Shown piece by piece: positions 1 through 43,703 of a stretch of 43,703 nt of DNA. The translations under genes were made by a program, and so were the position numbers. The notes beneath the pieces were generated by a model. The model searched no databases, was not told the DNA's origin, and saw only the letters and a program-made list of their open reading frames with translations. This DNA comes from a virus, in IMG/VR virus record IMGVR_UViG_3300032435_000019. The stretch is one strand, 5' to 3'. Positions within the stretch are counted from its first letter, which is position 1. Every line of letters starts with the position of its first letter.

Positions 1-127
1 GGCGTTGCTTATCTGATTGACGATGCCGTTGTAGTAGGTCGATCTCTGTAGCGGCAGCGGCGCGCTGGGTAGCGTGAATGATTCGGTGTATCTTGCGGCC
101 CTGGTGATTCTTAGCTGCGCGAGCCAG
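1..127. repeat. 127-bp terminal direct repeat identical to 43577..43703, interpreted as a circular-assembly overlap
   Basis: I compared the first two sequence lines with the last two base by base. ggcgttgcttatctgattga...ctgcgcgagccag occurs at both ends. Confidence 0.95.
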
Positions 128-1293
128 CCGTTAAAGTCCCATAATGGGTCGGGAGAGGATGCTCCGATCTGGAGGTTGTCGGATACCTCGCTGGGCTTGC
201 GGATCATGCTGGCTGTGGTGTTCCGCTGCACGCCGTCGATAAACCATGTGCCGTTGGTGCCCTGGAGAACGAAGGCGACGTGGTGCCATGTGTCGTCTGT
301 GAGCGCTATATCGGTAATCGATGAGCTCTGCTGTGCTGCGGCGTTTCTCATGTAAAACGCCAGCCTATTGTCGGTCCGGCGCTCTATGTTCCAGCGGTTT
401 GCTGTATTCGTGCCGTCGCGGTTTGTGACGATATAGTTTGGGTCTGCGTCCGGGCGGAGCTTGATCCAAAAATCGACCGTCATTGCGTTGGGGTGAAATC
501 CGAAGTCGGTGCTTGCGACTGCGGTTTTTATTTCATCGCCGTTGCCGTCGAATGCGATGCTGCCGGTGTAGCTTCCTGGAGGCTTCTCTATCGCTGTTAG
601 CGCCGGCGTGCCTAGAAGGTTGAGCGCGTAGCCGACTGGGCCCTGGTCGGTAATGTCCTGGGCGTTGGCTGCGACCTGCGGGTCTCCGGTCATTATGAAT
701 ACGACGTCGCTGAAAAACGGGTCTAGTAAAACGTCTATGTCGCTGGTCTCCGCGTGCGTCAGCAGGACTATGTCATTAAAGTATTCGTCGATCAAAACGC
801 CGTCGTAGGCTATAAATTCCGGAACGACTGGCGCGTGCGCGAGCGGCCACCAGGATTCTATGGCCTCGAAGGTGGCGCTGCCCACGCTTCCGGTTTCGTT
901 GCCGCCGGCGTTAATCCACCATGCGGGCTCTGTTGGAAAGCTGCCGCCTGGGACGAGGCAGCGATAAACGTAGCCGGTCTCGTTTCCTGGTGTCGGGCGA
1001 ATAATATCGCCTACGCTGAACGCGGTGCCCGGCGTCCATCGGTCGCCGTAATCGTCTAGTGCGATGATGATTACTTCGCCGAGGAAGCCCTCTAGGTCGA
1101 TTTGGTATTCGCCTAGAGCGTTGGATCGCGCTGTGCCCATGACCTGCCGTATCTTGAGCGGAAAGCCGGCTCCGTCGTCGCTGCCTGCGAGGTCTATCGG
1201 GTGATAGCTTAGTGCTATGACGTTCCGTTCGACCGGCTCGCCTAGTAGCGTTATGACGCCCGAAACTTTCCCTGAGTCCTGTCCTAGTGGCAT
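1..1293 (-). CDS. Tail fibre / receptor-binding protein, N-terminal part of an ORF that wraps the junction and continues at 43576 down to 41909 (about 986 aa in total). This part contains the first LamG/concanavalin-like domain.
   Basis: The ATG at 1293..1291 overlaps the TAA of the upstream gene (TAATG). I translated the minus frame by hand from 1293 to 1 and found no stop (MPLGQDSGKVSGVITLLGEPVERNV...WLAQLRITRAARYTESFTLP). The frame is continuous with 41909..43375, because 43576-43375 = 201 = 3x67. The ORF track misses it because it runs off the window edge. Confidence 0.8.
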   Translation of the reverse strand, partial: MPLGQDSGKVSGVITLLGEPVERNVIALSYHPIDLAGSDDGAGFPLKIRQVMGTARSNALGEYQIDLEGFLGEVIIIALDDYGDRWTPGTAFSVGDIIRPTPGNETGYVYRCLVPGGSFPTEPAWWINAGGNETGSVGSATFEAIESWWPLAHAPVVPEFIAYDGVLIDEYFNDIVLLTHAETSDIDVLLDPFFSDVVFIMTGDPQVAANAQDITDQGPVGYALNLLGTPALTAIEKPPGSYTGSIAFDGNGDEIKTAVASTDFGFHPNAMTVDFWIKLRPDADPNYIVTNRDGTNTANRWNIERRTDNRLAFYMRNAAAQQSSSITDIALTDDTWHHVAFVLQGTNGTWFIDGVQRNTTASMIRKPSEVSDNLQIGASSPDPLWDFNGWLAQLRITRAARYTESFTLPSAPLPLQRSTYYNGIVNQISNA

Positions 1294-4200
1294 TAGTCTG
1301 CGTCGCCTCGTAGCTGTAGGGTGAACTGATCGTTGGCCTGGGTGGCTTGTCCGGATAGCGTGGTGCGGGATAGCCATATAGGTCCGAGGCAGCCCTCGGT
1401 ATTAAACCGCAATACGTTATTGGTTGCCCAGCCTATTCCCCAGCCGGCCTGTCGAACGACGAAGTATGGCTCGTTTTTGTTGGGGTTCATTGGCGCGGTG
1501 TCGCCGTTGATGTTCCCCTGGCCTATGACGCCGAGCTGCTCGCCTACTATGTAAAATGAAGTGCTGCTGTAGAACCACAGCGCCCATTTTTCAGTGATTG
1601 CGCCGTTGTTGGCGTACTCGATTGGATTGTCGATGTTGTTGTATTGCGCCGTCGTTTCATCGCCCTGGCGCTGGTCGGTCCAGTTGGGGTCTCCGCTGTT
1701 CCAGACTTTTTGCGTGAACTCCGAATAGACGCGGCTATTCAAGTCGCCCCAAAGCAAGGCCGAGCTTACCGAGCATCCCGCTGGGTAGTCGTGCGCTAGC
1801 GGCGCTATGAATGATAGCTCGCCGGTGATCTGTACGTCGTTGAGCAGCGTCATGTGCTCTATGCGATATTTGATCGTTAGCGGCGCGGTGATGGGATTGG
1901 TGTTCGCGTCCTGCAGTAGAACGGGGTCGGCGAATTGCACGATGCCCTGCTCTTTGGCGACGGTGTACTGCGCTGGGTCCATTGCTTTGCCGGTGCTGTC
2001 GTAAACGATCGCTGAGGCTATGAAGGTATCGCCCAGGTCGATTGCGGCGTTGTCTGCCGGCGTGCCTATATCAACTTCCTGGTTGTTGCTTATGACTACG
2101 ACGTCGCCTGTTCGGTATATCGGGACTCTGCCGTCGGATGGCAGGCGTACCGGATCGAGGCCTATTAGCTCGGCGTCTAGTGGTAGGAAGCTGAATAGAA
2201 CGGCGTTGTAGATGCCGTTTCCCTGGACCGGCGTCATGCTCGCTCCGGTGGCGTCTGATTCGTCGGTCGTGAAACTGAGCGCGACGATGCCGGTCTGGTA
2301 GTTGACTTTTCCGATAACCCCTGGCGCTATGAGGTCGCCTTCGCTGTCGCTGGTGATGTTTATGATGTTGCCTTCTAAGTCGGTCACAATTATTTGAAGC
2401 GATGTTGGCCGTATCGGTGCCCCTGGTGTTCTGAATACCATGCTGGTTGCGAAGGATGTTTTGCCTGCGGTCGTGAGGCTTAGTATGTTCACGCCTGGGG
2501 CTGCTCCTCCTGTCCAGGTGTTTAGTGTGACGATCCGCTCCTGGTAGTCGATGGTACCGACTGCTGTTCCGGCTCCTGTTTTGCTGTCAAATCCGCGGTA
2601 TATAATGCCGTCGCGGTCGTAGTATTTCTGACCGCCAAACACAAAGAGGACGCTGTCCTCGATGATTATGTCGTCGCCTGTTGGGACTAGCTTTACCTCT
2701 AGCGCTCCAGGATTGTATCCGACAAGCGCGCTTGGGATGTTCGGGTCGCCCGCCTGTCGATACTTCGCGTAATAGCTCTCTTTTAGGTATCTGAGCCCGG
2801 TGACGTTTACTGTTCGGATGCTACTTTCCCATCCGCTTGCTGGTGCCTCCCAGCGATACCATTCTTGATAGCTGTAGGCGTAGTTTTCCGCTTTTACTAT
2901 TTCCCAATAGCCGGTTTGGTAGTCGATAGATCCGCCTATGCCGCCAAGCCAGCCGCCGGCACCGTCGTCGCGCACAAGGACGCGTGCGGACAGATAGTCA
3001 ACGCCGCGCCCAGTTTGGCGCTGGGCCATCATTATCTCGACGGTTCCTGGCGAGACCGGCACGTTGTCAAAGGTGCCCGATGTTATCCTGGTGCCGGCGC
3101 TATAGTTTTCGTAATTCTCGTTGAAGGCGATGCCGCTGGTGTAGGTGGCGTCGAAGGTCGTGCCGTCGTCATGGATTGTTATCGGCTTGAGCTTTGCGAG
3201 CCCGCTGGTGTAGTTGATCGTGCCTTCGCCGTCGCCCTGGAGGTTTCCTGCGCCGTCGTCTGTGACGGTTTTTAGGTTGCCGCCGCTGGTGTATGTGATC
3301 GTGATGGTGCCTGGGACTAGGGCGTCGTCCATTTGGACCTGGATTTCTGGTATCCAGTCGGCGATGGTGCCTTCGTGCGTCTCGTATTCCTCGTCGATAT
3401 CCATTATCCAGTTGTAGATTATGGCGGTGCCTACGTCGGGGAGCGCCTCGGTGGTGACTAGCGTGGTGCCCGTTGCGTAGTCGACTGAACCGGTGCCGGT
3501 CCCTATTAGCTGTCCGGTGCCGTTGTCGCGTAGTTCGTACCAGCGCCCCTGCGCCATGTAGCTTACGATCATGGTTCCTGGTCGCGGTTTATCCTGGGCG
3601 AAGGTGTACGTCCAGTTGTAGCCGCGGTTGTTGATTGTGATTTCTCTTTGGAGCGATACCGCTCGGCCGGTGAAGCCTGCGCCTGGGATGTAGCTGGCTG
3701 TTCCGGTGACGTTGCCCGAGCCGGTGCCGCTGTCCCTGGTCCCGAATATTGCGCCGCTATCGTAGTCGACGTTGAGTGTAGCGAATGGGAATGATCCGCT
3801 CGCCCTGGTTAGGATGCCGCTGCCGTTGTCGGTGTACGAGCTGCCGCCGATGATTAGCGATAGGCTGCGCCGCACGCAGGCCCTGTTGGTGAATACCTGG
3901 AAGTTTGTTCCGCTGGTGTAGGTGCCGGTGATGGCCTCGCTAATAGCGTTCGCTCGTCCTGCTATTACGATCAGGGACTCGTAGCCTGCCACCTGATTGA
4001 GTAGCGGCTGCTCGCTTTGCGCGCTCGGGACTAGGCTGCTGTATATGCTGTCGACTTTGATCTTGAGGTCGCCTACAGATGCCGGCTCCTCGCTTTTTTT
4101 GACGCCCCAATAGCGGGCCGCGTCGGCGACTTCGGTGCCAAATATTTTGGCGTTATTGTTGCCGGTGGTGGTTCCTGGTGTCGGCTGCCCGCCGGTGAAG

Positions 4201-4796
4201 GTTTGCTCTAGCGGTGCGCTTATGGATAGGACGAGCCGCATACGGGTGAAGTCAACGAAGCCGCTGCTGGTCTCGTAGCTAAATACTGTCGGTTCCGCGT
4301 CTACCTGGGTGATCCGGACGTACTGCTCGTCATTGCCCTCTTTGATAAGGTAGACGTCGCCTGTAGCCGGCAGCGCGGTCTCTAGTCGCTGGATGCAGAC
4401 GATCTGACGCTGGTTTTCGAACTGGTTGCCTATGAATTCAAACTGCGCGGCCGCTCCCTGGACGACGTATGATTCTATACGGTCCTGGGCGCTCGCCCGC
4501 TCGTCGTACTCGTTGCCCGCGTCGAATATGAGGACGTTGACTAGCGGGTCCGCTGGCGGCTCTGTGATGATAGCGTGCGCGCCCAGGTAAAGATCGCTAT
4601 TGTTAGTGTCTACGCCGACAAACGCCTTCCGGAGCGCTACGTCACCGACGGTCCTATCGAGGCGGCTTATGTCCTCGAATAGATTATTTATATTCCCGTC
4701 GATTACTTCGCGGCCTGTCGCCCTGCCGCCGCCGTCGTTCTCGTCGCTGAGTCGCTGGCTTTCGTATAGTTTGACGTCCTCGGGATTGATAGACAT
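1293..4796 (-). CDS. Large distal tail / host-specificity protein (1167 aa)
   Basis: Long ORF two genes downstream of the tape measure. It has repeated beta-rich segments, each ending in a G-x-G-x-(I/V)-(D/N)-Y-x-(T/S)-G motif (SVDYATG, TINYTSG, SIDYQTG, KVNYQTG, TIDYQER). It is translationally coupled to both neighbours. Confidence 0.7.
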   Translation of the reverse strand: MSINPEDVKLYESQRLSDENDGGGRATGREVIDGNINNLFEDISRLDRTVGDVALRKAFVGVDTNNSDLYLGAHAIITEPPADPLVNVLIFDAGNEYDERASAQDRIESYVVQGAAAQFEFIGNQFENQRQIVCIQRLETALPATGDVYLIKEGNDEQYVRITQVDAEPTVFSYETSSGFVDFTRMRLVLSISAPLEQTFTGGQPTPGTTTGNNNAKIFGTEVADAARYWGVKKSEEPASVGDLKIKVDSIYSSLVPSAQSEQPLLNQVAGYESLIVIAGRANAISEAITGTYTSGTNFQVFTNRACVRRSLSLIIGGSSYTDNGSGILTRASGSFPFATLNVDYDSGAIFGTRDSGTGSGNVTGTASYIPGAGFTGRAVSLQREITINNRGYNWTYTFAQDKPRPGTMIVSYMAQGRWYELRDNGTGQLIGTGTGSVDYATGTTLVTTEALPDVGTAIIYNWIMDIDEEYETHEGTIADWIPEIQVQMDDALVPGTITITYTSGGNLKTVTDDGAGNLQGDGEGTINYTSGLAKLKPITIHDDGTTFDATYTSGIAFNENYENYSAGTRITSGTFDNVPVSPGTVEIMMAQRQTGRGVDYLSARVLVRDDGAGGWLGGIGGSIDYQTGYWEIVKAENYAYSYQEWYRWEAPASGWESSIRTVNVTGLRYLKESYYAKYRQAGDPNIPSALVGYNPGALEVKLVPTGDDIIIEDSVLFVFGGQKYYDRDGIIYRGFDSKTGAGTAVGTIDYQERIVTLNTWTGGAAPGVNILSLTTAGKTSFATSMVFRTPGAPIRPTSLQIIVTDLEGNIINITSDSEGDLIAPGVIGKVNYQTGIVALSFTTDESDATGASMTPVQGNGIYNAVLFSFLPLDAELIGLDPVRLPSDGRVPIYRTGDVVVISNNQEVDIGTPADNAAIDLGDTFIASAIVYDSTGKAMDPAQYTVAKEQGIVQFADPVLLQDANTNPITAPLTIKYRIEHMTLLNDVQITGELSFIAPLAHDYPAGCSVSSALLWGDLNSRVYSEFTQKVWNSGDPNWTDQRQGDETTAQYNNIDNPIEYANNGAITEKWALWFYSSTSFYIVGEQLGVIGQGNINGDTAPMNPNKNEPYFVVRQAGWGIGWATNNVLRFNTEGCLGPIWLSRTTLSGQATQANDQFTLQLRGDAD

Positions 4797-4797
4797 T

Positions 4798-5190
4798 TTA
4801 TGGCTCCACGGTCACTAGTCGGATTATTTCGATAACGTAATCGGTGGTCGCCTGGGGCGTGCCGCCGTATCGGGTGAGCCGGCGCGCCTGGATAGCTGCG
4901 CCGGTGTCTCGGTTAAAAATACACTTGAAGGTCTGCCCGTCGGGTAGTGTAACGTCGAATTGGTGGCCGACGATATCCTCCTTTGCTTTTAGCGCTGCCA
5001 CGGTCGCTCTATCGTGCCAGACGGCGTCCTCGCCTCCTACTAGGTCAATCGGTCGGCCGTATGTCTTTTGCTGCTCCTGTACGAGAAATGCGCCGGTGAC
5101 GCTCCGGTCCTGGGTCTGCGCTACTGGCGACCATTCAAACTCGTTGCGCCAGTCAAATTGGTTGGATAGCGTTATTCCGTCGATTAGCAT
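4798..5190 (-). CDS. Minor tail protein, distal-tail candidate by position (130 aa)
   Basis: The ORF follows the tape-measure stop directly (5191/5190 abut) and precedes the 1167-aa tail protein. No recognisable motif. Confidence 0.5.
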   Translation of the reverse strand: MLIDGITLSNQFDWRNEFEWSPVAQTQDRSVTGAFLVQEQQKTYGRPIDLVGGEDAVWHDRATVAALKAKEDIVGHQFDVTLPDGQTFKCIFNRDTGAAIQARRLTRYGGTPQATTDYVIEIIRLVTVEP

Positions 5191-8100
5191 TTAGCTGGTC
5201 CTCAGTCCGGCCTGCGCTAGCAGGTTTAGTAGTTGCGAGGGATTATCGGTGCTTACGTTGACCGATTGCCCGCCGAGCTTTAGCTCTATGACTTGCTGGG
5301 CTCCGGTGTTTGCTGTCGGCTTTGTAGCGTTCGGCTCCTGGGAGGCTGCGGTGCGTGATTTCGCCTGATCCTGGGCGGCTTTTTGCGCTTTGTCCTCGGC
5401 CCTGTTTTTGGCTTCCAGGTCGTATATTTCTCGGGTTAATTTCAGCGACGCCTCTAGGTCTGCGATGGAGTCCTTGTTTTTGAAGAAGCGGGCCTGCTCT
5501 AGCTCGGCCTCTAGGGTCGCTATATCGCGCTGCAGGTTGCGCTGCTCGACGGCTTCTATGTTGCCCCTGAGTCGGTCTAGCTTGTCTTGTAGCGCGCCCA
5601 GGGCTCGGTCTGTGGAGTCGGATAGCCGGTCCATTTCCTGGCTGGCGCGCTGTATTCCTTGCGTTAGGTTGCTGAGGTCCTGGTCGTTTAGCAGGTCGCT
5701 GCTTTCGACCATTTGCTGCGCCCGACGGATGAAATCCTCCTGGGTGACGCTGCCGTCCTCGAAACTCTGGAATAGCCGCCGCGCTGCGATGGTCTGCTCT
5801 AGGAATGCTTCCTCTACTTTTCGGGCCTCGGTTCGCAATGTTTTGAGATAGCCTTGCATTCCGCTGGTGTCGGCGAGAGCAAGCCCTTCCAGTCGGATGT
5901 TGCCTATTTCGAGCGATACCTGCTTGAGCCGAGACTGTAGGGCCTCTAGCTCGTCCATTGGCTCTGCCGCGCCAAGCGCTAGCTGGTCGAATGCCTGGGC
6001 CGCGCCGGAGGAGAGTTCCTGTAGCTGTGCCCTGTAGCCTTCTATCGCGTCGATTAGAAATGCCATTGCGCTGCCGGCTTTGGCTGCTCCAGCCTCCACG
6101 CCGTCGCCTAGTCCCGCGCCCGCTTCACCGGCTCCGGCCATTTCGCTACGGAGGACGCGCAGGCGCTCGGTGAGCCCGTTGATCTTTGCGTCGCTTGCCT
6201 CGGCATCGTCGCCTACTGATTTCAACGCCGCGGCGTATTGCGTGGCGTCTATGGTTCCCGCTACTAGCTGGGCTCTGAGCGCTTCTAGTAGCTGCTTTTT
6301 CCCTGCGTCGGTTTTGACTTTTGCAAAGGCGGCCTGGAATGCGGCGATGATCTTTTTGCCGGCTATGTCAGCCGCGTCACCGCTCTGAGCTATGTTGTCC
6401 GCTACCACGCCGAAGTTGCGGATTGCCTCCTGGCCGACGTCGCTGATTCCGTCGGTTACTAGGCCGAGGTCTACGTTGAGGTTTTTTAGCGCCGCGGTAA
6501 CGGTCTCGTTTATCGTGGTGGCGAATTCGTCGGCTCCGTTTATGCCCTGCTCAAAGGCAAACTGCGCGTTTATTGCGAATGCCGATAGCTCGTTCGCGCT
6601 TAGGTCCTTTAACGCCGCGCCGAGCCTTTCCTTGATGGTGTCCGCTGTGATGAGGCCCTGCTCTGCGAGGTCCGCTAGGATCGCTATTACTTCGCCGACG
6701 TCCTGGGTGACGGTGAGGTCGTAGTCTTTGAATATTGTGTCTAGGGCCTCGCCTGACTTTTCGCCCTCCGCTGTTAGCGCCTGGAACTTTGTAGTGGCCG
6801 ATTCGACTGCTAATTCGAGCTCGGATTTTATTGCGTCCGCGGTGTCGCTTACTGCGCGGGATGTTAGGTCGAGCGAGGCGTTGTATTCGGCGATAGCGTC
6901 TGTGCCGGTGATCCATTTTTCGTTGGCTCGATCGAATACTGCGGTGCCTTCCTCCTGCATTTTGATCATATCGTCGAGGCTGGTGACGGCTATGCCGGTC
7001 TGCTCGGCGAATTGCGCCATGCGCTGCGCTGCTTCGTCCTCCAGGCCCGCTTTCCCCTGGAGCGATTTGTCTAGCTCCTTCCTCGCGGCTATTAGGTCCT
7101 GAAATCTGCTGACGGTGAGGGCTACCGCTTGAATCAATCCCGCCCACGCGAGGCCTGTCACAAGGGGGCCTAGCGCTCGCAATGCGACGGTTGCTTTAGA
7201 TACGCCGCCGGTTAGTGTGCCGCCGAATGCCGCGCCCAGGCTGGTTACGTTTTTGATGCCCTCGGATAGCTTTAGTCCTAACCAGGCCGCGCCTAGCAAT
7301 TTGATCGCTGGTATGGAGGCGACGACCGCCTGGGTGAATAGGGATATAGCGGAGAATACCGCTACCATTCCGTCGCTTACTTGCTGCGCCCAGCGCCGGA
7401 GCGTGCCGTCGTCTGATAGCGTTTTGATTCGTTCGGAAACGGAGGCGATGCGATTCTTGAAATCTTCTAGTGCGCCGCTTTCGGAGATGGCGTTTAAGAA
7501 ATTGACCCAGGTGTCTTTTAGGTTCGATACGAGGCCGCTCAACAAGCTCATGTTGGCCGCGGCTGCGCCGGTGGACGACTTGCCCATTTCGTCAATTAGG
7601 GCCTTTATGGCGTCCTTTCCGAGCGCTCCGGCGGCGCTCATGTCCTGGATTTCGGCGGCCGTCTTGCCGGTGGCTTTGCTGAGTAGCTCGTATACGGGGA
7701 CGCCTCGCTCTATGAGCTGGAGCATTTCCTCGGCCTGGAGCTTTCCTTTTGCGTTAGCCTGCCCGAGCGCGTTGGCGATACCAATTAACCTCTCCTGGCC
7801 GCCGCCCAGCTTTTCGTTCTGATCGACGATCGCCTGTAGGGTGCCGTCCATTGGGTCGAGGCCGAAGTTCTTGAGCCGCAGGAATGCGTCGGTCACGCCC
7901 TCTAGCTGGAGCGGTGTATTAGTTGCGAAGTCCTTTATCCAGCCGGTGGCCTTGTCGCCTTCCTCGATACTGCCCATGACTGCGCGCATCTGAATGGCGA
8001 GCTTTTCGAACTTGTCGCCGGTGGATAGCACTGCTGTAAAGGCGTTTTTTACTGCGGCAAACCCCACGGCCGCGCCTACTAGCGCACCGACCCGCTTTGC

Positions 8101-8247
8101 CATTTTGGCTAGGCCACCTGATTCGCCTCCGGCCTTTTCGGCCTCGACGTTGGTGTCCTTGATCTCCGTTCTGAATTTATCGAGGCCCTGCTTCGTGAGG
8201 TCCTTTAAACGGATAATGATATTGAGCGCGGTTTCTTTTAGGGCCAT
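5191..8247 (-). CDS. Tail tape measure protein (1018 aa)
   Basis: The N-terminal third matches the TP901-type TMP core pattern (FATNTPLQLEGVTDAFLRLKNFGLDP...LGQANAKGKLQAEEMLQLIERGVPVYELL). The rest is Ala/Gly-rich with hydrophobic segments and a long coiled-coil C-terminal half. It lies after the tube gene. Confidence 0.9.
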   Translation of the reverse strand: MALKETALNIIIRLKDLTKQGLDKFRTEIKDTNVEAEKAGGESGGLAKMAKRVGALVGAAVGFAAVKNAFTAVLSTGDKFEKLAIQMRAVMGSIEEGDKATGWIKDFATNTPLQLEGVTDAFLRLKNFGLDPMDGTLQAIVDQNEKLGGGQERLIGIANALGQANAKGKLQAEEMLQLIERGVPVYELLSKATGKTAAEIQDMSAAGALGKDAIKALIDEMGKSSTGAAAANMSLLSGLVSNLKDTWVNFLNAISESGALEDFKNRIASVSERIKTLSDDGTLRRWAQQVSDGMVAVFSAISLFTQAVVASIPAIKLLGAAWLGLKLSEGIKNVTSLGAAFGGTLTGGVSKATVALRALGPLVTGLAWAGLIQAVALTVSRFQDLIAARKELDKSLQGKAGLEDEAAQRMAQFAEQTGIAVTSLDDMIKMQEEGTAVFDRANEKWITGTDAIAEYNASLDLTSRAVSDTADAIKSELELAVESATTKFQALTAEGEKSGEALDTIFKDYDLTVTQDVGEVIAILADLAEQGLITADTIKERLGAALKDLSANELSAFAINAQFAFEQGINGADEFATTINETVTAALKNLNVDLGLVTDGISDVGQEAIRNFGVVADNIAQSGDAADIAGKKIIAAFQAAFAKVKTDAGKKQLLEALRAQLVAGTIDATQYAAALKSVGDDAEASDAKINGLTERLRVLRSEMAGAGEAGAGLGDGVEAGAAKAGSAMAFLIDAIEGYRAQLQELSSGAAQAFDQLALGAAEPMDELEALQSRLKQVSLEIGNIRLEGLALADTSGMQGYLKTLRTEARKVEEAFLEQTIAARRLFQSFEDGSVTQEDFIRRAQQMVESSDLLNDQDLSNLTQGIQRASQEMDRLSDSTDRALGALQDKLDRLRGNIEAVEQRNLQRDIATLEAELEQARFFKNKDSIADLEASLKLTREIYDLEAKNRAEDKAQKAAQDQAKSRTAASQEPNATKPTANTGAQQVIELKLGGQSVNVSTDNPSQLLNLLAQAGLRTS

Positions 8248-8266
8248 TTGGTGTTCCCTGGGGTAT

Positions 8267-8294
8267 AAAAAAAGGGCGGCCGATTGGCCTGCCC
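8267..8294 (-). terminator. Rho-independent terminator/attenuator between the tail tube and tape measure genes
   Basis: Minus strand reads GGGC(A)GGCC-aatc-GGCCGCCC followed by TTTTTTT, 55 nt after the tube stop and 20 nt before the TMP ATG. Confidence 0.6.
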
Positions 8295-8348
8295 CTTGAT
8301 CTGGACGCTACAGGTTAGCGGCGTCGCGGTCCTGCTTACTGCTCTGGC

Positions 8349-9098
8349 TTATGGGGCTTTTTGCTGCACCCTCATAAACTTCGAGATGCCTGCGCCGGAG
8401 ATATTACCGTCGGATAGCACTTCGAAGTCGGCGGTCATTTCTCCAAACTCGTCACCGATGAAGTTCAAGTCCTGGGCTGGGCTGAACTTCACGCGGTGCA
8501 TTCGCAGGGTGATGAGGTCGCCGCCCTGGGCTTCGTTTACGCCGTTGAAGTAGAGTTCGTACTCTGCTCCGGACGCGGTTAATGCTTCGAGCACTTCGGC
8601 GTCGTCTTTGGTGTAGTCGACCAGAATTCCGGTGGCGTCGATGTTGCCGCCGTCGATGGTCACGATGCCGTTGTTCTCAAGCTGGTAGTCGGTGCCTAAA
8701 ACGCAGGCTGTGCCGCCGGTAAGCGTAACTGTGAGCCCTGGTGCCGCCTTGTTAACAAGCGAATCAAAAGGGATGAACTCGCCGCCGATTCCGGTGGTCG
8801 GGTGTGCTTCGTCAAGCTGTGAGCCGGCCGTTTGGCCGCCTTCTGTGCCGCGAAGGAACAACGCGAGGTTTGCTACGCTGACGTCGTGCACCGTGACCGA
8901 TCCGGTCATGCCGGTAATCGAGGTGAGCACGTTGGCGTTACCGCCGCCCTCGGTGGTGTAGTCTTTGAGCTCTTTTTTCTCCTCGTCAAATGAGACGGCG
9001 AGAACGGAAGTGTTGCCCATTGGCGCGAAGCCTCCGGCGGCTCGGTCCCGAATATAAAGCGGGCCTTTACCGATGTAACTGCGATCTACTCGTGCCAT
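8349..9098 (-). CDS. Major tail (tube) protein candidate (249 aa)
   Basis: Size and position: last gene before the TMP and after the neck genes. Gly/Thr-rich, beta-type composition. A terminator follows, as is often seen after highly expressed structural genes. Confidence 0.65.
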   Translation of the reverse strand: MARVDRSYIGKGPLYIRDRAAGGFAPMGNTSVLAVSFDEEKKELKDYTTEGGGNANVLTSITGMTGSVTVHDVSVANLALFLRGTEGGQTAGSQLDEAHPTTGIGGEFIPFDSLVNKAAPGLTVTLTGGTACVLGTDYQLENNGIVTIDGGNIDATGILVDYTKDDAEVLEALTASGAEYELYFNGVNEAQGGDLITLRMHRVKFSPAQDLNFIGDEFGEMTADFEVLSDGNISGAGISKFMRVQQKAP

Positions 9099-9101
9099 GA
9101 T

Positions 9102-9551
9102 CTATCTCCTCTGGATGGCTTGTGTCCAGGAAACTGCCCACCAAGCCAGCCCCTTTCCGTTGTCTATTTCGCCGCTGTAAAGGTTCTCGGCGGTGATCGT
9201 ATCTGGTGCGACGGACCTGAACTGCTCGGGCTTGCCCCACCTGTTGTAGACGACGATCCCTGTGATCTGCTCTACTATTTCGAGGGCCGCTTTGTGGCGG
9301 TCCTCTCCTCGGGTGTCGGCGCACAATATGAATGCGACGAACCTGACTGTTGCTTTCCGGACTCCGTCGCCTTCGACTTCTACGTCTGGAATCTGCTCTA
9401 TCGCTACTCGCACGCTTCGCGGCTTTAGTAATATTTTTCCGAACTCGTCGTCGGTAAACCGGCCCGGGTGGTCCCGCACTTCTATGTCGTTCCCGAGCGC
9501 GGTGTCTAGCGCTTGGGTGACTGTGTCGAGCGCATCGTTAAACAATCCCAT
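9102..9551 (-). CDS. Neck / tail-terminator-position protein (149 aa), at the Mu gp37-like position
   Basis: Called on synteny only: it lies between the gpG-like/DUF1320-like genes and the tube gene. Confidence 0.45.
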   Translation of the reverse strand: MGLFNDALDTVTQALDTALGNDIEVRDHPGRFTDDEFGKILLKPRSVRVAIEQIPDVEVEGDGVRKATVRFVAFILCADTRGEDRHKAALEIVEQITGIVVYNRWGKPEQFRSVAPDTITAENLYSGEIDNGKGLAWWAVSWTQAIQRR

Positions 9552-9601
9552 GCTGGTCCTTCCTGCTTCTGGTGTATTTGTACGTCATAGCTGTGGCCTG
9601 C

Positions 9602-9621
9602 AATAGTTGGGATATTTCCTA
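9602..9621 (-). promoter_or_regulatory. Conserved late-region 20-mer, copy A (minus strand TAGGAAATATCCCAACTATT)
   Basis: Differs at 1 of 20 positions from copy B (13493..13512). It overlaps the TAG stop of 9619..10125 and lies about 50 nt upstream of the ATG at 9551. Confidence 0.5.
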
Positions 9622-10125
9622 CTCGATGAGCTCGTCTCCGTACTGCTTGACCGCTTTGTCGATTTTGCGGATCGCCCTGGGCCCGAAGCCCATGTATGGC
9701 CTTGCCGCGACGTTCATGTATTTGGTGTGAGCGCCGACGCTTTGGTAAACGGGGAACTTGAGCTTTTTCCCGAATGCCTGGGTTATTAGTCGGGCGTGAG
9801 CGGCTACCTGGACGGTTCCTTTGAATCCGAATTGGTGAAGGCGTCCGTATTCGACGTTGGTGCCTATCCGGACTGAGGTGTTGTTTGCTACGTCGTAGGT
9901 GATGCTGTTCCGGAGCCTGCTGGTGTCCCTAAGTATTTGCCCTTTCCGCTTGATGCCCTTCCAGGGGATCCCGTCTGGGCTCTTCTGCCCGAGGAAGTTG
10001 AACTGCGTATCGGCGACCATGATCTGCCCGAGCCGGTCTAGTAGCCCTGAGCCGTTCTGGTTCTGCAGTAGCTTGTTGACTAGCTCGTTGATCTGGCTCG
10101 CGTCTAGCTCTAGGTTCGCGGCCAT
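9619..10125 (-). CDS. Virion morphogenesis / tail completion protein (Mu gpG / P2 gpS-like)
   Basis: KSPDGIPWKGIKRKGQILRDTSRLRNSITY...VRIGTNVEYGRLHQFGF matches the family signature as I remember it. It sits in the neck module. Confidence 0.8.
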   Translation of the reverse strand: MAANLELDASQINELVNKLLQNQNGSGLLDRLGQIMVADTQFNFLGQKSPDGIPWKGIKRKGQILRDTSRLRNSITYDVANNTSVRIGTNVEYGRLHQFGFKGTVQVAAHARLITQAFGKKLKFPVYQSVGAHTKYMNVAARPYMGFGPRAIRKIDKAVKQYGDELIE

Positions 10126-10548
10126 CTAGTCGCCCACGAACGCGTCTAGTGTCTCGTCGGTGAATACGCGGTCGTCGTAGCCCTTTAGCGCCTCGACGCT
10201 GCCGCTGGTGTCCTGCTGCGCCTCTACGGGTAGCGTCGCCCTGCCGGCGGCTATGTCCTGGAGTATCTTGATGGCGGTCTTGTATCGCTCTTTGGTCTCG
10301 TCGAGCGGCCGGCGCGCCTGGATGTGGTAGCGGGCAATGTCGGCGGCTATCCGGGCGATGATTGTTGGTATGGCCTGCGGGTCGATTACCGCTACGCTGC
10401 CGATGTAGAGGTTAACTTCGTCGGTCGCGTCCTGGCACGCCTTCGTTATTTTCTCATCGTCGAAGTCGTTAGTGTTTTGATCCCAGGCGTGGGTCTGTAG
10501 CTCGGCCTCGTCGAAGCGGTCTAGTAGGTCCTGTTTTGTGCAATACAT
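10126..10548 (-). CDS. Head-tail connector protein (DUF1320 / Mu gp36-like)
   Basis: The N-terminus MYCTKQDLLDRFDEAELQ and an overall size of 140 aa are typical of DUF1320. It abuts the gpG-like gene. Confidence 0.7.
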   Translation of the reverse strand: MYCTKQDLLDRFDEAELQTHAWDQNTNDFDDEKITKACQDATDEVNLYIGSVAVIDPQAIPTIIARIAADIARYHIQARRPLDETKERYKTAIKILQDIAAGRATLPVEAQQDTSGSVEALKGYDDRVFTDETLDAFVGD

Positions 10549-10616
10549 TCGTTGTCTCCTTACGCAAAAAGCCGCCAGGGTTTATCCCGACGGCCTCCTG
10601 GCTTGCGTTGCGGCTG

Positions 10617-10898
10617 TTAGCCTTTAGCTGCTGCGGCTGCTGCTGCTTCGGCCTCTACTGCTTCCTTGTCGGCTTGCTCCTGGGCGGCTGCTGCTACTGC
10701 TGCGGCTTTTTCTGCCTCGGCCGCCTCTTTGGCTGCTGTGGCGTCTAGCTCGGCCTGCCTCGTTGAGCGCTTGCCCTCGGTGACGCAATGCTCGATGCCG
10801 TCGATGGCTTCGGGTTCGCACTGGAGCTGCGCGCCTTCCGCGTATCGCTTGCCGTTTACTCGTACCGCTGAAACTACTGTATAAGATTTTTTAGCCAT
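10617..10898 (-). CDS. Small protein after the capsid gene, with an Ala/Glu-rich tail (93 aa)
   Basis: The N-terminal 40 aa (MAKKSYTVVSAVRVNGKRYAEGAQL) resemble ORF 17307..17519 (MAKRKIEFVTTVRINHEEYEAGDSR). An RBS (GGGAG) lies upstream. Confidence 0.6.
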   Translation of the reverse strand: MAKKSYTVVSAVRVNGKRYAEGAQLQCEPEAIDGIEHCVTEGKRSTRQAELDATAAKEAAEAEKAAAVAAAAQEQADKEAVEAEAAAAAAAKG

Positions 10899-10949
10899 GA
10901 TTGGCTCCCTGGGTGGCGGGCTCCTGCGGGAGCCCTGGTTGGGCTTGTC

Positions 10950-11870
10950 TTACAGCGTGGCGCTGAAGAAATAGGCGCAGTCGGCTGCCATGACCAATTC
11001 CTTCACGGACTCGCCTACTTGGAGCACTGTCGCGCCGCGGAGGCCGATGTCGCTGTCCTCTTTGCTGCGGGCGATGCGCGATTCGTACTCTGCCGTGAGT
11101 CCGAAAGTCAGGCCCTTGCTCGGTGCGGCGCTCGGGTTCAGGTAAAGCAGCGCTGCGTTGTTGCCCCACAATTCGGACAACGCGAGCGTCTGCCCTTTGT
11201 TGGCCGAGTTATAGCGTGCGCGGCCGGTCAGAATTGTGAGCTCAAATAGCTGCTCCAAAAATGAAACCGGAACCATGCCGTCGTCACCGGTGTTGCCGTG
11301 GAACGCCTTGACCACGTTCTGGTTGCGTCGCAGCGCCAGCAAACTGGCTCCGTTAGTAACCAAAACATTGGGGCGCATGAACGGCACCTCCAGGGCGTCG
11401 CTGATCTGGACGATTGGCTTGCTGGCTGCGTCGTCCCACTGGTCCGTTCCGGACAGCGTTTCTTTGTAGCCGGTCGGGTAGGTCGCGGCGTTGTGAACGA
11501 CTGCGGCTACTCGCTGCTCGCGCTGGAGCATGATTAGCTCCATGAGCAATTCCGTGGCGTTGCCTACGGGATCGAAGTTGGTGTTTCGAGCGTTCTCAAT
11601 ATCCTTGCGCGGGATAACGTCCTCCAGGCCGTAGTCCTGGGTCATGCTCGCCAACTCGGTGCCACCGAATTCGACCTGATTCATGCGGCCCTTGCGGTCG
11701 ATGGTGGTGTCGGGGATCGTGAAGCGGTCGGCCTTGTTGTAGGACGTCCACTTGAATTCCTCGGCTCCTACGCCTACGCGAGGCAATACCATATCGGCGA
11801 TGAACGCCCGATTCATGTATGCCAGGGCGATTGCTGTTCGGATCGGGTCGGTTGTGAAAGGTGCGTTCAT
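10950..11870 (-). CDS. Major capsid protein (306 aa, lambda gpE-like family candidate)
   Basis: Fits the canonical order scaffold/protease, then DUF2190 decoration, then capsid. The size is right. The N-terminus MNAPFTTDPIRTAIALAYMN...ADRFTIPDT resembles capsid-E-type proteins, judged from memory. Confidence 0.8.
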   Translation of the reverse strand: MNAPFTTDPIRTAIALAYMNRAFIADMVLPRVGVGAEEFKWTSYNKADRFTIPDTTIDRKGRMNQVEFGGTELASMTQDYGLEDVIPRKDIENARNTNFDPVGNATELLMELIMLQREQRVAAVVHNAATYPTGYKETLSGTDQWDDAASKPIVQISDALEVPFMRPNVLVTNGASLLALRRNQNVVKAFHGNTGDDGMVPVSFLEQLFELTILTGRARYNSANKGQTLALSELWGNNAALLYLNPSAAPSKGLTFGLTAEYESRIARSKEDSDIGLRGATVLQVGESVKELVMAADCAYFFSATL

Positions 11871-11903
11871 GCTGCTGTTCTCCTGTGGTCCGTTGCCGGC
11901 CTA

Positions 11904-12257
11904 TTAGCCCTGGGCGATTAGTACGTCGATAACATCGCCGGCGACCGCGTTTTGCATTGCGAGTCCTACGATGCGGTCGGTTCCTGCTGCAGAAGCGACT
12001 ACGTTGCCGCTAGCGTCGCTCGTTAAAGCTGCGCCTCGGGTGATGTTGCCGCCGGCTGTCACTTCCGCGATGCCGTTGACGATTACGTCCACGCGCTGAT
12101 TGTCACGCGAGCCGATCTGCTCCGATACGCCGATCAGCGGGTCGCTTACTGCTGACGCTGTTGCTACCTGCCCGTCGGCTGCGCCGAAGGTCACTAGCTT
12201 GCGTCCTGCAACGGCCGCGAGGCAGACGAATGATTTGATTAGTGTCGGATTTGCCAT
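11904..12257 (-). CDS. Head decoration protein (DUF2190 family)
   Basis: 117 aa. The pattern ...GVSEQIG...VDVIVNGIAEVTAGGNITRGAALTSDASGNVV...IVGLAMQNAVAGDVIDVLI is typical of DUF2190. It lies between the scaffold and capsid genes. Confidence 0.75.
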   Translation of the reverse strand: MANPTLIKSFVCLAAVAGRKLVTFGAADGQVATASAVSDPLIGVSEQIGSRDNQRVDVIVNGIAEVTAGGNITRGAALTSDASGNVVASAAGTDRIVGLAMQNAVAGDVIDVLIAQG

Positions 12258-12287
12258 TTCATGTTTCTCCTGCTGCGATCCGGTGGA

Positions 12288-13427
12288 TTAGTCTTGCTCG
12301 CCTTTTTGGACGAGGTTGACTGCTTGGGTGATTGAAATTGTGCGGCCTGCTGCTTTCTCGGACTCCTGGAACTCCAGCGCTTTAGCTGCGAGCTTTCGTG
12401 AGTCTCCGATATCCTCCAGGGTTGTGCCCTCGCCTGGAGCGCCATGCTCACCAAACTCGACCGGTGTTTTGCCTTCGGAAATGAGGCCGAAGAAAAAGTC
12501 GGTAGCGCTGAGTGATTTCTTGTCGTCGCCTTCGCCAAACTCGACTACGGATTCGGTGTCCAGCTTTTCTGCGAAATCCTTGATGGCCTCGGCTTTTGCG
12601 GGGAGCACTTTGCCGGCTGAAACCAGGGCGTCTACTCGGTCACCAATGGCTTTCTTGTGCGTCGCAAGCGCTACCGCTGCGGCCGCTTCCTGGCGCTCTG
12701 AGAAACTAGCGGCGTCGGTGTCGAGCTTTGCCTGCGCTGTTGCGAGGGCGGCTGCGTCGGCTTCGAGCTTGGCTTGTGCGGCAATGATTTGTTCTTCGGT
12801 CATCATGGTGCTGTCTCCACTATTGGCTTCTGAATATGAGGCCGACATTGCGGGCTCTGATTTGGGTGCTCGGGCCGCGTCCTCGATGCCTTCGACGAGG
12901 TAGCCTGGGATCGCTTTGTCGGCGTCCTCTAGTCCGAATTTCTCGATAAAGAATTCGCGGAGTCGACGCGCCAGGGATGCTGTTTCCCAATCGGCGGCAA
13001 ACTCCAGGGTTCCTTCGTCGTTGTCGTTGAAGCCGACGGCTTCTAGTCCCTTGATGGCGGGCGGCTGCGCTCCGAGGAACCCGACGTGCCGGACGTAGTA
13101 GTGTCCTGGCGTGGGGTTCCCTGGTGCGTCCGGCGTGTAGAGGCTGGCGCTCACTTTCTTGTATGCGCCGTTGGCTACTTGATCCGCGAAGTCGGTATTT
13201 AACTGGTCGGGGATGGCGAATAGCCCTTTACCCTCGACAAACTCCAGGCCCTTGATCCATCCGAATGCTGGGGCATTATCCTTTGGGTGTCCGACGACGA
13301 TTGGCGCTTCGTGCAGTGCGGCGCTGTAGCCGTTCGCTGCTTGCTGGAGCATCGCGTCGGTAAAGTCGAGCTTGACGCCGCTCATCGCGGTGTGGCTGCC
13401 GGACTTAAATATGTGGATAGGCTTCAT
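12288..13427 (-). CDS. Capsid scaffolding protein / maturation protease (P2 gpO-like)
   Basis: The N-terminal region (HIFKSGSHTAMSGVKLDFT...PIVVGHP...KKVSASLYTPD...YYVRHVGFLGAQPPAIKGL) fits the gpO pattern. The C-terminal half is Ala/Glu-rich coiled coil. It lies just upstream of the decoration and capsid genes. Confidence 0.75.
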   Translation of the reverse strand: MKPIHIFKSGSHTAMSGVKLDFTDAMLQQAANGYSAALHEAPIVVGHPKDNAPAFGWIKGLEFVEGKGLFAIPDQLNTDFADQVANGAYKKVSASLYTPDAPGNPTPGHYYVRHVGFLGAQPPAIKGLEAVGFNDNDEGTLEFAADWETASLARRLREFFIEKFGLEDADKAIPGYLVEGIEDAARAPKSEPAMSASYSEANSGDSTMMTEEQIIAAQAKLEADAAALATAQAKLDTDAASFSERQEAAAAVALATHKKAIGDRVDALVSAGKVLPAKAEAIKDFAEKLDTESVVEFGEGDDKKSLSATDFFFGLISEGKTPVEFGEHGAPGEGTTLEDIGDSRKLAAKALEFQESEKAAGRTISITQAVNLVQKGEQD

Positions 13428-13492
13428 GGTTCGGGATTGCGTCCTGGTTTTTGTAAACCTCGGCGCTATCCTTGCCCACTGTCGGGCGGAGT

Positions 13493-13512
13493 AATAGTTG
13501 GGATTTTTCCTA
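13493..13512 (-). promoter_or_regulatory. Conserved late-region 20-mer, copy B (minus strand TAGGAAAAATCCCAACTATT)
   Basis: Lies in the 139-bp gap upstream of the scaffold gene, about 65 nt before the ATG at 13427. Confidence 0.5.
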
Positions 13513-13566
13513 TGGTACGGGGAGGGTGGAGCCTGCCTGGGCGGCGGGCTCCGGATTATTGGCGCG

Positions 13567-13800
13567 CTAGCGTATTTTGAGTTGGTATAAGGTCTCGCCG
13601 GCGATCTTGATTGCCTGCTCTATGAGGTACGGCGTTGGGGTGTTGAAATAGTCGGGGTTGGATACCATTGCGGCGAGTATGGTGCCGGTCATTTTCTCTA
13701 GCCGGTCGGCTTTCCTGTTGCGGGAGTAGTCTCTAAATCCCTGCGCTATAGCGCTGAAATCCGCGAGCGCTTTCTGTTCGTCCCTGCTTCCGGTGTTCAT
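13567..13800 (-). CDS. Hypothetical protein (77 aa)
   Basis: ORF with an ATGA overlap to the upstream gene. No recognisable motif. Confidence 0.6.
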   Translation of the reverse strand: MNTGSRDEQKALADFSAIAQGFRDYSRNRKADRLEKMTGTILAAMVSNPDYFNTPTPYLIEQAIKIAGETLYQLKIR

Positions 13801-14279
13801 GGTAATGCCTCCATTAGTTCTGTGTAGTGGAATGGTCGACCTAGAGCCTGGGCGATGGATATTTTTTGCTTATGGTTGAACTCTATCACTTGTGCGTTGT
13901 AGGTCGTTGCGTGGCTTGGGATAGTAATGCGGCACTCTACGAATTGGATGCCTTGCTCTGTTATCTGCCATAACCCGCTGGTTCGCTTTTCGGGATTGCT
14001 GTCGCTGGTTCTTTGCCTTACAAGGCCCCACCACGCGCAGGTCGCCAGGGAGCCTCCGTTGCGGACGACTTTCCTGGGCGCTTTGTCTCCTATGCTCGCC
14101 CAAACCTGACCGCGGTGTATGTTTTCTCGGTATAGCCAGCAAAGGCTAAACGCCATTGCTTTGTTGAACTTCCGATTGTATATTTTGGTGAACCGGTCGC
14201 AGCATGGGCAGATGCCGCCATCCTTCGTGGCGGCCTCCTTGAATAGCTGCTCTCGCGCTTCTGCTAGCGTGTACTGCAT
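13797..14279 (-). CDS. Hypothetical protein with an N-terminal CPCC motif, possible DNA-binding protein (160 aa)
   Basis: The pattern GGICPCCDRFTKIYNRKFNKAMAFSLCWLY...GLWQITEQGIQF looks like a Cys motif followed by a winged-helix-like segment. The function is inferred only. Confidence 0.55.
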   Translation of the reverse strand: MQYTLAEAREQLFKEAATKDGGICPCCDRFTKIYNRKFNKAMAFSLCWLYRENIHRGQVWASIGDKAPRKVVRNGGSLATCAWWGLVRQRTSDSNPEKRTSGLWQITEQGIQFVECRITIPSHATTYNAQVIEFNHKQKISIAQALGRPFHYTELMEALP

Positions 14280-14291
14280 GGTCGCTCTCCT

Positions 14292-14723
14292 TTAAAACGG
14301 GATATCGTCGTCTAGCCACTCCTCGGGGTCCTGGGCTGCCGGTGGACTAGCCTTTTGCGTTGATGGCGCTGCGCTGGCGTGCCCCTGGCTGCCGCTGTCC
14401 TTCGGTGTTAGGAACTCGAAGTTCCGGCCCTTGATTTCGGTGCTATAGCGGTCGTTTCCGTCCTTGTCCTGCCACTTCCGGAGCGTTAGTTGGCCCTCGA
14501 TGTAGAGCTTGTCGCCCTTGCCCGCATACTGCCCGATGATCTCGGCTTGCTTGTCGAAGAATACGACGTTGTGCCATTCGGTGACTTCGCGCTGCTCGCC
14601 GGTGGTCTTGTCGCGGTATCGCTCCGAGGTTGCTAGGGCGAGGTTGCATACTGCGATTCCGGCCTGGGTGGATCTCATTTCGGGATTGCGCCCGAGGTTT
14701 CCTATTAGCATTGCTTTGTTCAT
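14292..14723 (-). CDS. ssb: Single-stranded DNA-binding protein
   Basis: The OB-fold N-terminus MNKAMLIGNLGRNPEMRSTQAGIAVCNLALATSERYRDKTTGEQREVTEWHNVVFF and the acidic C-terminal tip DDDIPF are diagnostic. Confidence 0.95.
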   Translation of the reverse strand: MNKAMLIGNLGRNPEMRSTQAGIAVCNLALATSERYRDKTTGEQREVTEWHNVVFFDKQAEIIGQYAGKGDKLYIEGQLTLRKWQDKDGNDRYSTEIKGRNFEFLTPKDSGSQGHASAAPSTQKASPPAAQDPEEWLDDDIPF

Positions 14724-14748
14724 TCTGTTGCTCTCCTGGTGGTGCGGC

Positions 14749-15000
14749 CTATCGGCGGCCGCGGGATTTTAGGTATTCACGCGCTAGCGGGTAGACGTTG
14801 CTGGGGACCCTGTAATTCGGGTCGGCCTCTAGTCTCCTGGCGTGGTGGATGGTTATTGCCGCGGTGTTCCTGGCGTGCGCCCTGGCTAGGTCCTCCAGGT
14901 GCAAGTTCTCGTCGGCGAGCGTTAGTGTAGGCGCTTCGCCTCGAAGGAATTGCCGGATGAGTCCGCTGGCTATTGTCCTGGGATTGGTTGACTGGTTCAT
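14749..15000 (-). CDS. Hypothetical protein (83 aa), with the start trimmed to the internal ATG
   Basis: The track ORF 14749..15198 has an Arg-rich N-terminal extension that overlaps the upstream gene. The ATG at 15000 lies 2 nt after that gene's stop (MNQSTNPRTIASGL...). Confidence 0.55.
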   Translation of the reverse strand: MNQSTNPRTIASGLIRQFLRGEAPTLTLADENLHLEDLARAHARNTAAITIHHARRLEADPNYRVPSNVYPLAREYLKSRGRR

Positions 15001-15002
15001 GC

Positions 15003-15233
15003 TTATTCCTCGACCCGTTTTATTATTAGATGCGTGAGCTGGTTTCGTAGTACGAGCAGCGCCTCGTCTGTTTTGCGACGCAGCTCCTCGTCTATGCTGA
15101 ATGAATACTCGATGGCAACGTGTAGCGTGCGGAGGATCGCCTCGTCCATGAATTCGTCCTCTAGCAACTCGACGAAGGCGTCGGGGTCCTCCCAGCAAAG
15201 CGCGGCGTATCGTTCTGCAGGCGACTGGCTCAT
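15003..15233 (-). CDS. Hypothetical acidic protein (76 aa), with a trimmed start
   Basis: The internal ATG at 15233 forms an ATGA overlap with the upstream stop (MSQSPAERYAALCWEDPDAF...). The longer track ORF is Arg-rich, off-frame-like sequence. Confidence 0.55.
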   Translation of the reverse strand: MSQSPAERYAALCWEDPDAFVELLEDEFMDEAILRTLHVAIEYSFSIDEELRRKTDEALLVLRNQLTHLIIKRVEE

Positions 15234-15448
15234 AACGTTTCGTATCTCCCGCTGCGGACGATTCTCCGGAGGGTCTGTATGTCGGATTCGAGGCCTCGTA
15301 GCTCTAGCCGGAGCGCGCTGGCGACGTTTCGGTCGCCTCGCTTTTCCGCGTCCCTGGCGTCTGCCGCTAGCGTGAACCACCGGCCTTGCAGGTCGTGGAG
15401 CTCGTCCTCGGGGTCGTGGGTGAATACTGGCGCTATTGGCCCGCTCAC
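15230..15448 (-). CDS. Hypothetical protein (72 aa), with a GTG start
   Basis: The GTG at 15448 overlaps the TAG of the upstream gene (TAGTG). The sequence is VSGPIAPVFTHDPEDELHDLQGRWFTL... The start assignment is tentative. Confidence 0.4.
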   Translation of the reverse strand: MSGPIAPVFTHDPEDELHDLQGRWFTLAADARDAEKRGDRNVASALRLELRGLESDIQTLRRIVRSGRYETL

Positions 15449-15741
15449 TATTTGGTCCTCGCATAGTAGGACCCGTTTAGCTCTATTACCTCGATGCAGT
15501 CGCGTGCGTGGAGGCGCGCTACCGCAATCATCGGCTCCTTTGTTATGTTTACCCATTCGTCGAGCGGGTTTACCGGTGCGAAGTTTCGAAGCGGCGTGAA
15601 TCGCTCACCCTTGTCTCCGGCTTTCGTGGAGGCCCACGGCTTATTAGCAAGGCGGGCCCTAAAGGCGTCGCGGTGTGCGTCTAGCTTGTCGGCCAAAGCT
15701 AGCGTGATGTTGCGTAGTTCGTTTTGCTCTGCTCTGTTCAT
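15448..15741 (-). CDS. Hypothetical protein (97 aa)
   Basis: ORF with plausible composition, in an operon with its neighbours. Confidence 0.6.
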   Translation of the reverse strand: MNRAEQNELRNITLALADKLDAHRDAFRARLANKPWASTKAGDKGERFTPLRNFAPVNPLDEWVNITKEPMIAVARLHARDCIEVIELNGSYYARTK

Positions 15742-15776
15742 GGTGCTCCCCTTTTTTGGTAGTTATTGTTGTGGTG

Positions 15777-15986
15777 CTATTGGTCGCACGCTTCCTGCGG
15801 CGCTTCGTCGGAAACGTCGAGGGTTAGGCGTGCGATGGTGTTGCCGTTCTCGTCGCGCAAGGGCGGCGGGTCGGTAAAGTCTGGACAGAAACTTGCTTGA
15901 TGTAGGAGCTGGCGTGCTAGCTCCTGGTCGGTGAGGTCGTATATTGCGGCGTGGTATCGGTTAACCACTTCTATGGTTATTTTCAT
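15777..15986 (-). CDS. Hypothetical protein (69 aa)
   Basis: ORF with plausible composition. No motif. Confidence 0.55.
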   Translation of the reverse strand: MKITIEVVNRYHAAIYDLTDQELARQLLHQASFCPDFTDPPPLRDENGNTIARLTLDVSDEAPQEACDQ

Positions 15987-16028
15987 GTCGTTGTCCTTTT
16001 CTCATATCGTTGGTGGTGCCCGCTGATT

Positions 16029-16265
16029 CTAATACGAAAGGCGGGCGGTGAGTCTAGTCTTTTTTGCCCTGGCCGATGATGCTTTTCCGGCGTCGTGCCG
16101 GAGGTCTACTGCGGCGTCGTATGCCGCTGGGCTGTTGGTGGCTAGCTTCCCGAGGTAGGAGTTTACCGACTTGAGGTATTCCTGCCGCGGGATGCTCCTG
16201 GGTAGCGCCTTGATGCGGGCCTCCTCGGCCATCGTGGCGGCTATCGCCCTGGTTAGGGCGCTCAT
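16029..16265 (-). CDS. Hypothetical protein (78 aa)
   Basis: ORF with an ATGA overlap to the upstream gene. Confidence 0.55.
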   Translation of the reverse strand: MSALTRAIAATMAEEARIKALPRSIPRQEYLKSVNSYLGKLATNSPAAYDAAVDLRHDAGKASSARAKKTRLTARLSY

Positions 16266-16741
16266 GCTTTGGTTGCGAAGGTTATAGCGCGGATCAGGGG
16301 GAGGAGCTTGTATCGCTCTGCTGTCGAAAAGTCGCCGAAGCTCACCGCCGTTTGGCCTGGGCGCTTTTTAAATAAGCGCCAGCTTCGGTCGTCGCCTCTT
16401 GAGTCTAGGGTCCCGACGTAGCCTATGGATATACTCTCGGGTAGCTGCCGCTTGTCGTAGGCGTCTAGCTGGGCGTTGAAGCGGCTAATGCGGGCGGCAT
16501 CGGATTCGGTCTCTAGTTCGGCGAAGGGGACGCGCTTTTCTATTTCCGCGGCGTTGACTATGAATTTGCTCGATCCCTGGAACTGGACCGTCGGTTTCGT
16601 TTTGTCTCCGTTGTGGAAACCGTTGATTATCCTTGAGACCCTGCCCAAACGTAGCAGGCTACGTCGGCGCATTCGATCTTGGCCGTCGCGGGTAGGTACT
16701 GAAAAGGTTATTTTGTCGCCGATGTTTAGCTCGATGGTCAT
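16262..16741 (-). CDS. Hypothetical protein (159 aa), first gene of the embedded early-type island
   Basis: First ORF downstream of the terminator and CCGGTAT-box region. No motif. Confidence 0.65.
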   Translation of the reverse strand: MTIELNIGDKITFSVPTRDGQDRMRRRSLLRLGRVSRIINGFHNGDKTKPTVQFQGSSKFIVNAAEIEKRVPFAELETESDAARISRFNAQLDAYDKRQLPESISIGYVGTLDSRGDDRSWRLFKKRPGQTAVSFGDFSTAERYKLLPLIRAITFATKA

Positions 16742-16816
16742 GGTCGTTCTCCGTTTCGTTGGTCTGGTCTATGTCGTTGGTGTTCGGTGTTGCCTGGGGC
16801 TTAGACTACCAAGTCT

Positions 16817-16929
16817 CCGGTATTAAGCAAGCCGTAGCCGGTATTTAATGCTCTGAATACCGGAAGTAGATCAATGTTTATGCCGGTATCGCTGGGATGG
16901 GCCCAGGATCGCTCTGTGCTGTCCGGTAT
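16817..16929. promoter_or_regulatory. Array of five CCGGTAT boxes (operator/iteron-like)
   Basis: CCGGTAT occurs at 16817, 16838, 16883 and 16923, and inverted (ATACCGG) at 16857. Copies 2 and 3 form the palindrome CCGGTATT-N10-AATACCGG. The array lies in the 258-bp gap upstream of 16741. Confidence 0.6.
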
Positions 16930-16938
16930 GTTCGAGGC

Positions 16939-16963
16939 AAAAAAAAGGGCCCTATATGGGCCC
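16939..16963 (-). terminator. Rho-independent terminator after 17000..17302
   Basis: Minus strand reads GGGCCC-atata-GGGCCC followed by TTTTTTTT. Confidence 0.7.
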
Positions 16964-16999
16964 GAGGGGTATTCTCAGAATGGTACGCCGGCGGCGTTG

Positions 17000-17302
17000 C
17001 TAGCTTCGCACGCGTGCTGCTACGCGCTTCTCAAAGTAGGCGACTTCGCCGATGGCCGATAGGATGCTGATGTGCGCTCGGTGCTCTCCCGCTGGGAGGT
17101 CTAGCGTATGCGCGAGCGTTCCCTGGTAGAAGCCTGGGTCTCGCTCCGTCAATACCAAGGCTTCGCCGAGGGCGGTGCCGTCGGTGTCCTTGATGGTGAC
17201 GGTTATGGTGGCCCCGGTTACCGGCTCACCGTCGGCCTGATTGATTACGTTGCTGACGGTGAGGAGGTTGTCGTTGCCGATGTAGAGCTGCAGCGGGTTC
17301 AT
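17000..17302 (-). CDS. Hypothetical beta-rich protein (100 aa), possibly Ig-like
   Basis: ORF with the segment LLTVSNVINQADGEPVTGATITVTIKDTDGTALGE, which is typical of Ig-like phage domains. This is inference. Confidence 0.55.
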   Translation of the reverse strand: MNPLQLYIGNDNLLTVSNVINQADGEPVTGATITVTIKDTDGTALGEALVLTERDPGFYQGTLAHTLDLPAGEHRAHISILSAIGEVAYFEKRVAARVRS

Positions 17303-17306
17303 TCGA

Positions 17307-17519
17307 TTACTCGGGCAAGTCCTGTGCGGTGTCGGCCACGTTCAGCGCGACTGCGCCTGGGACCAATTCGCCCTGCTCGCCGGTCTCGGGGTCCTTTGCC
17401 CATCCCAGGTCGATGTAACGCTGCGCTTCGTCCTCGGGGAAGCCTCGGCTGTCTCCGGCCTCGTATTCCTCGTGATTGATGCGAACGGTAGTCACAAATT
17501 CTATCTTACGTTTTGCCAT
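17307..17519 (-). CDS. Small protein (70 aa), possible paralogue of 10617..10898
   Basis: N-terminal similarity to 10617..10898, as noted for that ORF. Confidence 0.6.
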   Translation of the reverse strand: MAKRKIEFVTTVRINHEEYEAGDSRGFPEDEAQRYIDLGWAKDPETGEQGELVPGAVALNVADTAQDLPE

Positions 17520-17534
17520 GTTTGCGGTCTCCTA

Positions 17535-17897
17535 TTAGGTCGGGTCGCGGAGTTCATGTTTGAAGGCGGCCGTATCGACGGTGCCTCCGGCGGTCAATGC
17601 CTGGGATGCTGATGTAGTGATCCGACGAATCGCATCGGTGCCGTTGCTTATTACAACATGGTTTGCGGTTCCGGTGTTCGTAATACTGATGCCGGTCTGC
17701 GCTGGGCAGGTTGTCTTGCGCCCGCTGACGTCACCGTTGGCTTTGGTGTGCGCGCCTACGCCGGTAAGCTTTTGCGCGAGCATTACCGCGGCGATGCCTG
17801 CGTAGTTTGCCGGCTCTGCGGAGCAAATATGGATTGCGTCGCCCTCGGTGAGCGTGAGCATTGCGTCGAGTACTGTAACGGGGATTTTCTTAGCCAT
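17535..17897 (-). CDS. Hypothetical protein (120 aa), possibly structural
   Basis: ORF with a good RBS context and Gly/Thr/Ala-rich composition. No motif. Confidence 0.6.
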   Translation of the reverse strand: MAKKIPVTVLDAMLTLTEGDAIHICSAEPANYAGIAAVMLAQKLTGVGAHTKANGDVSGRKTTCPAQTGISITNTGTANHVVISNGTDAIRRITTSASQALTAGGTVDTAAFKHELRDPT

Positions 17898-17908
17898 GTG
17901 GTGTTCTC

Positions 17909-19612
17909 CTAAGTTTCTATGGTGCCGTCGATCAATGGGATCGCTATTAGCTCGCCGGAGCCTAGCAGGGCGACGAGGGTAATCGTGGCGTCTAGCTCAA
18001 CGAATACCAGCGCGCCGCTGGCTGCCAAACTCAATAGTTGAGCTTGCGTTGTATCGCTTATCGCTAGCACTGAGTATTCGTATATGTTCGCCTGCTCGCC
18101 TTCCTGGTCCTGGCTGCTATCGCCCGGGGCGACTGTGGTCGCCTGTAGCGCTAGCGTGACGGTCTCCGCTAGCTGCGCCTGTAGGGCGTCGTTTATGGCG
18201 AGGATGTAGTTTGGCGTGAGCGCTGCGGTGTCGGATAGCTGCTGCTGCCCGAGCGCGTCTGGTGCTATTAGGCCGGCGACCGTGATTGTGGCTGCCGATA
18301 GTTCCTGGCTGGCGTCTGATCCGTCGGCCTGGAGGCTGCTGCGCTGCGTGAGGGCGACGCTGTCGCTTATGGCTATACCTTCGCTCTGGTTGGCGACTAG
18401 GACGTAGCCCTGCGTGAATGCGGTGCTGTCTATGAACTGCTCGGCTTCGCTTCCCTGGATGGTGAGCTGGTGCTTTTGGGTGATCGCTGCTGCTTGCGCT
18501 TCCTGGACCTGCTCGCTGCTGGTTGCCGATAGCGTTCCTGCTTCGGTGAGGTTCGGTGCTTCTGAGGTCTGTAGTTGGTCCGCTGCGTCTGCTGTTATCT
18601 GGCTTTGCTGCGTTAGCGCCGGCTCCTGGGCTTGCTGCTCCTGCAATGTGACGGCAGGCGCAAGGGCGCTTGCCTGGGTGAGGGCCGCGGTTTCTGTGGC
18701 CTGCTCCTGGTCTGTGGCTTGCGGTCCGAGGTTGCTACGCTGAGTAAGGACTACCGATACAAAATTGATCGGCTGTTCTGAGATTTCCGGCGCTAGCTGG
18801 TGCTTTTGAGTCAGCGCCGCCTCGTCTTGCTCCTGGTCCTGCGCCGCGTCGGTGCCTGCTAGCTGATGCTTTTGCGTGAGCGTTACCTGGGCGCTGTCCT
18901 GGTCCTGCGCCGCGTCGGTGCCTGCTAGCTGATGCTTTTGCGTGATCGCCGGAACGCCCGACTGCTGCACTGTGGCTGAGTCGTTTGGTCCGTGGGTGTC
19001 GTTCTGCGCTAGCGTGGTGGTTCCTTGCTCGTGGTTCTGGTCGCTGCCGTTTACTGTGACTATATCGCTGTAGCGGAGCCGCACTTCGAAGCTGTCTATG
19101 TATCCGTTGCCCGATGAATTCTGGACGTTGTTGTTTGTGAGGAGCCAAAAAAGGCCGAAGTCTGCTGATTCAACTTCCGCGATGGTGAGGTTGGTCATTC
19201 CGTATACGGGAGGGCTTTGCTGGGTTGTTCCTGTGCCGCCGTTGCCGGTGTTTATTAGGGGCGCAAGGCCAAAAAAATTGGGGTTTATTGGTGCGGCTGC
19301 GTTCCTTTTTCCGAATACCTGCGCCTGGATGATACCGCCGGCCGATACCGCTTCGCTGTAGCCTTTGACGCGCCACTGTATTTCTTCTATTCGGCGGCCC
19401 GCTGGTATTGAGTCGGAAGCAAAGCCGAATCCGGTGATAGACCATATATCGGTTATTTGACCGGTGAATACACCGCCCTTTGTCAGCGGCTCGGTGTTTG
19501 TGGCGTATGTGGAGTCGGGCTCACCGGTGACGTTGCCGCCGTTGTTTATTGATGTTGCGGACGCGGATTTGAATGCTGCGGCCGTCGGTCTCCTCCATGC
19601 TGTAAAAGCCAT
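17909..19612 (-). CDS. Fibre-like protein with about 11-12 tandem 22-residue (A/V)LTQ repeats (567 aa)
   Basis: A globular N-terminal domain of about 190 aa is followed by periodic units: ITQKHQLAGTDAAQDQDSAQVT / LTQKHQLAGTDAAQDQEQDEAA / LTQKHQLAPEISEQ... / LTQRSNLGPQ... and so on. A hydrophobic C-terminal domain follows. Confidence 0.7.
   Translation of the reverse strand: MAFTAWRRPTAAAFKSASATSINNGGNVTGEPDSTYATNTEPLTKGGVFTGQITDIWSITGFGFASDSIPAGRRIEEIQWRVKGYSEAVSAGGIIQAQVFGKRNAAAPINPNFFGLAPLINTGNGGTGTTQQSPPVYGMTNLTIAEVESADFGLFWLLTNNNVQNSSGNGYIDSFEVRLRYSDIVTVNGSDQNHEQGTTTLAQNDTHGPNDSATVQQSGVPAITQKHQLAGTDAAQDQDSAQVTLTQKHQLAGTDAAQDQEQDEAALTQKHQLAPEISEQPINFVSVVLTQRSNLGPQATDQEQATETAALTQASALAPAVTLQEQQAQEPALTQQSQITADAADQLQTSEAPNLTEAGTLSATSSEQVQEAQAAAITQKHQLTIQGSEAEQFIDSTAFTQGYVLVANQSEGIAISDSVALTQRSSLQADGSDASQELSAATITVAGLIAPDALGQQQLSDTAALTPNYILAINDALQAQLAETVTLALQATTVAPGDSSQDQEGEQANIYEYSVLAISDTTQAQLLSLAASGALVFVELDATITLVALLGSGELIAIPLIDGTIET
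18831..18945. repeat. 66-bp-period tandem duplication inside the fibre-like gene
   Basis: The 49-nt string tcctggtcctgcgccgcgtcggtgcctgctagctgatgcttttgcgtga occurs at 18831..18879 and again at 18897..18945. Confidence 0.9.
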
Positions 19613-20044
19613 TTAGAAGTCACCGACTAGTTCGGCGAAATACTCGGCCTGCATCTGCGCTGCAAATACGGGGTCGAGGGTGTTTAGCTTTTCCTCTAGG
19701 TCGTCTGGAAGAACGCCGTAGCCCTTTGCGACGAAGTTTATGAACCTATTGCCGCCGAATGATTCCATGCCCATGCGAGCGAGGTCGTCCCATAGCTCGG
19801 GGTCAAACATTTCGCGGAGGTAGCGGTGGCAATAGATAAACGCGCCGACGTAGCAGCAATACTCTGGCTTAAATTCCAGGCTGGCTGTTATCCAGCCGCC
19901 TACGGTGTCGGCTCCGGCGTTGTCTAGGACGAACGACATAACGTGGTCCTCGAAGGCACAACTGTCTAGGCTATGCCCGCGGAGGAAGGACTCTTTTAGT
20001 ATCGCCAGGGCAACTTCCGCGCTCGGCGAGTTGCGGTCGTACAT
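19613..20044 (-). CDS. Hypothetical protein (143 aa)
   Basis: ORF that abuts both neighbours. No motif. Confidence 0.6.
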   Translation of the reverse strand: MYDRNSPSAEVALAILKESFLRGHSLDSCAFEDHVMSFVLDNAGADTVGGWITASLEFKPEYCCYVGAFIYCHRYLREMFDPELWDDLARMGMESFGGNRFINFVAKGYGVLPDDLEEKLNTLDPVFAAQMQAEYFAELVGDF

Positions 20045-20401
20045 TTAGCGATCCTGGCGTGACTGGATTAGGAACGGCGTTATCGCGTCCACTCGGTTTT
20101 TGATGTTGTTGTCGGTGAGGTCGATTATTTCCTGGATCGTTTTGCTCTTGTTGTCGGCGAGTAGGATATTCGTGACCCTGGCGGTCTCGTGCACGTTGGT
20201 GGTGTCGCGCAGGAATACCTGAGCCCATATACGGTCGCCCTTCGCTGCGTCGAGCGTTGGCTGGTCTCCGGCGGCAATGTCGAGGATAGCTTGATCGACT
20301 ATTGCCTGCGCTGCGATCTTAATTGCGGTGCGTACACGCTGCATGAATACGCGGCCCTCGGGACTTTGGACGAAGTCGTCTAGCTGGATGTAGTGTGCCA
20401 T
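20045..20401 (-). CDS. Hypothetical protein (118 aa)
   Basis: First ORF downstream of motif copy C. No motif. Confidence 0.6.
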   Translation of the reverse strand: MAHYIQLDDFVQSPEGRVFMQRVRTAIKIAAQAIVDQAILDIAAGDQPTLDAAKGDRIWAQVFLRDTTNVHETARVTNILLADNKSKTIQEIIDLTDNNIKNRVDAITPFLIQSRQDR

Positions 20402-20472
20402 TGTTGTACTCCGGTGCTGGGGTGTTTGCTGTTTTGCGTAGGTGGCTAGTGTCGCGCCGGTGCTGCCGCTTT

Positions 20473-20490
20473 ACTAATTGGGATTTTTCG
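20473..20490 (-). promoter_or_regulatory. Conserved late-region element, copy C (minus strand CGAAAAATCCCAATTAGT)
   Basis: Shares the core GAAAAATCCCAA-T-A-T with copies A and B. It follows a terminator directly and lies about 70 nt upstream of the ATG at 20401. Confidence 0.45.
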
Positions 20491-20494
20491 GGCG

Positions 20495-20530
20495 AAAAAA
20501 AGCCCCGACGCTAGGGGTTAACCGTCGAGG
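20495..20530 (-). terminator. Rho-independent terminator after 20575..21153
   Basis: Minus strand reads CCTCGACG, a 12-nt loop, then CGTCGGGG (one G-U pair), followed by CTTTTTTT. Confidence 0.65.
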
Positions 20531-20574
20531 CTAAAGGCTTGAGCGGCTTGGGTGAGCGCTCTCGCAGGGGAAGG

Positions 20575-21153
20575 TTATTCTAACCCGGCCGGTAGCTGGT
20601 CGCTAGCGCCGTCGTCCCAGGGTAGGTCCGGCCATAGCCTTGCCTGATCTGCTTCGTGCTGCGCGATTGCTGTGATCCAGGCGCGGCCTTCCTGGTGCTG
20701 CTCGCCGCAGTCCTCGCAAATGAGCTTTTCCTCGCCTTGCTCTATGTAACTCTCAAAGGCGAAGCTGCCGCAGTCCTGGCACGTTGGGTAGTCGGCTGGC
20801 GAATGGTCCCGCTCCTGGTCGCTTTGGAATAGCGCGGGCATATAGCTCCCTGGCTGTAGCCGGTGCATGACCTGCCATACGTCGCTGCAGGCGTCGTGGT
20901 ATTCCGCGTCGGGGATGCTTTTCTTAAAGTTGTCGTAGGTTAGCGCGTTGATTTCGCCGAGCATCATTTCTTTGAAGTCGCCGTCGCTTACCGTGACGCG
21001 GTATTTGTAATCGGCGTTGTTTAGCTGAGTGACCTGCTTGCCTGGAAATAGCGCCTTGAGGTGCTCCTGGCGTCGGGCTCGGATCATAAAATCGTCCGGC
21101 TTGTTCCGGTGCCTTACTGCGCTGATGAATCCTTTGCTGGTGAATACCCACAT
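20575..21153 (-). CDS. Moron-like gene: conserved-looking N-terminal domain plus a C-terminal CxxC...CxxC zinc ribbon (192 aa)
   Basis: The ORF has its own extended -10 upstream and its own terminator downstream. The zinc ribbon is CQDCGSFAFESYIEQGEEKLICEDCGE. Confidence 0.7.
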   Translation of the reverse strand: MWVFTSKGFISAVRHRNKPDDFMIRARRQEHLKALFPGKQVTQLNNADYKYRVTVSDGDFKEMMLGEINALTYDNFKKSIPDAEYHDACSDVWQVMHRLQPGSYMPALFQSDQERDHSPADYPTCQDCGSFAFESYIEQGEEKLICEDCGEQHQEGRAWITAIAQHEADQARLWPDLPWDDGASDQLPAGLE

Positions 21154-21189
21154 GGCGTTGCCTATTTTTGGTGTTATTTGCCTGGGCGC

Positions 21190-21198
21190 ATTATACCA
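21190..21198 (-). promoter_or_regulatory. Extended -10 promoter element TGGTATAAT (minus strand)
   Basis: A perfect TATAAT preceded by TGn, 37 nt upstream of the ATG at 21153. There is no good -35, and an extended -10 may not need one. Confidence 0.45.
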
Positions 21199-21200
21199 AC

Positions 21201-21233
21201 AATTACCGGCGAAGGCTTTAGTCTGCCGGTAAT
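21201..21233. promoter_or_regulatory. Inverted repeat ATTACCGGC-N14-GCCGGTAAT, a near-relative of the CCGGTAT box
   Basis: The 9-bp arms are perfect. The repeat spans the stop codon of 21218..21541 and abuts the extended -10. Confidence 0.4.
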
Positions 21234-21541
21234 ACGATATCGAGGCTGTCTTGAAGAACCTTCCTGGCTTCGTCCCTGGTGCCGTCCGGTGATGGGCCCT
21301 GGTTCTTATATATCTGGAAATCGTCGGCGTCTAACGCTATCCAGCCGCCTCCCTGGATTTTGTGCTCCTCGAAGGTGCCGGATACTTTGTGGCATGGCTG
21401 CCCTGATCCTGGGTAGTTGTTTGCCCAGCCGTGGTCGATGAATGCTATGCCGTCCGGCAGGTCGAAAACGTGCGCGGCGTAGTAGTCACCGGCCCCTATC
21501 TGGATAGACTTTCCCTGGGCGCTGTATTGTCCTGGTGTCAT
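21218..21541 (-). CDS. Hypothetical protein (107 aa)
   Basis: ORF with an ATGA overlap to the MuF gene stop. Confidence 0.65.
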   Translation of the reverse strand: MTPGQYSAQGKSIQIGAGDYYAAHVFDLPDGIAFIDHGWANNYPGSGQPCHKVSGTFEEHKIQGGGWIALDADDFQIYKNQGPSPDGTRDEARKVLQDSLDIVLPAD

Positions 21542-24500
21542 CTGACTAGCTCTCCGTTGACTCTAACTACTTCAGTGACTGATCTGCCGTCCGGCCATGT
21601 GCTGTAGCCTTCGTTTTTTAGGAACTTGATTATCTCTATTCGCTCCCGATTGTTTGCGGCGTTAATGTAATCTAGGTCGTCGAAGATTGATAGGGTGTCT
21701 TTGACGATGGTTTCGTTCGTCGATCTAGCTATCTCCATTAGGTCCTGGACCTTTGTTTGCCTGTTCGTCTGGACATAGTCCTGAACAAAATCAGGGCCGC
21801 TTGATTCTTGCGCGTTGGGGACGTAGTCGAACGTTCGGCCGTACTTGTCGCCATCGTAGCTTATGGCGTCGCTTCGTGCGGCGACCTTCGCCTTCCAGAC
21901 GATGCTCCCAACCTTTGCCTGCTCTGCGGTTTTTATCCTGGTGAAGAAATAGGTAGCGCCTCCGCTGTTTAAGTCGGGCCCTGGGCTCATTCCGTCTATG
22001 CTGACGCCGCGCCTTATTTTGTCTGCCGTCGGTGCCATTTGGCCGCCGCCGTTGACGAGTATTTTGATGTTATTGAGCACGCTTCCGTTCGATGTGAATC
22101 GGTGAATAACACGGTGGTTCTTTTCGAATCCCTCCCATTCAGGGTGCCCTAATAGTTCAGGCCGGTAGCGTGTTCTGCGTCCATGCTCAAAGGCTTGATG
22201 CTCGCCTTCCGGCCGGTAGTGCACGTTGTCTATGTCCACGCCTGACGCCTTGCTGATTAGCGCCTTCGCTTTCGCGGTGTCTCCGGCCTTTATCGCTGCG
22301 ATGAAATCGGCTTTTTTGTCCAGCCGGTGGATATATCCGAGCTGCTGCAGATAGAGCATTTCCTGGGATGCGGCGCTTGCCCTGGTGCTGTCTATTCCTA
22401 GTTGCTCTATTGTTTCGAATATCTTGCTGGATGCTGGCAGGCCGTTCCCTGGGACCTCTATATCTACGCGCCCACGCAACGCTGCTTTGACTTCTGGAAT
22501 GTCAGGGAAGTAGCGTATCTTGACGCCGTCTATTTCGGCCTCGAATACCTTAGTTTGAACGACCGCTCGGCTGCTGGTTTCGCGGTGGTAAGACTTATCA
22601 AGTTGATTGAGGTTGTAGGTGTGGTTTTCTTTTTCCAACCATCTAATCGTGCCGGCCTCTGGCGCTTTTAGCTTGGCGGCCCCAATATTGAACTCCTCGT
22701 ATAGCTCAGTGAGATTTTTATCCCACACTGGAGCCGATGCGGCGATGCTGTCCTTGATCTGCTTTATATATGGCTCTATTTTTTTCTGTATTTCTGTGAC
22801 CGATTTCTGCGCCCTTGTTCCTGCTGCCACTTCGGCTTTGAGTCCGGCGATCATTTCGTCGTAGCTGTTGGCGGCAATCTGTAGCTTGCTTATGGCCGAG
22901 CCGAGGCTGGTCTCGTTGTTATCTATGCGGTGCCGGATGGAGGTAGCCGCTTTTTTTATCTTTTCGTGGACGTCGTTGTAGTTCGCTGGCGCTGTTGTGG
23001 TCTGCGCGAGCATCCTTTCGGCGGCTTCGCCCTTCACTTTGAAATAGGCTGCGGTGATTTCGTTCTTGTTTGCGTCCGTTTTATGCCAAACGAGAACGCT
23101 CTGGTCCTCGATGCTGTCTTTGTCAGTCGGTACTGCGTAGCCATTGATTCGGCTGTTGTTGACGTTCTCTAGCTCGATGCGCGTGACTCGCTCTCCGGTG
23201 TCTACTATTGCCGCCGGCGTCCTGGTCCTGGCCTCGGGGAAGGCTTCGAGGATAAACTCCCTGCGCGCCTTGAGCGTGGCCGCGAGCGTTTTCCTGGCTC
23301 GGCTATCCAGGGGCCCGTAGTTCTTGATGAGGTCGTCGATCTTGTCGTCGGTGAATAGCGCGACTTTGCGGGCGCTTTCGATCAATTGCTCCTGTGTCAT
23401 GCTCCCGAATACCGAGGCGGACTGGGAGTTATATTGCGGGCTGCGTAATGATTCTATCTCCTGGACTATGTCGCCCCACTCTGTGCCCTTAAGCGTTCCC
23501 TGGGCCCTGTAACGGAGCGTGCCGCCGGTGTCTACGCGTACCGCTCTGCCGCCCTTGAGTAGTAGATTATCAAAGCCCTGACCTACGACGTCCCAATTGG
23601 CTAGCCATGCGTCGACCATGAAACCCTCGGCCGCTCCTGGCGCGCCGGCCTTGAGTGCTGCGCTGTTTGATTCCAGGCCGTCGATGATCTTGCTGGCGAT
23701 CTGGTCCTTGCCCTGGAAGTTGACCATTTGAACCTGGGGCGCGTCTATGCCGGCAGCTTCGTATATCTTAGCGCCGAGTACTTCGTTGCGGCCGTTGTCG
23801 ATGGACTTCGGTTCCTTGATGTACCACTTCACGCCGGTGTCGGTGTCCTGGTATAGCCCGCCTGGGTTCGATCCTCCCTGGCCGCCGATCTTTGTCATGC
23901 TGTCGGGATTGAATTCGGTCTCTGCGGATACGACTTTGGCCTGGACGACTGGTGCGTCCGGTGCGGCCGGATCAATATTTGCCGCCTCATTTGAGGGCTC
24001 AATTGTTGATGTGGCCTTGTTCGCCTTCGCCTTTTTCGCATCTATATCGGCGAGGACCTTCGCCTTCGCTGCGTCGTCTAGGCCGTTGAATATGGTCTGC
24101 TGTTGCGGGCTCGGGATTTTGCCTTCGAGGACCTTTTTCTTATAGCCGCTGATTACCGCGGAGATCTTACCCGTTGCCATTTGCGCGTCGGCTTCGTCCT
24201 GGATCGCTTTGACGAGGCCCTTGTAGTCGGTTCCGAAGCCCGCGGCTGTTCCGTCGATGCTGAACTTCTCGAATAAGGTCTGCTGCAGCTTCATCTGCTT
24301 GGGCGCTTTGCCGGTGGCAATGGCGAGGATTGCTTCCTGCGCTGCTGCCTGCCCGCTCTTGACGTCTATGTCGTACTCTAGGACGCCTTTCGCTTCGTCC
24401 GATAGCGTGGCAACGTGCGCCGCTGATGCTGGGCTCGGTTCCTTTCCGGCGATCTTTGCCTTTTTGTAATTGGCTTCCAGGGCTTTTCCTTTGTAGTACG

Positions 24501-25509
24501 CCGCTTTCCCCTGGGCCTTGGCGAGCGCTTCGGTCGGGTCGATGCCTGGATTCTTTGCGATTATCTTTTTGAGCTCGGGCGCGAGGTATGGCTCCTTGCT
24601 GATTAGCGCGTCGTCTATGGCCTGCTGTGCCTGGGCCTTTACGGTGCTGAGTTTCTGAACCTCTAGGTCCTTCGCTATATCGGCCTTGTAGGCTGCTTGC
24701 ATCACTGCCTGTTTGCCCTGGGCTGCTTTGACGGCCTTGCGCTGCCGCTCCAGGAGGCTCTTGGCTTTGTCGTCGGCCTGGACTAGCAGATTTTTCATCC
24801 TGGCGAGGCCTGGGTTGTGGTCCCAGCCTGGGTCGGTGCCGATGGGTACTTTGTGGAGCGTTCCGTCCTTCGGGTTGGTCCAGTCCTTCGTTTTAATGTC
24901 CGGCTTTTTGATTGGCGTGAGCCCGAGGTCTTTTATGTCGTCCTCGTCTAGCTGTATCACGCCGCAGCGGCAATTCCAGCCGTTGGGAGGGAAGTGCGTT
25001 TTCCAAAAATCGGAATATACGGGGTGCACTTGATTGTCGAGCGCTGCGTGCTCCGGCCGGACCCTGAAGTCGTCCACGGCGTCGTATAGGAGAAACGGTG
25101 CGTCTTTGGCGTTTTTCGCTATCTTGTCCCAATGGCCTACGCTGTAGGCGCTTTGCAGGTTGCTTCTGAATATGGTCTCTAGGCGCGTGGCGCTGCCGAG
25201 CTGGGCCTTTACGACTAGGCCGGTGCTCGGGTCTATGACGTCCTTTTTGCCCCACCATCCGGCCTTCTGTAGCTCGGGGATTAGCTCCTTCTGAAAGTCG
25301 GCGAAGGTCTTACCTTCCTGGAGCGCTTTGCCGAGCCGCTCCTGGACCGTCGCTAGCAGGTCGGTGTCCATCATTTTGGCTACGGTGAACGCGGCGTCGT
25401 GCTCGTCGCCCAGCATTTCGTACCAGTTGAAGGTTGGGGATAGCCCTTTAGCCTGGATGAACTTGACGGCGTCGACCGGCTCTAGGTCGAACTGCGCGCT
25501 TACCTCCAT
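21538..25509 (-). CDS. Polyvalent head protein: MuF/SPP1 gp7-like minor head domain, Ala/Lys-rich linker, kinase-like domain and a C-terminal PARP-like ADP-ribosyltransferase domain (1323 aa)
   Basis: MuF domain: aa 1-235 with the NGWNCRCGV signature, directly after the portal gene. Kinase-like domain: aa 535-735 (GGQGGSNPGG, VKWYIK, RNEVL, DVVGQGFDNLL, VDTGG). ART domain: aa 1125-1285 (VIHRFTS, GGATYFFTR, STNETIVKD). Confidence 0.85.
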   Translation of the reverse strand: MEVSAQFDLEPVDAVKFIQAKGLSPTFNWYEMLGDEHDAAFTVAKMMDTDLLATVQERLGKALQEGKTFADFQKELIPELQKAGWWGKKDVIDPSTGLVVKAQLGSATRLETIFRSNLQSAYSVGHWDKIAKNAKDAPFLLYDAVDDFRVRPEHAALDNQVHPVYSDFWKTHFPPNGWNCRCGVIQLDEDDIKDLGLTPIKKPDIKTKDWTNPKDGTLHKVPIGTDPGWDHNPGLARMKNLLVQADDKAKSLLERQRKAVKAAQGKQAVMQAAYKADIAKDLEVQKLSTVKAQAQQAIDDALISKEPYLAPELKKIIAKNPGIDPTEALAKAQGKAAYYKGKALEANYKKAKIAGKEPSPASAAHVATLSDEAKGVLEYDIDVKSGQAAAQEAILAIATGKAPKQMKLQQTLFEKFSIDGTAAGFGTDYKGLVKAIQDEADAQMATGKISAVISGYKKKVLEGKIPSPQQQTIFNGLDDAAKAKVLADIDAKKAKANKATSTIEPSNEAANIDPAAPDAPVVQAKVVSAETEFNPDSMTKIGGQGGSNPGGLYQDTDTGVKWYIKEPKSIDNGRNEVLGAKIYEAAGIDAPQVQMVNFQGKDQIASKIIDGLESNSAALKAGAPGAAEGFMVDAWLANWDVVGQGFDNLLLKGGRAVRVDTGGTLRYRAQGTLKGTEWGDIVQEIESLRSPQYNSQSASVFGSMTQEQLIESARKVALFTDDKIDDLIKNYGPLDSRARKTLAATLKARREFILEAFPEARTRTPAAIVDTGERVTRIELENVNNSRINGYAVPTDKDSIEDQSVLVWHKTDANKNEITAAYFKVKGEAAERMLAQTTTAPANYNDVHEKIKKAATSIRHRIDNNETSLGSAISKLQIAANSYDEMIAGLKAEVAAGTRAQKSVTEIQKKIEPYIKQIKDSIAASAPVWDKNLTELYEEFNIGAAKLKAPEAGTIRWLEKENHTYNLNQLDKSYHRETSSRAVVQTKVFEAEIDGVKIRYFPDIPEVKAALRGRVDIEVPGNGLPASSKIFETIEQLGIDSTRASAASQEMLYLQQLGYIHRLDKKADFIAAIKAGDTAKAKALISKASGVDIDNVHYRPEGEHQAFEHGRRTRYRPELLGHPEWEGFEKNHRVIHRFTSNGSVLNNIKILVNGGGQMAPTADKIRRGVSIDGMSPGPDLNSGGATYFFTRIKTAEQAKVGSIVWKAKVAARSDAISYDGDKYGRTFDYVPNAQESSGPDFVQDYVQTNRQTKVQDLMEIARSTNETIVKDTLSIFDDLDYINAANNRERIEIIKFLKNEGYSTWPDGRSVTEVVRVNGELVR

Positions 25510-25522
25510 GAAGTTGACGATC

Positions 25523-27037
25523 TTAATTTTTGCGTTCTCCGCGGAGCATTCCGAGGAGCCTGCCCATTACGGTGGCCCGCTGTACGGTGTCGACTATCTC
25601 CTGGGGCGCGGTCTCCTCCATCATGTCGGCGATGTGCTTTTTGAATGTTTCGAAGTCCTGGTTCTCCTCTAGGTATCCGAGGAGCTGCTCGACCCGCTTG
25701 CCGTAAAGCTCTTTGTATTTGGTGGCGAGCCCTGCCGCGGCGTCTGCTAGTAGTTGCTGGTCGTTCCGGTGCCCTGCCCTGGCTGCCAGGAGGCTGCTTA
25801 TCTCGGCGAACTCCGCGGGCATAGGTCCTTGCCCTCCGGTCATTAGTGCCGGCGGGACAACGGCTTCCTTGCGCTTTTCCCAGCCCATGCCGTAGGTGTC
25901 CTCGATGTATTCGAGGGTCGGGTCGTAGCCTAGTGCGTAGATTTTGGCGTCGCGCTCGGCGCGATGATTGAGGTCCTCCGGCGGCGCTGTGTCCCGTACT
26001 ATCGAGGGCACGCCTGCGCCTGGGAAGTTCCACTCGGTTAGCCACTTGCCGGCGGTCCTCTTGAAGCTGTCGGCTATTAGGTCGCCGTCTGCGTCGGTTA
26101 GGTCGTTGGCGACGCCCTGGTGCACCTCGGCCTGGGATCGGCTGCTGCCGCTGTCCGTGGTCATGGTCTGCGATAGGATTACTTTCGATATTGCGCCGTC
26201 CATCTTTCCGGCTAGCTGGGCGTAGTCGGCGGTTCCGGATCGGGCGGCCTCGATTAGCTCTATGACCATGCTGTCGGGTATTACGACGCCGCTGTCCTGC
26301 TGAATAGATTGGAGGGCCGACTTGGCTTTGCGTATCTGTACCGGGTCGTTCATTTGGCCGTCGGGTATTCTGATGGCGGTGGTTGGCATCCCGAATTTCT
26401 CAAGGAATACGAGCCAGAACTTTATGTCGTTGCGCTTAAAAAATACCGGCCAATAAAGCGAGTGCGCGAGGCCCTGGCCGTAGGGATTGTCGTCGTGGCT
26501 TGCGCCGGCGGCGTAGGTCCAGAACTTGTTTTCCGGCATGACGAGGCCCTGCGAGTGCTTTAGGTCGTCCATTAGCATTAGCTGGTTGTCGACGTTCCAC
26601 TTGAAGCGGGAGCGGTCGCGGACCTTTATCGCGTCGAGGCCGACTTTGTTGTCCTCGGTCATGCCCCACATGAATTCCGCTACGCTGAATCCGTAGAATA
26701 CGCCGTATAGCATCTTGTCGGTTATGTCGTCCCAGCCAACTTTCTCTAGCTGCTGCCGGAGGAATTCCGCGGCCGCTTTGTCTGTTGCCGATTCGCTTTC
26801 CGAATCAATTTTCCATGTGGAACTTGTTAGCGCGCTGCGGCGCTGCTGAAAGCATGACTTGACCTGATCGTCGCGTAGGAGCTCGTCGTATACCTTGAAG
26901 TCGGGCCCGCGGCTTTTGAGCACGCTGTCCGGATTCTGGATTAGCATGTGGGTGTAGGCGTAGCTCATGGCGAAGCCGTGATCGTCGTGCGCCATTTCCT
27001 GCTGCAGCGGTTTTGCTGGTTTCTTTTTGGTAGCCAT
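25523..27037 (-). CDS. Portal protein (Mu gp29 / DUF935-like)
   Basis: 504 aa, between TerL and MuF. The N-terminal pattern ...NPDSVLKSRGPDFKVYDELLRDDQVKSCFQQRRSAL is typical of DUF935 portals. Confidence 0.9.
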   Translation of the reverse strand: MATKKKPAKPLQQEMAHDDHGFAMSYAYTHMLIQNPDSVLKSRGPDFKVYDELLRDDQVKSCFQQRRSALTSSTWKIDSESESATDKAAAEFLRQQLEKVGWDDITDKMLYGVFYGFSVAEFMWGMTEDNKVGLDAIKVRDRSRFKWNVDNQLMLMDDLKHSQGLVMPENKFWTYAAGASHDDNPYGQGLAHSLYWPVFFKRNDIKFWLVFLEKFGMPTTAIRIPDGQMNDPVQIRKAKSALQSIQQDSGVVIPDSMVIELIEAARSGTADYAQLAGKMDGAISKVILSQTMTTDSGSSRSQAEVHQGVANDLTDADGDLIADSFKRTAGKWLTEWNFPGAGVPSIVRDTAPPEDLNHRAERDAKIYALGYDPTLEYIEDTYGMGWEKRKEAVVPPALMTGGQGPMPAEFAEISSLLAARAGHRNDQQLLADAAAGLATKYKELYGKRVEQLLGYLEENQDFETFKKHIADMMEETAPQEIVDTVQRATVMGRLLGMLRGERKN

Positions 27038-28653
27038 TACTCGTACCCTCCGAAGTCGTTGTTACTGCGCACGCCCAGGTCTAGGTCGTCCGTTGCTGAA
27101 TGCCTGCTCCTGCCTGTGTCGGAGAAGCCTGCCCTGGTCGTTCCGCTGCTGTGGCTGTCTACTGCCATTTTCGAACTGTGAGCCCATTTCAGGAATTGGC
27201 TGAATGCGTCCACTTGATCGTCGTTGGAAACCAGCGGATAGCCGAATAGCTCGCTTTCGAAGTCGACCAGCCACTCTGCCCACTCGGGCAAATATACGAG
27301 CTTGGCCTCTACTATCGAGGAGACTGCTACTAGCCGCTCGGTCTTGTTGAGCGATTTCGGGTCTATTGCAATGGCCGGCGGCGTGTACCATTCCCCCTCC
27401 TGTATTTTGACGCCTTCGCGTGCTTCCTGGATTAGCGACTGCCCGCTTGCCTTGTCCTCTATGAGAACGGCTATCGGGTTCCACTTCATGCCCAAACTGT
27501 ACATGGAACGCCTGACGTCTGGATATAGCAGGCGCTTCCTGAATACGTCTAGCAAATAGTAGCCCTGCCGCGTTTCGCCCCAGGTTAGGCAGACGCTCGG
27601 GTCGTTGATTTCCTTGTCTTTGTACGCGGTGTCCCAGGATTGAACTATTCGTAAAAATTCGGCCGGCGGTGTGCCATAACGCTGAATCCATGATCGCTGT
27701 ATGAGCGATCCTTCCGCTGGCTTCGGTCGTTGCTGGTATAGGGCGGCCCAATTCCTGCTGCCCCTGTTGCGCTTTTCACGCTGCCAATGCGCCGGCGTGA
27801 ACCAGTCGGTCCATAGATATTCGCCTGCCTCACGCCCGAGCGGGTCGTCGTCCCTGGTGCACTCGGCCTCTAGGCATAGGACGTACCAGGGCTCGCCGGT
27901 GCGGCTTTCGATCCAGCCGCTCTGCCCATCCCACTCCTCCGGCAATATTCGGCCGCTTAGATCGTCCTCGTGCCAGCGGGTCTGGACGATAACGATTGCG
28001 CCTTCCGGTTTTAGTCGGGTGGTGAGGTCGTCCTGGTAGGCGTCCCACGTTTTGTCCCGTATGACCTGCGAGTCGGCCTGCTCCCTTCCCTGGACGGGGT
28101 CGTCTACGATGATTAGCTTGGCCCTGTTGCCGGTTAGGCCGGATAGTATGCCGCCGCACATAAACGTGGCGTCGTTGGTTAGGCTCCAGTCGTTGGCTGC
28201 CCTGTTGCCGGAGCGGAGCTCGGTCTTGTAGAGGTTTTTGAACTCAGGCGAGCTGGTTAGCTGCCGGCCCTTCCGGCCGAACTTGTCCGCTAGCTGGCTG
28301 CCGTAGCTGGTTAGAATGACCGGCTCGTTTGGGTGGTTTGCCATGTAGAACGGCGGGAAAGTTACGCTGACGTAGGTGCTTTTGGCGCTCCCTGGTGGCA
28401 TGAATACCATTAGGCGCTTTATGGTTCCGTCGTTTACTTCCTGGAGCTTGCTGTTGAGTAGGGTGTGGTGCTCCGCGGGCGTTACTCTGTCCGGATAGAA
28501 CTCCTCGCAGTCCTCGTCGTCGTTAAGCGGCGCGCCTGGGATTTTGACGTATCGGCAAAAGGTGTCGAGGTGGCTCGCGGCCTGCTTTCTGTATAGCGCC
28601 TCCTTTGCCTTTACTATCTGGACAAGCGAATCAGTGCGTTGTTGGGCCGTCAT
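27037..28653 (-). CDS. terL: Terminase large subunit
   Basis: Walker A-like motif MVFMPPGSAKST, ATPase motif LIIVDDP, a nuclease-half acidic motif, a size of 538 aa and a position upstream of the portal. Confidence 0.9.
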   Translation of the reverse strand: MTAQQRTDSLVQIVKAKEALYRKQAASHLDTFCRYVKIPGAPLNDDEDCEEFYPDRVTPAEHHTLLNSKLQEVNDGTIKRLMVFMPPGSAKSTYVSVTFPPFYMANHPNEPVILTSYGSQLADKFGRKGRQLTSSPEFKNLYKTELRSGNRAANDWSLTNDATFMCGGILSGLTGNRAKLIIVDDPVQGREQADSQVIRDKTWDAYQDDLTTRLKPEGAIVIVQTRWHEDDLSGRILPEEWDGQSGWIESRTGEPWYVLCLEAECTRDDDPLGREAGEYLWTDWFTPAHWQREKRNRGSRNWAALYQQRPKPAEGSLIQRSWIQRYGTPPAEFLRIVQSWDTAYKDKEINDPSVCLTWGETRQGYYLLDVFRKRLLYPDVRRSMYSLGMKWNPIAVLIEDKASGQSLIQEAREGVKIQEGEWYTPPAIAIDPKSLNKTERLVAVSSIVEAKLVYLPEWAEWLVDFESELFGYPLVSNDDQVDAFSQFLKWAHSSKMAVDSHSSGTTRAGFSDTGRSRHSATDDLDLGVRSNNDFGGYE

Positions 28654-29110
28654 GGCGTCCTATCGTTTTGGCCTCTAGTTCCTTGATCCGATTCTCTAGC
28701 TCCTCGACGGTCATGTTGTCGTAATCGTCCTCGGGCCTGGGTAGGTCGCGGCCCTTGCTGTCGGTGTTTGCGATCTTGTCCGGCGCTTTGAATCCTCCGA
28801 TTGCGGCCTCCTGGCGTGCTAGCTTTTCCCATCGGTCGATATGCTCTAGCGCGCCGCCTTTCGCCTTCGTCCATATCGCCTGCATGAGGATGTTTATTCT
28901 CATCAATTGGCGGGTTCGTAGGTTGTCGATGGTCTGCTGTGTCCGTAGTTCGTACTCGCTGAACGCCTCCTGAACGAGCTGATGCGCTCGGGTCTTGCTG
29001 ACGCCTATCTGCTCGCCTATCTGTTTCAATGAAAGGCCCGCCAGCATTAGGCTCACGGCCATTTCTCGCTTTTGCGCCATTGTGAATTTCTGCTTCATGG
29101 TTTGCGCCAT
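28631..29110 (-). CDS. Terminase small subunit candidate (HTH protein, 159 aa)
   Basis: The N-terminal HTH is LSLKQIGEQIGVSKTRAHQLVQEA. The gene lies immediately upstream of TerL and overlaps it by 23 nt. Confidence 0.6.
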   Translation of the reverse strand: MAQTMKQKFTMAQKREMAVSLMLAGLSLKQIGEQIGVSKTRAHQLVQEAFSEYELRTQQTIDNLRTRQLMRINILMQAIWTKAKGGALEHIDRWEKLARQEAAIGGFKAPDKIANTDSKGRDLPRPEDDYDNMTVEELENRIKELEAKTIGRHDGPTTH

Positions 29111-29120
29111 CGTTCAGTCT

Positions 29121-31436
29121 CTATAGGTTAAGTTCTGAATCCATCGCCGCTAGCTGCAGCGCCTCTAGGTCTACGGTTTTCACTTCGCCGATGGTCTCGG
29201 TGGCTAGCTTCGGGTCTCCTTTACAAAATACCATGACGTTGTCGTATGCCTGAAATACTGTGCGGTGCACTTTGAAGTGGTCTGCGACCGCTTTGCTGAG
29301 TCCCTTTATGTCGCCCAGGCTGGGCTCGCCTTTTGCGAATACCAGCGCGTTCTGGTGCCCTTTCGCTAGCTTCCGGCTGCTGCTGAACATACCGCCGGCG
29401 CGCATGGCGTTGCTTCCTATGTTGGTAAGCAGCACCGCCTCGTTGTAGTAGTGAAGGCCGGCCGCCTGGAAGGCCGCAATGGTATCCTGGACGAAACCCC
29501 TGTAACGCCCTTTGGGGTCTCGTACTTCGCCGACTACGAATACCGCGAATCTGTTGTCCTTTAGCATTTTGCAGCTTTCGCCGATTATGTGGGTGTAGGC
29601 CGCTATAAATTCGTGATATTCGAGGGTCGATAGGTCCTTCGGGTCGTCGCTGTAGACTTCCAGGTCGGCGTATGGAGGGCAACTAAAAACCATATCGTAT
29701 TCGCCTGGGGCGTGTTTTCGGACTTCCCTGGAGTCGCCTTCGATCCATCGCGGCTCTCCCTGGGCCTGTCGCATTATATCGAATGTGCCGACGTCGCCTG
29801 CTACGTTCCAGAATAATGCGCCTTCGCTGGCGTGCTCCTTGATGAATCTCCAGGCTTTGGCGTCGTAGTTGTTGCATGACTCGAAAGGCGGCGGCTGTTT
29901 TGCTGGGTCCTCGAACTTTTCCGGAGCCTCGTATAGCTTAGCCCTTCCGACCTGGGGGTCTTTGCCTATGGCTACCGCGTGGAATTCAGCGTCAGGCCAA
30001 GCCTGCTGTAGCGCCCTGGTTAGGACGCCGCTTCCTGCTACGGTCCAGACTTCGGTCGGTGTTTCTCCGGTCTCTAGCGCGACGGCCGCTATGGCGTCGA
30101 TGAAGTCCTGGTTATCTAGGCCGAATTCGATGTAGTGCGCGCCGGTCTCCTCGGCGAAGTCTCGGGCGGCCTTTTGGGTGGCGATTAGGTATCTCGCGTC
30201 GACTTCGTGGACTACTGCTCCGGCTCGCGCTGCGGCTTCGGTCCTGGCGTGCGGCTTTTTGCGTCGGCCTGCGACGAATATATGCGCTTGCTTCCCTGTT
30301 GCCCTGGCTGCGGCCGCTAGCGCTATTTGCGCGAAACCATAGGCCGGTGTGGCGTACACGAAGGTGGTCTCGGGAGAGGCGGCGAGCACTCGCTCTAGCG
30401 CCCTTCGTTTGGTGCCGCCGAATACATCGTCGTCGCGGAGTACTCGGATGCCGTCGTGCTCCTGGATTCTGGTTGGTGGTAGGTCTGCCGCCGGCTTCCC
30501 TGGTGTTTGGGCTCCGAGTATTTTGAAGGCCTGTTGTCGGTTAGCCTGTATCTGCTCGCCGCGTAGGTCGATGCCGGTGTAGTTGTAGCCGAGGAATCCT
30601 GCGACCAATCCGCGGACGCTGCCGCCGGCGAACGGGTCTAGGATCGCGCCGCCTGGAGGGCAAAACCATGAGTAGCTTATCTCGGTTAGCACCGGGTCGA
30701 ATATGCTTGTTCCGGTTAGCGTTATCTCCTCGGGGAATTCCTCGACGAACTCCTGCCAGGTTAGCTTGCGCCCGCGCTGGGCTTCTACCTTGTTTTTGAA
30801 TTCGTAAACGCCTGGAGGCTGGCTGCTGACGGCGTAGGTTAGGCCGCGCTCTGTTTTGTCGCCCTCGTTGCCGCGGCCTAGTTCTGACTGGATGCCTAGT
30901 TGTAGCCATAGGTTCTTGCGGTCCTTCCAGTAGCCCTGCTTGGCGTCTAGCACGCTGAATGGCGGGACGAGGAAGCGCTGCTGTAGTCCTTGGCGCGCTT
31001 CCTCCTGCTGCCCGCCTCCGAAGTCCGGACCGTCGTCGGATAGTAGGCTTTGGAGAAATGCGTTCGCGGCCATATCGCCGACGCTGTGTATGCCTTCGAT
31101 TAGGTCGTCTAGTAGTCCCTGGTCCTGGGTGGCGAGTGCTGATATTGGGTCTATTGCTGCTAGCGCGATCCGCTCCTCGTTCTCGGATAGCTCGACGTAT
31201 TTTACCGGCACGCGCTCGCTCCGGCTCATGGCTAACTGAACGCGGAGGTGGCCGTCGATGATGTGGCCGGTGGTGGTGTTGACTATGACGTCCTGAATCC
31301 AGCCGATTTCATTTAGCACGCCGGCTAGCGCATCTTGCTGGTGCTTTGGGTGGTAGCGGAAGTTGTGCGGGTTGGCTAGTAGCTGCTCGGGGTCCTCGGT
31401 GCCGCTTCCGGTGATTCTGTTTTTCCAGTCGGTCAT
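29121..31436 (-). CDS. ParB-like domain / DNA amino-methyltransferase fusion, carrying an inserted PLP-enzyme-like domain (771 aa)
   Basis: ParB/Srx-like domain at aa 15-100. MTase motif I is LDPFAGGSVRG (aa 266-276) and motif IV is FSCPPYADLE (aa 584-593). The segment aa 322-548 resembles ACC deaminase / D-Cys desulfhydrase (IRVLRDDDVFGGTKRRALERVL, TVAGSGVLTRAL, ALFWNVAG). Confidence 0.85.
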   Translation of the reverse strand: MTDWKNRITGSGTEDPEQLLANPHNFRYHPKHQQDALAGVLNEIGWIQDVIVNTTTGHIIDGHLRVQLAMSRSERVPVKYVELSENEERIALAAIDPISALATQDQGLLDDLIEGIHSVGDMAANAFLQSLLSDDGPDFGGGQQEEARQGLQQRFLVPPFSVLDAKQGYWKDRKNLWLQLGIQSELGRGNEGDKTERGLTYAVSSQPPGVYEFKNKVEAQRGRKLTWQEFVEEFPEEITLTGTSIFDPVLTEISYSWFCPPGGAILDPFAGGSVRGLVAGFLGYNYTGIDLRGEQIQANRQQAFKILGAQTPGKPAADLPPTRIQEHDGIRVLRDDDVFGGTKRRALERVLAASPETTFVYATPAYGFAQIALAAAARATGKQAHIFVAGRRKKPHARTEAAARAGAVVHEVDARYLIATQKAARDFAEETGAHYIEFGLDNQDFIDAIAAVALETGETPTEVWTVAGSGVLTRALQQAWPDAEFHAVAIGKDPQVGRAKLYEAPEKFEDPAKQPPPFESCNNYDAKAWRFIKEHASEGALFWNVAGDVGTFDIMRQAQGEPRWIEGDSREVRKHAPGEYDMVFSCPPYADLEVYSDDPKDLSTLEYHEFIAAYTHIIGESCKMLKDNRFAVFVVGEVRDPKGRYRGFVQDTIAAFQAAGLHYYNEAVLLTNIGSNAMRAGGMFSSSRKLAKGHQNALVFAKGEPSLGDIKGLSKAVADHFKVHRTVFQAYDNVMVFCKGDPKLATETIGEVKTVDLEALQLAAMDSELNL
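29793..30473 (-). other. Inserted fold-type II PLP-dependent-enzyme-like domain within the methyltransferase (aa 322-548)
   Basis: GGTK(343)RRALE matches the GGNKxRKLE Schiff-base lysine motif. AGSG matches the phosphate-binding Gly loop. This is a motif match by eye only. Confidence 0.6.
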
Positions 31437-31494
31437 GCGGGCTCCTGCAGGCCGGTGGTTCCGGCGAGGTTATGGGTTTGGGTGCTGCGGTGTA

Positions 31495-31767
31495 TTACTT
31501 GGCGGGTGCGGGCTCGGACTGGATCGCTTTGATCGTTCGGACGAGCTCCGCGTTCCTGGTGAAGCAAATACCGGCGCGCCGGTTATTTTCAATCATTGCG
31601 TCGAGTACGTCTAGGTCGTTGTCGGTCGGTGGTTCAATTAGCGGCGGCGTCGGCTCTAGCAGCGGCTCCGGCACTGTTAGCTTCACGCACGCTGGCGGTG
31701 ACTGCGCGCAACCAATCAGGCCCGAGGTCGCAATTAGAAACGCTAGGGCGCTTGATATTCTGGACAT
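31495..31767 (-). CDS. o-spanin (outer-membrane lipoprotein, Rz1-like)
   Basis: Signal peptide with lipobox LIGC (MSRISSALAFLIATSGLIGCAQ), a Pro-rich mature part, and a start inside the i-spanin gene in another frame. Confidence 0.8.
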   Translation of the reverse strand: MSRISSALAFLIATSGLIGCAQSPPACVKLTVPEPLLEPTPPLIEPPTDNDLDVLDAMIENNRRAGICFTRNAELVRTIKAIQSEPAPAK

Positions 31768-32008
31768 TGCGGTTTAGCTCCTCGTTGGTCTGCTGTACGT
31801 CGCGCATGATGCCGATGGTCTTTTTCTGGAAAGACTCGAGTGTTTCTATGGCTTCTGCCATTTGTCCGGCCTGGGCGATGTTGATTTTCTGGAGTTGGTT
31901 TGTTGTTCCCTGGTGGTATCCGTAGCCGTAGAGGCCCAGGCCTGTTGCGGCTATGGCGGCGATCCACCATTTTGCTCCGGAGAAGAATGTTAGCACGCCG
32001 GCGATCAT
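31634..32008 (-). CDS. i-spanin (Rz-like)
   Basis: An N-terminal transmembrane segment (MIAGVLTFFSGAKWWIAAIAATGLGLYGY), a coiled-coil periplasmic part, and an overlap with the o-spanin gene. Confidence 0.8.
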   Translation of the reverse strand: MIAGVLTFFSGAKWWIAAIAATGLGLYGYGYHQGTTNQLQKINIAQAGQMAEAIETLESFQKKTIGIMRDVQQTNEELNRNVQNIKRPSVSNCDLGPDWLRAVTASVREANSAGAAARADAAAN

Positions 32009-32337
32009 TGTGGTTTTTCGTCGTCCTCGGGGTCCCAGCTTTCGTCGGTGCCCTTCTTTGGCTCCTGGCTGAATAGCTCGGCTTCGGCCTGGGCTTTTTT
32101 GACGTCGGTGAAGTACTCGGCTGCGTTGGCGAAACTGTAGGCGACAATGTTGGCCTGGGTGATGGCGCTATAGTCGGCTCCGTCTAGCCAGCCAAATACC
32201 AGCGCTATGGTGCTGAATACCTGGGTGCCTGCTGATAGCTGCCATTTGCGCGACCGGAACTTGTCGTCATGTGGTGGCACTGGTTTAACCCCAAAGGTGG
32301 CGCTCGGTGAGTAGCGTGTAGGAGAATTTGGGCCCAT
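32005..32337 (-). CDS. Membrane protein, holin candidate (start uncertain)
   Basis: A hydrophobic segment (GTQVFSTIALVFGWL), a charged C-terminus and a position between the endolysin and the spanins. An in-frame GTG just after the endolysin stop is an alternative start. Confidence 0.45.
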   Translation of the reverse strand: MGPNSPTRYSPSATFGVKPVPPHDDKFRSRKWQLSAGTQVFSTIALVFGWLDGADYSAITQANIVAYSFANAAEYFTDVKKAQAEAELFSQEPKKGTDESWDPEDDEKPQ

Positions 32338-32890
32338 GTTCCTTTGCCGCTCGGTTTACGATAGCCATTAGAAGGCTGTAGTCGGCGCGTCGGGATATGA
32401 CTTGGCAGCCGGCGCTCCACTTTCCGATCTCGTTGCTCTCGGCGCTGGCTTCGTGGAGGTTTATTCCGAAGTAGCCGGTCTCCTCCTGGGTGAAGTCGAG
32501 CACTTCGTCTTTGTTGTTGTCCCTGTAGACCTTGATTGGGCCGCGCTGGACTAGCGCCTCGTATTTCCCGCGGTGCTTGCCTATGCTCCAAACGCTGCGG
32601 TATTGCCCTGGGACCACTATCGCGGTGCCTTTTACGTTCATGGGGTTCTGCCGCCAGTAGGTGCCTGGGTCGGTGGTGGCGGCAAAGACCATCAATTGCG
32701 GGTGGTCGAACTGCCGGAAGGCGAGCACGATCCAGTCGTTGAATAGGTTGCTCCGATTATCGTCGGTGCGAACGCCGATGATATTTAGATTGAAATCTCC
32801 ATTATCGAAGAATGCATGGCCGAGCTGGGCCTGCACCTTCCGGAGGTGCTCGTAGGTTAGTCCGCTCATTCGCTGGGTTTGTTTATCCAT
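32285..32890 (-). CDS. Putative endolysin / cell-wall hydrolase with a YkuD-like His...SxGC motif (201 aa)
   Basis: GINLHEASAESNEIGKWSAGCQV resembles the L,D-transpeptidase-fold catalytic His/Cys signature. It sits in the lysis cassette. The alternative start at 32869 makes an ATGA overlap with the upstream stop. Confidence 0.5.
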   Translation of the reverse strand: MDKQTQRMSGLTYEHLRKVQAQLGHAFFDNGDFNLNIIGVRTDDNRSNLFNDWIVLAFRQFDHPQLMVFAATTDPGTYWRQNPMNVKGTAIVVPGQYRSVWSIGKHRGKYEALVQRGPIKVYRDNNKDEVLDFTQEETGYFGINLHEASAESNEIGKWSAGCQVISRRADYSLLMAIVNRAAKEHGPKFSYTLLTERHLWG

Positions 32891-33441
32891 GATCGAGATC
32901 CTAGTTTGTCCACGTCGCTTAGATAGCTAGATAGCTTTTCGACTGCCACTTCGTTTCCGGCTGCTTTTATTTCCGCTGCGTTGACTCGCTGCCGTAGTTC
33001 TATGAGGTATTGATCTGTGAGCCTTGCGTTGTAGGTGTGCTCGTGCTGCCATGCTTCGAACTTGCCCAGGGTGACGGCTCGCTCGCCGAGTATTTTGTTC
33101 TGAGTCTGGTTTAGCTCGGTGATGTTGAGGACCGCTTTTTCTATAGGGTCCGATTTTAGCTCTATGAACGTTAGCATGATGCCTAGTATGGCGAAGAAGC
33201 CGCCTAGTGTGGCCCATACCTGTATTTGCGGTCTAGGCGCGCCGTAGAGGTCTATCAGCTTGTCGATGCCTGCGCTTAGTCGCTTTAGCTCTGTTCCTTG
33301 ACCGACGACCGTTGCCTGGAGCGATGCCTGCCCCTGGACAAGTCCTGATACTTCGCGATCTAGGTGGCCGACGCGGCCTTGTAGGTTGGTTAATTGCTCT
33401 GGGTTCAAACGGATACTCCCTTGTTTGTTCTGTTCCGTCAC
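32866..33441 (-). CDS. Bitopic membrane protein with coiled-coil flanks (191 aa), a possible holin or lysis regulator
   Basis: A single central transmembrane segment (VWATLGGFFAILGIMLTFI). The gene lies immediately upstream of the endolysin. Confidence 0.55.
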   Translation of the reverse strand: MTEQNKQGSIRLNPEQLTNLQGRVGHLDREVSGLVQGQASLQATVVGQGTELKRLSAGIDKLIDLYGAPRPQIQVWATLGGFFAILGIMLTFIELKSDPIEKAVLNITELNQTQNKILGERAVTLGKFEAWQHEHTYNARLTDQYLIELRQRVNAAEIKAAGNEVAVEKLSSYLSDVDKLGSRSWINKPSE

Positions 33442-33878
33442 TGTGGCTCCTGGAGGCTTTGCACTTTTGCCCTGCGTTTAACTCCGCGGTGCCCAAAGGC
33501 GGCAGTCGCTTGTAGTCGGCGGGCGTGGCGGCATCTGCGTCCGTAGACTTCCCTGGTGTCGGCTCGGGTAATGATCTGTACATAACGGGCGGTTATTCCG
33601 TAGCAAGCTGCGATATTGTCCTTTGATATTCCTGCTAGGACTAATCGGAGAATTTCCTCGTTTCTCATCTGGTTGGCGTACCCATTGCCGATCCAAATAC
33701 TTGAACCGCCGAACTCCTGGCATAGCGATTGCATTGCTTTGAAGCCTACGACTTCCGCTATTAGGTGCTCCGGCGTGGCTTCGGTCGGGATGTATGTTTG
33801 GGAGGGTCCGACGGCGCGCTGTAGCTCGGTGAGCTGCGTCCTGCCGAGGATGCTTATTAGGTCGTAAGTTGTTGCCAT
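33438..33878 (-). CDS. Mor-family transcriptional activator (Mu Mor/C-like)
   Basis: SLCQEFGGSSIWIGNGYANQMRNEEILRLVLAGISKDNIAACYGITARYVQIITR parallels Mu Mor ...HLGGGQVYIPRG...RDLRIWNDFNGRNVSELTTRYGVTFNTVYKAIRR, recalled from memory. Confidence 0.7.
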   Translation of the reverse strand: MATTYDLISILGRTQLTELQRAVGPSQTYIPTEATPEHLIAEVVGFKAMQSLCQEFGGSSIWIGNGYANQMRNEEILRLVLAGISKDNIAACYGITARYVQIITRADTREVYGRRCRHARRLQATAAFGHRGVKRRAKVQSLQEPQ

Positions 33879-33879
33879 G

Positions 33880-34368
33880 CTAGCCGTACATCGCTATGCA
33901 GATGGCGTCTGCGCGCCCGTGGTGTTTCTTGAGGTGTAGCTCGGCGTTCGGGTGTAGTCGCTTGGCTAGTAACCGGCTCTGGTCTTTGGGCGTTCCTATG
34001 AGGCCGGCCTTGCGCTTCCAGACGATTGGCGTGGTCTCCTGGAGGGAGAATCCTGCTATGTGGACCGCGGCTTTCACCGCTCCGTATCCTTCGCCGAAAT
34101 TGAAGGCGCTTTGCGATCCCATTTTTGCGCGCTTGCCGTCTTTGCCTGGGGCGGCGTTGGGCATGGCGTTTACGCGCTCGATTTTGGCTATAGCGCAGAG
34201 TGCGGTGTGCTGCTTTAGGTAGTTGAAAACCGCGGTCGCATTGATGTGGCGCTTGCCGTCCACCCCCTGGATGGTTGGCATATCAATTAGGCCGACTAGC
34301 TTGCCGTCTTTGATTACTGCGATGGCTCCGGTGACGCCTGGGTCGATACCGATTACGGTGCTAGCCAT
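33880..34368 (-). CDS. RuvC-like Holliday junction resolvase
   Basis: VIGIDPGVTGAIAV at the N-terminus (catalytic Asp), ...GRADAICIA near the C-terminus, and a size of 162 aa. Confidence 0.8.
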   Translation of the reverse strand: MASTVIGIDPGVTGAIAVIKDGKLVGLIDMPTIQGVDGKRHINATAVFNYLKQHTALCAIAKIERVNAMPNAAPGKDGKRAKMGSQSAFNFGEGYGAVKAAVHIAGFSLQETTPIVWKRKAGLIGTPKDQSRLLAKRLHPNAELHLKKHHGRADAICIAMYG

Positions 34369-34429
34369 GCCCGTTCCCTTGCTATTGGTCTCGGGCGTTG
34401 ATACTACATTGGCCGGAGCGCTCTCACAA

Positions 34430-35008
34430 TCACCCTAGTAGCGCCCTTAATGCCTGGATATGGGGTAGCCCTTCCTCGGCCCTGATCTTTGCTGCCGCCT
34501 TCGCTTCTGCGGTCCTGATGGCTAGCTGCTCCTCGGTCTCGATCTGCGGTAGTCCGAGGCGCTCCCTGCGCTGTCGGTCGCGTTTCTTTTGCCGGTGGTG
34601 CACTGCTATGCCTACGAACTGCGGGAGGTTGGGCATTTTTGGCTCGCTGTCGCGGCAATGGTCGAGGGCTGCACCTACGTCGCGGTCGGTGAATCCCTGG
34701 CTTTGGAACGCCGCGCACCACTCAAGTTGTGCTATTCGTAGCGTTCGGTCGTCGGGAAAGTTGCTGCTCCAGAGGTGGCCGTAGATGGATTTCATCCGTA
34801 TGAATACGCCGGTCATTAGCTTCTGCGCTTCGGGACTTATGTCTCCTATCCTGGGGCCTCCTTCGTCCTGGTGGCTGCGCTGCAGTCTCCTGGCTAGTGC
34901 TTCCGGACCGCCTTGTAGTAGGTCGGCCGCGGCTCTATAGGGCCCCTTGCTGTCTGAGCATGGCTGTGAGGTCGTCTGCAATGACTTGTGATCCGCTTCG
35001 TTTCCCAT
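34430..35008 (-). CDS. Lambda P-like replication protein (helicase-loader candidate)
   Basis: GVFIRMKSIYGHLWSSNFPDDRTLRIAQLEWCAAFQSQGFTDRDVGAALDHCRDSEPKMPNLPQFV parallels lambda P GVFSQLLATFPASLANRDQNEVNEIRRQWVLAFRENGITTMEQVNAGMRVARRQNRPFLPSPGQFV, recalled from memory. A good RBS (GGGGAAAGGAAG) precedes the ATG at 35008. Confidence 0.6.
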   Translation of the reverse strand: MGNEADHKSLQTTSQPCSDSKGPYRAAADLLQGGPEALARRLQRSHQDEGGPRIGDISPEAQKLMTGVFIRMKSIYGHLWSSNFPDDRTLRIAQLEWCAAFQSQGFTDRDVGAALDHCRDSEPKMPNLPQFVGIAVHHRQKKRDRQRRERLGLPQIETEEQLAIRTAEAKAAAKIRAEEGLPHIQALRALLG

Positions 35009-35711
35009 AACTTCCTTTCCCCTGTTGTTGGTTGTGTAGCGCGTGGAGCCTGTTTAGGAATGTCTTATTCCAGCCGGCTTCCTTTCTCCGCTTTTCCTGC
35101 CCTATCCAGTAGATTCTGAATTCGTTAATGATGTGGTCTATGTCGTCGAATTGGTAGCCTATATCGATGGCTTGCTGGAGCGTTTTTTCGCTTGGATACC
35201 ACTCATTTTTTAATCGTCGTGGGCCCGCCTTTTCCTCGGCGGGACCAACTTTGTCATGTGTATTAGTTAACTCTGTCCTGTGTAAGTGTCCGGTTTTCCC
35301 GACCGTCCGGCAATCCGGACTTTCGGTACTGGCTATTTCACCGACTGTCCGGTTTTCCGGACTTTCGGTAGTCCTGGTTGGTTTAGTAGCGTTCGGTGTC
35401 GTCCGTGGTGCCGCTGATACGCATAGCTGCGTGCCGGTAATTTGCCCTTCCTCGTTCCGCTCGTGCTCCCTCCAGGCTAGGCCGATGGCTGCTAGCTCTT
35501 TGAGCGCTTTGGCGTACCCCTCTTTTCCTATTTTGAAGCGCCGCCGGATGTGGTCCCTGCGGATTATCCAGTTGGGTGGCCGGTCTAGTAGGTAGATGAG
35601 AATAGCGAGCGCCTGCGGGCTCTGTATTGCTTCGATGGTGCTGCTCGGGATAACGACGTAGGTTCCTCCGGCGTTCTTGAGCGTGGTTGGCGTGGTCTTT
35701 TCTATTGGCAT
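34935..35711 (-). CDS. Replication initiator (winged-helix N-terminal domain plus DnaT/O-C-terminal-like domain)
   Basis: The winged-helix segment is ALAILIYLLDRPPNWIIRRDHIRRRFKIGKEGYAKALKELAAIGL. The C-terminal part is WYPSEKTLQQAIDIGYQFDDIDHIINEFRIYWIGQEKRRKEAGWNKTF. I prefer the ATG at 35711 (RBS GGGGAAAG) to the track start at 35747, which has no spacer after AGGG. Confidence 0.65.
   Translation of the reverse strand: MPIEKTTPTTLKNAGGTYVVIPSSTIEAIQSPQALAILIYLLDRPPNWIIRRDHIRRRFKIGKEGYAKALKELAAIGLAWREHERNEEGQITGTQLCVSAAPRTTPNATKPTRTTESPENRTVGEIASTESPDCRTVGKTGHLHRTELTNTHDKVGPAEEKAGPRRLKNEWYPSEKTLQQAIDIGYQFDDIDHIINEFRIYWIGQEKRRKEAGWNKTFLNRLHALHNQQQGKGSYGKRSGSQVIADDLTAMLRQQGAL
35287..35370. 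repeat. Candidate origin iterons inside the initiator gene
   Basis: Two 30-bp units, ccgacCgtccggCAATccggactttcggta at 35299..35328 and ccgacTgtccggTTTTccggactttcggta at 35341..35370, repeat with a 42-bp period. Each unit contains GTCCGG-N4-CCGGAC. A third half-site, tgtccggttttcc, is at 35287. An AT-richer stretch lies at 35250..35286. Confidence 0.55.
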
Positions 35712-35747
35712 GGCTTTCCCCTGTTCGTTTTTATTGCCCGAAACCAT

Positions 35748-35775
35748 CCCTATGTACTTTGCGATTTACATAGGG
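35748..35775. promoter_or_regulatory. Perfect inverted repeat CCCTATGTA-N10-TACATAGGG in the leader of the replication operon
   Basis: Read directly from the sequence. It lies between the predicted leftward -10 and the initiator start codon. Confidence 0.5.
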
Positions 35776-35826
35776 AGCTTTTTCGGACCCCGACTATACC
35801 GGCGTATTTATACTTTCGCTATATGT

Positions 35827-35855
35827 TTGACCGGTATTCCCTTGCGCGATATGAT
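35827..35855 (+). promoter_or_regulatory. Sigma70-type promoter for the rightward operon (TTGACC-17 nt-TATGAT)
   Basis: -35 at 35827..35832 and -10 at 35850..35855, 68 nt upstream of the ATG at 35923. A CCGGTAT box overlaps the -35 (TTGACCGGTAT). Confidence 0.6.
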
Positions 35856-35922
35856 AGCGCCCTGGGTCGGTGTTTTGGTCCATTGCCACGAGAATATTTT
35901 CTGAATAATTTGGAGTCCGTTT

Positions 35923-36573
35923 ATGTCAGCCGGTTTACGAATACGATCCTCGCGGAAATCCCAGGGGCTTACTCAAAAGGATCTGGCTGCCCTGGCTGGC
36001 TGTTCCCAGCAAACTATTGTCGACATTGAGGGCCGGCCCGATCCTTCCTCGCGTTACCTGCCGGCTATCGTTTCCGCGCTCGGTGAGGAAATGTCCTATA
36101 TCCAGAACGGTATCGGATCGCCGGCCGGTGGTCCTTCGGGCGATCTGCTGCCATGCCTGACGCCTTTCGAGGTTGCTGTTGGCGTGCTGGATGGTCTTGA
36201 TGCTGCGCCGCAGAATGATCCTCGCTACTCGTCACCGGTGCCGGTCTCCCGCCTTGCTTTTACGATGCTGGTCGATACTACGATGTGCAGTATGGGGTTC
36301 GATGTATCCGTGGGCGATGTGGTGTTTGCTGATCCTGCTGCTGCTGTGGTCTCGGGCTCCCTGGTTGTTTGCGTTGCCCCTGGGTGGAATCGCGCCGAGC
36401 TTCGGGTGGTGAGCGAGATACGGGGTCAAACGTATTTGTCGCTGGACAACTTCCAGGATCGGTTCGGGTGCACGATTTACCGCGCTGCTAGTGATTACTT
36501 GTCCTCTGATCGTGAGGATGCTTTATTGGTCGCTGGGGTCGTGGTATTTATGGGCCGCTCGGCGCTTTTATAG
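35923..36573 (+). CDS. CI/LexA-like regulator (XRE HTH plus an S24-like C-terminal domain, probably not self-cleaving)
   Basis: The HTH is LTQKDLAALAGCSQQTIVDIE. The C-terminal beta domain has a CSMG...VGDVVFADP...GSLVV pattern like S24 peptidases, but there is no Lys anywhere in that domain. Confidence 0.7.
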   Translation: MSAGLRIRSSRKSQGLTQKDLAALAGCSQQTIVDIEGRPDPSSRYLPAIVSALGEEMSYIQNGIGSPAGGPSGDLLPCLTPFEVAVGVLDGLDAAPQNDPRYSSPVPVSRLAFTMLVDTTMCSMGFDVSVGDVVFADPAAAVVSGSLVVCVAPGWNRAELRVVSEIRGQTYLSLDNFQDRFGCTIYRAASDYLSSDREDALLVAGVVVFMGRSALL

Positions 36574-36649
36574 CCTTTCATCCGGTATGCGCGGCAATGC
36601 TACACGACGCTCATTTACCTTCTATTTTGCCTTCCAATGCCCCACGTTA

Positions 36650-36679
36650 TTGTTTATAGTCACTCCAAGCCGGTATTCT
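36650..36679 (+). promoter_or_regulatory. Possible promoter before the recombination genes (TTGTTT-18 nt-TATTCT)
   Basis: A weak consensus match. The -10 overlaps a CCGGTAT box, and a second box lies 10 bp downstream. Confidence 0.3.
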
Positions 36680-36704
36680 CCGGTATATAAAAAGGAGTGA
36701 CCTT

Positions 36705-37487
36705 ATGGTTGCCAATACTAAAACGCTTGCGGTCGTTGGCTCGCCTCTGGCGGCTATGTCCGAGCGCTTGGGGATCGAGGCCAGGGAGCTGGAGGCCGTT
36801 ATTAAGGCGACGGTTATGCCGGCGAAAGATGCCCACAAAAACCCGCTGGTTGTTACGAATGAGCTGTTCGTTGCCTTCCTGGCTGTTGCTAACAACTATC
36901 AACTGGACCCGCTCAAGAAGGAAATCTATGCCTTTCCTGCGAAGGGTGGCGGTATCCAAGCGGTGGTGTCTATCGACGGCTGGATGTCGATTATCAATGC
37001 CCACCCCCAATTTGACGGCATGGAGCTGGTCGAGAACGACGACTCGGCCGGTACCTTCGTTTCGGTCACTTGTACTATCTACCGCAAGGATCGTGAGCAT
37101 CCCACGGTCGTTACCGAGTGGCTGTCCGAGTGCAAGCAATCTACGGACCCCTGGCGTGATCGCCCTCGTCGTATGCTGCGCCACAAGACCGCTATTCAAT
37201 GCTCCCGCTATGCTTTCGGCCTGGGCGGTATTGTTGAGCATGACGAGGCCATCGAAGCGCTGGGCGGCGAGCGCGAGGTAGCTCCTGCTGTCGCTAGTGA
37301 GCCGGAGGAGGTGTTCTATCCGGTCGCTCTGTTCGATTCCAATTTGCCTAAATGGCGCGTTTTGATCGAGTCCGGCAAGCGAACGCCTGCCGAGGTTATC
37401 GCTACGGTGCAGTCGAAGGGATCGCTTACTGAAAAGCAAAAGGTGGCTATATCCAACTGCGCGCCTGTTGAAGGAGAAATTGTATGA
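36705..37487 (+). CDS. Bet/RecT-family single-strand annealing protein
   Basis: FLAVANNYQLDPLKKEIYAFPAKGGGIQAVVSIDGWMSIINAHPQFDGME is the characteristic Bet/RecT core. An RBS (AAGGAG) lies upstream. Confidence 0.85.
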   Translation: MVANTKTLAVVGSPLAAMSERLGIEARELEAVIKATVMPAKDAHKNPLVVTNELFVAFLAVANNYQLDPLKKEIYAFPAKGGGIQAVVSIDGWMSIINAHPQFDGMELVENDDSAGTFVSVTCTIYRKDREHPTVVTEWLSECKQSTDPWRDRPRRMLRHKTAIQCSRYAFGLGGIVEHDEAIEALGGEREVAPAVASEPEEVFYPVALFDSNLPKWRVLIESGKRTPAEVIATVQSKGSLTEKQKVAISNCAPVEGEIV

Positions 37488-39037
37488 GAATTGCGAACGT
37501 AGTCCAGGGCTCTGCTGAATGGAGCGCTTTGCGTTCCTCCTGCCGGCCTGCTTCCGAGGCTCCTTGTATGATGGGCGTCGGCCATACTAAACGGTCGGAC
37601 CTGATCCGGCTGCGGGCTACTGGCGAATCAGTTGAATATTCGCGCTGGGTCCTGGAGGTGCTGTTCCAGTCCGGCCACGATATTGAGGCGCTCGCTCGCC
37701 CTATTGCCGAGGGCTTCCTGGGTGATGAGCTTTTTCCTGTTACTGCTACCGATGATGATGGCTATCTGTCCGCGTCGTTTGATGGCGTTACGATGTGCGA
37801 GTCTATTATTTGGGAGTGCAAGTCCTGGAATGAATCGAAGGCCGCCGATGTTCTTGCCGGCGTATTGCCGGAGGTCGACTACTGGCAGGTCGTCCAGCAA
37901 CTCGTCGTTTCCCGCGCTGAATACTGCGTTTATATGGTTACGGATGGCGCGCCGGAGAATACGGTCACGCTGAAATTCGTGCTCGATCCCGCTGACGAGG
38001 AGAAACTGCTAGCTTCCTGGGCTCTGTTTGATGCCGAGGTGGCTACTTACGAACACCGCGAGGCTGCTCCGGTGGTCGTCGGTAGGGCTCCAGATCAACT
38101 GCCTACGCTACGCATCGACGTTACCGGTATGGTGACGGCTTCAAACCTTGATGCGTTCCGTGAGCACGCTCTGGCGGTGTTTGGTGGCATCAATCGGACC
38201 CTGGTTACGGATACCGACTTCGCTAATGCCGAGTCGACCATCAAGTGGTGCAAGGGCGCGGAGGATAAACTCAAATCGGCCAAGTCCCAGGCGCTATCCC
38301 AAACCTCTAGCATCGAGTCGTTGTTCCTGGCTATCGATGAAATTGATGCCGAGGCTCGGTCGGTGCGCCTGGAATTAGAAAAGCTAGTGAAGTCGCGGAA
38401 GGAAGCGCTGCGCTCTGAAATCCTGAATGAGCACAAGGCGGCCTGGGTCGATTATGTGGACGAACTGAATAGCGGCCTGCAGGGCAATGTCTCTATCCCT
38501 CACCTCTCTCCGGATTTCGCTGGTGCTATGAAGGGTAAGCGTAATTTCGATAGCTTGCGCGATGCCTGCGGCGTCGAGTTGGCTCGGGTGAAGGTCGAGG
38601 CGTCGTCTATCGCTGCCAAAATTGCCGCTAACCTGGAACTGCTCCGTACCCATGCGGCCGGTTTCGATCCGCTGTTTGCTGATCTGCGGGATATTGTCTT
38701 GAAGGATAAAGACGATCTGCTGCGGCTGGTCCAAGGGCGTATTGCTGAATATGAGGAAAACGAGCGCAAGCGCCGCGCCGAGGAGCGTGCCGAGCGAGAT
38801 CGCCGCGAGGCCGCTGCTGCTGTTCCGGTGGTCGATACGCCGGTTAGTGAGCCCGCGGTCCCTGTTGTCCCTGCTGCAATTGCGGGTCCGGAGACTGCAA
38901 TTGCGGAGGCTCCTTCCGCTGCTTCTGGTAGCCCTCGGCCTTCGGATCGGGATATTGTTCTGGCTGTGGCTAAGGCGTTCAACTGTCCGGCTTCCGTAGC
39001 CTTGTCCTGGATTGCTCAAATTGGAGGCCCAAAATGA
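37484..39037 (+). CDS. YqaJ/lambda Exo-like exonuclease with a C-terminal extension of about 330 aa (517 aa)
   Basis: GSAEWSALR...SASFDGV...IWECKS is the PD-(D/E)xK motif. The gene has an ATGA overlap with bet. The C-terminal half is coiled coil followed by a Pro/Ala-rich linker. Confidence 0.75.
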   Translation: MRIANVVQGSAEWSALRSSCRPASEAPCMMGVGHTKRSDLIRLRATGESVEYSRWVLEVLFQSGHDIEALARPIAEGFLGDELFPVTATDDDGYLSASFDGVTMCESIIWECKSWNESKAADVLAGVLPEVDYWQVVQQLVVSRAEYCVYMVTDGAPENTVTLKFVLDPADEEKLLASWALFDAEVATYEHREAAPVVVGRAPDQLPTLRIDVTGMVTASNLDAFREHALAVFGGINRTLVTDTDFANAESTIKWCKGAEDKLKSAKSQALSQTSSIESLFLAIDEIDAEARSVRLELEKLVKSRKEALRSEILNEHKAAWVDYVDELNSGLQGNVSIPHLSPDFAGAMKGKRNFDSLRDACGVELARVKVEASSIAAKIAANLELLRTHAAGFDPLFADLRDIVLKDKDDLLRLVQGRIAEYEENERKRRAEERAERDRREAAAAVPVVDTPVSEPAVPVVPAAIAGPETAIAEAPSAASGSPRPSDRDIVLAVAKAFNCPASVALSWIAQIGGPK

Positions 39038-39342
39038 GGCCGGAATTGGATCAAAACGTTGAGCTAGCGACAGCGGTGCTGTCGGCCGAGTTGGGCGCTA
39101 TCGTTCCGCTTTTCGATGTTTGCGACCGCTTTTGGGGCCTTTCCCAGGACGTTGCGAGCGAACGTGCGGCCGCGTGCTCTTTGCCGGTCGCCGCCTTCAA
39201 GCTGGGGAGCCAGAAGTCTCCCTGGTTTGTTTGGGTCGGGGATCTAGCGAGGCATATTGTGCTGCGCCATTGCGATGCGGTCGATGCCTGGGCGACGGTC
39301 CATGTGTCTCGTGCTACCGGTAGCCCTGGGGAGGTCGATTAG
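39034..39342 (+). CDS. PrtN-like (pyocin activator family) small DNA-binding protein
   Basis: SLPVAAFKLGSQKSPWFVWVGDLARHI matches the PrtN family pattern as I remember it. Confidence 0.5.
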   Translation: MRPELDQNVELATAVLSAELGAIVPLFDVCDRFWGLSQDVASERAAACSLPVAAFKLGSQKSPWFVWVGDLARHIVLRHCDAVDAWATVHVSRATGSPGEVD

Positions 39343-39506
39343 TGAATATCGCTGGCTATTATTGGGAGGCTCTCCTCGTTGGGTTCTTTGTTATTTTTGG
39401 CGGATTTATTGTTGCCGCCTCGATTATTCGCTTCCGGCGGCGGCGTAGGTATCACAATGCTTTGCGCGGCAAACGTGATCTGCGCCGCGGGGATTACCTG
39501 CCATGA
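39342..39506 (+). CDS. Small single-pass membrane protein (54 aa), not in the ORF track
   Basis: The GTG overlaps the upstream TAG (TAGTG) and the stop overlaps the next ATG (ATGA). The hand translation is VNIAGYYWEALLVGFFVIFGGFIVAASIIRFRRRRRYHNALRGKRDLRRGDYLP. Confidence 0.45.
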   Translation: MNIAGYYWEALLVGFFVIFGGFIVAASIIRFRRRRRYHNALRGKRDLRRGDYLP

Positions 39507-39724
39507 GCGATACTATTGAGTTGCGAGAGGTGGTTTCGGGCGAAGTGTTTGTTCTCCTGCGTACCGATGAGACTTTCCGGCGCGTAGGTATCAAAACGCT
39601 CTATCGTGGAGGTCCGGTGCGCGTCGGTCAGGTTGCCGTCGTGCCCCTGGATCGCCCTCGCAAGGGTGGTGGCGTGGTGTTCTTGAGCTCCCGCTGCCAT
39701 GTTCGGGTGGTCGTGAATCCCTAG
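39503..39724 (+). CDS. Hypothetical protein (73 aa), last gene of the rightward operon
   Basis: ORF coupled to the preceding small ORF. No motif. Confidence 0.55.
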   Translation: MSDTIELREVVSGEVFVLLRTDETFRRVGIKTLYRGGPVRVGQVAVVPLDRPRKGGGVVFLSSRCHVRVVVNP

Positions 39725-39774
39725 TCGACCGGATAAACCTTTACCCTCCCGCGTCGCTCGGCGCGTGGATCATT

Positions 39775-40023
39775 TTAGAATATCGTGATGGCGTTGAAGG
39801 GTAGCGTCGGGACCTTTTGCCTGATTTCTCCGTCCACTACTAGCACGCGGTCGCTTACTGTGTAGGCGCTTCCCTTGACCACGATCTGGCTCGTACTCTG
39901 GAGCGTTACGATGCTGGTGTTGTCTCCGGTGTTTACGCTGGCGATAGTGCCGTAGGTCCTGGAGCCTGTTGGGAGTAGCTCTTTGAATTTCTGGACTGGA
40001 TTGATCGTCGCTTTTTTACTCAT
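39775..40023 (-). CDS. Small beta-rich protein at the end of the tail module (82 aa)
   Basis: ORF that overlaps the upstream 627-aa gene by 8 nt. It is the last minus-strand gene, convergent with the plus-strand operon. Confidence 0.55.
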   Translation of the reverse strand: MSKKATINPVQKFKELLPTGSRTYGTIASVNTGDNTSIVTLQSTSQIVVKGSAYTVSDRVLVVDGEIRQKVPTLPFNAITIF

Positions 40024-41899
40024 GTTCGTAGAACCTCACGATTGTAGCTGTCTGTTCAACCTTCGCCGCTCCGCTCCTGGGCGCGCTTATGCTAACGCCG
40101 AGGACGTATCCTCGCCATGTAGTGTTGCCTTCTACGGTCTCGATCATCATTCCTGGCTCCAGCAGCCCTGGTGCTATTAGCGCCTCGGGTATCGGGAGCG
40201 TTATTGAATAGATACCCTTCGCGCCGCTGTTGCCTATCTCCTGGCGCGCCCGCTCCTGGGTGACGTCGGTGTCTGTGAGTAGGTCGTCGAATACGTCCGG
40301 CGCTTGTAGTAGCCCTCCGGAGCCGAATAGCTCTACTAGATTGGCGACGCCCTTCGTCGTGCCGGATAGGTAGATGCTGTCGTATAGCGGTGCCGGCTCG
40401 TAGTTGAGGCTTTGCTGGTTGACCATGCTCATGGGTATTTGAGCGTCTAGCTGCCCCAATGTGGCCGCTGTCAGCGCCCAGGGCGATATGGGTAGCCTCG
40501 GCTGTAGGGTGAGCGATTGGTTTGCCTTGTGCGGCACTAGGATAGCTCCTGCGGCGTCTGCTATGCGCTTGGCTAGTGCTAGCGGCGATAGGTCCTGGTA
40601 GCTGAATGCGCCGGCCTCAATCGCCCAGGAGGGTGTTGTCTGCCATCCTATGGTGAATCCGGTGCCGAATAGCGCGTCGTCGATTACCTGGGTGGCCTGG
40701 GCTGTGCTGCTGACGTTGCCGCTTATCTGGCTGGCGTATGGATAGGCTAGTATCTGGGTCCGGCTTACGCCGCGGACGTTGAAGCGCTCGTCTGAGTGCT
40801 TACGGTTCCCGCTGTAGCTCTCTATCATAAATATCCAGGTGTGGCCGTTGATCTCGACTTCTATGTCTATCAATCCCTGGGCGGTCGGTTCGATCATCGC
40901 TAGGCCGGCGGTCCCTAGCACTTGGCCGGTGATTGCCCAAGCCCATGAGTCGGTGTCGAGCGCGATAGTAATGTCCTGCATATCTATCGGCGTCTGGTCG
41001 CTTACTCGCTTCACGTTGACGGTGTTCATGGTGAGGTGGGTCTCCAGTTCGATGGCGATTATTGTATCGCCTGGGTCGGTGATCGGTCCTTCGTAATCCT
41101 CGTAATCGAAGTTAAGCGTTTTATCGCGCTGCCCGCCAGGGCCCCAGGGTATCTGGTAGCGTGAATTAACCGGCGCGCCTACTAGCCACGGCCCCTGGAC
41201 GATGTACTCCTTTGGCTGCGATGGGTGAGGCTGAAAGGCTGGGGCGATTGGCATCCTCGTAGGCGTTCCAATTTCGGCCCTCCGGAGCTGTAGGAAGCCG
41301 AAGTCGGCGCGCCCGATTACGGGGTTGGCTAGCTCTGCCGGCAGGTTTTGCGGCCTGCGCCATAGCGGCCCGAAGTCGTCGGTGGTGAACCATTGCTCGC
41401 TTTTTTTGGTGTCTTTGTAGGGCGTTTTGATTAAAAAAGCGGAGCTTTTTGTGTAATCGAGGATCACGCCGGCTATCTGCCACCGTATCCTGGCGCGGTC
41501 GCGGTCCTTCGCTATCGCTTGCTTGTAGGCTAATGCCGCGCTTTGGTCGTAGGGATTGGCTGGCTCCCAGGCTATGCCGCGGCCCTTGTCCTGTTGAGTA
41601 GCGGGCTTCCAGCGGCCGCTCCGGCCCTGGTCTGTTATGACGCTGGCGCTGTCTATATTGATGCGGGTGGATAGCTGTCGCTCGGTCGCGTCGTTCCAGC
41701 CCTCGCGCCTGTCCTGGTTGTGCCGCTCCGGCTTTACCCATGCGAGGTTGATGGTCGATATAGCGCTCGGGACAGCGGTCGCCTGGGGCGGCACCCCGGA
41801 TTGCCCGAGGTAGAAGTTTACCCTGGAGGATGCCGGCGTTTTGTAGTTTGGGACCGCTAGATTGAAATCTACGATTGTCCCGAGCGGCGCTGTATACAT
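40016..41899 (-). CDS. Tail/baseplate-distal structural protein (627 aa)
   Basis: Long ORF following the LamG fibre gene. No motif, so the call rests on position. Confidence 0.6.
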   Translation of the reverse strand: MYTAPLGTIVDFNLAVPNYKTPASSRVNFYLGQSGVPPQATAVPSAISTINLAWVKPERHNQDRREGWNDATERQLSTRINIDSASVITDQGRSGRWKPATQQDKGRGIAWEPANPYDQSAALAYKQAIAKDRDRARIRWQIAGVILDYTKSSAFLIKTPYKDTKKSEQWFTTDDFGPLWRRPQNLPAELANPVIGRADFGFLQLRRAEIGTPTRMPIAPAFQPHPSQPKEYIVQGPWLVGAPVNSRYQIPWGPGGQRDKTLNFDYEDYEGPITDPGDTIIAIELETHLTMNTVNVKRVSDQTPIDMQDITIALDTDSWAWAITGQVLGTAGLAMIEPTAQGLIDIEVEINGHTWIFMIESYSGNRKHSDERFNVRGVSRTQILAYPYASQISGNVSSTAQATQVIDDALFGTGFTIGWQTTPSWAIEAGAFSYQDLSPLALAKRIADAAGAILVPHKANQSLTLQPRLPISPWALTAATLGQLDAQIPMSMVNQQSLNYEPAPLYDSIYLSGTTKGVANLVELFGSGGLLQAPDVFDDLLTDTDVTQERARQEIGNSGAKGIYSITLPIPEALIAPGLLEPGMMIETVEGNTTWRGYVLGVSISAPRSGAAKVEQTATIVRFYEHE

Positions 41900-41908
41900 G
41901 GCGGCCCT

Positions 41909-43703
41909 TTAGGCGTTCGGGGTGAGCGCTTCTATTTGCGGCGGGTATAGAAACATCAGGTCGACCCTGACCCAATCGACGGAGGCGTTTAGTACGGCTC
42001 CCGCCACCCTTCTGTAGCTGAGTATTGCCTCGATTTTTGCGGTTCCTGGCGGTATTGCGACGAGCCTGTTGCCGGTGACTTTCTCGGAGCCACCTTTTGC
42101 GCCTGGGACTACTTTTTTGAGCAAAACGGTGTCGTTGATGTTTTTAAATAGGAAATGTCCGGTCGCTTGATCACAATCCTCGCCTCCGTTTGTACCGTGG
42201 ATTATGCAGTTCGCGTAGTTGAACTCGCCGGCGGGCATTGCGACGGTTTGGCGGGCATCCGATTGCAGGGAGTTTGATCCGCCGACCATCGCATAGCTGC
42301 CGGTGTCCACATATTCGTTTCCGGTGTCTAGGTAGGGATTGCCGGTTATCTCCCATCCCGCAAAATTGCCCAGCCAGAAGTCCTCGTTTGCAATGGGTAG
42401 CTTAGTAATCGCGGGCCTGTATCCGCTATTGGTGTCGCGGCCCCATCGGATGCGGACGTTGTCGCCTCCGGCGCTTAGAATATGGGTGGTTAGTCCTTGC
42501 CTGGTAGCGAACCAGCCGATCTTTGCTGTGACGGCTCCTGGCGGGACCCAGGTGGTGTTGTCGATATATTCTTTGAGCGGCCCTACTGTCTCTTCGTCGT
42601 CGTTTACGCTGTGGCTAGCGTTTCCGCTTGTAGTTCGGTGGTAGTCGCCGAATCCTTTTATCCGTTGGCCCTGGTCGTCGAAGTACTGGACGAATATGCC
42701 GCTGCAGTCCTGGTCGCCGGCGTCGTGGTATAGAAAAGCCCTAAGGTTCATTAGCTCTATGTTGCTGGGTATCGCTATGGTCTGCTCAAAGTTGACCTGC
42801 CGGTTTACGCCGCCGCCTCTCCAGCCTCTGGTTCCGGAGGCCGGCTGGTCGCTGTCGTCGACCATGACGGTGATGACGATGGGGAAGTCGGCAGTGAGGC
42901 CGCCGTAGACGACCCGTATCCAATTGTCGAAGCCACTGCCCTGCATGAAGTTGTGGTTTAGGATTAGCGCGTCGATCCATTCGTATACTGCTGCGTCGCC
43001 CTGGCCGATCTCGTATTTGGAGTCGGGGTATTGCTCTATTGGTGGCGCGAAGTTCTCGGTATACCTGCCGGCTTTAGTGATTCTGATTTCGTCTATGTTG
43101 CCGCTGATTCGCTCTAGCCCTGAGGCGTTAGCGCCGATCCTTATCTGCTGCAGTAGTAGGTTGCTGCCGTCGTTTATGTCGTTGCCCTGCTTTATTCCTT
43201 GCAGGAAAAAGCGCGTGACGCCTGAGTTTCGGCTGAATGCGAGGTGATAGTAGGGTCCGGCTGTCAGTGGGCTTGTAGTAAAACGGGCGACGCCGCCTAT
43301 TGTGACGACTAGGCCGCCTCCGGTGTTATGCCGTAGCGCGATGCCGTTGCTTACGCCGTTGAAAGCGGTGTCCAAGATCGTCTTGCCATCGAAGTGGGTG
43401 TTTAGCTTGATGGCAAACTCTAAAGTGTAGTCCGCGGTGCTGAAATATAGGGGCTGGTCCTGGGTGCTGCTTAGTATGTCGATCCAGGAATCTATTGTGT
43501 CGATTGATCCGGTGCCAAACTGCGCCGCTCCTGCGTCCTCTTTGAGGTAGGCGTAGCGCGCTGGCGCGACCTGGAGGGCGTTGCTTATCTGATTGACGAT
43601 GCCGTTGTAGTAGGTCGATCTCTGTAGCGGCAGCGGCGCGCTGGGTAGCGTGAATGATTCGGTGTATCTTGCGGCCCTGGTGATTCTTAGCTGCGCGAGC
43701 CAG
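41909..43703 (-). CDS. Tail fibre / receptor-binding protein, C-terminal part of the wrap-around ORF (43577..43703 duplicates 1..127). This part contains the second LamG-like domain.
   Basis: I translated the frame upstream of the track start (the TTG at 43375) by hand to the window end and found no stop. The second LamG-type ending is NIDEIRITKAGRYTENFAPP. The stop is at 41909. Confidence 0.8.
   Translation of the reverse strand, partial: WLAQLRITRAARYTESFTLPSAPLPLQRSTYYNGIVNQISNALQVAPARYAYLKEDAGAAQFGTGSIDTIDSWIDILSSTQDQPLYFSTADYTLEFAIKLNTHFDGKTILDTAFNGVSNGIALRHNTGGGLVVTIGGVARFTTSPLTAGPYYHLAFSRNSGVTRFFLQGIKQGNDINDGSNLLLQQIRIGANASGLERISGNIDEIRITKAGRYTENFAPPIEQYPDSKYEIGQGDAAVYEWIDALILNHNFMQGSGFDNWIRVVYGGLTADFPIVITVMVDDSDQPASGTRGWRGGGVNRQVNFEQTIAIPSNIELMNLRAFLYHDAGDQDCSGIFVQYFDDQGQRIKGFGDYHRTTSGNASHSVNDDEETVGPLKEYIDNTTWVPPGAVTAKIGWFATRQGLTTHILSAGGDNVRIRWGRDTNSGYRPAITKLPIANEDFWLGNFAGWEITGNPYLDTGNEYVDTGSYAMVGGSNSLQSDARQTVAMPAGEFNYANCIIHGTNGGEDCDQATGHFLFKNINDTVLLKKVVPGAKGGSEKVTGNRLVAIPPGTAKIEAILSYRRVAGAVLNASVDWVRVDLMFLYPPQIEALTPNA
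43577..43703. repeat. Second copy of the 127-bp terminal repeat (same as 1..127)
   Basis: Exact identity with 1..127. The unique genome length is therefore 43576 bp. Confidence 0.95.

Follow-up and report, generated by a model that had tools for sequence, protein, structure and literature searches.

A MuF-family minor head protein with a C-terminal module of predicted kinase and DarT-like ADP-ribosyltransferase domains

The gene described here probably specifies a MuF-family minor head protein that carries a C-terminal effector module of ~800 residues, with a predicted kinase and a predicted DarT-like ADP-ribosyltransferase (ART); we give this reading a probability of about 0.6. The effector module appears to be a C-terminal addition to an otherwise normal protein of MuF plus linker. 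Its first enzyme would be a HipA/CtkA-branch kinase of Ser/Thr type and its second an NAD+-using H-Y-E ADP-ribosyltransferase with a fold closest to DarT, and both look catalytically intact. By analogy with known MuF proteins (MuF/SPP1 gp7), T4 Alt and polyvalent proteins, the MuF domain would build a few copies into the capsid, these would exit with the DNA at infection, and both enzymes would modify host macromolecules during the first minutes, whether for host takeover or to neutralise defences. The kinase and the ART probably function as a single unit directed at a shared target or pathway. The original prediction, of an injected MuF-kinase-ART fusion, is supported with three refinements: the ART is DarT-like, the kinase falls within the HipA/CtkA branch and the linker is partly conserved.

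The window (the whole 43,703-nucleotide stretch of IMG/VR record IMGVR_UViG_3300032435_000019 that was analysed) shows a siphovirus head-tail module, and the fusion gene lies within its head module.

21538..25509, minus strand: MuF-kinase-ART fusion gene, an intact ORF of 1323 aa
25523..27037, minus strand: Mu-type portal gene, directly upstream (phrog_113, 3.7e-113; PF06074 Portal_Mu)

For the portal gene, the Portal_Mu assignment is the precomputed one on the source contigs. The gap between the portal gene and the fusion gene is 13 nt, and the large terminase gene is also upstream. The identical 1323-aa protein was found on 12 contigs from independent metagenome assemblies, so the long fusion ORF did not arise from misassembly. 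All nine motifs quoted in the original prediction are present at the residues and nucleotide ranges where it had placed them: NGWNCRCGV (aa 176-184), GGQGGSNPGG (542-551), VKWYIK (560-565), RNEVL (574-578), DVVGQGFDNLL (640-650), VDTGG (659-663), VIHRFTS (1134-1140), GGATYFFTR (1183-1191) and STNETIVKD (1263-1271). The protein can be divided into six regions.

24790..25509, minus strand: MuF (Mu gpF / SPP1 gp7-type) minor head domain, aa 1-240, from Pfam PF04233, TIGR01641 and identity to Mu gpF
23905..24789, minus strand: Ala/Lys-rich region, aa 241-535, from composition, phrog_220 and MuF relatives
23215..23904, minus strand: predicted HipA/CtkA-like protein-kinase-fold domain, aa 536-765, from the AlphaFold (AF2) model, Foldseek, conservation and HipA_C in relatives
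22555..23214, minus strand: middle region, aa 766-985, a small beta segment and long helices, conserved between kinase and ART
22159..22554, minus strand: N-terminal alpha/beta subdomain of the C-terminal module, aa 986-1117, from the AF2 model and homologues
21541..22158, minus strand: predicted DarT-like ADP-ribosyltransferase-fold core, aa 1118-1323, from the AF2 model, Foldseek PDB, BFVD and conservation

The N-terminal domain matches PF04233 (2.8e-19; 70.4 bits, with the cutoff at 29.6) and TIGR01641 (1.8e-10) and is 41% identical to Mu gpF over aa 9-236; the Pfam core spans aa 54-184 and includes NGWNCRC at aa 176-182. This bears out the claim of a MuF head domain right after the portal. 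The following region had been described as an Ala/Lys-rich linker, which agrees with the composition of aa 236-534 (Ala 20.1%, Lys 14.0%), but it goes beyond a plain linker. The phrog_220 alignment spans aa 3-468, and MuF proteins of Stenotrophomonas and Xanthomonas phages share 44-46% identity over aa 1-384 and end after ~500 aa, the closest cultured relatives being MuF and linker only (506 aa). These alignments indicate that the linker is in part a conserved extension of Mu-F-type proteins, kept by effector-less relatives, and it probably serves as a spacer or tether.

The AF2 model of the kinase domain (pLDDT 83.6) has H. pylori CtkA as its best Foldseek match (3akl, E 1.5e-5, prob 1.0, TM 0.53), followed by other kinases, which agrees with the protein-kinase-like fold proposed from the motifs and refines its branch. 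In the model K565 ends beta3, E576 lies within helix C and D660 comes after a strand pair. In 171 homologous domains, conservation is 96% or higher for the key residues (Gly loop G546-G550, K565, E576, D640, N648 and D660), and across G546, S547, G550, K565, E576, D633, D640, N648 and D660 it is 91-100% in the same set. Our conservation alignments contain 136-171 homologous domains, drawn from representatives after clustering at no more than 50% identity. The Lys-Glu-Asp-Asn-Asp catalytic set is common to this domain, HipA and CtkA (an ICE-encoded Ser/Thr kinase; PDB 3AKJ, 3AKK, 3AKL), and both CtkA and the fusion gene are on mobile elements that transfer DNA. Kinase copies of relatives match Pfam HipA_C (best 1.7e-18), and one sister subfamily has a HipA-like catalytic loop (DWLIANHDGHSKQF vs HipA WLIGATDGHAKNF). 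Unlike HipA, the domain here reaches no Pfam HipA model and has three extra catalytic-loop residues between Asp and Asn (D640...N648), the 1323-aa protein has no match to the HipA N-terminal domain model, and the gene has no HipB-like partner. Searches of aa 536-765 gave no Pfam and no PDB sequence match, and hhalign against one single HipA sequence was not significant. From the modelled structure, the conserved residues and the HipA_C matches of relatives we predict that, within the protein-kinase-like fold, this kinase falls into the HipA/CtkA branch.

For the ART model (pLDDT 83.4), the top eight Foldseek matches in the PDB are all DarT, from four sources (prob 0.66-0.98), and the next two are OspC3. 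The structural match to DarT is a modest one (best E 1e-2, TM 0.5 on the target, rmsd 6.6-7.6 A). The BFVD matches include granulovirus/baculovirus ORF30/32, giant-virus proteins and a phage polyvalent protein. H1136, Y1187 and E1266 follow one another as expected, each on a beta strand, with conservation of 94%, 93% and 100% in homologues; R1166 is 100% conserved, and R1191 and R1212 are further invariant arginines. The other key residues are G1155-G1156, S1175, D1179, G1183-G1184, D1214 and D1221, and conservation over the ART core's key residues is 93-100%. The domain had been taken for a PARP/diphtheria-type H-Y-E ART. The H-Y-E residues and the ART fold hold up, but we rejected the PARP/diphtheria affiliation, as neither PARP nor diphtheria toxin is among the Foldseek matches; with DarT and then OspC3 as the matches, the ART is DarT-like. 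Pfam, NCBIfam and PDB profile searches linked neither the kinase nor the ART domain to a named family; aa 1118-1323 gave no sequence-profile match, with no hit to any Pfam ART model, and PF03496 does not match the 1323-aa protein. The ART assignment draws on the similarity of the predicted structure and on motif and context arguments, and its closest structural relatives are predicted to be DarT, a DNA ADP-ribosyltransferase, and baculovirus ORF28-like proteins. The original prediction had expected kinase-fold and ART-fold matches from structure searches and conservation of the catalytic residues in homologues, and both were found. The motifs go beyond chance because the catalytic positions are 93-100% conserved across the 136-171 domains and, in confident models, map to the secondary-structure elements where they would be expected.

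DarT, the toxin of DarTG and a DNA thymidine/guanosine ADP-ribosyltransferase (PDB 7OMX, 7OMY, 8BAQ, 7YK3), is the best and almost the only structural match. The order and spacing of the triad are comparable (H13/Y71/E160 in DarT, H1136/Y1187/E1266 here), and both have an Arg between His and Tyr, which is invariant in the ART homologues. The ART here differs in having no sequence-profile similarity to DarT, a TM of only ~0.5, a position at the C-terminus of a 1323-aa protein and an extra N-terminal subdomain. It is possible, though we consider it unlikely, that the C-terminal domain acts on nucleic acid as DarT does and that the kinase has a separate protein target. The ART might then ADP-ribosylate host DNA and block replication or repair, or else modify phage DNA, DNA ends or RNA and so protect the incoming genome. 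DarT being the only solved family that matches with high probability points this way, as do the invariant R1191 and R1212, which could bind phosphates, and R1166, which compared by spacing lies 30 residues past the His where the catalytic R51 of DarT is 38 past H13. MuF/gp7-type proteins are located at the portal, close to the DNA end, which also counts for action on nucleic acid, and DarT-related baculovirus ORF28-type proteins (a relationship given in PMC9503650) are among the BFVD matches. However, the Pfam DarT model (DUF4433) gives no match at any threshold, a scan of adjacent genes turned up no DarG-like macrodomain partner, and sister cassettes hold at this place Alt/VIP2-like and arginine-specific R-S-E ARTs, which are mostly protein-modifying.

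The architecture is shared by many relatives. MuF, kinase and ART occur together in 110 of 124 N-terminally complete homologous ORFs, and a portal gene is upstream in 8/10 diverse homologues, so by sequence comparison MuF-kinase-ART is the standard architecture, usually following a portal gene. The kinase-ART pair is widespread in uncultured phages. The middle region (aa 766-985) always stands between kinase and ART and is co-detected with both in 121/147 top representatives; its Pfam matches are sub-threshold coiled/helical noise only. The alpha/beta subdomain (strands at model residues 10-39, helices at 45-110, pLDDT ~76-97) is conserved in phage Pan1 and in metagenome homologues. Twenty-two proteins have this kinase without the DarT-like domain, and 13 of them carry a Pfam-recognised R-S-E ART after a kinase copy.

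We think it rather improbable that the two enzymes form a two-step machine on a single substrate, in which phosphorylation makes an acceptor or docking site or the ADP-ribose adduct is itself phosphorylated. Tpt1 offers a precedent in phosphate-directed ADP-ribosyl capping. The pairing is near-obligate with the kinase always upstream, it outlasts the swap to unrelated ART families, one relative has five kinase-ART (R-S-E) pairs in tandem in a single protein, and NUDIX domains in 11/25 larger relatives point to NAD/ADP-ribose chemistry. Co-occurrence alone, though, does not prove this against independent action on one pathway or inter-domain regulation. In addition, the one cultured phage with an ART-domain homologue, Pan1, has MuF and ART without a kinase, and the kinase is missing in 5/124 complete ORFs.

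ARTs and kinases are listed among the domains of MuF-fused effectors and polyvalent proteins (Iyer et al. 2017, PMC5512222; Iyer et al. 2022, PMC9503650). Going by the available text of these two papers, the systems have in common an N-terminal MuF, an adjoining portal and then host-modifying enzyme domains, with NUDIX in the larger relatives here. They differ in that the published ART is H-Y-D (Tox-ART-HYD2 / N4-like) or Alt/VIP2 whereas ours is H-Y-E with DarT as the nearest fold, and the published kinase, from Verrucomicrobia, Chlamydia and Bacteroidetes, lacks the C-terminal lobe while the HipA/CtkA-like domain here keeps the C-terminal helices. That text makes no mention of a fixed kinase-ART cassette, and the searchable literature gave no description of a MuF-kinase-ART cassette, in line with the view that the combination is uncharacterised. 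According to PMC5512222, T4 Alt is a capsid-packaged, injected R-S-E ART and T7 Gp0.7 a phage kinase, and these re-programme host transcription and translation proteins. They are functional precedents unrelated in sequence; here ART and kinase are in one polypeptide, fused to MuF. Cultured phages of 90-95 kb, among them Pseudomonas phages Jeremy and Dolphis and Yersinia phage fHe-Yen8-01, encode a kinase of this family (42-46% identity, aa 536-760) followed by an R-S-E exoenzyme ART (PF03496), annotated 'ADP-ribosyltransferase'. Those proteins have no MuF and their genes are outside the head module, thus virion delivery is not universal for the cassette.

Two genes downstream of the effector gene recur in relatives.

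21218..21541, minus strand: small gene, 107 aa, recurrent partner downstream of effector-bearing MuF genes
20575..21153, minus strand: 192-aa gene with paired CxxC motifs, zinc-ribbon-like, recurrent downstream of the effector gene

The start of the 107-aa gene overlaps the effector gene stop by 4 nt. Its family is directly downstream of the effector gene in 45 other loci (median offset -33 nt); in phage HXX_Dennis, whose MuF gene lacks an effector, it does not follow that gene. The 107-aa protein has no Pfam and no PDB match; speculatively, it may be a neutraliser that protects the producing cell from the enzymes or a chaperone that aids packaging.

Such a gene bears on whether the protein is a competition or exclusion toxin, like the MuF polymorphic toxins of temperate phages, that kills or arrests rivals or non-immune cells and gives no aid to the phage's own infection. 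Polymorphic-toxin immunity genes are usually at the 3' end of the toxin gene, where the small conserved gene overlaps here; HipA and DarT are both families of growth-arresting toxins, and the module is found mostly in prophage-like loci of bacterial genomes. We nevertheless regard this as improbable, given the location inside the head module and a C-terminal module that is kept as a unit, with no swappable-tip variation within close relatives. The phage benefit from injecting HipA/DarT mimics is not obvious, thus the real substrates of an injected kinase-ART effector may differ.

That the C-terminal regions are structural or morphogenetic MuF extensions with motifs as fold remnants is highly implausible: no curated enzyme family matches the protein beyond MuF, but the canonical catalytic positions of both folds are 91-100% retained in very divergent homologues, unexpected for decayed domains, and bona fide Pfam ARTs are at the equivalent position in sister proteins.

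Homologues of the 192-aa gene are downstream of the effector gene in 13-23 loci, distant ones included, and its product has weak Pfam Zn-ribbon matches below the cutoff.

The effector gene is intact and encodes 1323 amino acids, and every motif quoted in the original prediction lies in that protein at the residue and nucleotide positions it gave. The gene and its two downstream neighbours are arranged as follows.

21538-25509, minus strand: effector gene, coding for MuF, Ala/Lys-rich, kinase, middle and ADP-ribosyltransferase (ART) regions
21218-21541, minus strand: orf107, a gene of 107 codons
20575-21153, minus strand: orf192, a gene of 192 codons

The portal gene (phrog_113, 3.7e-113; Portal_Mu on the source contigs), preceded by the large terminase gene, ends 13 nt before the effector gene. 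This puts the MuF gene directly behind the portal in the head module, as had been proposed, and a portal is also found upstream in 8 of 10 diverse relatives. The layout of the genome is siphovirus-like, with tape-measure, major tail, major head and protease genes and nearly everything on the minus strand. An exact terminal direct repeat of 127 bp (1-127 = 43577-43703) marks the window as a complete genome of 43,576 unique bases, which is circularly closed or terminally redundant. An assembly fusion is not the source of the long ORF, since the identical 1323-aa protein occurs on 12 contigs of independent metagenome assemblies. No match came from a megablast search of 50,697 phage records with 20 kb of window sequence. 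The closest relative of the packaging module is locus L003 on a 78.8-kb contig from a Pseudomonadota MAG (JBCDKJ010000009.1), with TerL at 1e-231, portal at 1e-213, 50% identity in the effector ART domain, and homologues of orf107 and orf192. This relationship suggests that the host of the phage belongs to the Pseudomonadota.

The MuF/SPP1 gp7-type head domain is recognized by two models above their curated thresholds, Pfam Phage_Mu_F (PF04233) over residues 54-184 (2.8e-19, 70.4 bits, cutoff 29.6) and TIGR01641 (41.2 against 39.65), and residues 9-236 are about 41% identical to Mu gpF. The region behind it (residues 236-534) is indeed rich in Ala (20%) and Lys (14%). It is more than a spacer, because the phrog_220 alignment spans residues 3-468 and effector-less relatives share residues 1-384. 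These are the closest cultured relatives, Stenotrophomonas phages QH16, Suso and StM171 and Xanthomonas phage HXX_Dennis, whose proteins are 44-46% identical over that stretch. As they stop at about 500 residues, the window protein reads as an ordinary MuF-plus-linker protein to which about 800 residues have been appended.

Sequence searches of residues 520-1323 against Pfam, NCBIfam and the PDB, using the single sequence and profiles of 15 to 26 sequences, all came back empty. This includes the predicted kinase domain at residues 536-765, for which a 15-sequence profile was used. The AlphaFold2 model of this domain, generated from 15 homologues, is confident (pLDDT 83.6) and has the bilobal kinase fold. 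In a Foldseek search against the PDB the Helicobacter pylori Ser/Thr kinase CtkA comes first (E 1.5e-5, probability 1.0, TM 0.53), followed at lower TM by sugar and aminoglycoside kinases, LepB and many eukaryotic-type protein kinases. There were about 2000 further matches, and kinases dominate among the matches listed. The kinase-like fold is thus supported, and so are its ordered elements, which are placed correctly on the model.

K565: beta3 lysine, at the end of the third strand
E576: helix-C glutamate, in the next helix
D640 and N648: catalytic Asp and Asn, in the catalytic loop
D660: metal-binding Asp, directly behind a strand pair

Across 171 homologous domains these residues, D633, and G546, S547 and G550 of the Gly loop are 91-100% conserved.

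The relatives help to place this kinase. Pfam HipA_C (PF07804) matches 6 of 25 and 6 of 22 of them, at best with 1.7e-18 and in some cases under the 30.5-bit cutoff, and a sister subfamily has a loop, DWLIANHDGHSKQF, that is almost the same as the E. coli HipA loop, WLIGATDGHAKNF. On these grounds we assign the domain to the HipA/CtkA branch of the protein-kinase-like fold; three extra residues stand between its catalytic Asp and Asn. The window domain itself has no HipA_C match even at E<=10, and because it falls short of the Pfam HipA models we do not class it as a HipA family member. HipA N-terminal domains were not found either, as only MuF reached E<=1 when the whole 1323-aa protein was searched against Pfam, and none of the neighbours matches an HTH or HipB-like model in Pfam that would indicate a HipB-type antitoxin. 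An hhalign comparison of the kinase profile with the single E. coli HipA sequence gave a probability of 2.7% over the helix-C 'NE' segment only, and was discarded as evidence.

For the C-terminal domain (residues 986-1323, core 1118-1323) the original prediction was an ART of the PARP/diphtheria-toxin type with an H-Y-E triad; the triad stood and the resemblance to PARP and diphtheria toxin did not. In the AlphaFold2 model, which is confident (pLDDT 83.4, pTM 0.79), H1136, Y1187 and E1266 fall in the expected order on beta1, beta3 and beta5 (H1136 in model strand 153-158, Y1187 opening strand 208-215, E1266 in strand 286-291), and they are conserved at 94%, 93% and 100% in 136 domains. Beside the triad, R1166, G1168, S1175, D1179, G1183-G1184, R1212, D1214, D1221 and G1224 are invariant. 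However, PARP and toxin (DT/ExoA) matches are lacking in Pfam, for the window domain and for 26 diverse homologues, and no PARP or diphtheria-toxin chain is among the 45 Foldseek PDB matches. Nor does the active site follow the H-Y-D pattern of polyvalent-protein ARTs (Tox-ART-HYD2 / N4-like) or the R-S-E pattern of Alt/VIP2; the third catalytic residue is an invariant Glu. The window protein has no match to PF03496 or any other ART model in Pfam, and in this it differs from the sister proteins, which match PF03496 and PF01129.

A structure search did recover the ART fold. Hits 1-8 against the PDB are all DarT chains (Thermus, M. tuberculosis, E. coli DarT1 and Thermosipho), with probabilities of 0.66-0.98, a best E-value of 1e-2 and a TM on the target of 0.27-0.52; behind them come the ART-like OspC3 and then only noise. 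Among predicted viral structures the confident matches include granulovirus ORF30/ORF32, small mimivirus and klosneuvirus proteins, and a polyvalent protein of a Bacillus phage. Iyer et al. relate the baculoviral group containing ORF30/ORF32 to DarT (PMC9503650). The catalytic residues of DarT are H13, R51, Y71 and E160 (PMC9967889), and their spacing is like that of H1136, R1166, Y1187 and E1266, with the invariant R1166 standing between H1136 and Y1187 much as R51 does by sequence position. At the level of sequence profiles the relationship could not be recovered. Residues 986-1323 gave no Pfam or PDB profile match as a single sequence, as a 15-sequence profile or as a 26-sequence profile made from the most divergent members of the family; PF14487/DUF4433 had no match in the window domain or the 26 diverse homologues at E<=10, and the PDB profile search did not retrieve DarT. 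Additionally, no DarG macrodomain or NADAR match is found in the ten genes downstream, and the genes upstream are portal and terminase. Given that DarT provides the top structural matches and PARP and diphtheria toxin are absent from them, the model indicates a predicted H-Y-E ART-fold enzyme closest to DarT; with no DarT sequence-profile match, membership in the DarT family is not demonstrable.

Both enzyme domains are missing from Pfam, yet the family is large. When 1.84 billion representatives were searched exhaustively with HMMER for residues 520-1323, 4936 proteins passed E<=1e-3 and 1297 representative clusters passed E<=1e-30; members come from many bacterial phyla and from IMG/VR. The kinase and the ART occur jointly in 128 of the 147 top proteins, nearly always at the C-terminus and with a middle region between them. 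From species-representative genomes and IMG/VR contigs we collected 160 ART-bearing ORFs, of which 124 are N-terminally complete, and 110 of these have the MuF, kinase and ART architecture; the hosts include Endozoicomonas, Desulfobacterota, Verrucomicrobiota, Nitrospirota, Hydrogenedentota and others. The whole module is absent from all 50,697 deposited phage genomes, where a tblastn search with residues 770-1323 has Pseudanabaena phage Pan1 as its sole match (MuF and ART, without the kinase). Many relatives that phmmer missed carry MuF too, often with NUDIX, Zeta-toxin, Hint or nuclease domains. NUDIX is found in 11 of 25 larger MuF-kinase-ART proteins and Zeta-toxin, Hint/intein and a DUF559 nuclease in a few, and this company points to NAD/ADP-ribose-related chemistry in the wider family.

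One group of MuF-ART proteins of 1550 aa appeared to be kinase-less; this was rejected when an unfiltered search revealed a divergent HipA-like kinase. At loci L016-L034 (e.g. L034:4341-9011) a MuF/divergent-kinase/ART protein measures exactly 1557 codons from stop to stop, and the same spacing recurs in genomes whose assigned taxa are very different, among them Geobacteraceae, Verrucomicrobiota, Ectothiorhodospira and Desulfosarcina. There is also a related fragment on a contig of 1.3 kb that was binned as a methanogen. This distribution suggests a phage or prophage of high mobility, or else artefacts of binning.

The pairing was examined further in 22 proteins that have this kinase family without the DarT-like domain. 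Pfam identifies ADPrib_exo_Tox in 10 of them, the arginine-specific ART PF01129 in 5 and DRAT in 1, and in 13 of the 22 an R-S-E ART stands immediately behind a kinase copy. Cultured phages of 90-95 kb (Jeremy, Dolphis, fHe-Yen8-01 and others) have the same kinase at 42-46% identity, followed by PF03496; their proteins lack MuF and are encoded outside the head module, the opposite of the window protein in both respects. The replacement of the DarT-like domain by recognized ARTs gives independent contextual support for the ART assignment in the window. It also suggests that the kinase and the ART act together, and the near-obligate pairing of one kinase family with several unrelated ART clades suggests a shared mode of action. 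The metagenomic protein P0166 (3416 aa) contains five tandem kinase/R-S-E-ART pairs, and P0160 and P0163 contain two each; the kinase-ART unit behaves here as a cassette that can be repeated.

The two downstream genes also recur in relatives. The start of orf107 overlaps the effector stop codon by 4 nt (ATGA). The gene belongs to a family with conserved R, W, P-x-H and G residues that is found in this place in 45 further loci, and it is absent behind the effector-less MuF gene of HXX_Dennis. It has no known domain in Pfam, and its PDB search gave only noise. Our guess is that orf107 could be an immunity protein or antidote, or a chaperone. The product of orf192 has two CxxC pairs with weak zinc-ribbon matches only in Pfam and noise only in the PDB search; the gene recurs downstream of MuF-kinase-ART genes, including distant loci in CPR bacteria, Eubacteriales and Verrucomicrobiota. 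Most numerous among the 'downstream ORFs' was a cluster of off-frame low-complexity ORFs in GC-rich DNA, which we discarded.

MuF-fused and polyvalent effectors are predicted to be injected with the phage DNA, and to our knowledge very few have been tested. Here the analysis shows which domains are present, that their catalytic sets are intact, that the architecture is fixed and that the gene lies within the head module. The effector protein would enter the capsid through its MuF domain, be ejected together with the phage DNA, and phosphorylate and ADP-ribosylate host targets early in infection. Capsid incorporation and ejection have precedents in SPP1 gp7, Mu F and T4 Alt, which one survey covers (PMC5512222). 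The target of the ART can be argued in two ways: the DarT-like fold speaks for nucleic acid, as do the invariant arginines, and the interchange with protein-type R-S-E ARTs in the sister cassettes speaks for protein. If the DarT-like domain modifies nucleic acid, the phage would be making offensive use of a chemistry that bacteria use defensively in DarTG.

The HipA/CtkA-like kinase and the ART could be an obligate pair of enzymes, a cassette for a coupled modification that has not yet been described. It might, for example, ADP-ribosylate a host protein or nucleic acid in a reaction that is primed by phosphorylation or directed by a phosphate. In this phage the cassette would additionally be delivered by the capsid, with a DarT-like enzyme possibly acting on DNA or RNA. 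We give this reading as a whole a probability of only about 15%. If it is true, these proteins would be a new and very widespread class of injected phage effectors and orf107 would be their dedicated neutralizer. MuF-fused ARTs and polyvalent-protein kinases are already described (PMC5512222, PMC9503650); as presented there, the ARTs are of the H-Y-D or R-S-E type and not H-Y-E and DarT-like, and the kinase lacks a C-lobe, unlike the HipA/CtkA-like kinase of the window. The combination had been thought uncharacterized, and in keeping with this the searchable, incomplete open-access literature yielded no account of the cassette, of ARTs coupled to a HipA/CtkA-like kinase, or of this DarT-like family. 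The locus offers one MuF-fused effector protein in a compact and complete phage genome of 43.6 kb.

Other genes of the window deserve mention. Between the effector gene and the prohead protease lies about 8 kb of mostly unannotatable genes inside the head module (13428-21217), and for the ten genes in this interval the SSB is the sole Pfam match.

14292-14723: SSB, PF00436 at 1.6e-35
17909-19612: ORF of 567 aa, without a PHROG or Pfam match

HXX_Dennis also has an insert of small genes directly behind its MuF gene. Just upstream of the terminase genes, the window encodes a protein of 771 aa in which a ParB-like nuclease domain is fused to a DNA methyltransferase (29121-31436; phrog_498, phrog_620), a combination typical of polyvalent or anti-restriction proteins.

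Follow-up and report, generated by a model that had tools for sequence, protein, structure and literature searches.

What does a phage gain from a DNA methyltransferase (MTase) that is split by a PLP enzyme? The window, the 43,703-nt stretch of viral DNA analysed here, carries an ORF in which a ParB-like domain is followed by MTase motifs, with a PLP-type domain between motif I and motif IV. The original prediction, made from the sequence alone, proposed that such a protein acts on the amino-acid end of SAM, either to make a non-methyl base modification or to cleave SAM. As a tentative best explanation of our comparative data, the ORF would encode a two-enzyme DNA-hypermodification module in one protein.

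Architecture of the split methyltransferase

Translation of sub-ranges gave a single 771-aa ORF on the minus strand (29121..31436) with all quoted motifs at the predicted residues, including MTase motifs I and IV, K343, the GSG loop and FWNVA. From N to C terminus, the order is ParB, MTase motifs X, I and II, a 227-aa fold-type II PLP domain, and MTase motifs III to VIII. Features of the ORF and its neighbours are as follows.

29121..31436, minus: whole 771-aa ORF, with ParB, conserved middle region, MTase N-part, PLP insert, MTase C-part and tail (ORF call, domain matches, translation)
31008..31388, minus: ParB/Srx-like N-terminal domain, aa 17-143 (PHROG and PDB profile matches, conservation)
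30672..30986, minus: conserved middle region, aa 151-255, 'PPFSVLDxxxGxWxxRKxxW...' (conservation, split-gene relatives)
30513..30671, minus: MTase-fold N-part with beta1, motif I, beta2 and helix B (PF01555 profile 179-217, 2zie alignment, DSSP of the AF2 model)
30609-30641, minus: motif I LDPFAGGSVRG, aa 266-276 (translation)
30474..30512, minus: N-side linker, aa 309-321 (pLDDT 69 for aa 311-320; variable in alignments)
29793..30473, minus: fold-type II PLP domain of lineage A, aa 322-548 (profile, structure and alignment matches)
30408-30410, minus: K343, predicted Schiff-base lysine (translation, alignments)
30027-30035, minus: Gly/Ser loop G468-S-G470 (translation, alignments)
29856-29867, minus: Y524-D-A-K527 (translation, alignments)
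29799-29813, minus: FWNVA, aa 542-546 (translation, alignments)
29754..29792, minus: C-side linker, aa 549-561 (pLDDT 75 for aa 551-560; alignments)
29307..29753, minus: MTase-fold C-part with beta3, beta4 and beta5-beta7 (2zie alignment of aa 562-645; phrog_12517 and phrog_498; invariant C586-P-P-Y589)
29730-29738, minus: motif III GDS in beta3 (within the MTase C-part)
29670-29687, minus: motif IV FSCPPY, aa 584-589, in beta4 (translation)
29124..29306, minus: C-terminal tail, aa 711-771, of low conservation and low confidence (pLDDT 39-62)
28631..29110, minus: small terminase-like gene with a helix-turn-helix, directly downstream of the ORF (synteny with loci L186-L188)
27037-28653: terL, beyond the terminase-like gene
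31495..32890, minus: upstream lysis cassette with overlapping spanin-like ORFs, a holin-sized ORF and an endolysin-like gene (32285-32890)

The N-terminal domain is matched by the PHROG ParB families phrog_620 and phrog_15396 (aa 17-143, E ~1e-11) and, in profile searches, by ParB/Spo0J/Noc proteins of the PDB. G62 and R65 of its GxxR phosphate motif are at least 90% conserved in homologues, and Pfam PF02195 is matched by some homologues only. The middle region, which contains a motif-X-like 'TSIFDPVLxE', stays with ParB where the module is encoded by separate genes.

The MTase core matches PF01555 (30.9 bits; gathering score 26.7), and LDPFAGGSVRG aligns with motif I of 2zie, 8urk and CcrM. 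Motif IV is C586-P-P-Y rather than (D/N/S)PP(Y/F); it is invariant in the subfamily, and C586 aligns with the Ser of the 2zie SPPY. The motifs run X-I-II and then III-IV-VIII, not in the beta-class order of IV-VIII, TRD, X-I, and the two halves of 2zie match the ORF in swapped order. Among 8,000 candidates scored, 2,961 were homologues at E <= 0.001, and the named ones are annotated as methylases or ParB proteins. We found no characterised member of the permuted CPPY subfamily.

The limits of the insert are known because relatives of 508-525 aa lack it, with aa ~308 aligned straight to aa ~557. These proteins are ~250 aa shorter and have ~65-70 residues between motifs I and IV, much as the original prediction gave for ordinary fusions (~300 aa shorter, motifs tens of residues apart). 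The AF2 model puts the insert between alphaB and beta3, on the opposite side of the Rossmann sheet from the cofactor face; the two linkers that hold it are of low confidence. The same loop accepts unrelated inserts in other relatives.

The upstream lysis cassette marks the ORF as a late-operon gene of a lambdoid temperate phage. No other DNA-modification genes were found in the window, and searches there for a 5-hmdU DNA kinase, an amino-acid:DNA transferase and a dUMP hydroxymethylase were likewise negative, leaving SAM as the only visible source of an amino-acid group.

The PLP insert and its characterised relatives

PF00291 (PALP) matches aa 342-490 with an E-value of 3.8e-8, at 33.5 bits just below the gathering score of 35; four homologues exceed that score (P0023, 57.1; P0006, 44.0; P0109, 38.8; P0030, 38.0). 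Profile searches of the PDB recovered threonine/serine dehydratases, D-cysteine desulfhydrase and the ACC-deaminase homologue 1j0a (E 1e-5 to 2e-7). As judged from these profiles, the PLP similarity is real and well beyond chance. The AF2 model of the insert has a pLDDT of 93-98, and its top 50 Foldseek matches in the PDB are all fold-type II PLP enzymes, the best being 1j0a (TM 0.63, rmsd 3.2 A) and 4d8t. In line with the original prediction, aa 322-548 are not a target-recognition domain.

The counterpart of K343, put forward as a retained Schiff-base lysine, is K51 in E. coli DcyD. K343 does not vary across alignments A1-A4 or the T4-type lineage, and the lysine is present in 61/61 full-length homologues and in every free-standing form. 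Together with the Gly/Ser loop, Y-(D/E)-x-K and W543, it is invariant over three lineages and hundreds of clusters, free-standing proteins included. Y524-D525-A526-K527 aligns with the Y-T-G-K of DcyD ('DPVY(T/E)GK'), with Y and K invariant.

Other parts of the active site have changed. The DcyD 'QSN' loop (Ser78/Asn79), which touches PLP O3' and the carboxylate of the substrate, is replaced by 'YGF' in lineage A, to which the window belongs, and by 'QSP' in lineage B, and the Asn that binds PLP O3' in DcyD is missing from the insert. Lineage A has also lost four residues after the phosphate loop, and the insert is ~227 aa long, compared to 320-340 aa in cellular relatives. The window had no match to TIGR01275 or TIGR01274, and the lineage B protein P0023 scored 39.8 bits against a curated NCBIfam cut-off of 289.4. 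Fold-type II PLP enzymes switch reaction type readily. The label "ACC-deaminase-like" is correct for the fold and for the ACC-deaminase/D-cysteine-desulfhydrase branch, but the 'QSN' Asn is absent and the nearest characterised relatives are M6 gp52 and ViI gp226.

This kinship is seen in PHROG profiles. phrog_7093 matches aa 327-546 of the ORF (E 5e-29), the insert itself matches it over profile positions 15-278 of 279 (E 5e-30), and M6 gp52 matches the same family with an E-value of 2e-159. Lineage B matches phrog_3650 (E 1e-31 to 7e-35; hhalign probability 97.9), the family of ViI gp226 (E 2.5e-241), and Vincenzo gp2 matches gp226 by BLASTP (E 2e-23). hhalign pairs gp52 K36 with K343 ('SFSKIRG' in gp52, 'GGTKRRA' in the window) and 'PFPCNPFYDLKAWKW..VFWNIG' of gp52 with 'PPFESCNNYDAKAWRF..LFWNVAG' of the window; the two share the signature PFPxxxxYDxKAW...FWN(I/V). 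Identity is only ~26%, and the hhalign probability against the single gp52 sequence is 65.6. gp52 and gp226 are PLP decarboxylases of amino-acid:nucleobase conjugates in DNA, acting in thymidine hypermodification, and are the two such decarboxylases with experimental proof; gp52 (278 aa) is PLP-bound and active, and both proteins absorb at 410-425 nm (PMC8989533). On the strength of the family profiles, the insert is a relative of these DNA-acting decarboxylases.

Coupling of PLP and SpeD-type partners to the methyltransferase core

In 145 of the 160 IMG/VR viral loci, an MTase from these families is found no further than 2.5 kb from the PLP gene. Of the 13 loci found in bacterial genomes, nearly all have the two side by side; no MTase is close to the PLP gene at ~6 loci whose flanks are complete. 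The PLP domain occurs as an in-loop insert, as an N- or C-terminal fusion and as a separate, overlapping gene. Lineages A and B are 21-27% identical to each other, while the scaffolds in which they occupy the same loop are 55-65% identical. Gene order and alignments thus indicate that the coupling is tight and has been reinvented several times.

Since a free-standing gene beside the MTase, or a terminal fusion, is commoner than the in-loop insert, the in-loop position is not required. The original argument that an insertion between the SAM pocket and motif IV implies SAM chemistry loses its force here, given also that the insert is modelled off the cofactor face on low-confidence linkers. Chemistry at the amino-acid end of SAM, including a non-methyl modification, is nevertheless independently favoured by the comparative genomics as the best explanation.

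No decarboxylase partner was detected in eight relatives (P0012, P0013, P0016, phiFL3A gp36, B054 gp77, HCTV-2 gp11, Funu2 and prophiT37-1 gp72). These have the same FAGGSVRG-type and CPPY motifs as the PLP-coupled enzymes, and no core-motif residue separates the two groups. If the eight are plain methyltransferases, the ORF product may be one too.

A second type of partner is found in ZRG1, P2559S and the IMG/VR locus L198, where the MTase gene is immediately followed by one for a SpeD-type AdoMet decarboxylase; in ZRG1 and P2559S the two genes overlap. The encoded proteins have the AdoMetDC fold and keep the processing site. In these three SpeD-coupled MTases (3/3), motif I is changed from FAGGSVRG to FAGD(S/T)VFG, which was seen in none of more than 120 others. 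Arg275 is lost (to Phe) and an Asp is gained (from Gly), in parallel with spermidine synthase, a dcSAM-using enzyme with a GGGDG loop. Genome and motif comparisons show that a non-homologous, SpeD-type decarboxylase replaces the PLP partner in these relatives and that the cofactor loop changes to match. The restriction of this switch to SpeD-coupled MTases argues that the carboxylate end of the cofactor is recognised by the MTase itself, and the retention of Arg275 without the Asp in PLP-coupled MTases suggests that these bind carboxylated SAM. It should also be noted that phage SpeD homologues are often neofunctionalised to ornithine or arginine decarboxylases (PMC10407285).

Candidate mechanisms and known systems

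We tentatively favour, over any other single reading, a scheme suggested by these comparisons in which the MTase-fold core loads a DNA base with the 3-amino-3-carboxypropyl (acp) group of SAM, which the PLP domain then decarboxylates, leaving aminopropyl. The ParB domain would keep the enzyme on DNA, and the permuted (C/S)PPY core would bind SAM, flip the base out and move acp, not methyl, to N6 of adenine or N4 of cytosine, an exocyclic amine in either case, with MTA as by-product. [quoted passage not shown] The product, formed on progeny DNA shortly ahead of packaging, would be a cationic, polyamine-like N-(3-aminopropyl) base. The target base, the product and each of the chemical steps are inferred. 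To our knowledge, no PF01555-type enzyme transfers acp, and we know of no acp- or aminopropyl-DNA.

Several observations were counted against acp/aminopropyl transfer: the partnerless relatives, the lack of an acp precedent in PF01555, the ~26% identity to gp52, the missing O3' Asn, the sub-threshold PALP score, SpeD neofunctionalisation and the ~6 PLP loci without an MTase. A precedent comes from microcin C, which is aminopropylated by MccD, an MTase-like acp transferase, and the PLP decarboxylase domain of MccE; a dcSAM-first order is also discussed there and not excluded (PMC10491745).

The main rival, less probable but a serious contender, is an ordinary m6A/m4C DNA amino-MTase with an accessory PLP enzyme acting on a free small amino acid. 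That enzyme could clear inhibitory SAH/homocysteine by elimination to a 2-oxo acid, or could decarboxylate an amino acid to supply polyamines for DNA packaging. The core does match PF01555 and N6/N4 MTases of solved structure, and close relatives without a partner share exactly the same catalytic motifs. The PLP domain belongs to the ACC-deaminase/DcyD branch, which is rich in lyases, and conserves Tyr plus an acidic residue; the gene also adjoins terminase. Module-carrying hosts presumably use SahH rather than Pfs, which we also counted in its favour, as we did the possibility that phage SpeD homologues are ornithine or arginine decarboxylases (PMC10407285). However, the nearest characterised relatives of both PLP lineages use DNA-borne and not free amino acids, one would not expect a housekeeping helper to occur in fusions of every order and to have entered one loop on two occasions, and the motif I switch implies carboxylate-end sensing by the MTase.

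It is quite unlikely that the order is reversed, with the PLP domain making dcSAM from free SAM and the core transferring aminopropyl to the base, as spermidine synthase does to putrescine. The SpeD-coupled relatives almost certainly work in this way, given their AdoMetDC fold with processing site and their GGGDG-like Asp, and this order is not excluded for microcin C (PMC10491745). The PLP-coupled MTases, however, keep Arg275 without the Asp, suggesting carboxylated SAM; gp52 and gp226 use DNA-borne substrates (PMC8989533); and a decarboxylase fused to a DNA-bound enzyme best fits a DNA-borne substrate.

Less probable again is an inert PLP-like domain, serving a normal methyltransferase as a dimerisation, DNA-binding or metabolite-sensing module. 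Fold-type II PLP enzymes are dimers, the loop also takes unrelated inserts, and the domain is shortened and has lost the O3'-binding Asn and, in lineage A, the four residues after the phosphate loop. Against this stand the active-site residues invariant over three lineages, and the equally short gp52 binds PLP and is active (PMC8989533).

It is very improbable that the PLP domain serves anti-restriction by destroying SAM, which it would split by gamma-elimination into MTA and either 2-oxobutyrate or ACC, so depriving host defences that depend on SAM. SAM is a good substrate for PLP-driven gamma-elimination, and the PLP domain resembles ACC deaminase. But the domain is fused to an enzyme that requires SAM, relatives of known activity are decarboxylases (PMC8989533), and a gene in a late operon beside terminase would be expressed too late to protect the infecting genome. 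Transfer of acp or aminopropyl to a polyamine or protein, as by a phage analogue of spermidine synthase, has a similarly slight probability: the MTase-fold gene with SpeD mirrors the E. coli speE-speD pair and packaging genes are close by, but the core, a homologue of DNA amino-MTases, carries the base-flipping xPPY and is joined to a DNA-binding ParB domain, and the PLP relatives act on DNA (PMC8989533).

The acp/aminopropyl scheme may extend further. It is possible, though unlikely, that all permuted (C/S)PPY 'DNA methylases' of tailed phages, partnerless members included, are DNA acp/aminopropyl transferases and not methyltransferases. In that case, unseen bases would be expected (N6-acp- or N6-aminopropyl-adenine, or the N4-cytosine equivalents), with gp52-like or gp226-like PLP enzymes and SpeD-like decarboxylases as interchangeable finishing enzymes. 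As the original prediction supposed, no characterised protein of this architecture turned up, and no description of a ParB-MTase with a PLP insert was found in the literature searched. The module appears to be a novel form of DNA hypermodification in phages; it is widespread and unstudied, and may add a larger-than-methyl group to phage DNA.

Among known systems, ordinary phage ParB-N6_N4 DNA MTase fusions likewise join a ParB-CTPase-fold N-terminus to a PF01555 MTase, are phage- and prophage-enriched and often lie beside terminase (PMC12704722). The ORF subfamily differs in its permuted order, its CPPY in place of (D/N/S)PPY and its atypical motif I, and its decarboxylase partner is not mentioned in that survey (PMC12704722). 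From the ACC deaminase/D-cysteine desulfhydrase family (TIGR01275, COG2515) the insert keeps 'KR(D/E)D...GG(N/T)K' and 'Y-(T/E)-G-K', but it is ~100 residues shorter, lacks the 'QSN' Asn and is far from the curated cut-offs; characterised relatives in its phage clade are decarboxylases, unlike the deaminating lyases of that family.

MccD/MccE-NTD likewise pairs an MTase-fold SAM enzyme with an amino-acid decarboxylase, a pairing conserved around the ORF's family, although the acceptor is a peptide-nucleotide phosphoramidate there and would be DNA here. MccE-NTD has a different PLP fold. SpeD/SpeE is also a decarboxylase and an MTase-fold aminopropyltransferase encoded by adjacent genes. Its decarboxylase is pyruvoyl-dependent where that of the window is PLP-type, and its transferase is a PF01564 spermidine synthase where the core is a PF01555 DNA-MTase homologue; the SpeE GGGDG Asp is matched in the Gly loop of the SpeD-coupled relatives, whereas the ORF keeps Arg275.

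Closest to the insert are M6 gp52 and ViI gp226, which are also short, 1j0a-like fold-type II PLP proteins, phage-encoded and post-replicative. They share PHROG families with the PLP lineages (phrog_7093 with lineage A and the window, phrog_3650 with lineage B) as well as the Lys, Y-(D/E)-x-K and (F/L)W(N/I)V signatures, at an identity of only ~25%. They work alongside a 5-hmdU DNA kinase plus an amino-acid:DNA transferase operating on 5-hmdU, whereas the window lacks the hmdU pathway. Unlike gp52 and gp226, the PLP domain can be inserted into its partner, and that sole partner is an MTase-fold enzyme that binds SAM and may or may not carry ParB.

Domain architecture of the 771-residue protein

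The window belongs to a lambdoid temperate phage (cI-like, Bet/RecE, O/P-like, RusA-like and Q-like genes) in which the ParB-methyltransferase (MTase)-PLP gene follows the lysis cassette and is itself followed by terS and terL. A search for a close cultured relative of this phage found none. The ORFs considered here are:

29121..31436, minus strand: ParB-MTase-PLP ORF, 771 aa (ORF listing and translation)
31495-32008, minus strand: two overlapping ORFs upstream of the MTase gene (ORF listing)
17909-19612, minus strand: ORF of 567 aa in the structural module, no PHROG match
20575-21153, minus strand: ORF of 192 aa in the structural module, no PHROG match

The 567-aa ORF had no tblastn match in 50,697 phage records. 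The two overlapping ORFs look like an embedded o-spanin/i-spanin pair. A lipoprotein-like 'LIGC' signal marks the frame at 31495-31767, which lies partly within that at 31634-32008.

The N-terminus of the 771-aa protein (aa 17-143) matches ParB-like PHROG families and also solved ParB/Spo0J/Noc proteins. The Pfam DNA methylase family PF01555 passes its threshold (30.9 bits; threshold 26.7) as two pieces in swapped order, with the motif I end at aa 259-297 and the motif IV end beyond aa 560. The segment between these pieces matches Pfam PALP with E 3.8e-8, slightly under threshold (33.5 bits; threshold 35). Among PDB sequences, a profile of 61 homologues matches threonine/serine dehydratases, 1j0a (an ACC-deaminase homologue) and D-cysteine desulfhydrase, as well as cysteine synthases and tryptophan synthase beta. 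AlphaFold2 models the insert with pLDDT 93-98, and the top Foldseek matches to this model are fold-type II PLP enzymes only; against BFVD, the MTase and ParB parts dominate the Foldseek matches, with nothing new on the PLP part. Together with the phrog_7093 match described below, these results show that the original prediction was right to assign a PLP fold to the segment splitting the MTase, and translation of sub-ranges placed each of its motifs at the residues quoted. The insert carries no signature of foreign DNA in its GC content (0.608, compared to 0.585 in the whole ORF and 0.572 across the window).

In insert-less relatives (508-525 aa), 'ANRxQAxxILG' runs straight into 'xxxWIxGDS'. 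Because of this direct junction, the insert can be bounded at approximately aa 309-561, within which the PLP fold spans 322-548. In the model, the MTase core before the insert consists of beta1 (264-267), helix A, beta2 (285-290) and helix B (293-307), and it resumes with beta3 (562-566, motif III GDS), beta4 with motif IV (C586-P-P-Y589) and beta5-7. This order of elements makes the core a circularly permuted version of a beta-class MTase. Across the subfamily, motif IV is invariably CPPY in place of (D/N/S)PPY; for motif I, FAGGSVRG replaces FxGSGTT, with three SpeD-coupled MTases as the exceptions. Judging from fold topology, the helix-B-to-beta3 connection that holds the insert would lie on the face opposite the cofactor in a Rossmann-type MTase, and the linkers flanking the PLP domain have the lowest model confidence in the region (pLDDT 69 and 75). 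The earlier argument from position, that a PLP site in the loop between the SAM pocket and the catalytic motif implies chemistry on SAM, is weak. A target-recognition domain, against which the original prediction had also argued, was ruled out for the insert, since insert-less relatives have nothing at this site and the PLP protein occurs on its own.

By sequence comparison, the helix-B-to-beta3 loop is a general insertion hot spot of this MTase family. The same loop hosts a second MTase-like domain (PF03602/PF07669) in the homologues P0094, P0098 and P0103, from which ParB is absent, and an insert of ~190 aa with no Pfam match in homologue P0106. A further homologue, P0074 (1129 aa), has an intein- or homing-endonuclease-like LAGLIDADG_3 insertion (PF14528) in the C-terminal MTase half.

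Active site, distribution and kinship of the PLP domain

PLP domains of this type fall into two main lineages, A (including the window) and B. Lineage A has the signature 'VVRDDxVxGGTKRRAL ... PAYGFAQ ... VAGSGV ... NYDAKAW ... LFWNVA', and lineage B has 'KRDDLxxVAGVRGGKxR ... SRxSPQVN ... PVGSGM ... LDPxYEAK ... LLWxVG'. We aligned both to E. coli DcyD from the K-12 genome. K343, the predicted Schiff-base lysine, aligns to the Schiff-base Lys51 of DcyD, the Gly/Ser loop to its phosphate loop, and Y524-D/E-x-K527 to its 'Y-T-G-K'. The Asn of the DcyD 'QSN' is missing from the aligned lineages, and the PLP domain is ~100 residues shorter than DcyD. Lineages A and B, and also a third, T4-like lineage, all keep the lysine singled out in the original prediction without exception, together with the Tyr, the second Lys, W543 and the loop Ser. 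Residue 339 (codon 30420-30422), which adjoins the GGTK lysine motif one residue before it, is Phe in the window and Cys in P0001, its database twin (JGI contig, 43,699 bp); this position is variable in the family.

The PLP module is widespread as a separate protein. The insert profile retrieved free-standing lineage-A proteins in more than 100 clusters (226-235 aa, 52-61% identity to the insert); free-standing lineage-B proteins are 240-275 aa long. Searched exhaustively with HMMER, 1.84 billion representatives gave 593 matches at E <= 1e-30, and the module ranges over temperate lambdoid phages, mycobacteriophages, cyanophages and marine T4-like phages. Where ParB is present, the module is an insert in ParB-MTase, one of three genes (ParB, PLP and MTase), or a gene following ParB-MTase, and MTase-PLP, PLP-MTase and ParB-PLP fusions were also seen. 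In AT-rich T4-like contigs, the PLP gene overlaps an MTase that is permuted in the same way ('GWGGR ... TSPPY') but lacks ParB. In 145 of 160 IMG/VR loci, the PLP gene has an MTase of the relevant families within 2.5 kb, and 7 of the 13 exceptions to PLP-MTase pairing are truncated contigs. At the loci L001 and L004, splitting of the MTase halves by an inserted gene was ruled out: tblastn shows a contiguous core, with only ParB and the middle region separate from it.

Lineage A is mostly a separate gene and lineage B mostly an in-loop insert. In ParB, the middle region and the MTase core, proteins with B inserts are 55-65% identical to the window protein, compared to 21-27% in the insert, and the insertion point is identical. 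The loop has therefore gained or swapped a PLP cassette at least twice. The nearest insert-less relatives occupy the same position in syntenic lambdoid phages, with no PLP gene nearby. Directly upstream of them is a small gene (L186:4639-4953, L187:4645-4953) with weak or faint similarity to the Acb2/Tad1-hairpin (anti-CBASS/anti-Thoeris sponge) family.

Several loci have other neighbors or fusions. The lineage-B PLP genes L103:5001-5831 and L104:5001-5828 are exceptions to the pairing, with no MTase of the relevant families within 5 kb; they adjoin genes for topoisomerase IA, an HU-like protein and an AAA protein (intein-bearing in L103). P0361 (L101:5001-8246, 1081 aa) joins an MTase, a 2OG oxygenase of the Asp/Asn-beta-hydroxylase type (PF05118, E 1.6e-13) and a PLP domain, and in a Bdellovibrionota MAG (L096:4502-5696) the PLP gene comes after a Cupin_2 gene, near TrmB and type I HsdR genes. 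A cupin or oxygenase step may be part of the pathway in some variants of the module. In 10 representatives, including P0256, P0261 and P0278, the fusion partner of the PLP domain is a conserved region weakly similar to YunG (PF24585); in P0253 and P0285, it is DUF3102. Just upstream of L100:5001-7022 lies an 'SSGWGDR...TSPPYF'-type MTase.

M6 gp52 and ViI gp226 are PLP-dependent decarboxylases of amino acids already on DNA bases, converting Calpha-glycinyl-T to 5-aminoethyl-dU and O-seryl-T to 5-aminoethoxymethyl-dU, respectively (Lee et al., PMC8989533). M6 gp52 is a full-length match of phrog_7093 (E 2e-159), a profile that the window insert matches over its whole length (E ~5e-29 to 5e-30) and the T4-like lineage matches with E 1e-35. 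In hhalign, K36 of gp52 pairs with K343, and the two share a C-terminal signature that is absent from cellular relatives. ViI gp226 is a full-length match of phrog_3650 (E 2.5e-241), the family that lineage B matches best (E 1e-31 to 7e-35); hhalign relates lineage B to gp226 with probability 97.9, and both have an unusual 'SPQ' motif. In the mycobacteriophage Vincenzo, the ParB-MTase gene 1 is overlapped by gene 2, whose product aligns with gp226 along its entire length (E 2e-23) and contains 'YEGK'. Furthermore, 1j0a, which heads the Foldseek list for the window insert by TM-score, is the template on which gp226 was modelled (Lee et al., PMC8989533). Therefore, both PLP lineages recruited by this MTase share their PHROG families with the two PLP decarboxylases known to act on DNA, although their identity to gp52 and gp226 is only ~25%.

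SpeD-coupled relatives and motif I

Some relatives are paired with a different decarboxylase. Pseudomonas phage ZRG1 has a gene annotated as adenosylmethionine decarboxylase (129 aa) that overlaps its ParB-MTase gene; the product matches the Thermotoga AdoMetDC structure 1tlu (E 6.6e-16) and retains the 'SESH' self-processing site. Croceibacter phage P2559S has an equivalent overlapping pair (gp66/gp67), and a SpeD-like gene is directly downstream of the MTase at the IMG/VR locus L198. A gene for an 'Nmad5 family putative nucleotide modification protein' lies ~3.6 kb downstream of the ZRG1 pair (L197:8588-9001).

Motif I is FAGD(S/T)VFG (Gly272 to Asp, Arg275 to Phe) in exactly three MTases, those of ZRG1, P2559S and L198, while FAGGSVRG is kept in more than 120 relatives, both PLP-coupled and uncoupled. 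PLP-coupled and uncoupled MTases show no clean difference in core-motif residues; only the SpeD-coupled set differs. The corresponding loop is GGGDG in spermidine synthase (E. coli SpeE), an MTase-fold user of decarboxylated SAM (dcSAM), where the Asp excludes the SAM carboxylate. Since Arg is lost and Asp gained only where the partner removes this carboxylate, the motif I sequences suggest that the MTase-fold enzyme recognizes its cofactor by the amino-acid end. They also suggest dcSAM as the cofactor of the SpeD-coupled enzymes, and aminopropyl is the only sensible group transferable from dcSAM.

Possible chemistry and relation to known DNA hypermodifications

As neither an hmdU pathway nor further modification genes were found in the window, no source of an amino-acid group other than SAM is visible. 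We propose that the (C/S)PPY core would move the 3-amino-3-carboxypropyl (acp) group from SAM to the exocyclic amine of a flipped base, and that the tethered PLP domain would then decarboxylate the DNA-borne acp to 3-aminopropyl. SpeD-coupled relatives would reach the identical product via dcSAM. Acp transfer followed by decarboxylation on DNA is the simplest account of PLP-MTase coupling, the kinship with gp52 and gp226, and the SpeD partners. Its chemistry is wholly inferred, and we put it forward tentatively as the likeliest mechanism. Microcin C (MccD and the MccE N-terminal domain) offers a precedent for its logic (PMC10491745). Counting against it are the few PLP genes without a nearby MTase, the ~25% identity noted for gp52 and gp226, and the finding that some phage SpeD homologues decarboxylate ornithine or arginine (PMC10407285). 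Comparative genomics lends independent support to the central suspicion of the original prediction, a non-methyl DNA modification through SAM amino-acid chemistry, if not to its positional reasoning.

The MTase family could simply methylate DNA, with the PLP enzyme as a helper on free metabolites. Eight relatives without a detected decarboxylase partner carry identical motifs I and IV, and no core residue sets them apart from PLP-coupled enzymes; this parsimonious view is therefore the main rival, although we consider it rather unlikely. An acp-transfer/decarboxylation route run in reverse order is improbable. A helper clearing SAH/homocysteine, which would fit hosts with SahH in place of Pfs, is demoted by the gp52/gp226 relationship and the SpeD partners.

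Each partner type is represented among cultured phages. PLP-coupled MTases occur in the Mycobacterium phages Vincenzo and AlanGrant, the Erythrobacter phages R6L and ZS04, Pam4 and Mae-JY30, SpeD-coupled ones in ZRG1 and P2559S, and uncoupled ones in phiFL3A and B054; further carriers are prophages of cultured Comamonas denitrificans CCUG 44425 and Acidovorax sp. Leaf78. If acp transfer and decarboxylation are correct, the known set of DNA bases would grow by one, a large gene family annotated as 'DNA methylases' would need reinterpretation, and site-directed amine labelling of DNA would gain a compact enzyme. The modification might also explain the restriction resistance or nanopore/PacBio anomalies of some phages. 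If these enzymes only methylate, relatives of DNA-acting PLP decarboxylases still have a second job, tied to methylation.

No paper describing the PLP-MTase association was found in the literature searched, whose coverage did not extend to a 2013 comparative-genomics study (Iyer et al.), so the association may have been mentioned computationally before. We file the window module as a variant of phage post-replicative DNA hypermodification that belongs to no characterised system. To our knowledge, neither acp-DNA nor aminopropyl-DNA has been reported, and the known phage hypermodifications begin at 5-hydroxymethyl-pyrimidines or deazaguanines and need multi-gene clusters. The module would instead be a one- or two-gene route, carrying the amino-acid end of SAM onto ordinary bases after replication as a cationic side chain.

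Follow-up and report, generated by a model that had tools for sequence, protein, structure and literature searches.

Why should a phage DNA methyltransferase (MTase) carry a PLP enzyme inside its own fold? The question is raised by a 771-aa open reading frame on the minus strand (29121..31436) of the window, the whole stretch of viral DNA analysed here (43,703 nt; IMG/VR record IMGVR_UViG_3300032435_000019). The ORF list and translation establish the frame as real, and an identical protein is encoded on a JGI contig of 43,699 nt. Its parts run in the order ParB; MTase motifs X, I and II; a 227-aa insert; MTase motifs III-VIII, with a motif IV of the (S)CPPY type; and a C-terminal tail. An initial annotation had placed six motifs in this protein, and all six positions are exact: LDPFAGGSVRG (266-276), FSCPPYADLE (584-593), IRVL..ERVL (330-351), ATPA..IFV (362-388), TVAGSGVLTRAL (465-476), and GALFWNVAG (539-547). 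Residue 343 is indeed a lysine, and aa 322-548 do correspond to nt 29793..30473.

Our preferred answer, to which we give slightly less than an even chance, is a hypermodification enzyme of two modules, DNA-directed and expressed late: an MTase-fold transferase of the SAM C4 arm combined with a PLP decarboxylase, with an aminopropyl-type base as the product.

Genomic setting

Judged by its neighbours, the gene appears to be a late phage gene adjoining the terminase. Immediately downstream lies a small-terminase-like HTH protein (159 aa; 28631..29110, minus strand), which clusters with the gene that follows the MTase and precedes TerL in many loci. Next come the large terminase (27037..28653; PHROG match to TerL) and the portal (25523..27037; PHROG match). 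The upstream neighbours are lysis genes (31634..32890, minus strand; PHROG matches): an Rz-like spanin (31634..32008, minus strand) and an endolysin-like protein (32285..32890, minus strand). A position between lysis and terminase genes fits modification of progeny DNA.

The methyltransferase core

The ParB/Srx-like N-terminal domain (approximately aa 17-143; 31008..31388, minus strand) includes a DGHLR motif at aa 61-65, matches phrog_620 (E 3.9e-11) and phrog_15396 (E 6.5e-11), and is modelled with pLDDT 82-96. The query itself gives no Pfam ParB_N match at E up to 1; its homologues carry PF02195.

Two separated halves make up the MTase. The N-half (aa 150-310; 30507..30989, minus strand), delimited by the PF01555 match, alignment to 2zie, invariant columns and DSSP of the model, contains a family-specific PPFSVLD..GR block, motif X, motif I, the motif II strand (YTGIDL), and a helix at aa 293-307. 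The C-half (aa 560-706; 29319..29759, minus strand) contains motif III (RWIEGDS), motif IV (FSCPPY, aa 584-589), and motifs V-VIII; it is followed by a helical tail modelled with low confidence (aa 707-771; 29124..29318, minus strand; pLDDT 40-65). The whole protein matches a PHROG DNA methyltransferase family (E 3e-99) and, in Pfam, N6_N4_Mtase (PF01555; 30.9 bits against a cut-off of 26.7). The latter match spans aa 259-297 and covers profile positions 179-217, and both halves align to 2zie: the N-half to residues 166-274, the C-half to residues 22-107 (E 9.8e-6). Motif I, D267-P-F-A-G-G272, is invariant, as are C586, P587, P588 and Y589 of motif IV in 78 sequences. Motif IV departs from the expected (D/N/S)PP(Y/F/W) form while keeping the PPY part; (S/T)CPPY is present in all MTase clades, and Cys dominates in every one. 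Apart from this Cys, motifs I and IV resemble those of an amino-MTase.

The nearest familiar proteins are the ParB-fused N6/N4 DNA MTases (PF01555; TTHA0409, 2zie), which share the ParB N-domain, the amino-MTase core with its FxGxG-type motif I and PPY motif IV, and the typical phage position by the terminase. PF01555 members are methyltransferases by default. The query differs in being circularly permuted relative to PF01555 (motifs X-I-II before IV-VIII), in the invariant Cys in place of D/N/S, and in its family's coupling to decarboxylases. Bacillus cereus BCE_0392 has been called a 'ParB-methylase' (as cited in PMC5512222).

Relatives exist both with and without the insert. The insert-less sisters are 510-525 aa long, with flanks 69-76% identical to those of the query, so the initial annotation's figure of about 300 aa for the size difference was roughly right, the actual gap being about 250 aa. 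In these sisters the helix of motif II passes straight into motif III. The insert occupies the loop that joins strand 3 to the helix following strand 2. From Rossmann-fold topology, this loop should lie on the face opposite the cofactor site. The initial annotation had read the PLP site as sitting between the SAM pocket and motif IV in a composite active site. With the loop expected to face away from the SAM site, there is no sign that the two share an active site; moreover, besides the inserted form, the PLP protein is found fused to the C-terminus or encoded by its own gene, on either side of that for the MTase.

The inserted PLP domain

The insert (aa 322-548; 29793..30473, minus strand) is, on its predicted structure and profile matches, a complete minimal fold-type II PLP domain. 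Pfam reports PALP (PF00291) at aa 342-490 (E 3.8e-8), with 33.5 bits in the whole protein and 36.5 bits when aa 300-580 are scanned alone, against a cut-off of 35. The 'threonine dehydratase' family phrog_7093 matches aa 327-546 (E 6.2e-30) over profile positions 15-278 of 279. AlphaFold2 models the insert with pLDDT 93-98 within the whole protein and 91.5 alone. The isolated model superimposes on the ACC-deaminase homologue 1j0a with Z 21.5 (rmsd 2.5, 232 of 235 residues aligned), on D-cysteine desulfhydrase with Z 20.4, and on ACC deaminase 1rqx with Z 19.9; Z is at least 14 for 33 fold-type II chains and drops to 7.3 for the first unrelated fold. All of the best 50 Foldseek matches are fold-type II PLP enzymes. 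The earlier assignment to the ACC-deaminase/D-cysteine-desulfhydrase lineage, rather than to a target-recognition domain, thus holds.

The predicted Schiff-base lysine, K343 (codon 30408..30410, minus strand), is Lys in 216 of 219 aligned relatives (99%). Also conserved across the 219 are the GSG loop (G468, 87%; S469, 92%; G470, 97%), Y524 and D525 (94%), and K527, W529 and W543 (98-99%). By way of subfamily B of these relatives, K343 aligns with the Lys of GGNK in D-cysteine desulfhydrase and ACC deaminase, and the Gly-rich loop aligns with the matching motifs of the same enzymes.

Does the domain also keep the reaction of those enzymes? It may have retained elimination on a small amino acid or on SAM/SAH (the 'SAM cleavage' of the initial annotation), or else serve as a non-catalytic structural or DNA-binding module; we consider these options improbable. 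The best structural matches are the ones such a reading calls for (1j0a, 4d97 and 1rqx, Z 19.9-21.5), the lysine motif is shared along with the Ser/Thr-Pro after strand 2, the Gly-rich loop and a Y-(D/E/T)-x-K-A motif, and the subfamily B profile matches ACC-deaminase/D-cysteine desulfhydrase at E 1e-10 with GGK, QS and Y-E-x-K motifs. However, the curated NCBIfam cut-offs (TIGR01274, TIGR01275) lie hundreds of bits out of reach: ACC_deam requires 392 bits, of which subfamily B attains 26.7, and the query insert gives no ACC_deam match. The domain is also about 100 residues shorter (about 230 aa against about 338 aa in ACC deaminase), so ACC deaminase proper (TIGR01274) was rejected as an identity. 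A non-catalytic module would hardly keep its lysine and phosphate loop almost unchanged, as this one does. The setting is viral and DNA-directed, and the reaction we predict is decarboxylation, not deamination or elimination: by profile, the nearest characterised relatives are decarboxylases, and the partner swap described below, for an AdoMet decarboxylase (AdoMet_dc), points the same way.

Those relatives are the type member of phrog_7093, Pseudomonas phage M6 gp52 (E 2e-159), and Salmonella phage ViI gp226, both of which were demonstrated in experiments to act as PLP-dependent decarboxylases on amino-acid:nucleobase conjugates within DNA (Lee et al. 2021, PMC8989533). Aligned to M6 gp52 by hhalign (probability 96.3, E 1.8e-9), the insert places K343 opposite K36 and shares a C-terminal PFP.C..YD.KAW..FWN signature. 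All are small, phage-encoded fold-type II proteins linked to DNA-modifying enzymes; gp226 was modelled on 1j0a (PMC8989533), the best match of the insert. The kinship is distant, with 24% identity over the hhalign-aligned columns, and M6 is absent from the tblastn matches to the insert. In the M6 system, the partners are an amino-acid:DNA transferase and a 5-hmdU kinase, whereas here the partner is a SAM-dependent MTase-fold enzyme, the PLP domain is inserted inside that partner's fold, and decarboxylase activity is a prediction. With M6 gp51, gp53 and gp54 and Montesquieu 39, 40 and 42 as phmmer queries, no homologue of the amino-acid:DNA transferase (aGPT-Pplase2), 5-hmdU DNA kinase or radical-SAM protein was found in the window or in 85 loci encoding mini-PLP proteins. 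This leaves SAM as the one evident donor of an amino-acid moiety. A subfamily-B relative does occur inside a classical aGPT-Pplase2/kinase cluster, in Glutamicibacter phage Montesquieu.

Fused and split pairs

The architecture is not unique to the window: it is widespread among viral metagenomes, and cultured phages of Erythrobacter, Microcystis and Pseudanabaena carry it as well. It has been overlooked rather than being rare. The paper on Erythrobacter phage R6L names ORF1 a CcrM-like methylase, and we found no paper describing a PLP-inserted ParB-MTase system.

Usually the mini-PLP protein is encoded by a separate gene overlapping that of an MTase of the query's family. Among the 85 mini-PLP loci in IMG/VR, 8 are fused to the MTase, 51 are adjacent to it (<300 bp, often overlapping), and 5 lie within 1.3 kb. 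The adjacent MTases are 62% identical to the C-half of the query. Gene orders include ParB|PLP|MT, MT|PLP and PLP|MT; C-terminal PLP fusions also occur, and in a protein of 2261 aa the fusion partner is a PCIF1-like MTase. The same MTase loop holds two PLP subfamilies only 24-26% identical to each other, in host MTases that are 57-63% identical.

For one split pair (the MTase of locus L002 and the PLP protein P0122, with SAM and PLP), complex prediction gave an ipSAE of 0.36, while the best control scored 0.00. Of 80 solved complexes, 58 score at least as high as the pair, as do 2 of 110 mismatches, but values at or below 0.60 occur in only 7 of the 80 solved complexes and in both of those 2 mismatches. 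Runs agree in at least 46% of contacts, with partner pLDDT of at least 86. The prediction weakly suggests that the two proteins form a complex.

An alternative decarboxylase partner

Pseudomonas phage ZRG1 and Croceibacter phage P2559S also encode an MTase of the query's family, and the gene that comes next, overlapping it, is an AdoMet_dc (PF02675; 83.5 and 70.3 bits). The MTase family lies directly upstream in 34 of 80 AdoMet_dc loci in IMG/VR, and the ESH..HT[YF]PE pyruvoyl motif is kept in 33 of these 34. PLP and AdoMet_dc partners never occur together in the sampled loci. In the tree, the AdoMet_dc-linked MTases form one clade, sister to the PLP-linked ones. In the sister clade the PLP partner is replaced, by non-orthologous displacement, with the gene for a pyruvoyl S-adenosylmethionine decarboxylase.

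AdoMet_dc acts on free SAM, which suits another explanation: an ordinary m6A/m4C MTase beside an independent anti-defence or metabolic SAM consumer (PLP or AdoMet_dc, SAM to dcSAM) that starves host restriction or BREX, the two being co-located or fused only since both serve anti-restriction. SAM-destroying phage enzymes are an established strategy of this kind; the MTase works without a partner in many phages; and allied yet biochemically independent domains are often fused in phage conflict proteins (PMC5512222). We nevertheless regard the explanation as rather unlikely. SAM depletion is needed at entry, whereas this gene is late, by the terminase; and draining the MTase's own cofactor within one polypeptide would be counterproductive. 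Biochemical coupling is also suggested by the insertion into an internal loop on two occasions (two PLP subfamilies) and by the overlap, nearly obligate, between the genes of split pairs, and the characterised relatives of the PLP domain act on DNA-bound substrates.

The order of transferase then overlapping AdoMet_dc also mimics speE-speD, and spermidine synthase has an MTase fold. Could the MTase-fold protein instead be an aminopropyltransferase on putrescine or another small amine, supplied with dcSAM by the decarboxylase, making counter-ions for DNA packaging? A place by the terminase genes would suit that role. This, too, seems very improbable: the transferase is homologous to the DNA amino-MTases of PF01555, has the PPY motif used for base stacking, and is fused to a DNA-binding ParB domain; the PLP partner is akin to DNA-acting decarboxylases; and PALP and N6_N4_Mtase are the only Pfam matches at E up to 1, with none to spermidine synthase.

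A candidate hypermodification pathway

The preferred two-module reading would work as follows. The ParB-linked MTase-fold module, with its (S/T)CPPY motif IV, would use SAM or decarboxylated SAM to alkylate the exocyclic amino group of a flipped base with the SAM C4 arm, instead of or besides the methyl group. The inserted PLP module would be a decarboxylase that takes off the alpha-carboxylate of the SAM-derived arm. The pathway should end in a base of the aminopropyl type, for example N6-(3-aminopropyl)adenine or N4-(3-aminopropyl)cytosine. Two orders can be envisaged: (a) the 3-amino-3-carboxypropyl group is transferred to DNA and decarboxylated there, as M6 gp52 and ViI gp226 do on amino-acid-bearing thymidines; or (b) decarboxylation of SAM to dcSAM comes first, and an aminopropyl transfer like that of spermidine synthase follows. 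The known substrates of the two partner types differ (free SAM for AdoMet_dc; DNA-bound amino acids for gp52), so either order asks one of them for something unprecedented.

The domain identities, the conserved PLP site and the genomic coupling are read directly from the comparisons above; substrate, transferred group, order of steps and target base we infer. The initial annotation's idea of chemistry on the amino-acid arm of SAM, or of a non-methyl DNA modification, gains independent support: the PLP domain is akin to proven DNA-amino-acid decarboxylases and is swapped for a bona fide AdoMet decarboxylase gene in a sister clade. SAM cleavage or ACC-deaminase-type chemistry is less likely than decarboxylation. 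Somewhat more tentatively, a widespread phage family may install a base new to nature's known repertoire, adenine or cytosine bearing an N-(3-aminopropyl) or N-(3-amino-3-carboxypropyl) group, drawn from the SAM C4 arm by an (S/T)CPPY transferase and one of two interchangeable decarboxylases, the PLP type (fused or split) or the pyruvoyl AdoMet_dc.

Use of the SAM C4 arm has precedents. In SpeD/SpeE, an MTase-fold enzyme transfers aminopropyl from dcSAM; Tyw2, Tsr3 and TapT transfer 3-amino-3-carboxypropyl (acp) directly to RNA nucleobases. The AdoMet_dc partner is a true PF02675 member. However, the query transferase has no sequence kinship with SpeE, Tyw2 or Tsr3, its proposed acceptor is DNA, and the query decarboxylase is PLP-dependent. 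A parallel in DNA comes from Synechococcus phage S-B43, in which CmoA makes Cx-SAM and the MTase-fold CmoX moves the carboxymethyl to DNA, forming carboxymethylcytosine, with ParBc proteins frequent nearby (PMC12783734). There, too, an accessory enzyme alters SAM and an MTase-fold enzyme places a non-methyl group on DNA, but the MTase is of the C5-cytosine class, CmoA is neither a PLP nor a pyruvoyl enzyme, and the group is carboxymethyl.

If correct, the two-module reading would extend phage DNA hypermodification by a further class of chemistry: alkylation with the SAM arm, then decarboxylation, compactly encoded in one or two genes, and the first SAM-arm alkylation of DNA. It would give a function to those phage 'speD' genes located behind this transferase; reassign many proteins labelled 'DNA methylase', 'threonine dehydratase', 'ACC deaminase' or 'S-adenosylmethionine decarboxylase'; and provide a cationic primary-amine handle on DNA, usable for labelling or restriction evasion.

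Relatives without a decarboxylase

The main doubt about hypermodification comes from the many close relatives that have no decarboxylase. Of 80 loci sampled around the MTase, 40 lack both partners over at least 1 kb to either side. The closest sisters (P0013; P0014, from a Shewanella avicenniae prophage; and P0017), with the 69-76% identical flanks noted above, are syntenic with the window and have neither partner within 4-5 kb. Four tblastn queries likewise found neither in the MTase-encoding genomes of cultured phages Listeria B054, Enterococcus phiFL3A, Clostridium phiCTP1, HCTV-2 and others, and the tree requires about 19 changes from PLP to none. It follows that the MTase core must be functional on its own, in the simplest case as a methylase. 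Even if it only methylates, its repeated coupling to two unrelated SAM-type decarboxylases still needs explaining.

The question is directly testable, since cultured phages carry each form: no partner in Listeria B054 and Enterococcus phiFL3A; AdoMet_dc in Pseudomonas ZRG1 and Croceibacter P2559S; split PLP in Mycobacterium phages Vincenzo and AlanGrant; and fused PLP in Erythrobacter R6L (vB_EliS_R6L) and ZS04, Microcystis Mae-JY30, and Pseudanabaena Pam4.

A PLP-Fold Domain within a DNA-Methyltransferase-like Protein

The 771-residue query protein (29121..31436, minus strand) carries a PLP-fold insert within its MTase-fold core, as the initial annotation had proposed, and the resemblance lies far beyond chance. 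The motif coordinates given there are all exact on the translation: residue 343 is lysine, and residues 322–548 correspond to nt 29793..30473. The anticipated PALP match is present in Pfam at residues 342–490 (33.5 bits in the whole query, and 36.5 with residues 300–580 scanned alone; cut-off, 35 bits), and in PHROGs residues 327–546 match phrog_7093 ("threonine dehydratase"; E 6e-30). Modelled alone (pLDDT 91.5), the insert finds its best structural match in 1j0a, an ACC-deaminase homologue (Z 21.5, rmsd 2.5, 232 of 235 residues superposed), followed at Z ~20–20.4 by D-cysteine desulfhydrase, the small Campylobacter protein CJ0600, and ACC deaminase; the first unrelated fold appears at Z 7.3. 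When Foldseek was run on the full model, the top 50 matches were all fold-type II PLP enzymes. Together, these matches establish the observation.

Conservation was evaluated across 219 domain sequences, comprising representatives at ≤50% identity and the closest homologues. The predicted Schiff-base lysine K343 is kept at 99%, as is G341; its loss in homologues, one of the refuting outcomes named by the initial annotation, is thus not observed. Also conserved are the G468-S469-G470 loop (87–97%); Y524 (94%); D525 (94%, with Glu in a further 5%); K527, W529, and W543 (98–99%); and N544 (97%).

The secondary structure of an AlphaFold2 model, together with alignment to the solved methylase 2zie, sets the order of elements: ParB; a family-specific PPFSVLD..GR block; motif X; motif I (DPFAGG); the motif II strand (YTGIDL); a helix (residues 293–307); the PLP insert; the motif III strand (RWIEGDS); motif IV (FSCPPY); motifs V–VIII; and a poorly modelled C-terminal helical tail. 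This model, built from a 78-sequence alignment, has pLDDT 84.7 overall and 93–98 over the insert. The MTase core is circularly permuted relative to PF01555: 2zie residues 22–107 correspond to query residues 562–645, and residues 166–274 to 198–300. In motif IV, the usual D, N, or S is replaced by Cys586, invariant in 78 homologues and found in every clade of the family. ParB-like families match residues 17–143 (PHROGs), and N6_N4_Mtase scores 30.9 bits against a cut-off of 26.7 (Pfam). A phmmer search of PDB sequences with the whole query returned weak MTase matches only, and the gene matched none of 50,697 phage records by megablast.

In the model, the insert interrupts the loop that leads from the helix following strand 2 into strand 3. 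The topology of Rossmann-type MTases suggests that this loop lies at the N-terminal end of strand 3, on the opposite face from the cofactor-binding loops. The initial annotation had argued from the location of the PLP site between the SAM pocket and motif IV. This argument finds no support, and a composite SAM-PLP active site is rejected, since relatives carry the PLP domain as a separate gene, at either terminus, or as the insert. The accompanying view that the insert is not a target-recognition domain is borne out, since sisters without it are complete and the PLP-site residues are kept.

Distribution and Exchange of the Insert

The insert is present in ~90 of the best 120 homologues from a 5.8-billion-protein collection. 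Among cultured phages, the fused form occurs in Erythrobacter phages vB_EliS_R6L and ZS04, Microcystis phage Mae-JY30, and Pseudanabaena phage Pam4. Insert-less sisters are 510–525 residues long and share 69–76% identity with the query in each of the three flanking regions.

One loop accommodates two PLP subfamilies: A, to which the query belongs; and B, which is more ACC-deaminase-like and matches D-cysteine desulfhydrase and ACC deaminase sequences (E ~1e-10). The two are homologous (hhalign probability 99.2), yet just 24–26% identical, whereas MTases carrying subfamily B are 57–63% identical to the query, a level of identity shared by many A carriers. Hence the PLP module has been exchanged, gained, or lost repeatedly at a single site.

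Other insertions were noted. The fused homologue P0075 (1129 aa) contains a LAGLIDADG_3 element (PF14528), presumably an intein, within an MTase C-half of 479 residues (147 in the query). In homologues P0095, P0099, and P0104 (716–724 aa), the insertion loop holds, instead of the PLP domain, a second MTase-like module (Pfam PF03602, PF07669, and PF13847) with its own FSCPPYHDLE motif.

Relatives of the PLP Domain

An exhaustive search with the insert recovered 1217 clusters (E ≤ 1e-3), mostly stand-alone proteins of 230–250 aa, and the nearest structural clusters in the ESM Atlas are 71–100% viral. Pseudomonas phage M6 gp52 belongs to phrog_7093 (E 2e-159) and aligns with the insert family (hhalign probability 96.3, E 1.8e-9, 212 columns), with lysine matched to lysine and the C-terminal signature PFP.C..YD.KAW..FWN in common. 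Purified M6 gp52 and ViI gp226 are yellow, PLP-type proteins that decarboxylate thymidine-appended amino acids in polymeric DNA, and ViI gp226 was modelled on 1j0a (Lee et al., PMC8989533). Glutamicibacter phage Montesquieu encodes a subfamily-B relative within a classical aGPT-Pplase2/kinase cluster. By profile, the closest characterised relatives of the PLP domain are thus DNA-acting decarboxylases and not deaminases. A rival reading has the domain keeping elimination chemistry, in line with its structural kinship with ACC deaminase, or playing a non-catalytic role; the query misses curated ACC-deaminase models by hundreds of bits, the PLP site is conserved, and this rival is improbable.

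Genomic Coupling to the MTase Family

A census covered 85 IMG/VR loci carrying the mini-PLP domain (the small fold-type II domain, as insert or as its own gene). The domain lies inside the MTase in eight; a same-family MTase lies ≤300 bp away in 51 (34 upstream and 17 downstream), often with overlapping stop and start codons, and within 1.3 kb in five. No MTase was detected in the remaining 21, a number of which are truncated at a contig end. The split order ParB, PLP, MTase occurs in part of the loci that have an MTase nearby. Adjacent MTases are 62% identical to the C-terminal half of the query and carry FSCPPYADLEVYSD. In Mycobacteriophages Vincenzo and AlanGrant, whose host is M. smegmatis, the split pair constitutes genes 1 and 2, beside terminase. 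Mini-PLP domains are also fused at the C-terminus of MTases, SPPY-type ones included.

One giant protein, P0205 (2261 aa), has DEAD/Helicase_C and a PCIF1_WW-type MTase region with FTSPPF, and its very C-terminal end is formed by a mini-PLP domain. [quoted passage not shown] YunG-like (PF24585) and DUF3102 (PF11300) domains recur as fusion partners or neighbours of the mini-PLP domain (P0165, P0170, P0171, P0244, P0139, P0144, and P0177; L035:5552-5998), and are candidate further partners of the decarboxylase family. PHROGs, PDB sequences, and the ESM Atlas provided no function for either. Mini-PLP genes without a nearby MTase have mostly unknown proteins as neighbours. Neither the window nor the 85 loci contain homologues of amino-acid:DNA transferase, 5-hmdU kinase, or radical-SAM enzymes. 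Among MTase neighbours no third accessory type was found, the sole recurrent family being a small-terminase-like HTH protein.

Complex prediction for a split pair (the MTase of locus L002 and mini-PLP protein P0122, with SAM and PLP) gives weak support for physical association: the pair scores an ipSAE of 0.36 and the best control 0.00, at least 46% of contacts recur between runs, and the partner is modelled at pLDDT 86 or higher. Of 80 solved complexes, 58 attain this ipSAE, as do two of 110 mismatches; values ≤0.60 occurred in just seven of the 80 and in both mismatches.

Several points weigh against the hypermodification mechanism proposed below. PF01555 enzymes are methyltransferases, and nothing in the query sequence, as read here, proves an activity other than methyl transfer. 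Neither partner (mini-PLP or AdoMet_dc) lies within at least 1 kb in 40 of 80 loci from an MTase-centred sample; both are absent within 4–5 kb in the closest sisters of the query, whose gene order matches that of the window; and several MTase-bearing cultured phages, Listeria phage B054 and Enterococcus phage phiFL3A among them, yielded neither to four tblastn queries of their genomes. The core MTase-fold enzyme therefore functions alone. An ordinary methylase accompanied by an independent SAM-consuming anti-defence module would accommodate these loci, and is unlikely though the strongest of the rivals; the coupling census and the DNA-acting relatives of the PLP domain point elsewhere.

AdoMet_dc as an Alternative Partner

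In Pseudomonas phage ZRG1 (L097:3092-4937) and Croceibacter phage P2559S (L098:4667-6308), a same-family MTase is followed by an overlapping small gene that encodes AdoMet_dc (Pfam, 83.5 and 70.3 bits, respectively). Scanning IMG/VR with these two AdoMet_dc proteins returned 80 loci, in 34 of which a ParB-(S/T)CPPY MTase lies directly upstream (gaps of −166 to +4 nt); the module was noted at L179-L213, L224, L248, and L254-L255. The MTase-linked loci include ~30 of the 35 closest relatives, and 33 of the 34 linked AdoMet_dc proteins keep the ESH..HT[YF]PE self-processing motif. The other 46 loci are cyanophage-type speD genes. PLP and AdoMet_dc partners never occur together in the sampled loci, and the window contains no AdoMet_dc ORF.

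A quick, midpoint-rooted FastTree phylogeny of 166 MTase cores, with insert columns and rows of unknown context left out, places the AdoMet_dc-linked MTases in a single clade; all 113 PLP-linked MTases belong to the other major clade, where 31 without a partner are scattered among them. Partner state changes 20 times on the tree (shuffled labels: mean 49, minimum 44).

Phage "speD" genes usually are read as polyamine auxiliary metabolic genes. Polyamine synthesis for packaging is the least probable of the rival readings, the transferase being a homologue of PF01555 DNA amino-MTases. The MTase/AdoMet_dc module is widespread in phages, and through it a subset of these genes may have a DNA-directed function.

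A Proposed Mechanism

Common to the two unrelated, mutually exclusive partners is decarboxylation of a SAM-type α-amino acid. The simplest common denominator would be a pathway that needs the SAM aminocarboxypropyl arm without its carboxylate. From this need follows a proposal in which the MTase-fold module would use that arm to alkylate an exocyclic amine on a flipped base, while decarboxylation would fall to the PLP module. Two orders may be envisioned. In the first, 3-amino-3-carboxypropyl (acp) transfer would precede decarboxylation on DNA, which fits the gp52 and gp226 precedent and would explain partner-less relatives as stopping at the acp stage. In the second, SAM would be converted to decarboxylated SAM before aminopropyl transfer, which fits AdoMet_dc and the SpeD/SpeE precedent. 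The query gene lies between lysis and terminase genes, a late position that fits modification of progeny DNA. The mechanism as a whole, this positional argument included, is putative.

CmoA/CmoX shows a similar pairing in phages, in which an accessory enzyme that alters SAM is teamed with a DNA transferase of MTase fold and ParBc proteins are often encoded close by (PMC12783734). A full-text literature search found no paper on the MTase-PLP fusion or the MTase-AdoMet_dc module, and no description of a DNA base bearing an aminopropyl or aminocarboxypropyl group; in the R6L genome paper, the fused protein is described as a CcrM-like methylase. The parts are known: phage DNA-modification enzyme, PLP tailoring decarboxylase, and AdoMet_dc. 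Their combination is new, as is the implied chemistry, which is itself putative.

Phage Context

The window looks like a near-complete temperate phage. The region 33438..39342 encodes a Mor-like late activator, a RuvC-like resolvase, and P-like and replication-initiation proteins, along with a CI-like repressor (35923..36573), RecT and RecE (36705..39037), and an excisionase (39034..39342), the last three features all on the plus strand. Its closest relatives are Shewanella and Alteromonas prophages or phages, which share the gene order Mor, lysis, MTase, TerS, TerL, portal, MuF. The window was found, always as contigs, in seven freshwater or lake metagenome runs from four studies, none listed as RNA.

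After the portal gene lies a 1323-aa ORF (21538..25509, minus strand) whose N-terminal 468 aa match MuF-like phrog_220 ("minor head protein and DNA pilot"); the remaining ~850 aa, unassigned, could be an ejected multidomain protein. In two sister phages, the gene that directly precedes the MTase without insert (L259:3645-3953 and L006:4639-4953) has a weak or faint match to Acb2_Tad1_hairpin (PF24729), which hints at an anti-CBASS/Thoeris sponge beside the modification gene. Module-bearing phages have other putative nucleic-acid modification genes too: in R6L, the PAPS-reductase-like gp7 lies ~1.4 kb from gp1, and in ZRG1 an Nmad5-family protein is encoded ~3.6 kb downstream (L097:8588-9001).

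What the first reader, a model, noticed from the sequence alone, without database searches (positions are those of the whole stretch)
29121..31436. ParB-DNA methyltransferase split by an ACC-deaminase-like PLP domain: candidate DNA-hypermodification or SAM-directed enzyme
Seen in sequence: the 771-aa ORF has a ParB/Srx-like N-terminal domain, then MTase motif I (LDPFAGGSVRG, aa 266-276), and motif IV (FSCPPYADLE, aa 584-593) only 319 residues later. The intervening aa 322-548 (nt 29793..30473) do not look like a target-recognition domain. IRVLRDDDVFGGTKRRALERVL parallels the hallmark KREDxxxxxxFGGNKTRKLEYL of ACC deaminase / D-cysteine desulfhydrase, with the Schiff-base lysine retained (K343). 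ATPAYGFAQIALAAAARATGKQAHIFV parallels the GGxQSNxxRxxAAxAAxLGxKCxL strand-helix. TVAGSGVLTRAL parallels the Gly-rich PLP-phosphate loop. GALFWNVAG parallels the C-terminal hTGG strand. Established knowledge: the MTase fold binds SAM, and fold-type II PLP enzymes act on the alpha-amino-acid part of small substrates. Some MTase-fold enzymes transfer the aminocarboxypropyl group of SAM rather than the methyl group. Phages are known to hypermodify their DNA using PLP enzymes, and also to destroy SAM as an anti-restriction measure. Inference: placing a PLP active site in the loop between the SAM pocket and the catalytic (S/D)PPY motif suggests chemistry on the amino-acid moiety of SAM. That could be a non-methyl base modification or SAM cleavage. 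From memory, ordinary ParB-MTase fusions are about 300 aa shorter, with motifs I and IV only tens of residues apart. I know of no characterised member with this architecture, but I could not search.
Basis: partly seen in the sequence, partly recalled or inferred. Interest (0 to 1): 0.85.

Follow-up and report, generated by a model that had tools for sequence, protein, structure and literature searches.

The report
Phage DNA methylase with embedded PLP enzyme
A phage gene makes a DNA-modifying methyltransferase that carries a second, complete enzyme domain inside it, of the vitamin-B6 (PLP) type related to ACC deaminase. The pairing is common in phages but has not been described. It suggests the phage adds something more than a methyl group to its DNA, or destroys the methyl donor SAM, though neither has been tested.

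Summary
Window 29121-31436 (− strand) encodes a 771-aa protein (P0001). It has three parts: an N-terminal domain of the ParB/sulfiredoxin fold; a circularly permuted N6/N4 amino-methyltransferase, with motif I DPFAGGSVRG at aa 266-276 and an unusual motif IV CPPY at aa 586-589; and, at residues ~317-552, a complete but compact fold-type II PLP domain. In predicted-structure searches this domain's best matches are ACC deaminase and D-cysteine desulfhydrase (VIA Z 21.6, rmsd 2.8 Å over 234 residues). The Schiff-base lysine K343 and the phosphate-binding loop line up with those of ACC deaminase. K343 is kept in roughly 95 fused homologs and in 35 stand-alone copies of the domain. The architecture is widespread in phages: thousands of homologs, including cultured Erythrobacter, Microcystis and Pseudanabaena phages. 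Relatives of about 516 aa lack the insert. In some phages the PLP domain is a separate gene, in one case translationally coupled to an insert-less ParB-methyltransferase. The gene sits in the late region between the lysis and terminase genes. Both domains are conserved under constraint, so both are probably active. My best guess, not tested, is a two-step DNA modification in which the PLP domain works on the amino-acid (aminobutyrate) part of a SAM-derived group. Whether the PLP pocket faces the SAM pocket could not be measured.

The parts
29121..31436 (-). Whole ORF, 771 aa, ParB-like / permuted amino-methyltransferase / PLP-domain fusion (P0001)
31442..31446 (-). Shine-Dalgarno AGGAG, 5 nt upstream of the ATG
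31032..31436 (-). N-terminal ParB/sulfiredoxin-fold domain (aa 1-~135)
   Evidence: homology transfer: aligned relatives P0111/P0019 hit PF02195 ParB_N and TIGR00180; BFVD structural hits to phage ParB/Srx proteins
30489..30989 (-). First half of the permuted methyltransferase (aa ~150-316) with motif I DPFAGGSVRG (aa 266-276; window 30609-30641) and the acidic motif II region (GIDL)
   Evidence: Pfam N6_N4_Mtase, profile positions 179-217; conservation
29781..30488 (-). Inserted compact fold-type II PLP domain (aa 317-552), ACC deaminase / D-cysteine desulfhydrase-like
   Evidence: Pfam PALP; Foldseek/VIA Z 21.6 to 1j0a; absent from 516-aa relatives; stand-alone homologs of ~230 aa
30408..30410 (-). 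K343, the putative PLP Schiff-base lysine (in the RDD...GGTK motif)
   Evidence: aligned to the 1j0a GGNK lysine; conserved in fused and stand-alone homologs
30027..30044 (-). Gly-rich PLP phosphate-binding loop VAGSG (aa 465-470)
   Evidence: aligned to 1j0a AAGSGG and the OASS GxGTGG loop; invariant in A3
29865..29879 (-). Conserved S520/C521 and Y524 (ESCNNYD): candidate N1-contacting Ser and catalytic Tyr (inference from their relative position only)
   Evidence: invariant or nearly invariant in A3; mapping to ACC deaminase residues not tested
29121..29780 (-). Second half of the permuted methyltransferase (aa 553-771): GDS segment, motif IV CPPY (aa 586-589; window 29670-29681), conserved C-terminal region
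   Evidence: Pfam PF01555 N-terminal profile positions map here in relative P0024; conservation
28631..29110 (-). Downstream neighbour: terminase small subunit-like protein (packaging module begins)
   Evidence: PHROGs hit is odd: phrog_645 'RNase E'; TerL 27037-28653 and portal 25523-27037 follow
31634..32008 (-). Upstream neighbour: Rz-like spanin (lysis module)

Best explanation
This is a late-expressed phage DNA-modification enzyme. The ParB/sulfiredoxin-fold N-terminal domain probably binds DNA or a nucleotide. The circularly permuted amino-methyltransferase binds SAM and modifies an exocyclic amine (adenine N6 or cytosine N4) of the phage's own DNA before packaging. The inserted, catalytically competent, ACC deaminase-like fold-type II PLP domain adds a second, coupled step. 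My committed guess is that it acts, at the same DNA-bound site, on the 2-aminobutyrate (homoserine-derived) part of a SAM-derived group. The most likely version: the methyltransferase fold transfers the aminocarboxypropyl group of SAM (as TYW2 does in tRNA) instead of, or besides, a methyl group. The PLP domain then trims the amino-acid side chain by decarboxylation, deamination or γ-elimination, giving a new hypermodified base that resists restriction. Shown here: the domains and their fold, conservation of the PLP catalytic residues, the modular fusion/split pattern, and the late-gene position. Inferred: the substrate and the reaction.
For: (1) The insert has a complete fold-type II PLP fold, closest to ACC deaminase / D-cysteine desulfhydrase (VIA Z 21.6, rmsd 2.8 Å over 234 residues). 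The enzymes of this group process C4 amino acids with a leaving group on Cβ/Cγ and release 2-oxobutanoate. SAM, SAH and an aminocarboxypropyl group all carry that same C4 skeleton (established chemistry; the link is my inference). (2) The Schiff-base lysine K343 and the phosphate loop are conserved across about 95 fused and 35 stand-alone homologs. The methyltransferase motif I and motif IV are also ≥90% conserved, so both domains are under constraint. (3) Rosetta-stone linkage: the PLP domain is fused in most relatives. In L002 it is a separate gene whose ATG overlaps the stop codon of an insert-less ParB-methyltransferase (ATGA). In L001 it lies 3 genes from a methyltransferase. (4) The domain sits at the junction of the permuted methyltransferase. 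That is where the original N- and C-termini of the methyltransferase core meet, which is a natural insertion site; another relative carries a different domain there (P0107, CxxCxxCC). (5) The gene lies between the lysis and packaging modules in the window and in relatives, the usual place for phage genes that modify DNA before packaging. (6) There is a precedent for a fold-type II (TrpB-like) phage PLP enzyme acting on an amino acid attached to a DNA base: ViI gp226 (PMC8989533).
Against: No experiment on any member. Nothing shows that the methyltransferase transfers aminocarboxypropyl rather than methyl, and this clade's relatives are annotated simply as DNA adenine methyltransferases. Insert-less relatives with the same methyltransferase motifs exist with no PLP gene within ~17 kb (L009/L010), so the methyltransferase can act without the PLP domain. 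The PLP domain has no detectable sequence relation to the known thymidine-hypermodification PLP enzymes. The window has no other hypermodification genes. The inter-domain geometry could not be measured (pTM 0.61), so the PLP pocket may not face the SAM or DNA site.
Confidence: 0.35

Rival explanations
1. An ordinary N6-adenine or N4-cytosine DNA methyltransferase that protects phage DNA from restriction. The PLP domain does a separate helper task on a small molecule, for example breaking down SAH or a SAM by-product to relieve product inhibition, or making some metabolite. It does not change the DNA mark.
For: Clade relatives without the insert are annotated as DNA adenine methyltransferases (phiFL3A gp36). 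Motif I and motif IV are conserved in fused and insert-less forms alike. The PLP domain is optional in related phages.
Against: A fusion and a translationally coupled split point to a close link between the steps, which an unrelated small-molecule activity does not explain well. Motif IV is the unusual CPPY, not DPPY/NPPY/SPPY.
Confidence: 0.3
2. A SAM-depleting anti-restriction enzyme. The methyltransferase pocket presents SAM to the ACC deaminase-like PLP domain, which γ-eliminates it to 5'-methylthioadenosine, 2-oxobutanoate and ammonia (chemistry like ACC deaminase acting on the SAM-derived ACC). This starves host SAM-dependent restriction systems, much as T3 SAMase does.
For: The fold relatives (ACC deaminase) process a SAM-derived C4 skeleton into 2-oxobutanoate (established). 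The PLP domain is fused to a SAM-binding module. The gene is expressed in the late region.
Against: Destroying SAM would defeat the methyltransferase in the same chain, and motif I/IV are conserved, so the methyltransferase is constrained. No PLP enzyme is known to act as a SAM lyase, and this fold family is not known to act on SAM. The stand-alone PLP copy in L001 is not next to its methyltransferase.
Confidence: 0.15
3. The PLP domain is a non-catalytic scaffold, for example for DNA binding or dimerisation, inherited from an enzyme.
For: It is 235 aa, about 70-100 aa shorter than typical fold-type II enzymes. Pfam scores for P0001 sit just below the gathering score.
Against: The catalytic lysine, the phosphate loop and candidate N1-contacting Ser/Cys and Tyr are invariant in ~130 homologs. 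Stand-alone copies must fold and work on their own.
Confidence: 0.1

Closest known systems
Phage ParB-domain N6/N4 DNA methyltransferases without the insert (e.g. Enterococcus phage phiFL3A gp36; Shewanella prophage protein P0014; ParB-CTPase-N6N4 MTase fusions noted in PMC12704722)
   Same: Same ParB N-domain plus permuted methyltransferase, same DPFAGGSVRG and CPPY motifs, same position just upstream of the terminase genes
   Different: No PLP domain: the motif I and motif IV halves are joined by a linker of ~10 aa, and the protein is ~445-520 aa
ACC deaminase / D-cysteine desulfhydrase family of fold-type II PLP enzymes (1j0a, 1tzk/1rqx, YedO 4d8t, 7ysl)
   Same: Fold (Z 21.6, rmsd 2.8 Å over 234 residues); RDD...GGxK Schiff-base lysine motif; GSG phosphate loop
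   Different: Compact at ~235 aa rather than ~320-340 aa; embedded in a methyltransferase; scores far below the ACC deaminase (TIGR01274) and D-cysteine desulfhydrase (TIGR01275) family cut-offs; substrate unknown
PLP-dependent decarboxylases of phage thymidine hypermodification (phage ViI gp226, phage M6 gp52; PMC8989533)
   Same: Phage fold-type II PLP enzymes (ViI gp226 is TrpB-like) that act on amino acids attached to DNA bases; present in some lineages and absent in others
   Different: No detectable sequence relation; stand-alone genes working with 5-HMUDK/AADT on 5-hmdU, and no such partner genes are in the window
TYW2 (tRNA wybutosine aminocarboxypropyltransferase, Rossmann methyltransferase fold) — from knowledge, not tested here
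   Same: Possible mechanism: a methyltransferase-fold enzyme transferring the aminocarboxypropyl group of SAM
   Different: Works on tRNA, not DNA; no PLP domain; no evidence here that P0001 transfers aminocarboxypropyl
Phage T3 SAMase / Svi3-3 SAM lyases (anti-restriction) — from knowledge
   Same: Possible function: destroying SAM during infection
   Different: Unrelated non-PLP fold; not fused to a methyltransferase

Membership tests
Fold-type II PLP enzymes (PALP / tryptophan synthase β superfamily) | Two-subdomain α/β fold-type II structure | tested here: met
   VIA Z 21.6 / rmsd 2.8 Å over 234 residues to 1j0a, with many fold-type II enzymes at Z ≥20; Foldseek E 4e-10
Fold-type II PLP enzymes | Schiff-base lysine in the N-terminal segment | tested here: met
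   K343 aligned to the 1j0a GGNK lysine; invariant in stand-alone copies and conserved in fused homologs
Fold-type II PLP enzymes | Gly-rich PLP phosphate-binding loop | tested here: met
   VAGSG (aa 465-470) aligned to the 1j0a AAGSGG loop; invariant
Fold-type II PLP enzymes | Usual length of ~300-350 aa | tested here: not met
   The domain is ~235 aa; stand-alone homologs are ~225-240 aa. It still aligns across target residues 17-316
Fold-type II PLP enzymes | PLP actually bound and Lys-dependent activity | not testable with these tools
   Needs a purified protein (absorbance at 410-425 nm, K343A)
ACC deaminase (TIGR01274) / D-cysteine desulfhydrase family (TIGR01275) | Score above the curated family cut-off | tested here: not met
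   P0024 scores TIGR01275 39.8 bits (cut-off 289) and TIGR01274 21 bits (cut-off 392); P0001 insert PALP scores 33.5 bits against a gathering score of 35
ACC deaminase (TIGR01274) / D-cysteine desulfhydrase family (TIGR01275) | Catalytic Tyr (ACC deaminase Tyr294/295 equivalent) and substrate-specificity residues | not tested
   No residue-level structural alignment was available; invariant Y524 sits at a similar relative position, which is only a hint
N6/N4 amino-methyltransferase (PF01555) | Motif I SAM-binding Gly-rich loop | tested here: met
   DPFAGGSVRG; Pfam 30.9 bits, above the gathering score of 26.7; ≥90% conserved
N6/N4 amino-methyltransferase (PF01555) | Motif IV (D/N/S)PP(Y/F) | tested here: not met
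   CPPY: Cys replaces D/N/S, conserved across the whole clade including insert-less phiFL3A gp36
β-class amino-methyltransferase | Motif order with IV before I | tested here: not met
   Circularly permuted: the PF01555 model's N-terminal positions (motif IV) map after motif I (P0024 profile 2-110 at aa 601-726; P0001 profile 179-217 at aa 259-297)
ParB/sulfiredoxin fold (ParB_N, PF02195) | N-terminal ParB-like domain | tested here: met
   Not detected in P0001 alone, but aligned relatives hit PF02195 (E 6e-5) and TIGR00180 (E 2e-6), and BFVD structural matches are phage ParB/Srx proteins
Phage thymidine hypermodification PLP decarboxylases (ViI gp226 / M6 gp52) | Sequence relationship and the partner pathway genes (5-HMUDK, AADT) | tested here: not met
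   No tblastn hit to those phages at E<0.01; no such partner genes among the annotated window genes

The most novel reading that the evidence does not exclude
The methyltransferase fold of this clade transfers the 3-amino-3-carboxypropyl group of SAM onto an adenine N6 or cytosine N4 of phage DNA, rather than a methyl group (the CPPY motif IV may reflect this). The embedded ACC deaminase-like PLP domain then reshapes that amino-acid side chain in place, for example into aminopropyl or oxobutyl. This would be a new class of phage DNA hypermodification that starts from SAM's amino-acid part instead of its methyl group.
Probability: 0.2. Interest if true: 0.9.

Novelty: new variant of a known kind. 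Interest (0 to 1): 0.6.

Why it matters
If the PLP domain acts on a SAM-derived amino-acid group at the methyltransferase site, this family would show a route to DNA hypermodification in which SAM gives its aminobutyrate part, not its methyl group. The route would be common across phages of Proteobacteria and Cyanobacteria (thousands of sequences, several cultured phages) and is still uncharacterised. It would also mean that restriction and CRISPR systems face another phage DNA chemistry, and it would be a clean test case for fusions of PLP enzymes with methyltransferases. The family also holds a minimal (~230-aa) fold-type II PLP enzyme that can fold as a stand-alone protein, and an amino-methyltransferase clade with a Cys in motif IV; both are of interest even if the chemistry turns out ordinary. 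The experiment is straightforward and decisive: LC-MS of nucleosides from virion DNA of a cultured carrier phage (Erythrobacter phage vB_EliS_R6L or ZS04, Microcystis phage Mae-JY30).

Tried and rejected
I considered that the insert was the methyltransferase's target-recognition domain. Rejected: it is a complete PLP fold, the methyltransferase still has its conserved C-terminal region after CPPY, and insert-less relatives keep all methyltransferase segments. I considered that the insert was a chimera or assembly artefact. Rejected: there are ~95 fused homologs in independent contigs and cultured phage genomes, and the ORF is continuous with a proper Shine-Dalgarno. I considered that the PLP domain was degenerate. 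Disfavoured: its catalytic lysine and phosphate loop are invariant. I looked for a sequence link to the thymidine-hypermodification PLP decarboxylases of ViI and M6 and found none. A search of viral contigs with peptide patterns from the full protein found only two distant stand-alone PLP loci (L004/L005, 32% identity) with no methyltransferase nearby; this was uninformative. The literature searches found no description of a methyltransferase-PLP fusion, of DNA aminocarboxypropylation, or of a 'CPPY' motif IV, and no study of the cultured phages that carry the fusion. I did not send a complex-prediction job for the split methyltransferase and PLP pair in L002: halves of a split gene tend to pass by resemblance, and the fusion already shows they go together.
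Full report
What is there. Window 29121-31436 on the minus strand holds a 771-aa ORF, P0001. It starts with an ATG and has an AGGAG Shine-Dalgarno 5 nt upstream. Pfam finds N6_N4_Mtase at aa 259-297, above the gathering score, and PALP at aa 342-490, E 3.8e-8, just under Pfam's gathering score. NCBIfam adds serine/threonine dehydratase and threonine synthase models on aa 344-471. An AlphaFold2 model built from a 121-sequence alignment of homologs has mean pLDDT 82 and pTM 0.61, and the insert region has pLDDT above 90. Searched against the PDB, model residues 317-552 align across nearly the whole chain of the Pyrococcus ACC deaminase homologue 1j0a (VIA Z 21.6, rmsd 2.8 Å over 234 residues). 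They align equally well to ACC deaminase (1tzk, 1rqx), D-cysteine desulfhydrase (7ysl, 4d8t), O-acetylserine sulfhydrylase and threonine deaminase (Z about 20-21). An HMM profile of the insert family matches 1j0a by sequence (E 1.2e-4). In that alignment the insert's RDD...GGTK aligns to 1j0a RDD...GGNK, so K343 sits at the Schiff-base lysine, and VAGSG aligns to the phosphate-binding loop AAGSGG. So the insert is a complete but compact (~235 aa) fold-type II PLP domain.

Domain layout. Relatives of about 516 aa (P0012-P0015, P0017, P0022) carry the same N-terminus and methyltransferase segments but lack exactly aa ~317-552. In them motif I (DPFAGGSVRG) and motif IV (CPPY) are about 70 aa apart. 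In the insert-bearing relative P0024, the N-terminal part of the PF01555 model, which contains motif IV, maps after the insert (aa 601-726), while in P0001 the model's C-terminal motif I region maps before it. The methyltransferase is therefore circularly permuted relative to the β-class order, and the PLP domain sits at the junction where the original termini of the core meet. A different relative (P0107) carries another domain, with a weak CxxCxxCC hit, at the same spot. That is true of the linear order but says nothing about 3D proximity, which I could not measure. The N-terminal domain gives no Pfam hit in P0001 itself. Aligned relatives hit ParB_N (PF02195, E 6e-5) and TIGR00180 ParB/Spo0J (E 2e-6), and the model's best BFVD matches include many phage 'ParB/Sulfiredoxin' proteins. 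So it is a ParB/Srx-fold domain, as claimed. Motif IV reads CPPY, with a Cys where amino-methyltransferases have D, N or S. This is kept across the whole ParB-methyltransferase clade, including the insert-less Enterococcus phage phiFL3A gp36. The C-terminal region after CPPY is unusually conserved for a target-recognition region.

Conservation. In an alignment of 121 homologs, all ~95 insert-bearing members keep the lysine in a GG(T/S)K or xRGGK context, across both insert subfamilies: the P0001 type and the more divergent P0024/P0111 type. The VAGSG or PVGSG loop is kept too. About 591 stand-alone proteins of ~225-240 aa are 55-62% identical to the insert. In 39 of them the RDD, GGxK lysine, AGSG loop, ESC(N/S)NYD and GALFWN motifs are invariant or nearly so. 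Methyltransferase motif I and motif IV are ≥90% conserved in the fused proteins. Both domains are therefore under purifying constraint, and the PLP domain is almost certainly catalytic.

Relation between the two domains. In L002 and L003 (a 130-kb and a 30-kb contig), an insert-less ParB-methyltransferase stop codon overlaps the start codon of a stand-alone PLP-domain gene (ATGA). That is translational coupling of the same two parts as separate genes. In L001, an 88-kb phage contig with DNA polymerase A and UDG, the stand-alone PLP gene lies three genes from a methyltransferase. In a Shewanella prophage (L009) and a related contig (L010), the insert-less methyltransferase has no PLP gene within ~17 kb. 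The PLP domain is thus a modular partner of the methyltransferase: fused, coupled, nearby, or absent. That is Rosetta-stone evidence that the two act together. It is not required for the methyltransferase to exist.

Genomic setting. The window is a temperate siphovirus-like genome: tail fibre and tape measure, major tail and major capsid proteins, maturation protease, portal, terminase large and small subunits, spanin, an endolysin-like protein, a late activator, Holliday-junction resolvase, replication proteins, a CI-like repressor, Bet/RecT, RecE and an excisionase. The fused gene sits between the lysis module and the terminase small subunit. Fused relatives sit in the same place in a Mu-like contig (L007/L008) and in a 277-kb NCBI contig (L006). 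Insert-less relatives sit there too (phiFL3A gp36, next to TerS; L009/L010). This is the late-gene position typical of phage genes that modify their DNA before packaging. Full-length fused homologs occur in cultured Erythrobacter phages vB_EliS_R6L and ZS04, Microcystis phage Mae-JY30 and Pseudanabaena phage Pam4. Insert-less versions occur in Enterococcus, Listeria and Mycobacterium phages and in Haloarcula californiae tailed virus 2. No paper describing the fusion or its chemistry was found.

How it most likely works. What is shown: a ParB-fold module, a SAM-binding permuted amino-methyltransferase, and a probably active ACC deaminase-like PLP domain, coupled by fusion or by operon structure in a late phage gene. 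What is inferred: the reaction. A PLP enzyme needs a substrate with a primary amine. Plain or methylated DNA bases have none, so the PLP domain most likely acts on SAM, SAH, or a SAM-derived group attached to DNA. The ACC deaminase / D-cysteine desulfhydrase relatives turn C4 amino acids with a Cβ/Cγ leaving group into 2-oxobutanoate and ammonia. SAM, SAH and an aminocarboxypropyl group share that skeleton (established chemistry; the link to this protein is my inference). Fusion makes most sense for sequential steps at one site. My committed guess (confidence about 0.35) is therefore a two-step DNA modification: the methyltransferase fold installs a SAM-derived group, probably aminocarboxypropyl as TYW2 does in tRNA, and the PLP domain reshapes its amino-acid side chain. 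There is a precedent for a phage fold-type II PLP enzyme acting on an amino acid attached to a DNA base: ViI gp226, a TrpB-like decarboxylase in thymidine hypermodification (PMC8989533). This protein shows no sequence link to it. Rivals: ordinary m6A/m4C methylation with a separate helper role for the PLP domain on SAH or a metabolite (about 0.3); SAM-depleting anti-restriction by γ-elimination of SAM (about 0.15, since it conflicts with a conserved methyltransferase in the same chain); a non-catalytic PLP scaffold (about 0.1, argued against by the invariant catalytic residues).

Verdict. The specific chemistry is untested. This is a widespread, uncharacterised variant of the known phage ParB-amino-methyltransferase family. 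It merits moderately high interest because one nucleoside LC-MS experiment on DNA from an available cultured phage would decide among the readings.

Noticed in passing
window 29670-29681 (P0001 aa 586-589); phiFL3A gp36 (L011): Motif IV of the whole ParB-methyltransferase clade is CPPY (Cys instead of D/N/S), in fused and insert-less members alike. This is unusual for amino-methyltransferases and might mean different catalysis.
   Followed up: partly
P0001 aa 590-771 (window 29121-29670): The region after motif IV, where a β-class target-recognition domain would sit, is highly conserved across homologs (many invariant columns). That suggests a fixed or relaxed target sequence rather than a variable TRD.
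   Followed up: no
L002 6197-6526 and 6523-8004: A small protein with a DUF559/Vsr-like look (FDFAFPDEKIAVEVEG, judged by eye; no Pfam hit on record) overlaps the start of the insert-less ParB-methyltransferase by 4 nt, and the methyltransferase's stop overlaps the stand-alone PLP gene. This may be a three-gene coupled operon.
   Followed up: no
stand-alone homologs P0122-P0241 (~225-240 aa): Hundreds of stand-alone fold-type II PLP proteins of only ~230 aa, about 70-100 aa shorter than usual, are annotated as threonine dehydratase by JGI. They may be a minimal fold-type II enzyme family.
   Followed up: partly
P0107 (711 aa); P0095/P0099/P0104: Other methyltransferases carry different domains at the same permutation junction: a CxxCxxCC zinc/iron-chelating-like domain (P0107), and in P0095/P0099/P0104 a different methyltransferase type with a ~350-aa insertion. 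The junction looks like an insertion hotspot.
   Followed up: partly
L009/L010 (Shewanella prophage and related contig) 7645-7953: Just upstream of the insert-less methyltransferase lies a protein with a weak or faint Acb2/Tad1 hairpin Pfam hit (anti-CBASS/anti-Thoeris family). L010 also has an antirestriction protein (PF03230) after Phage_Mu_F.
   Followed up: no
window 28631-29110 (-): The terminase-small-subunit-position protein next to the methyltransferase hits phrog_645, labelled 'RNase E', an odd label for this position.
   Followed up: no
window 29950-30700: The PLP-insert region has slightly higher GC (0.60-0.63) than its flanks (0.53-0.59).
   Followed up: no
window 1293-4796 (-): A 1167-aa protein with a strong hit only to the unknown-function family phrog_6128; probably a tail fibre or receptor-binding protein.
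   Followed up: no
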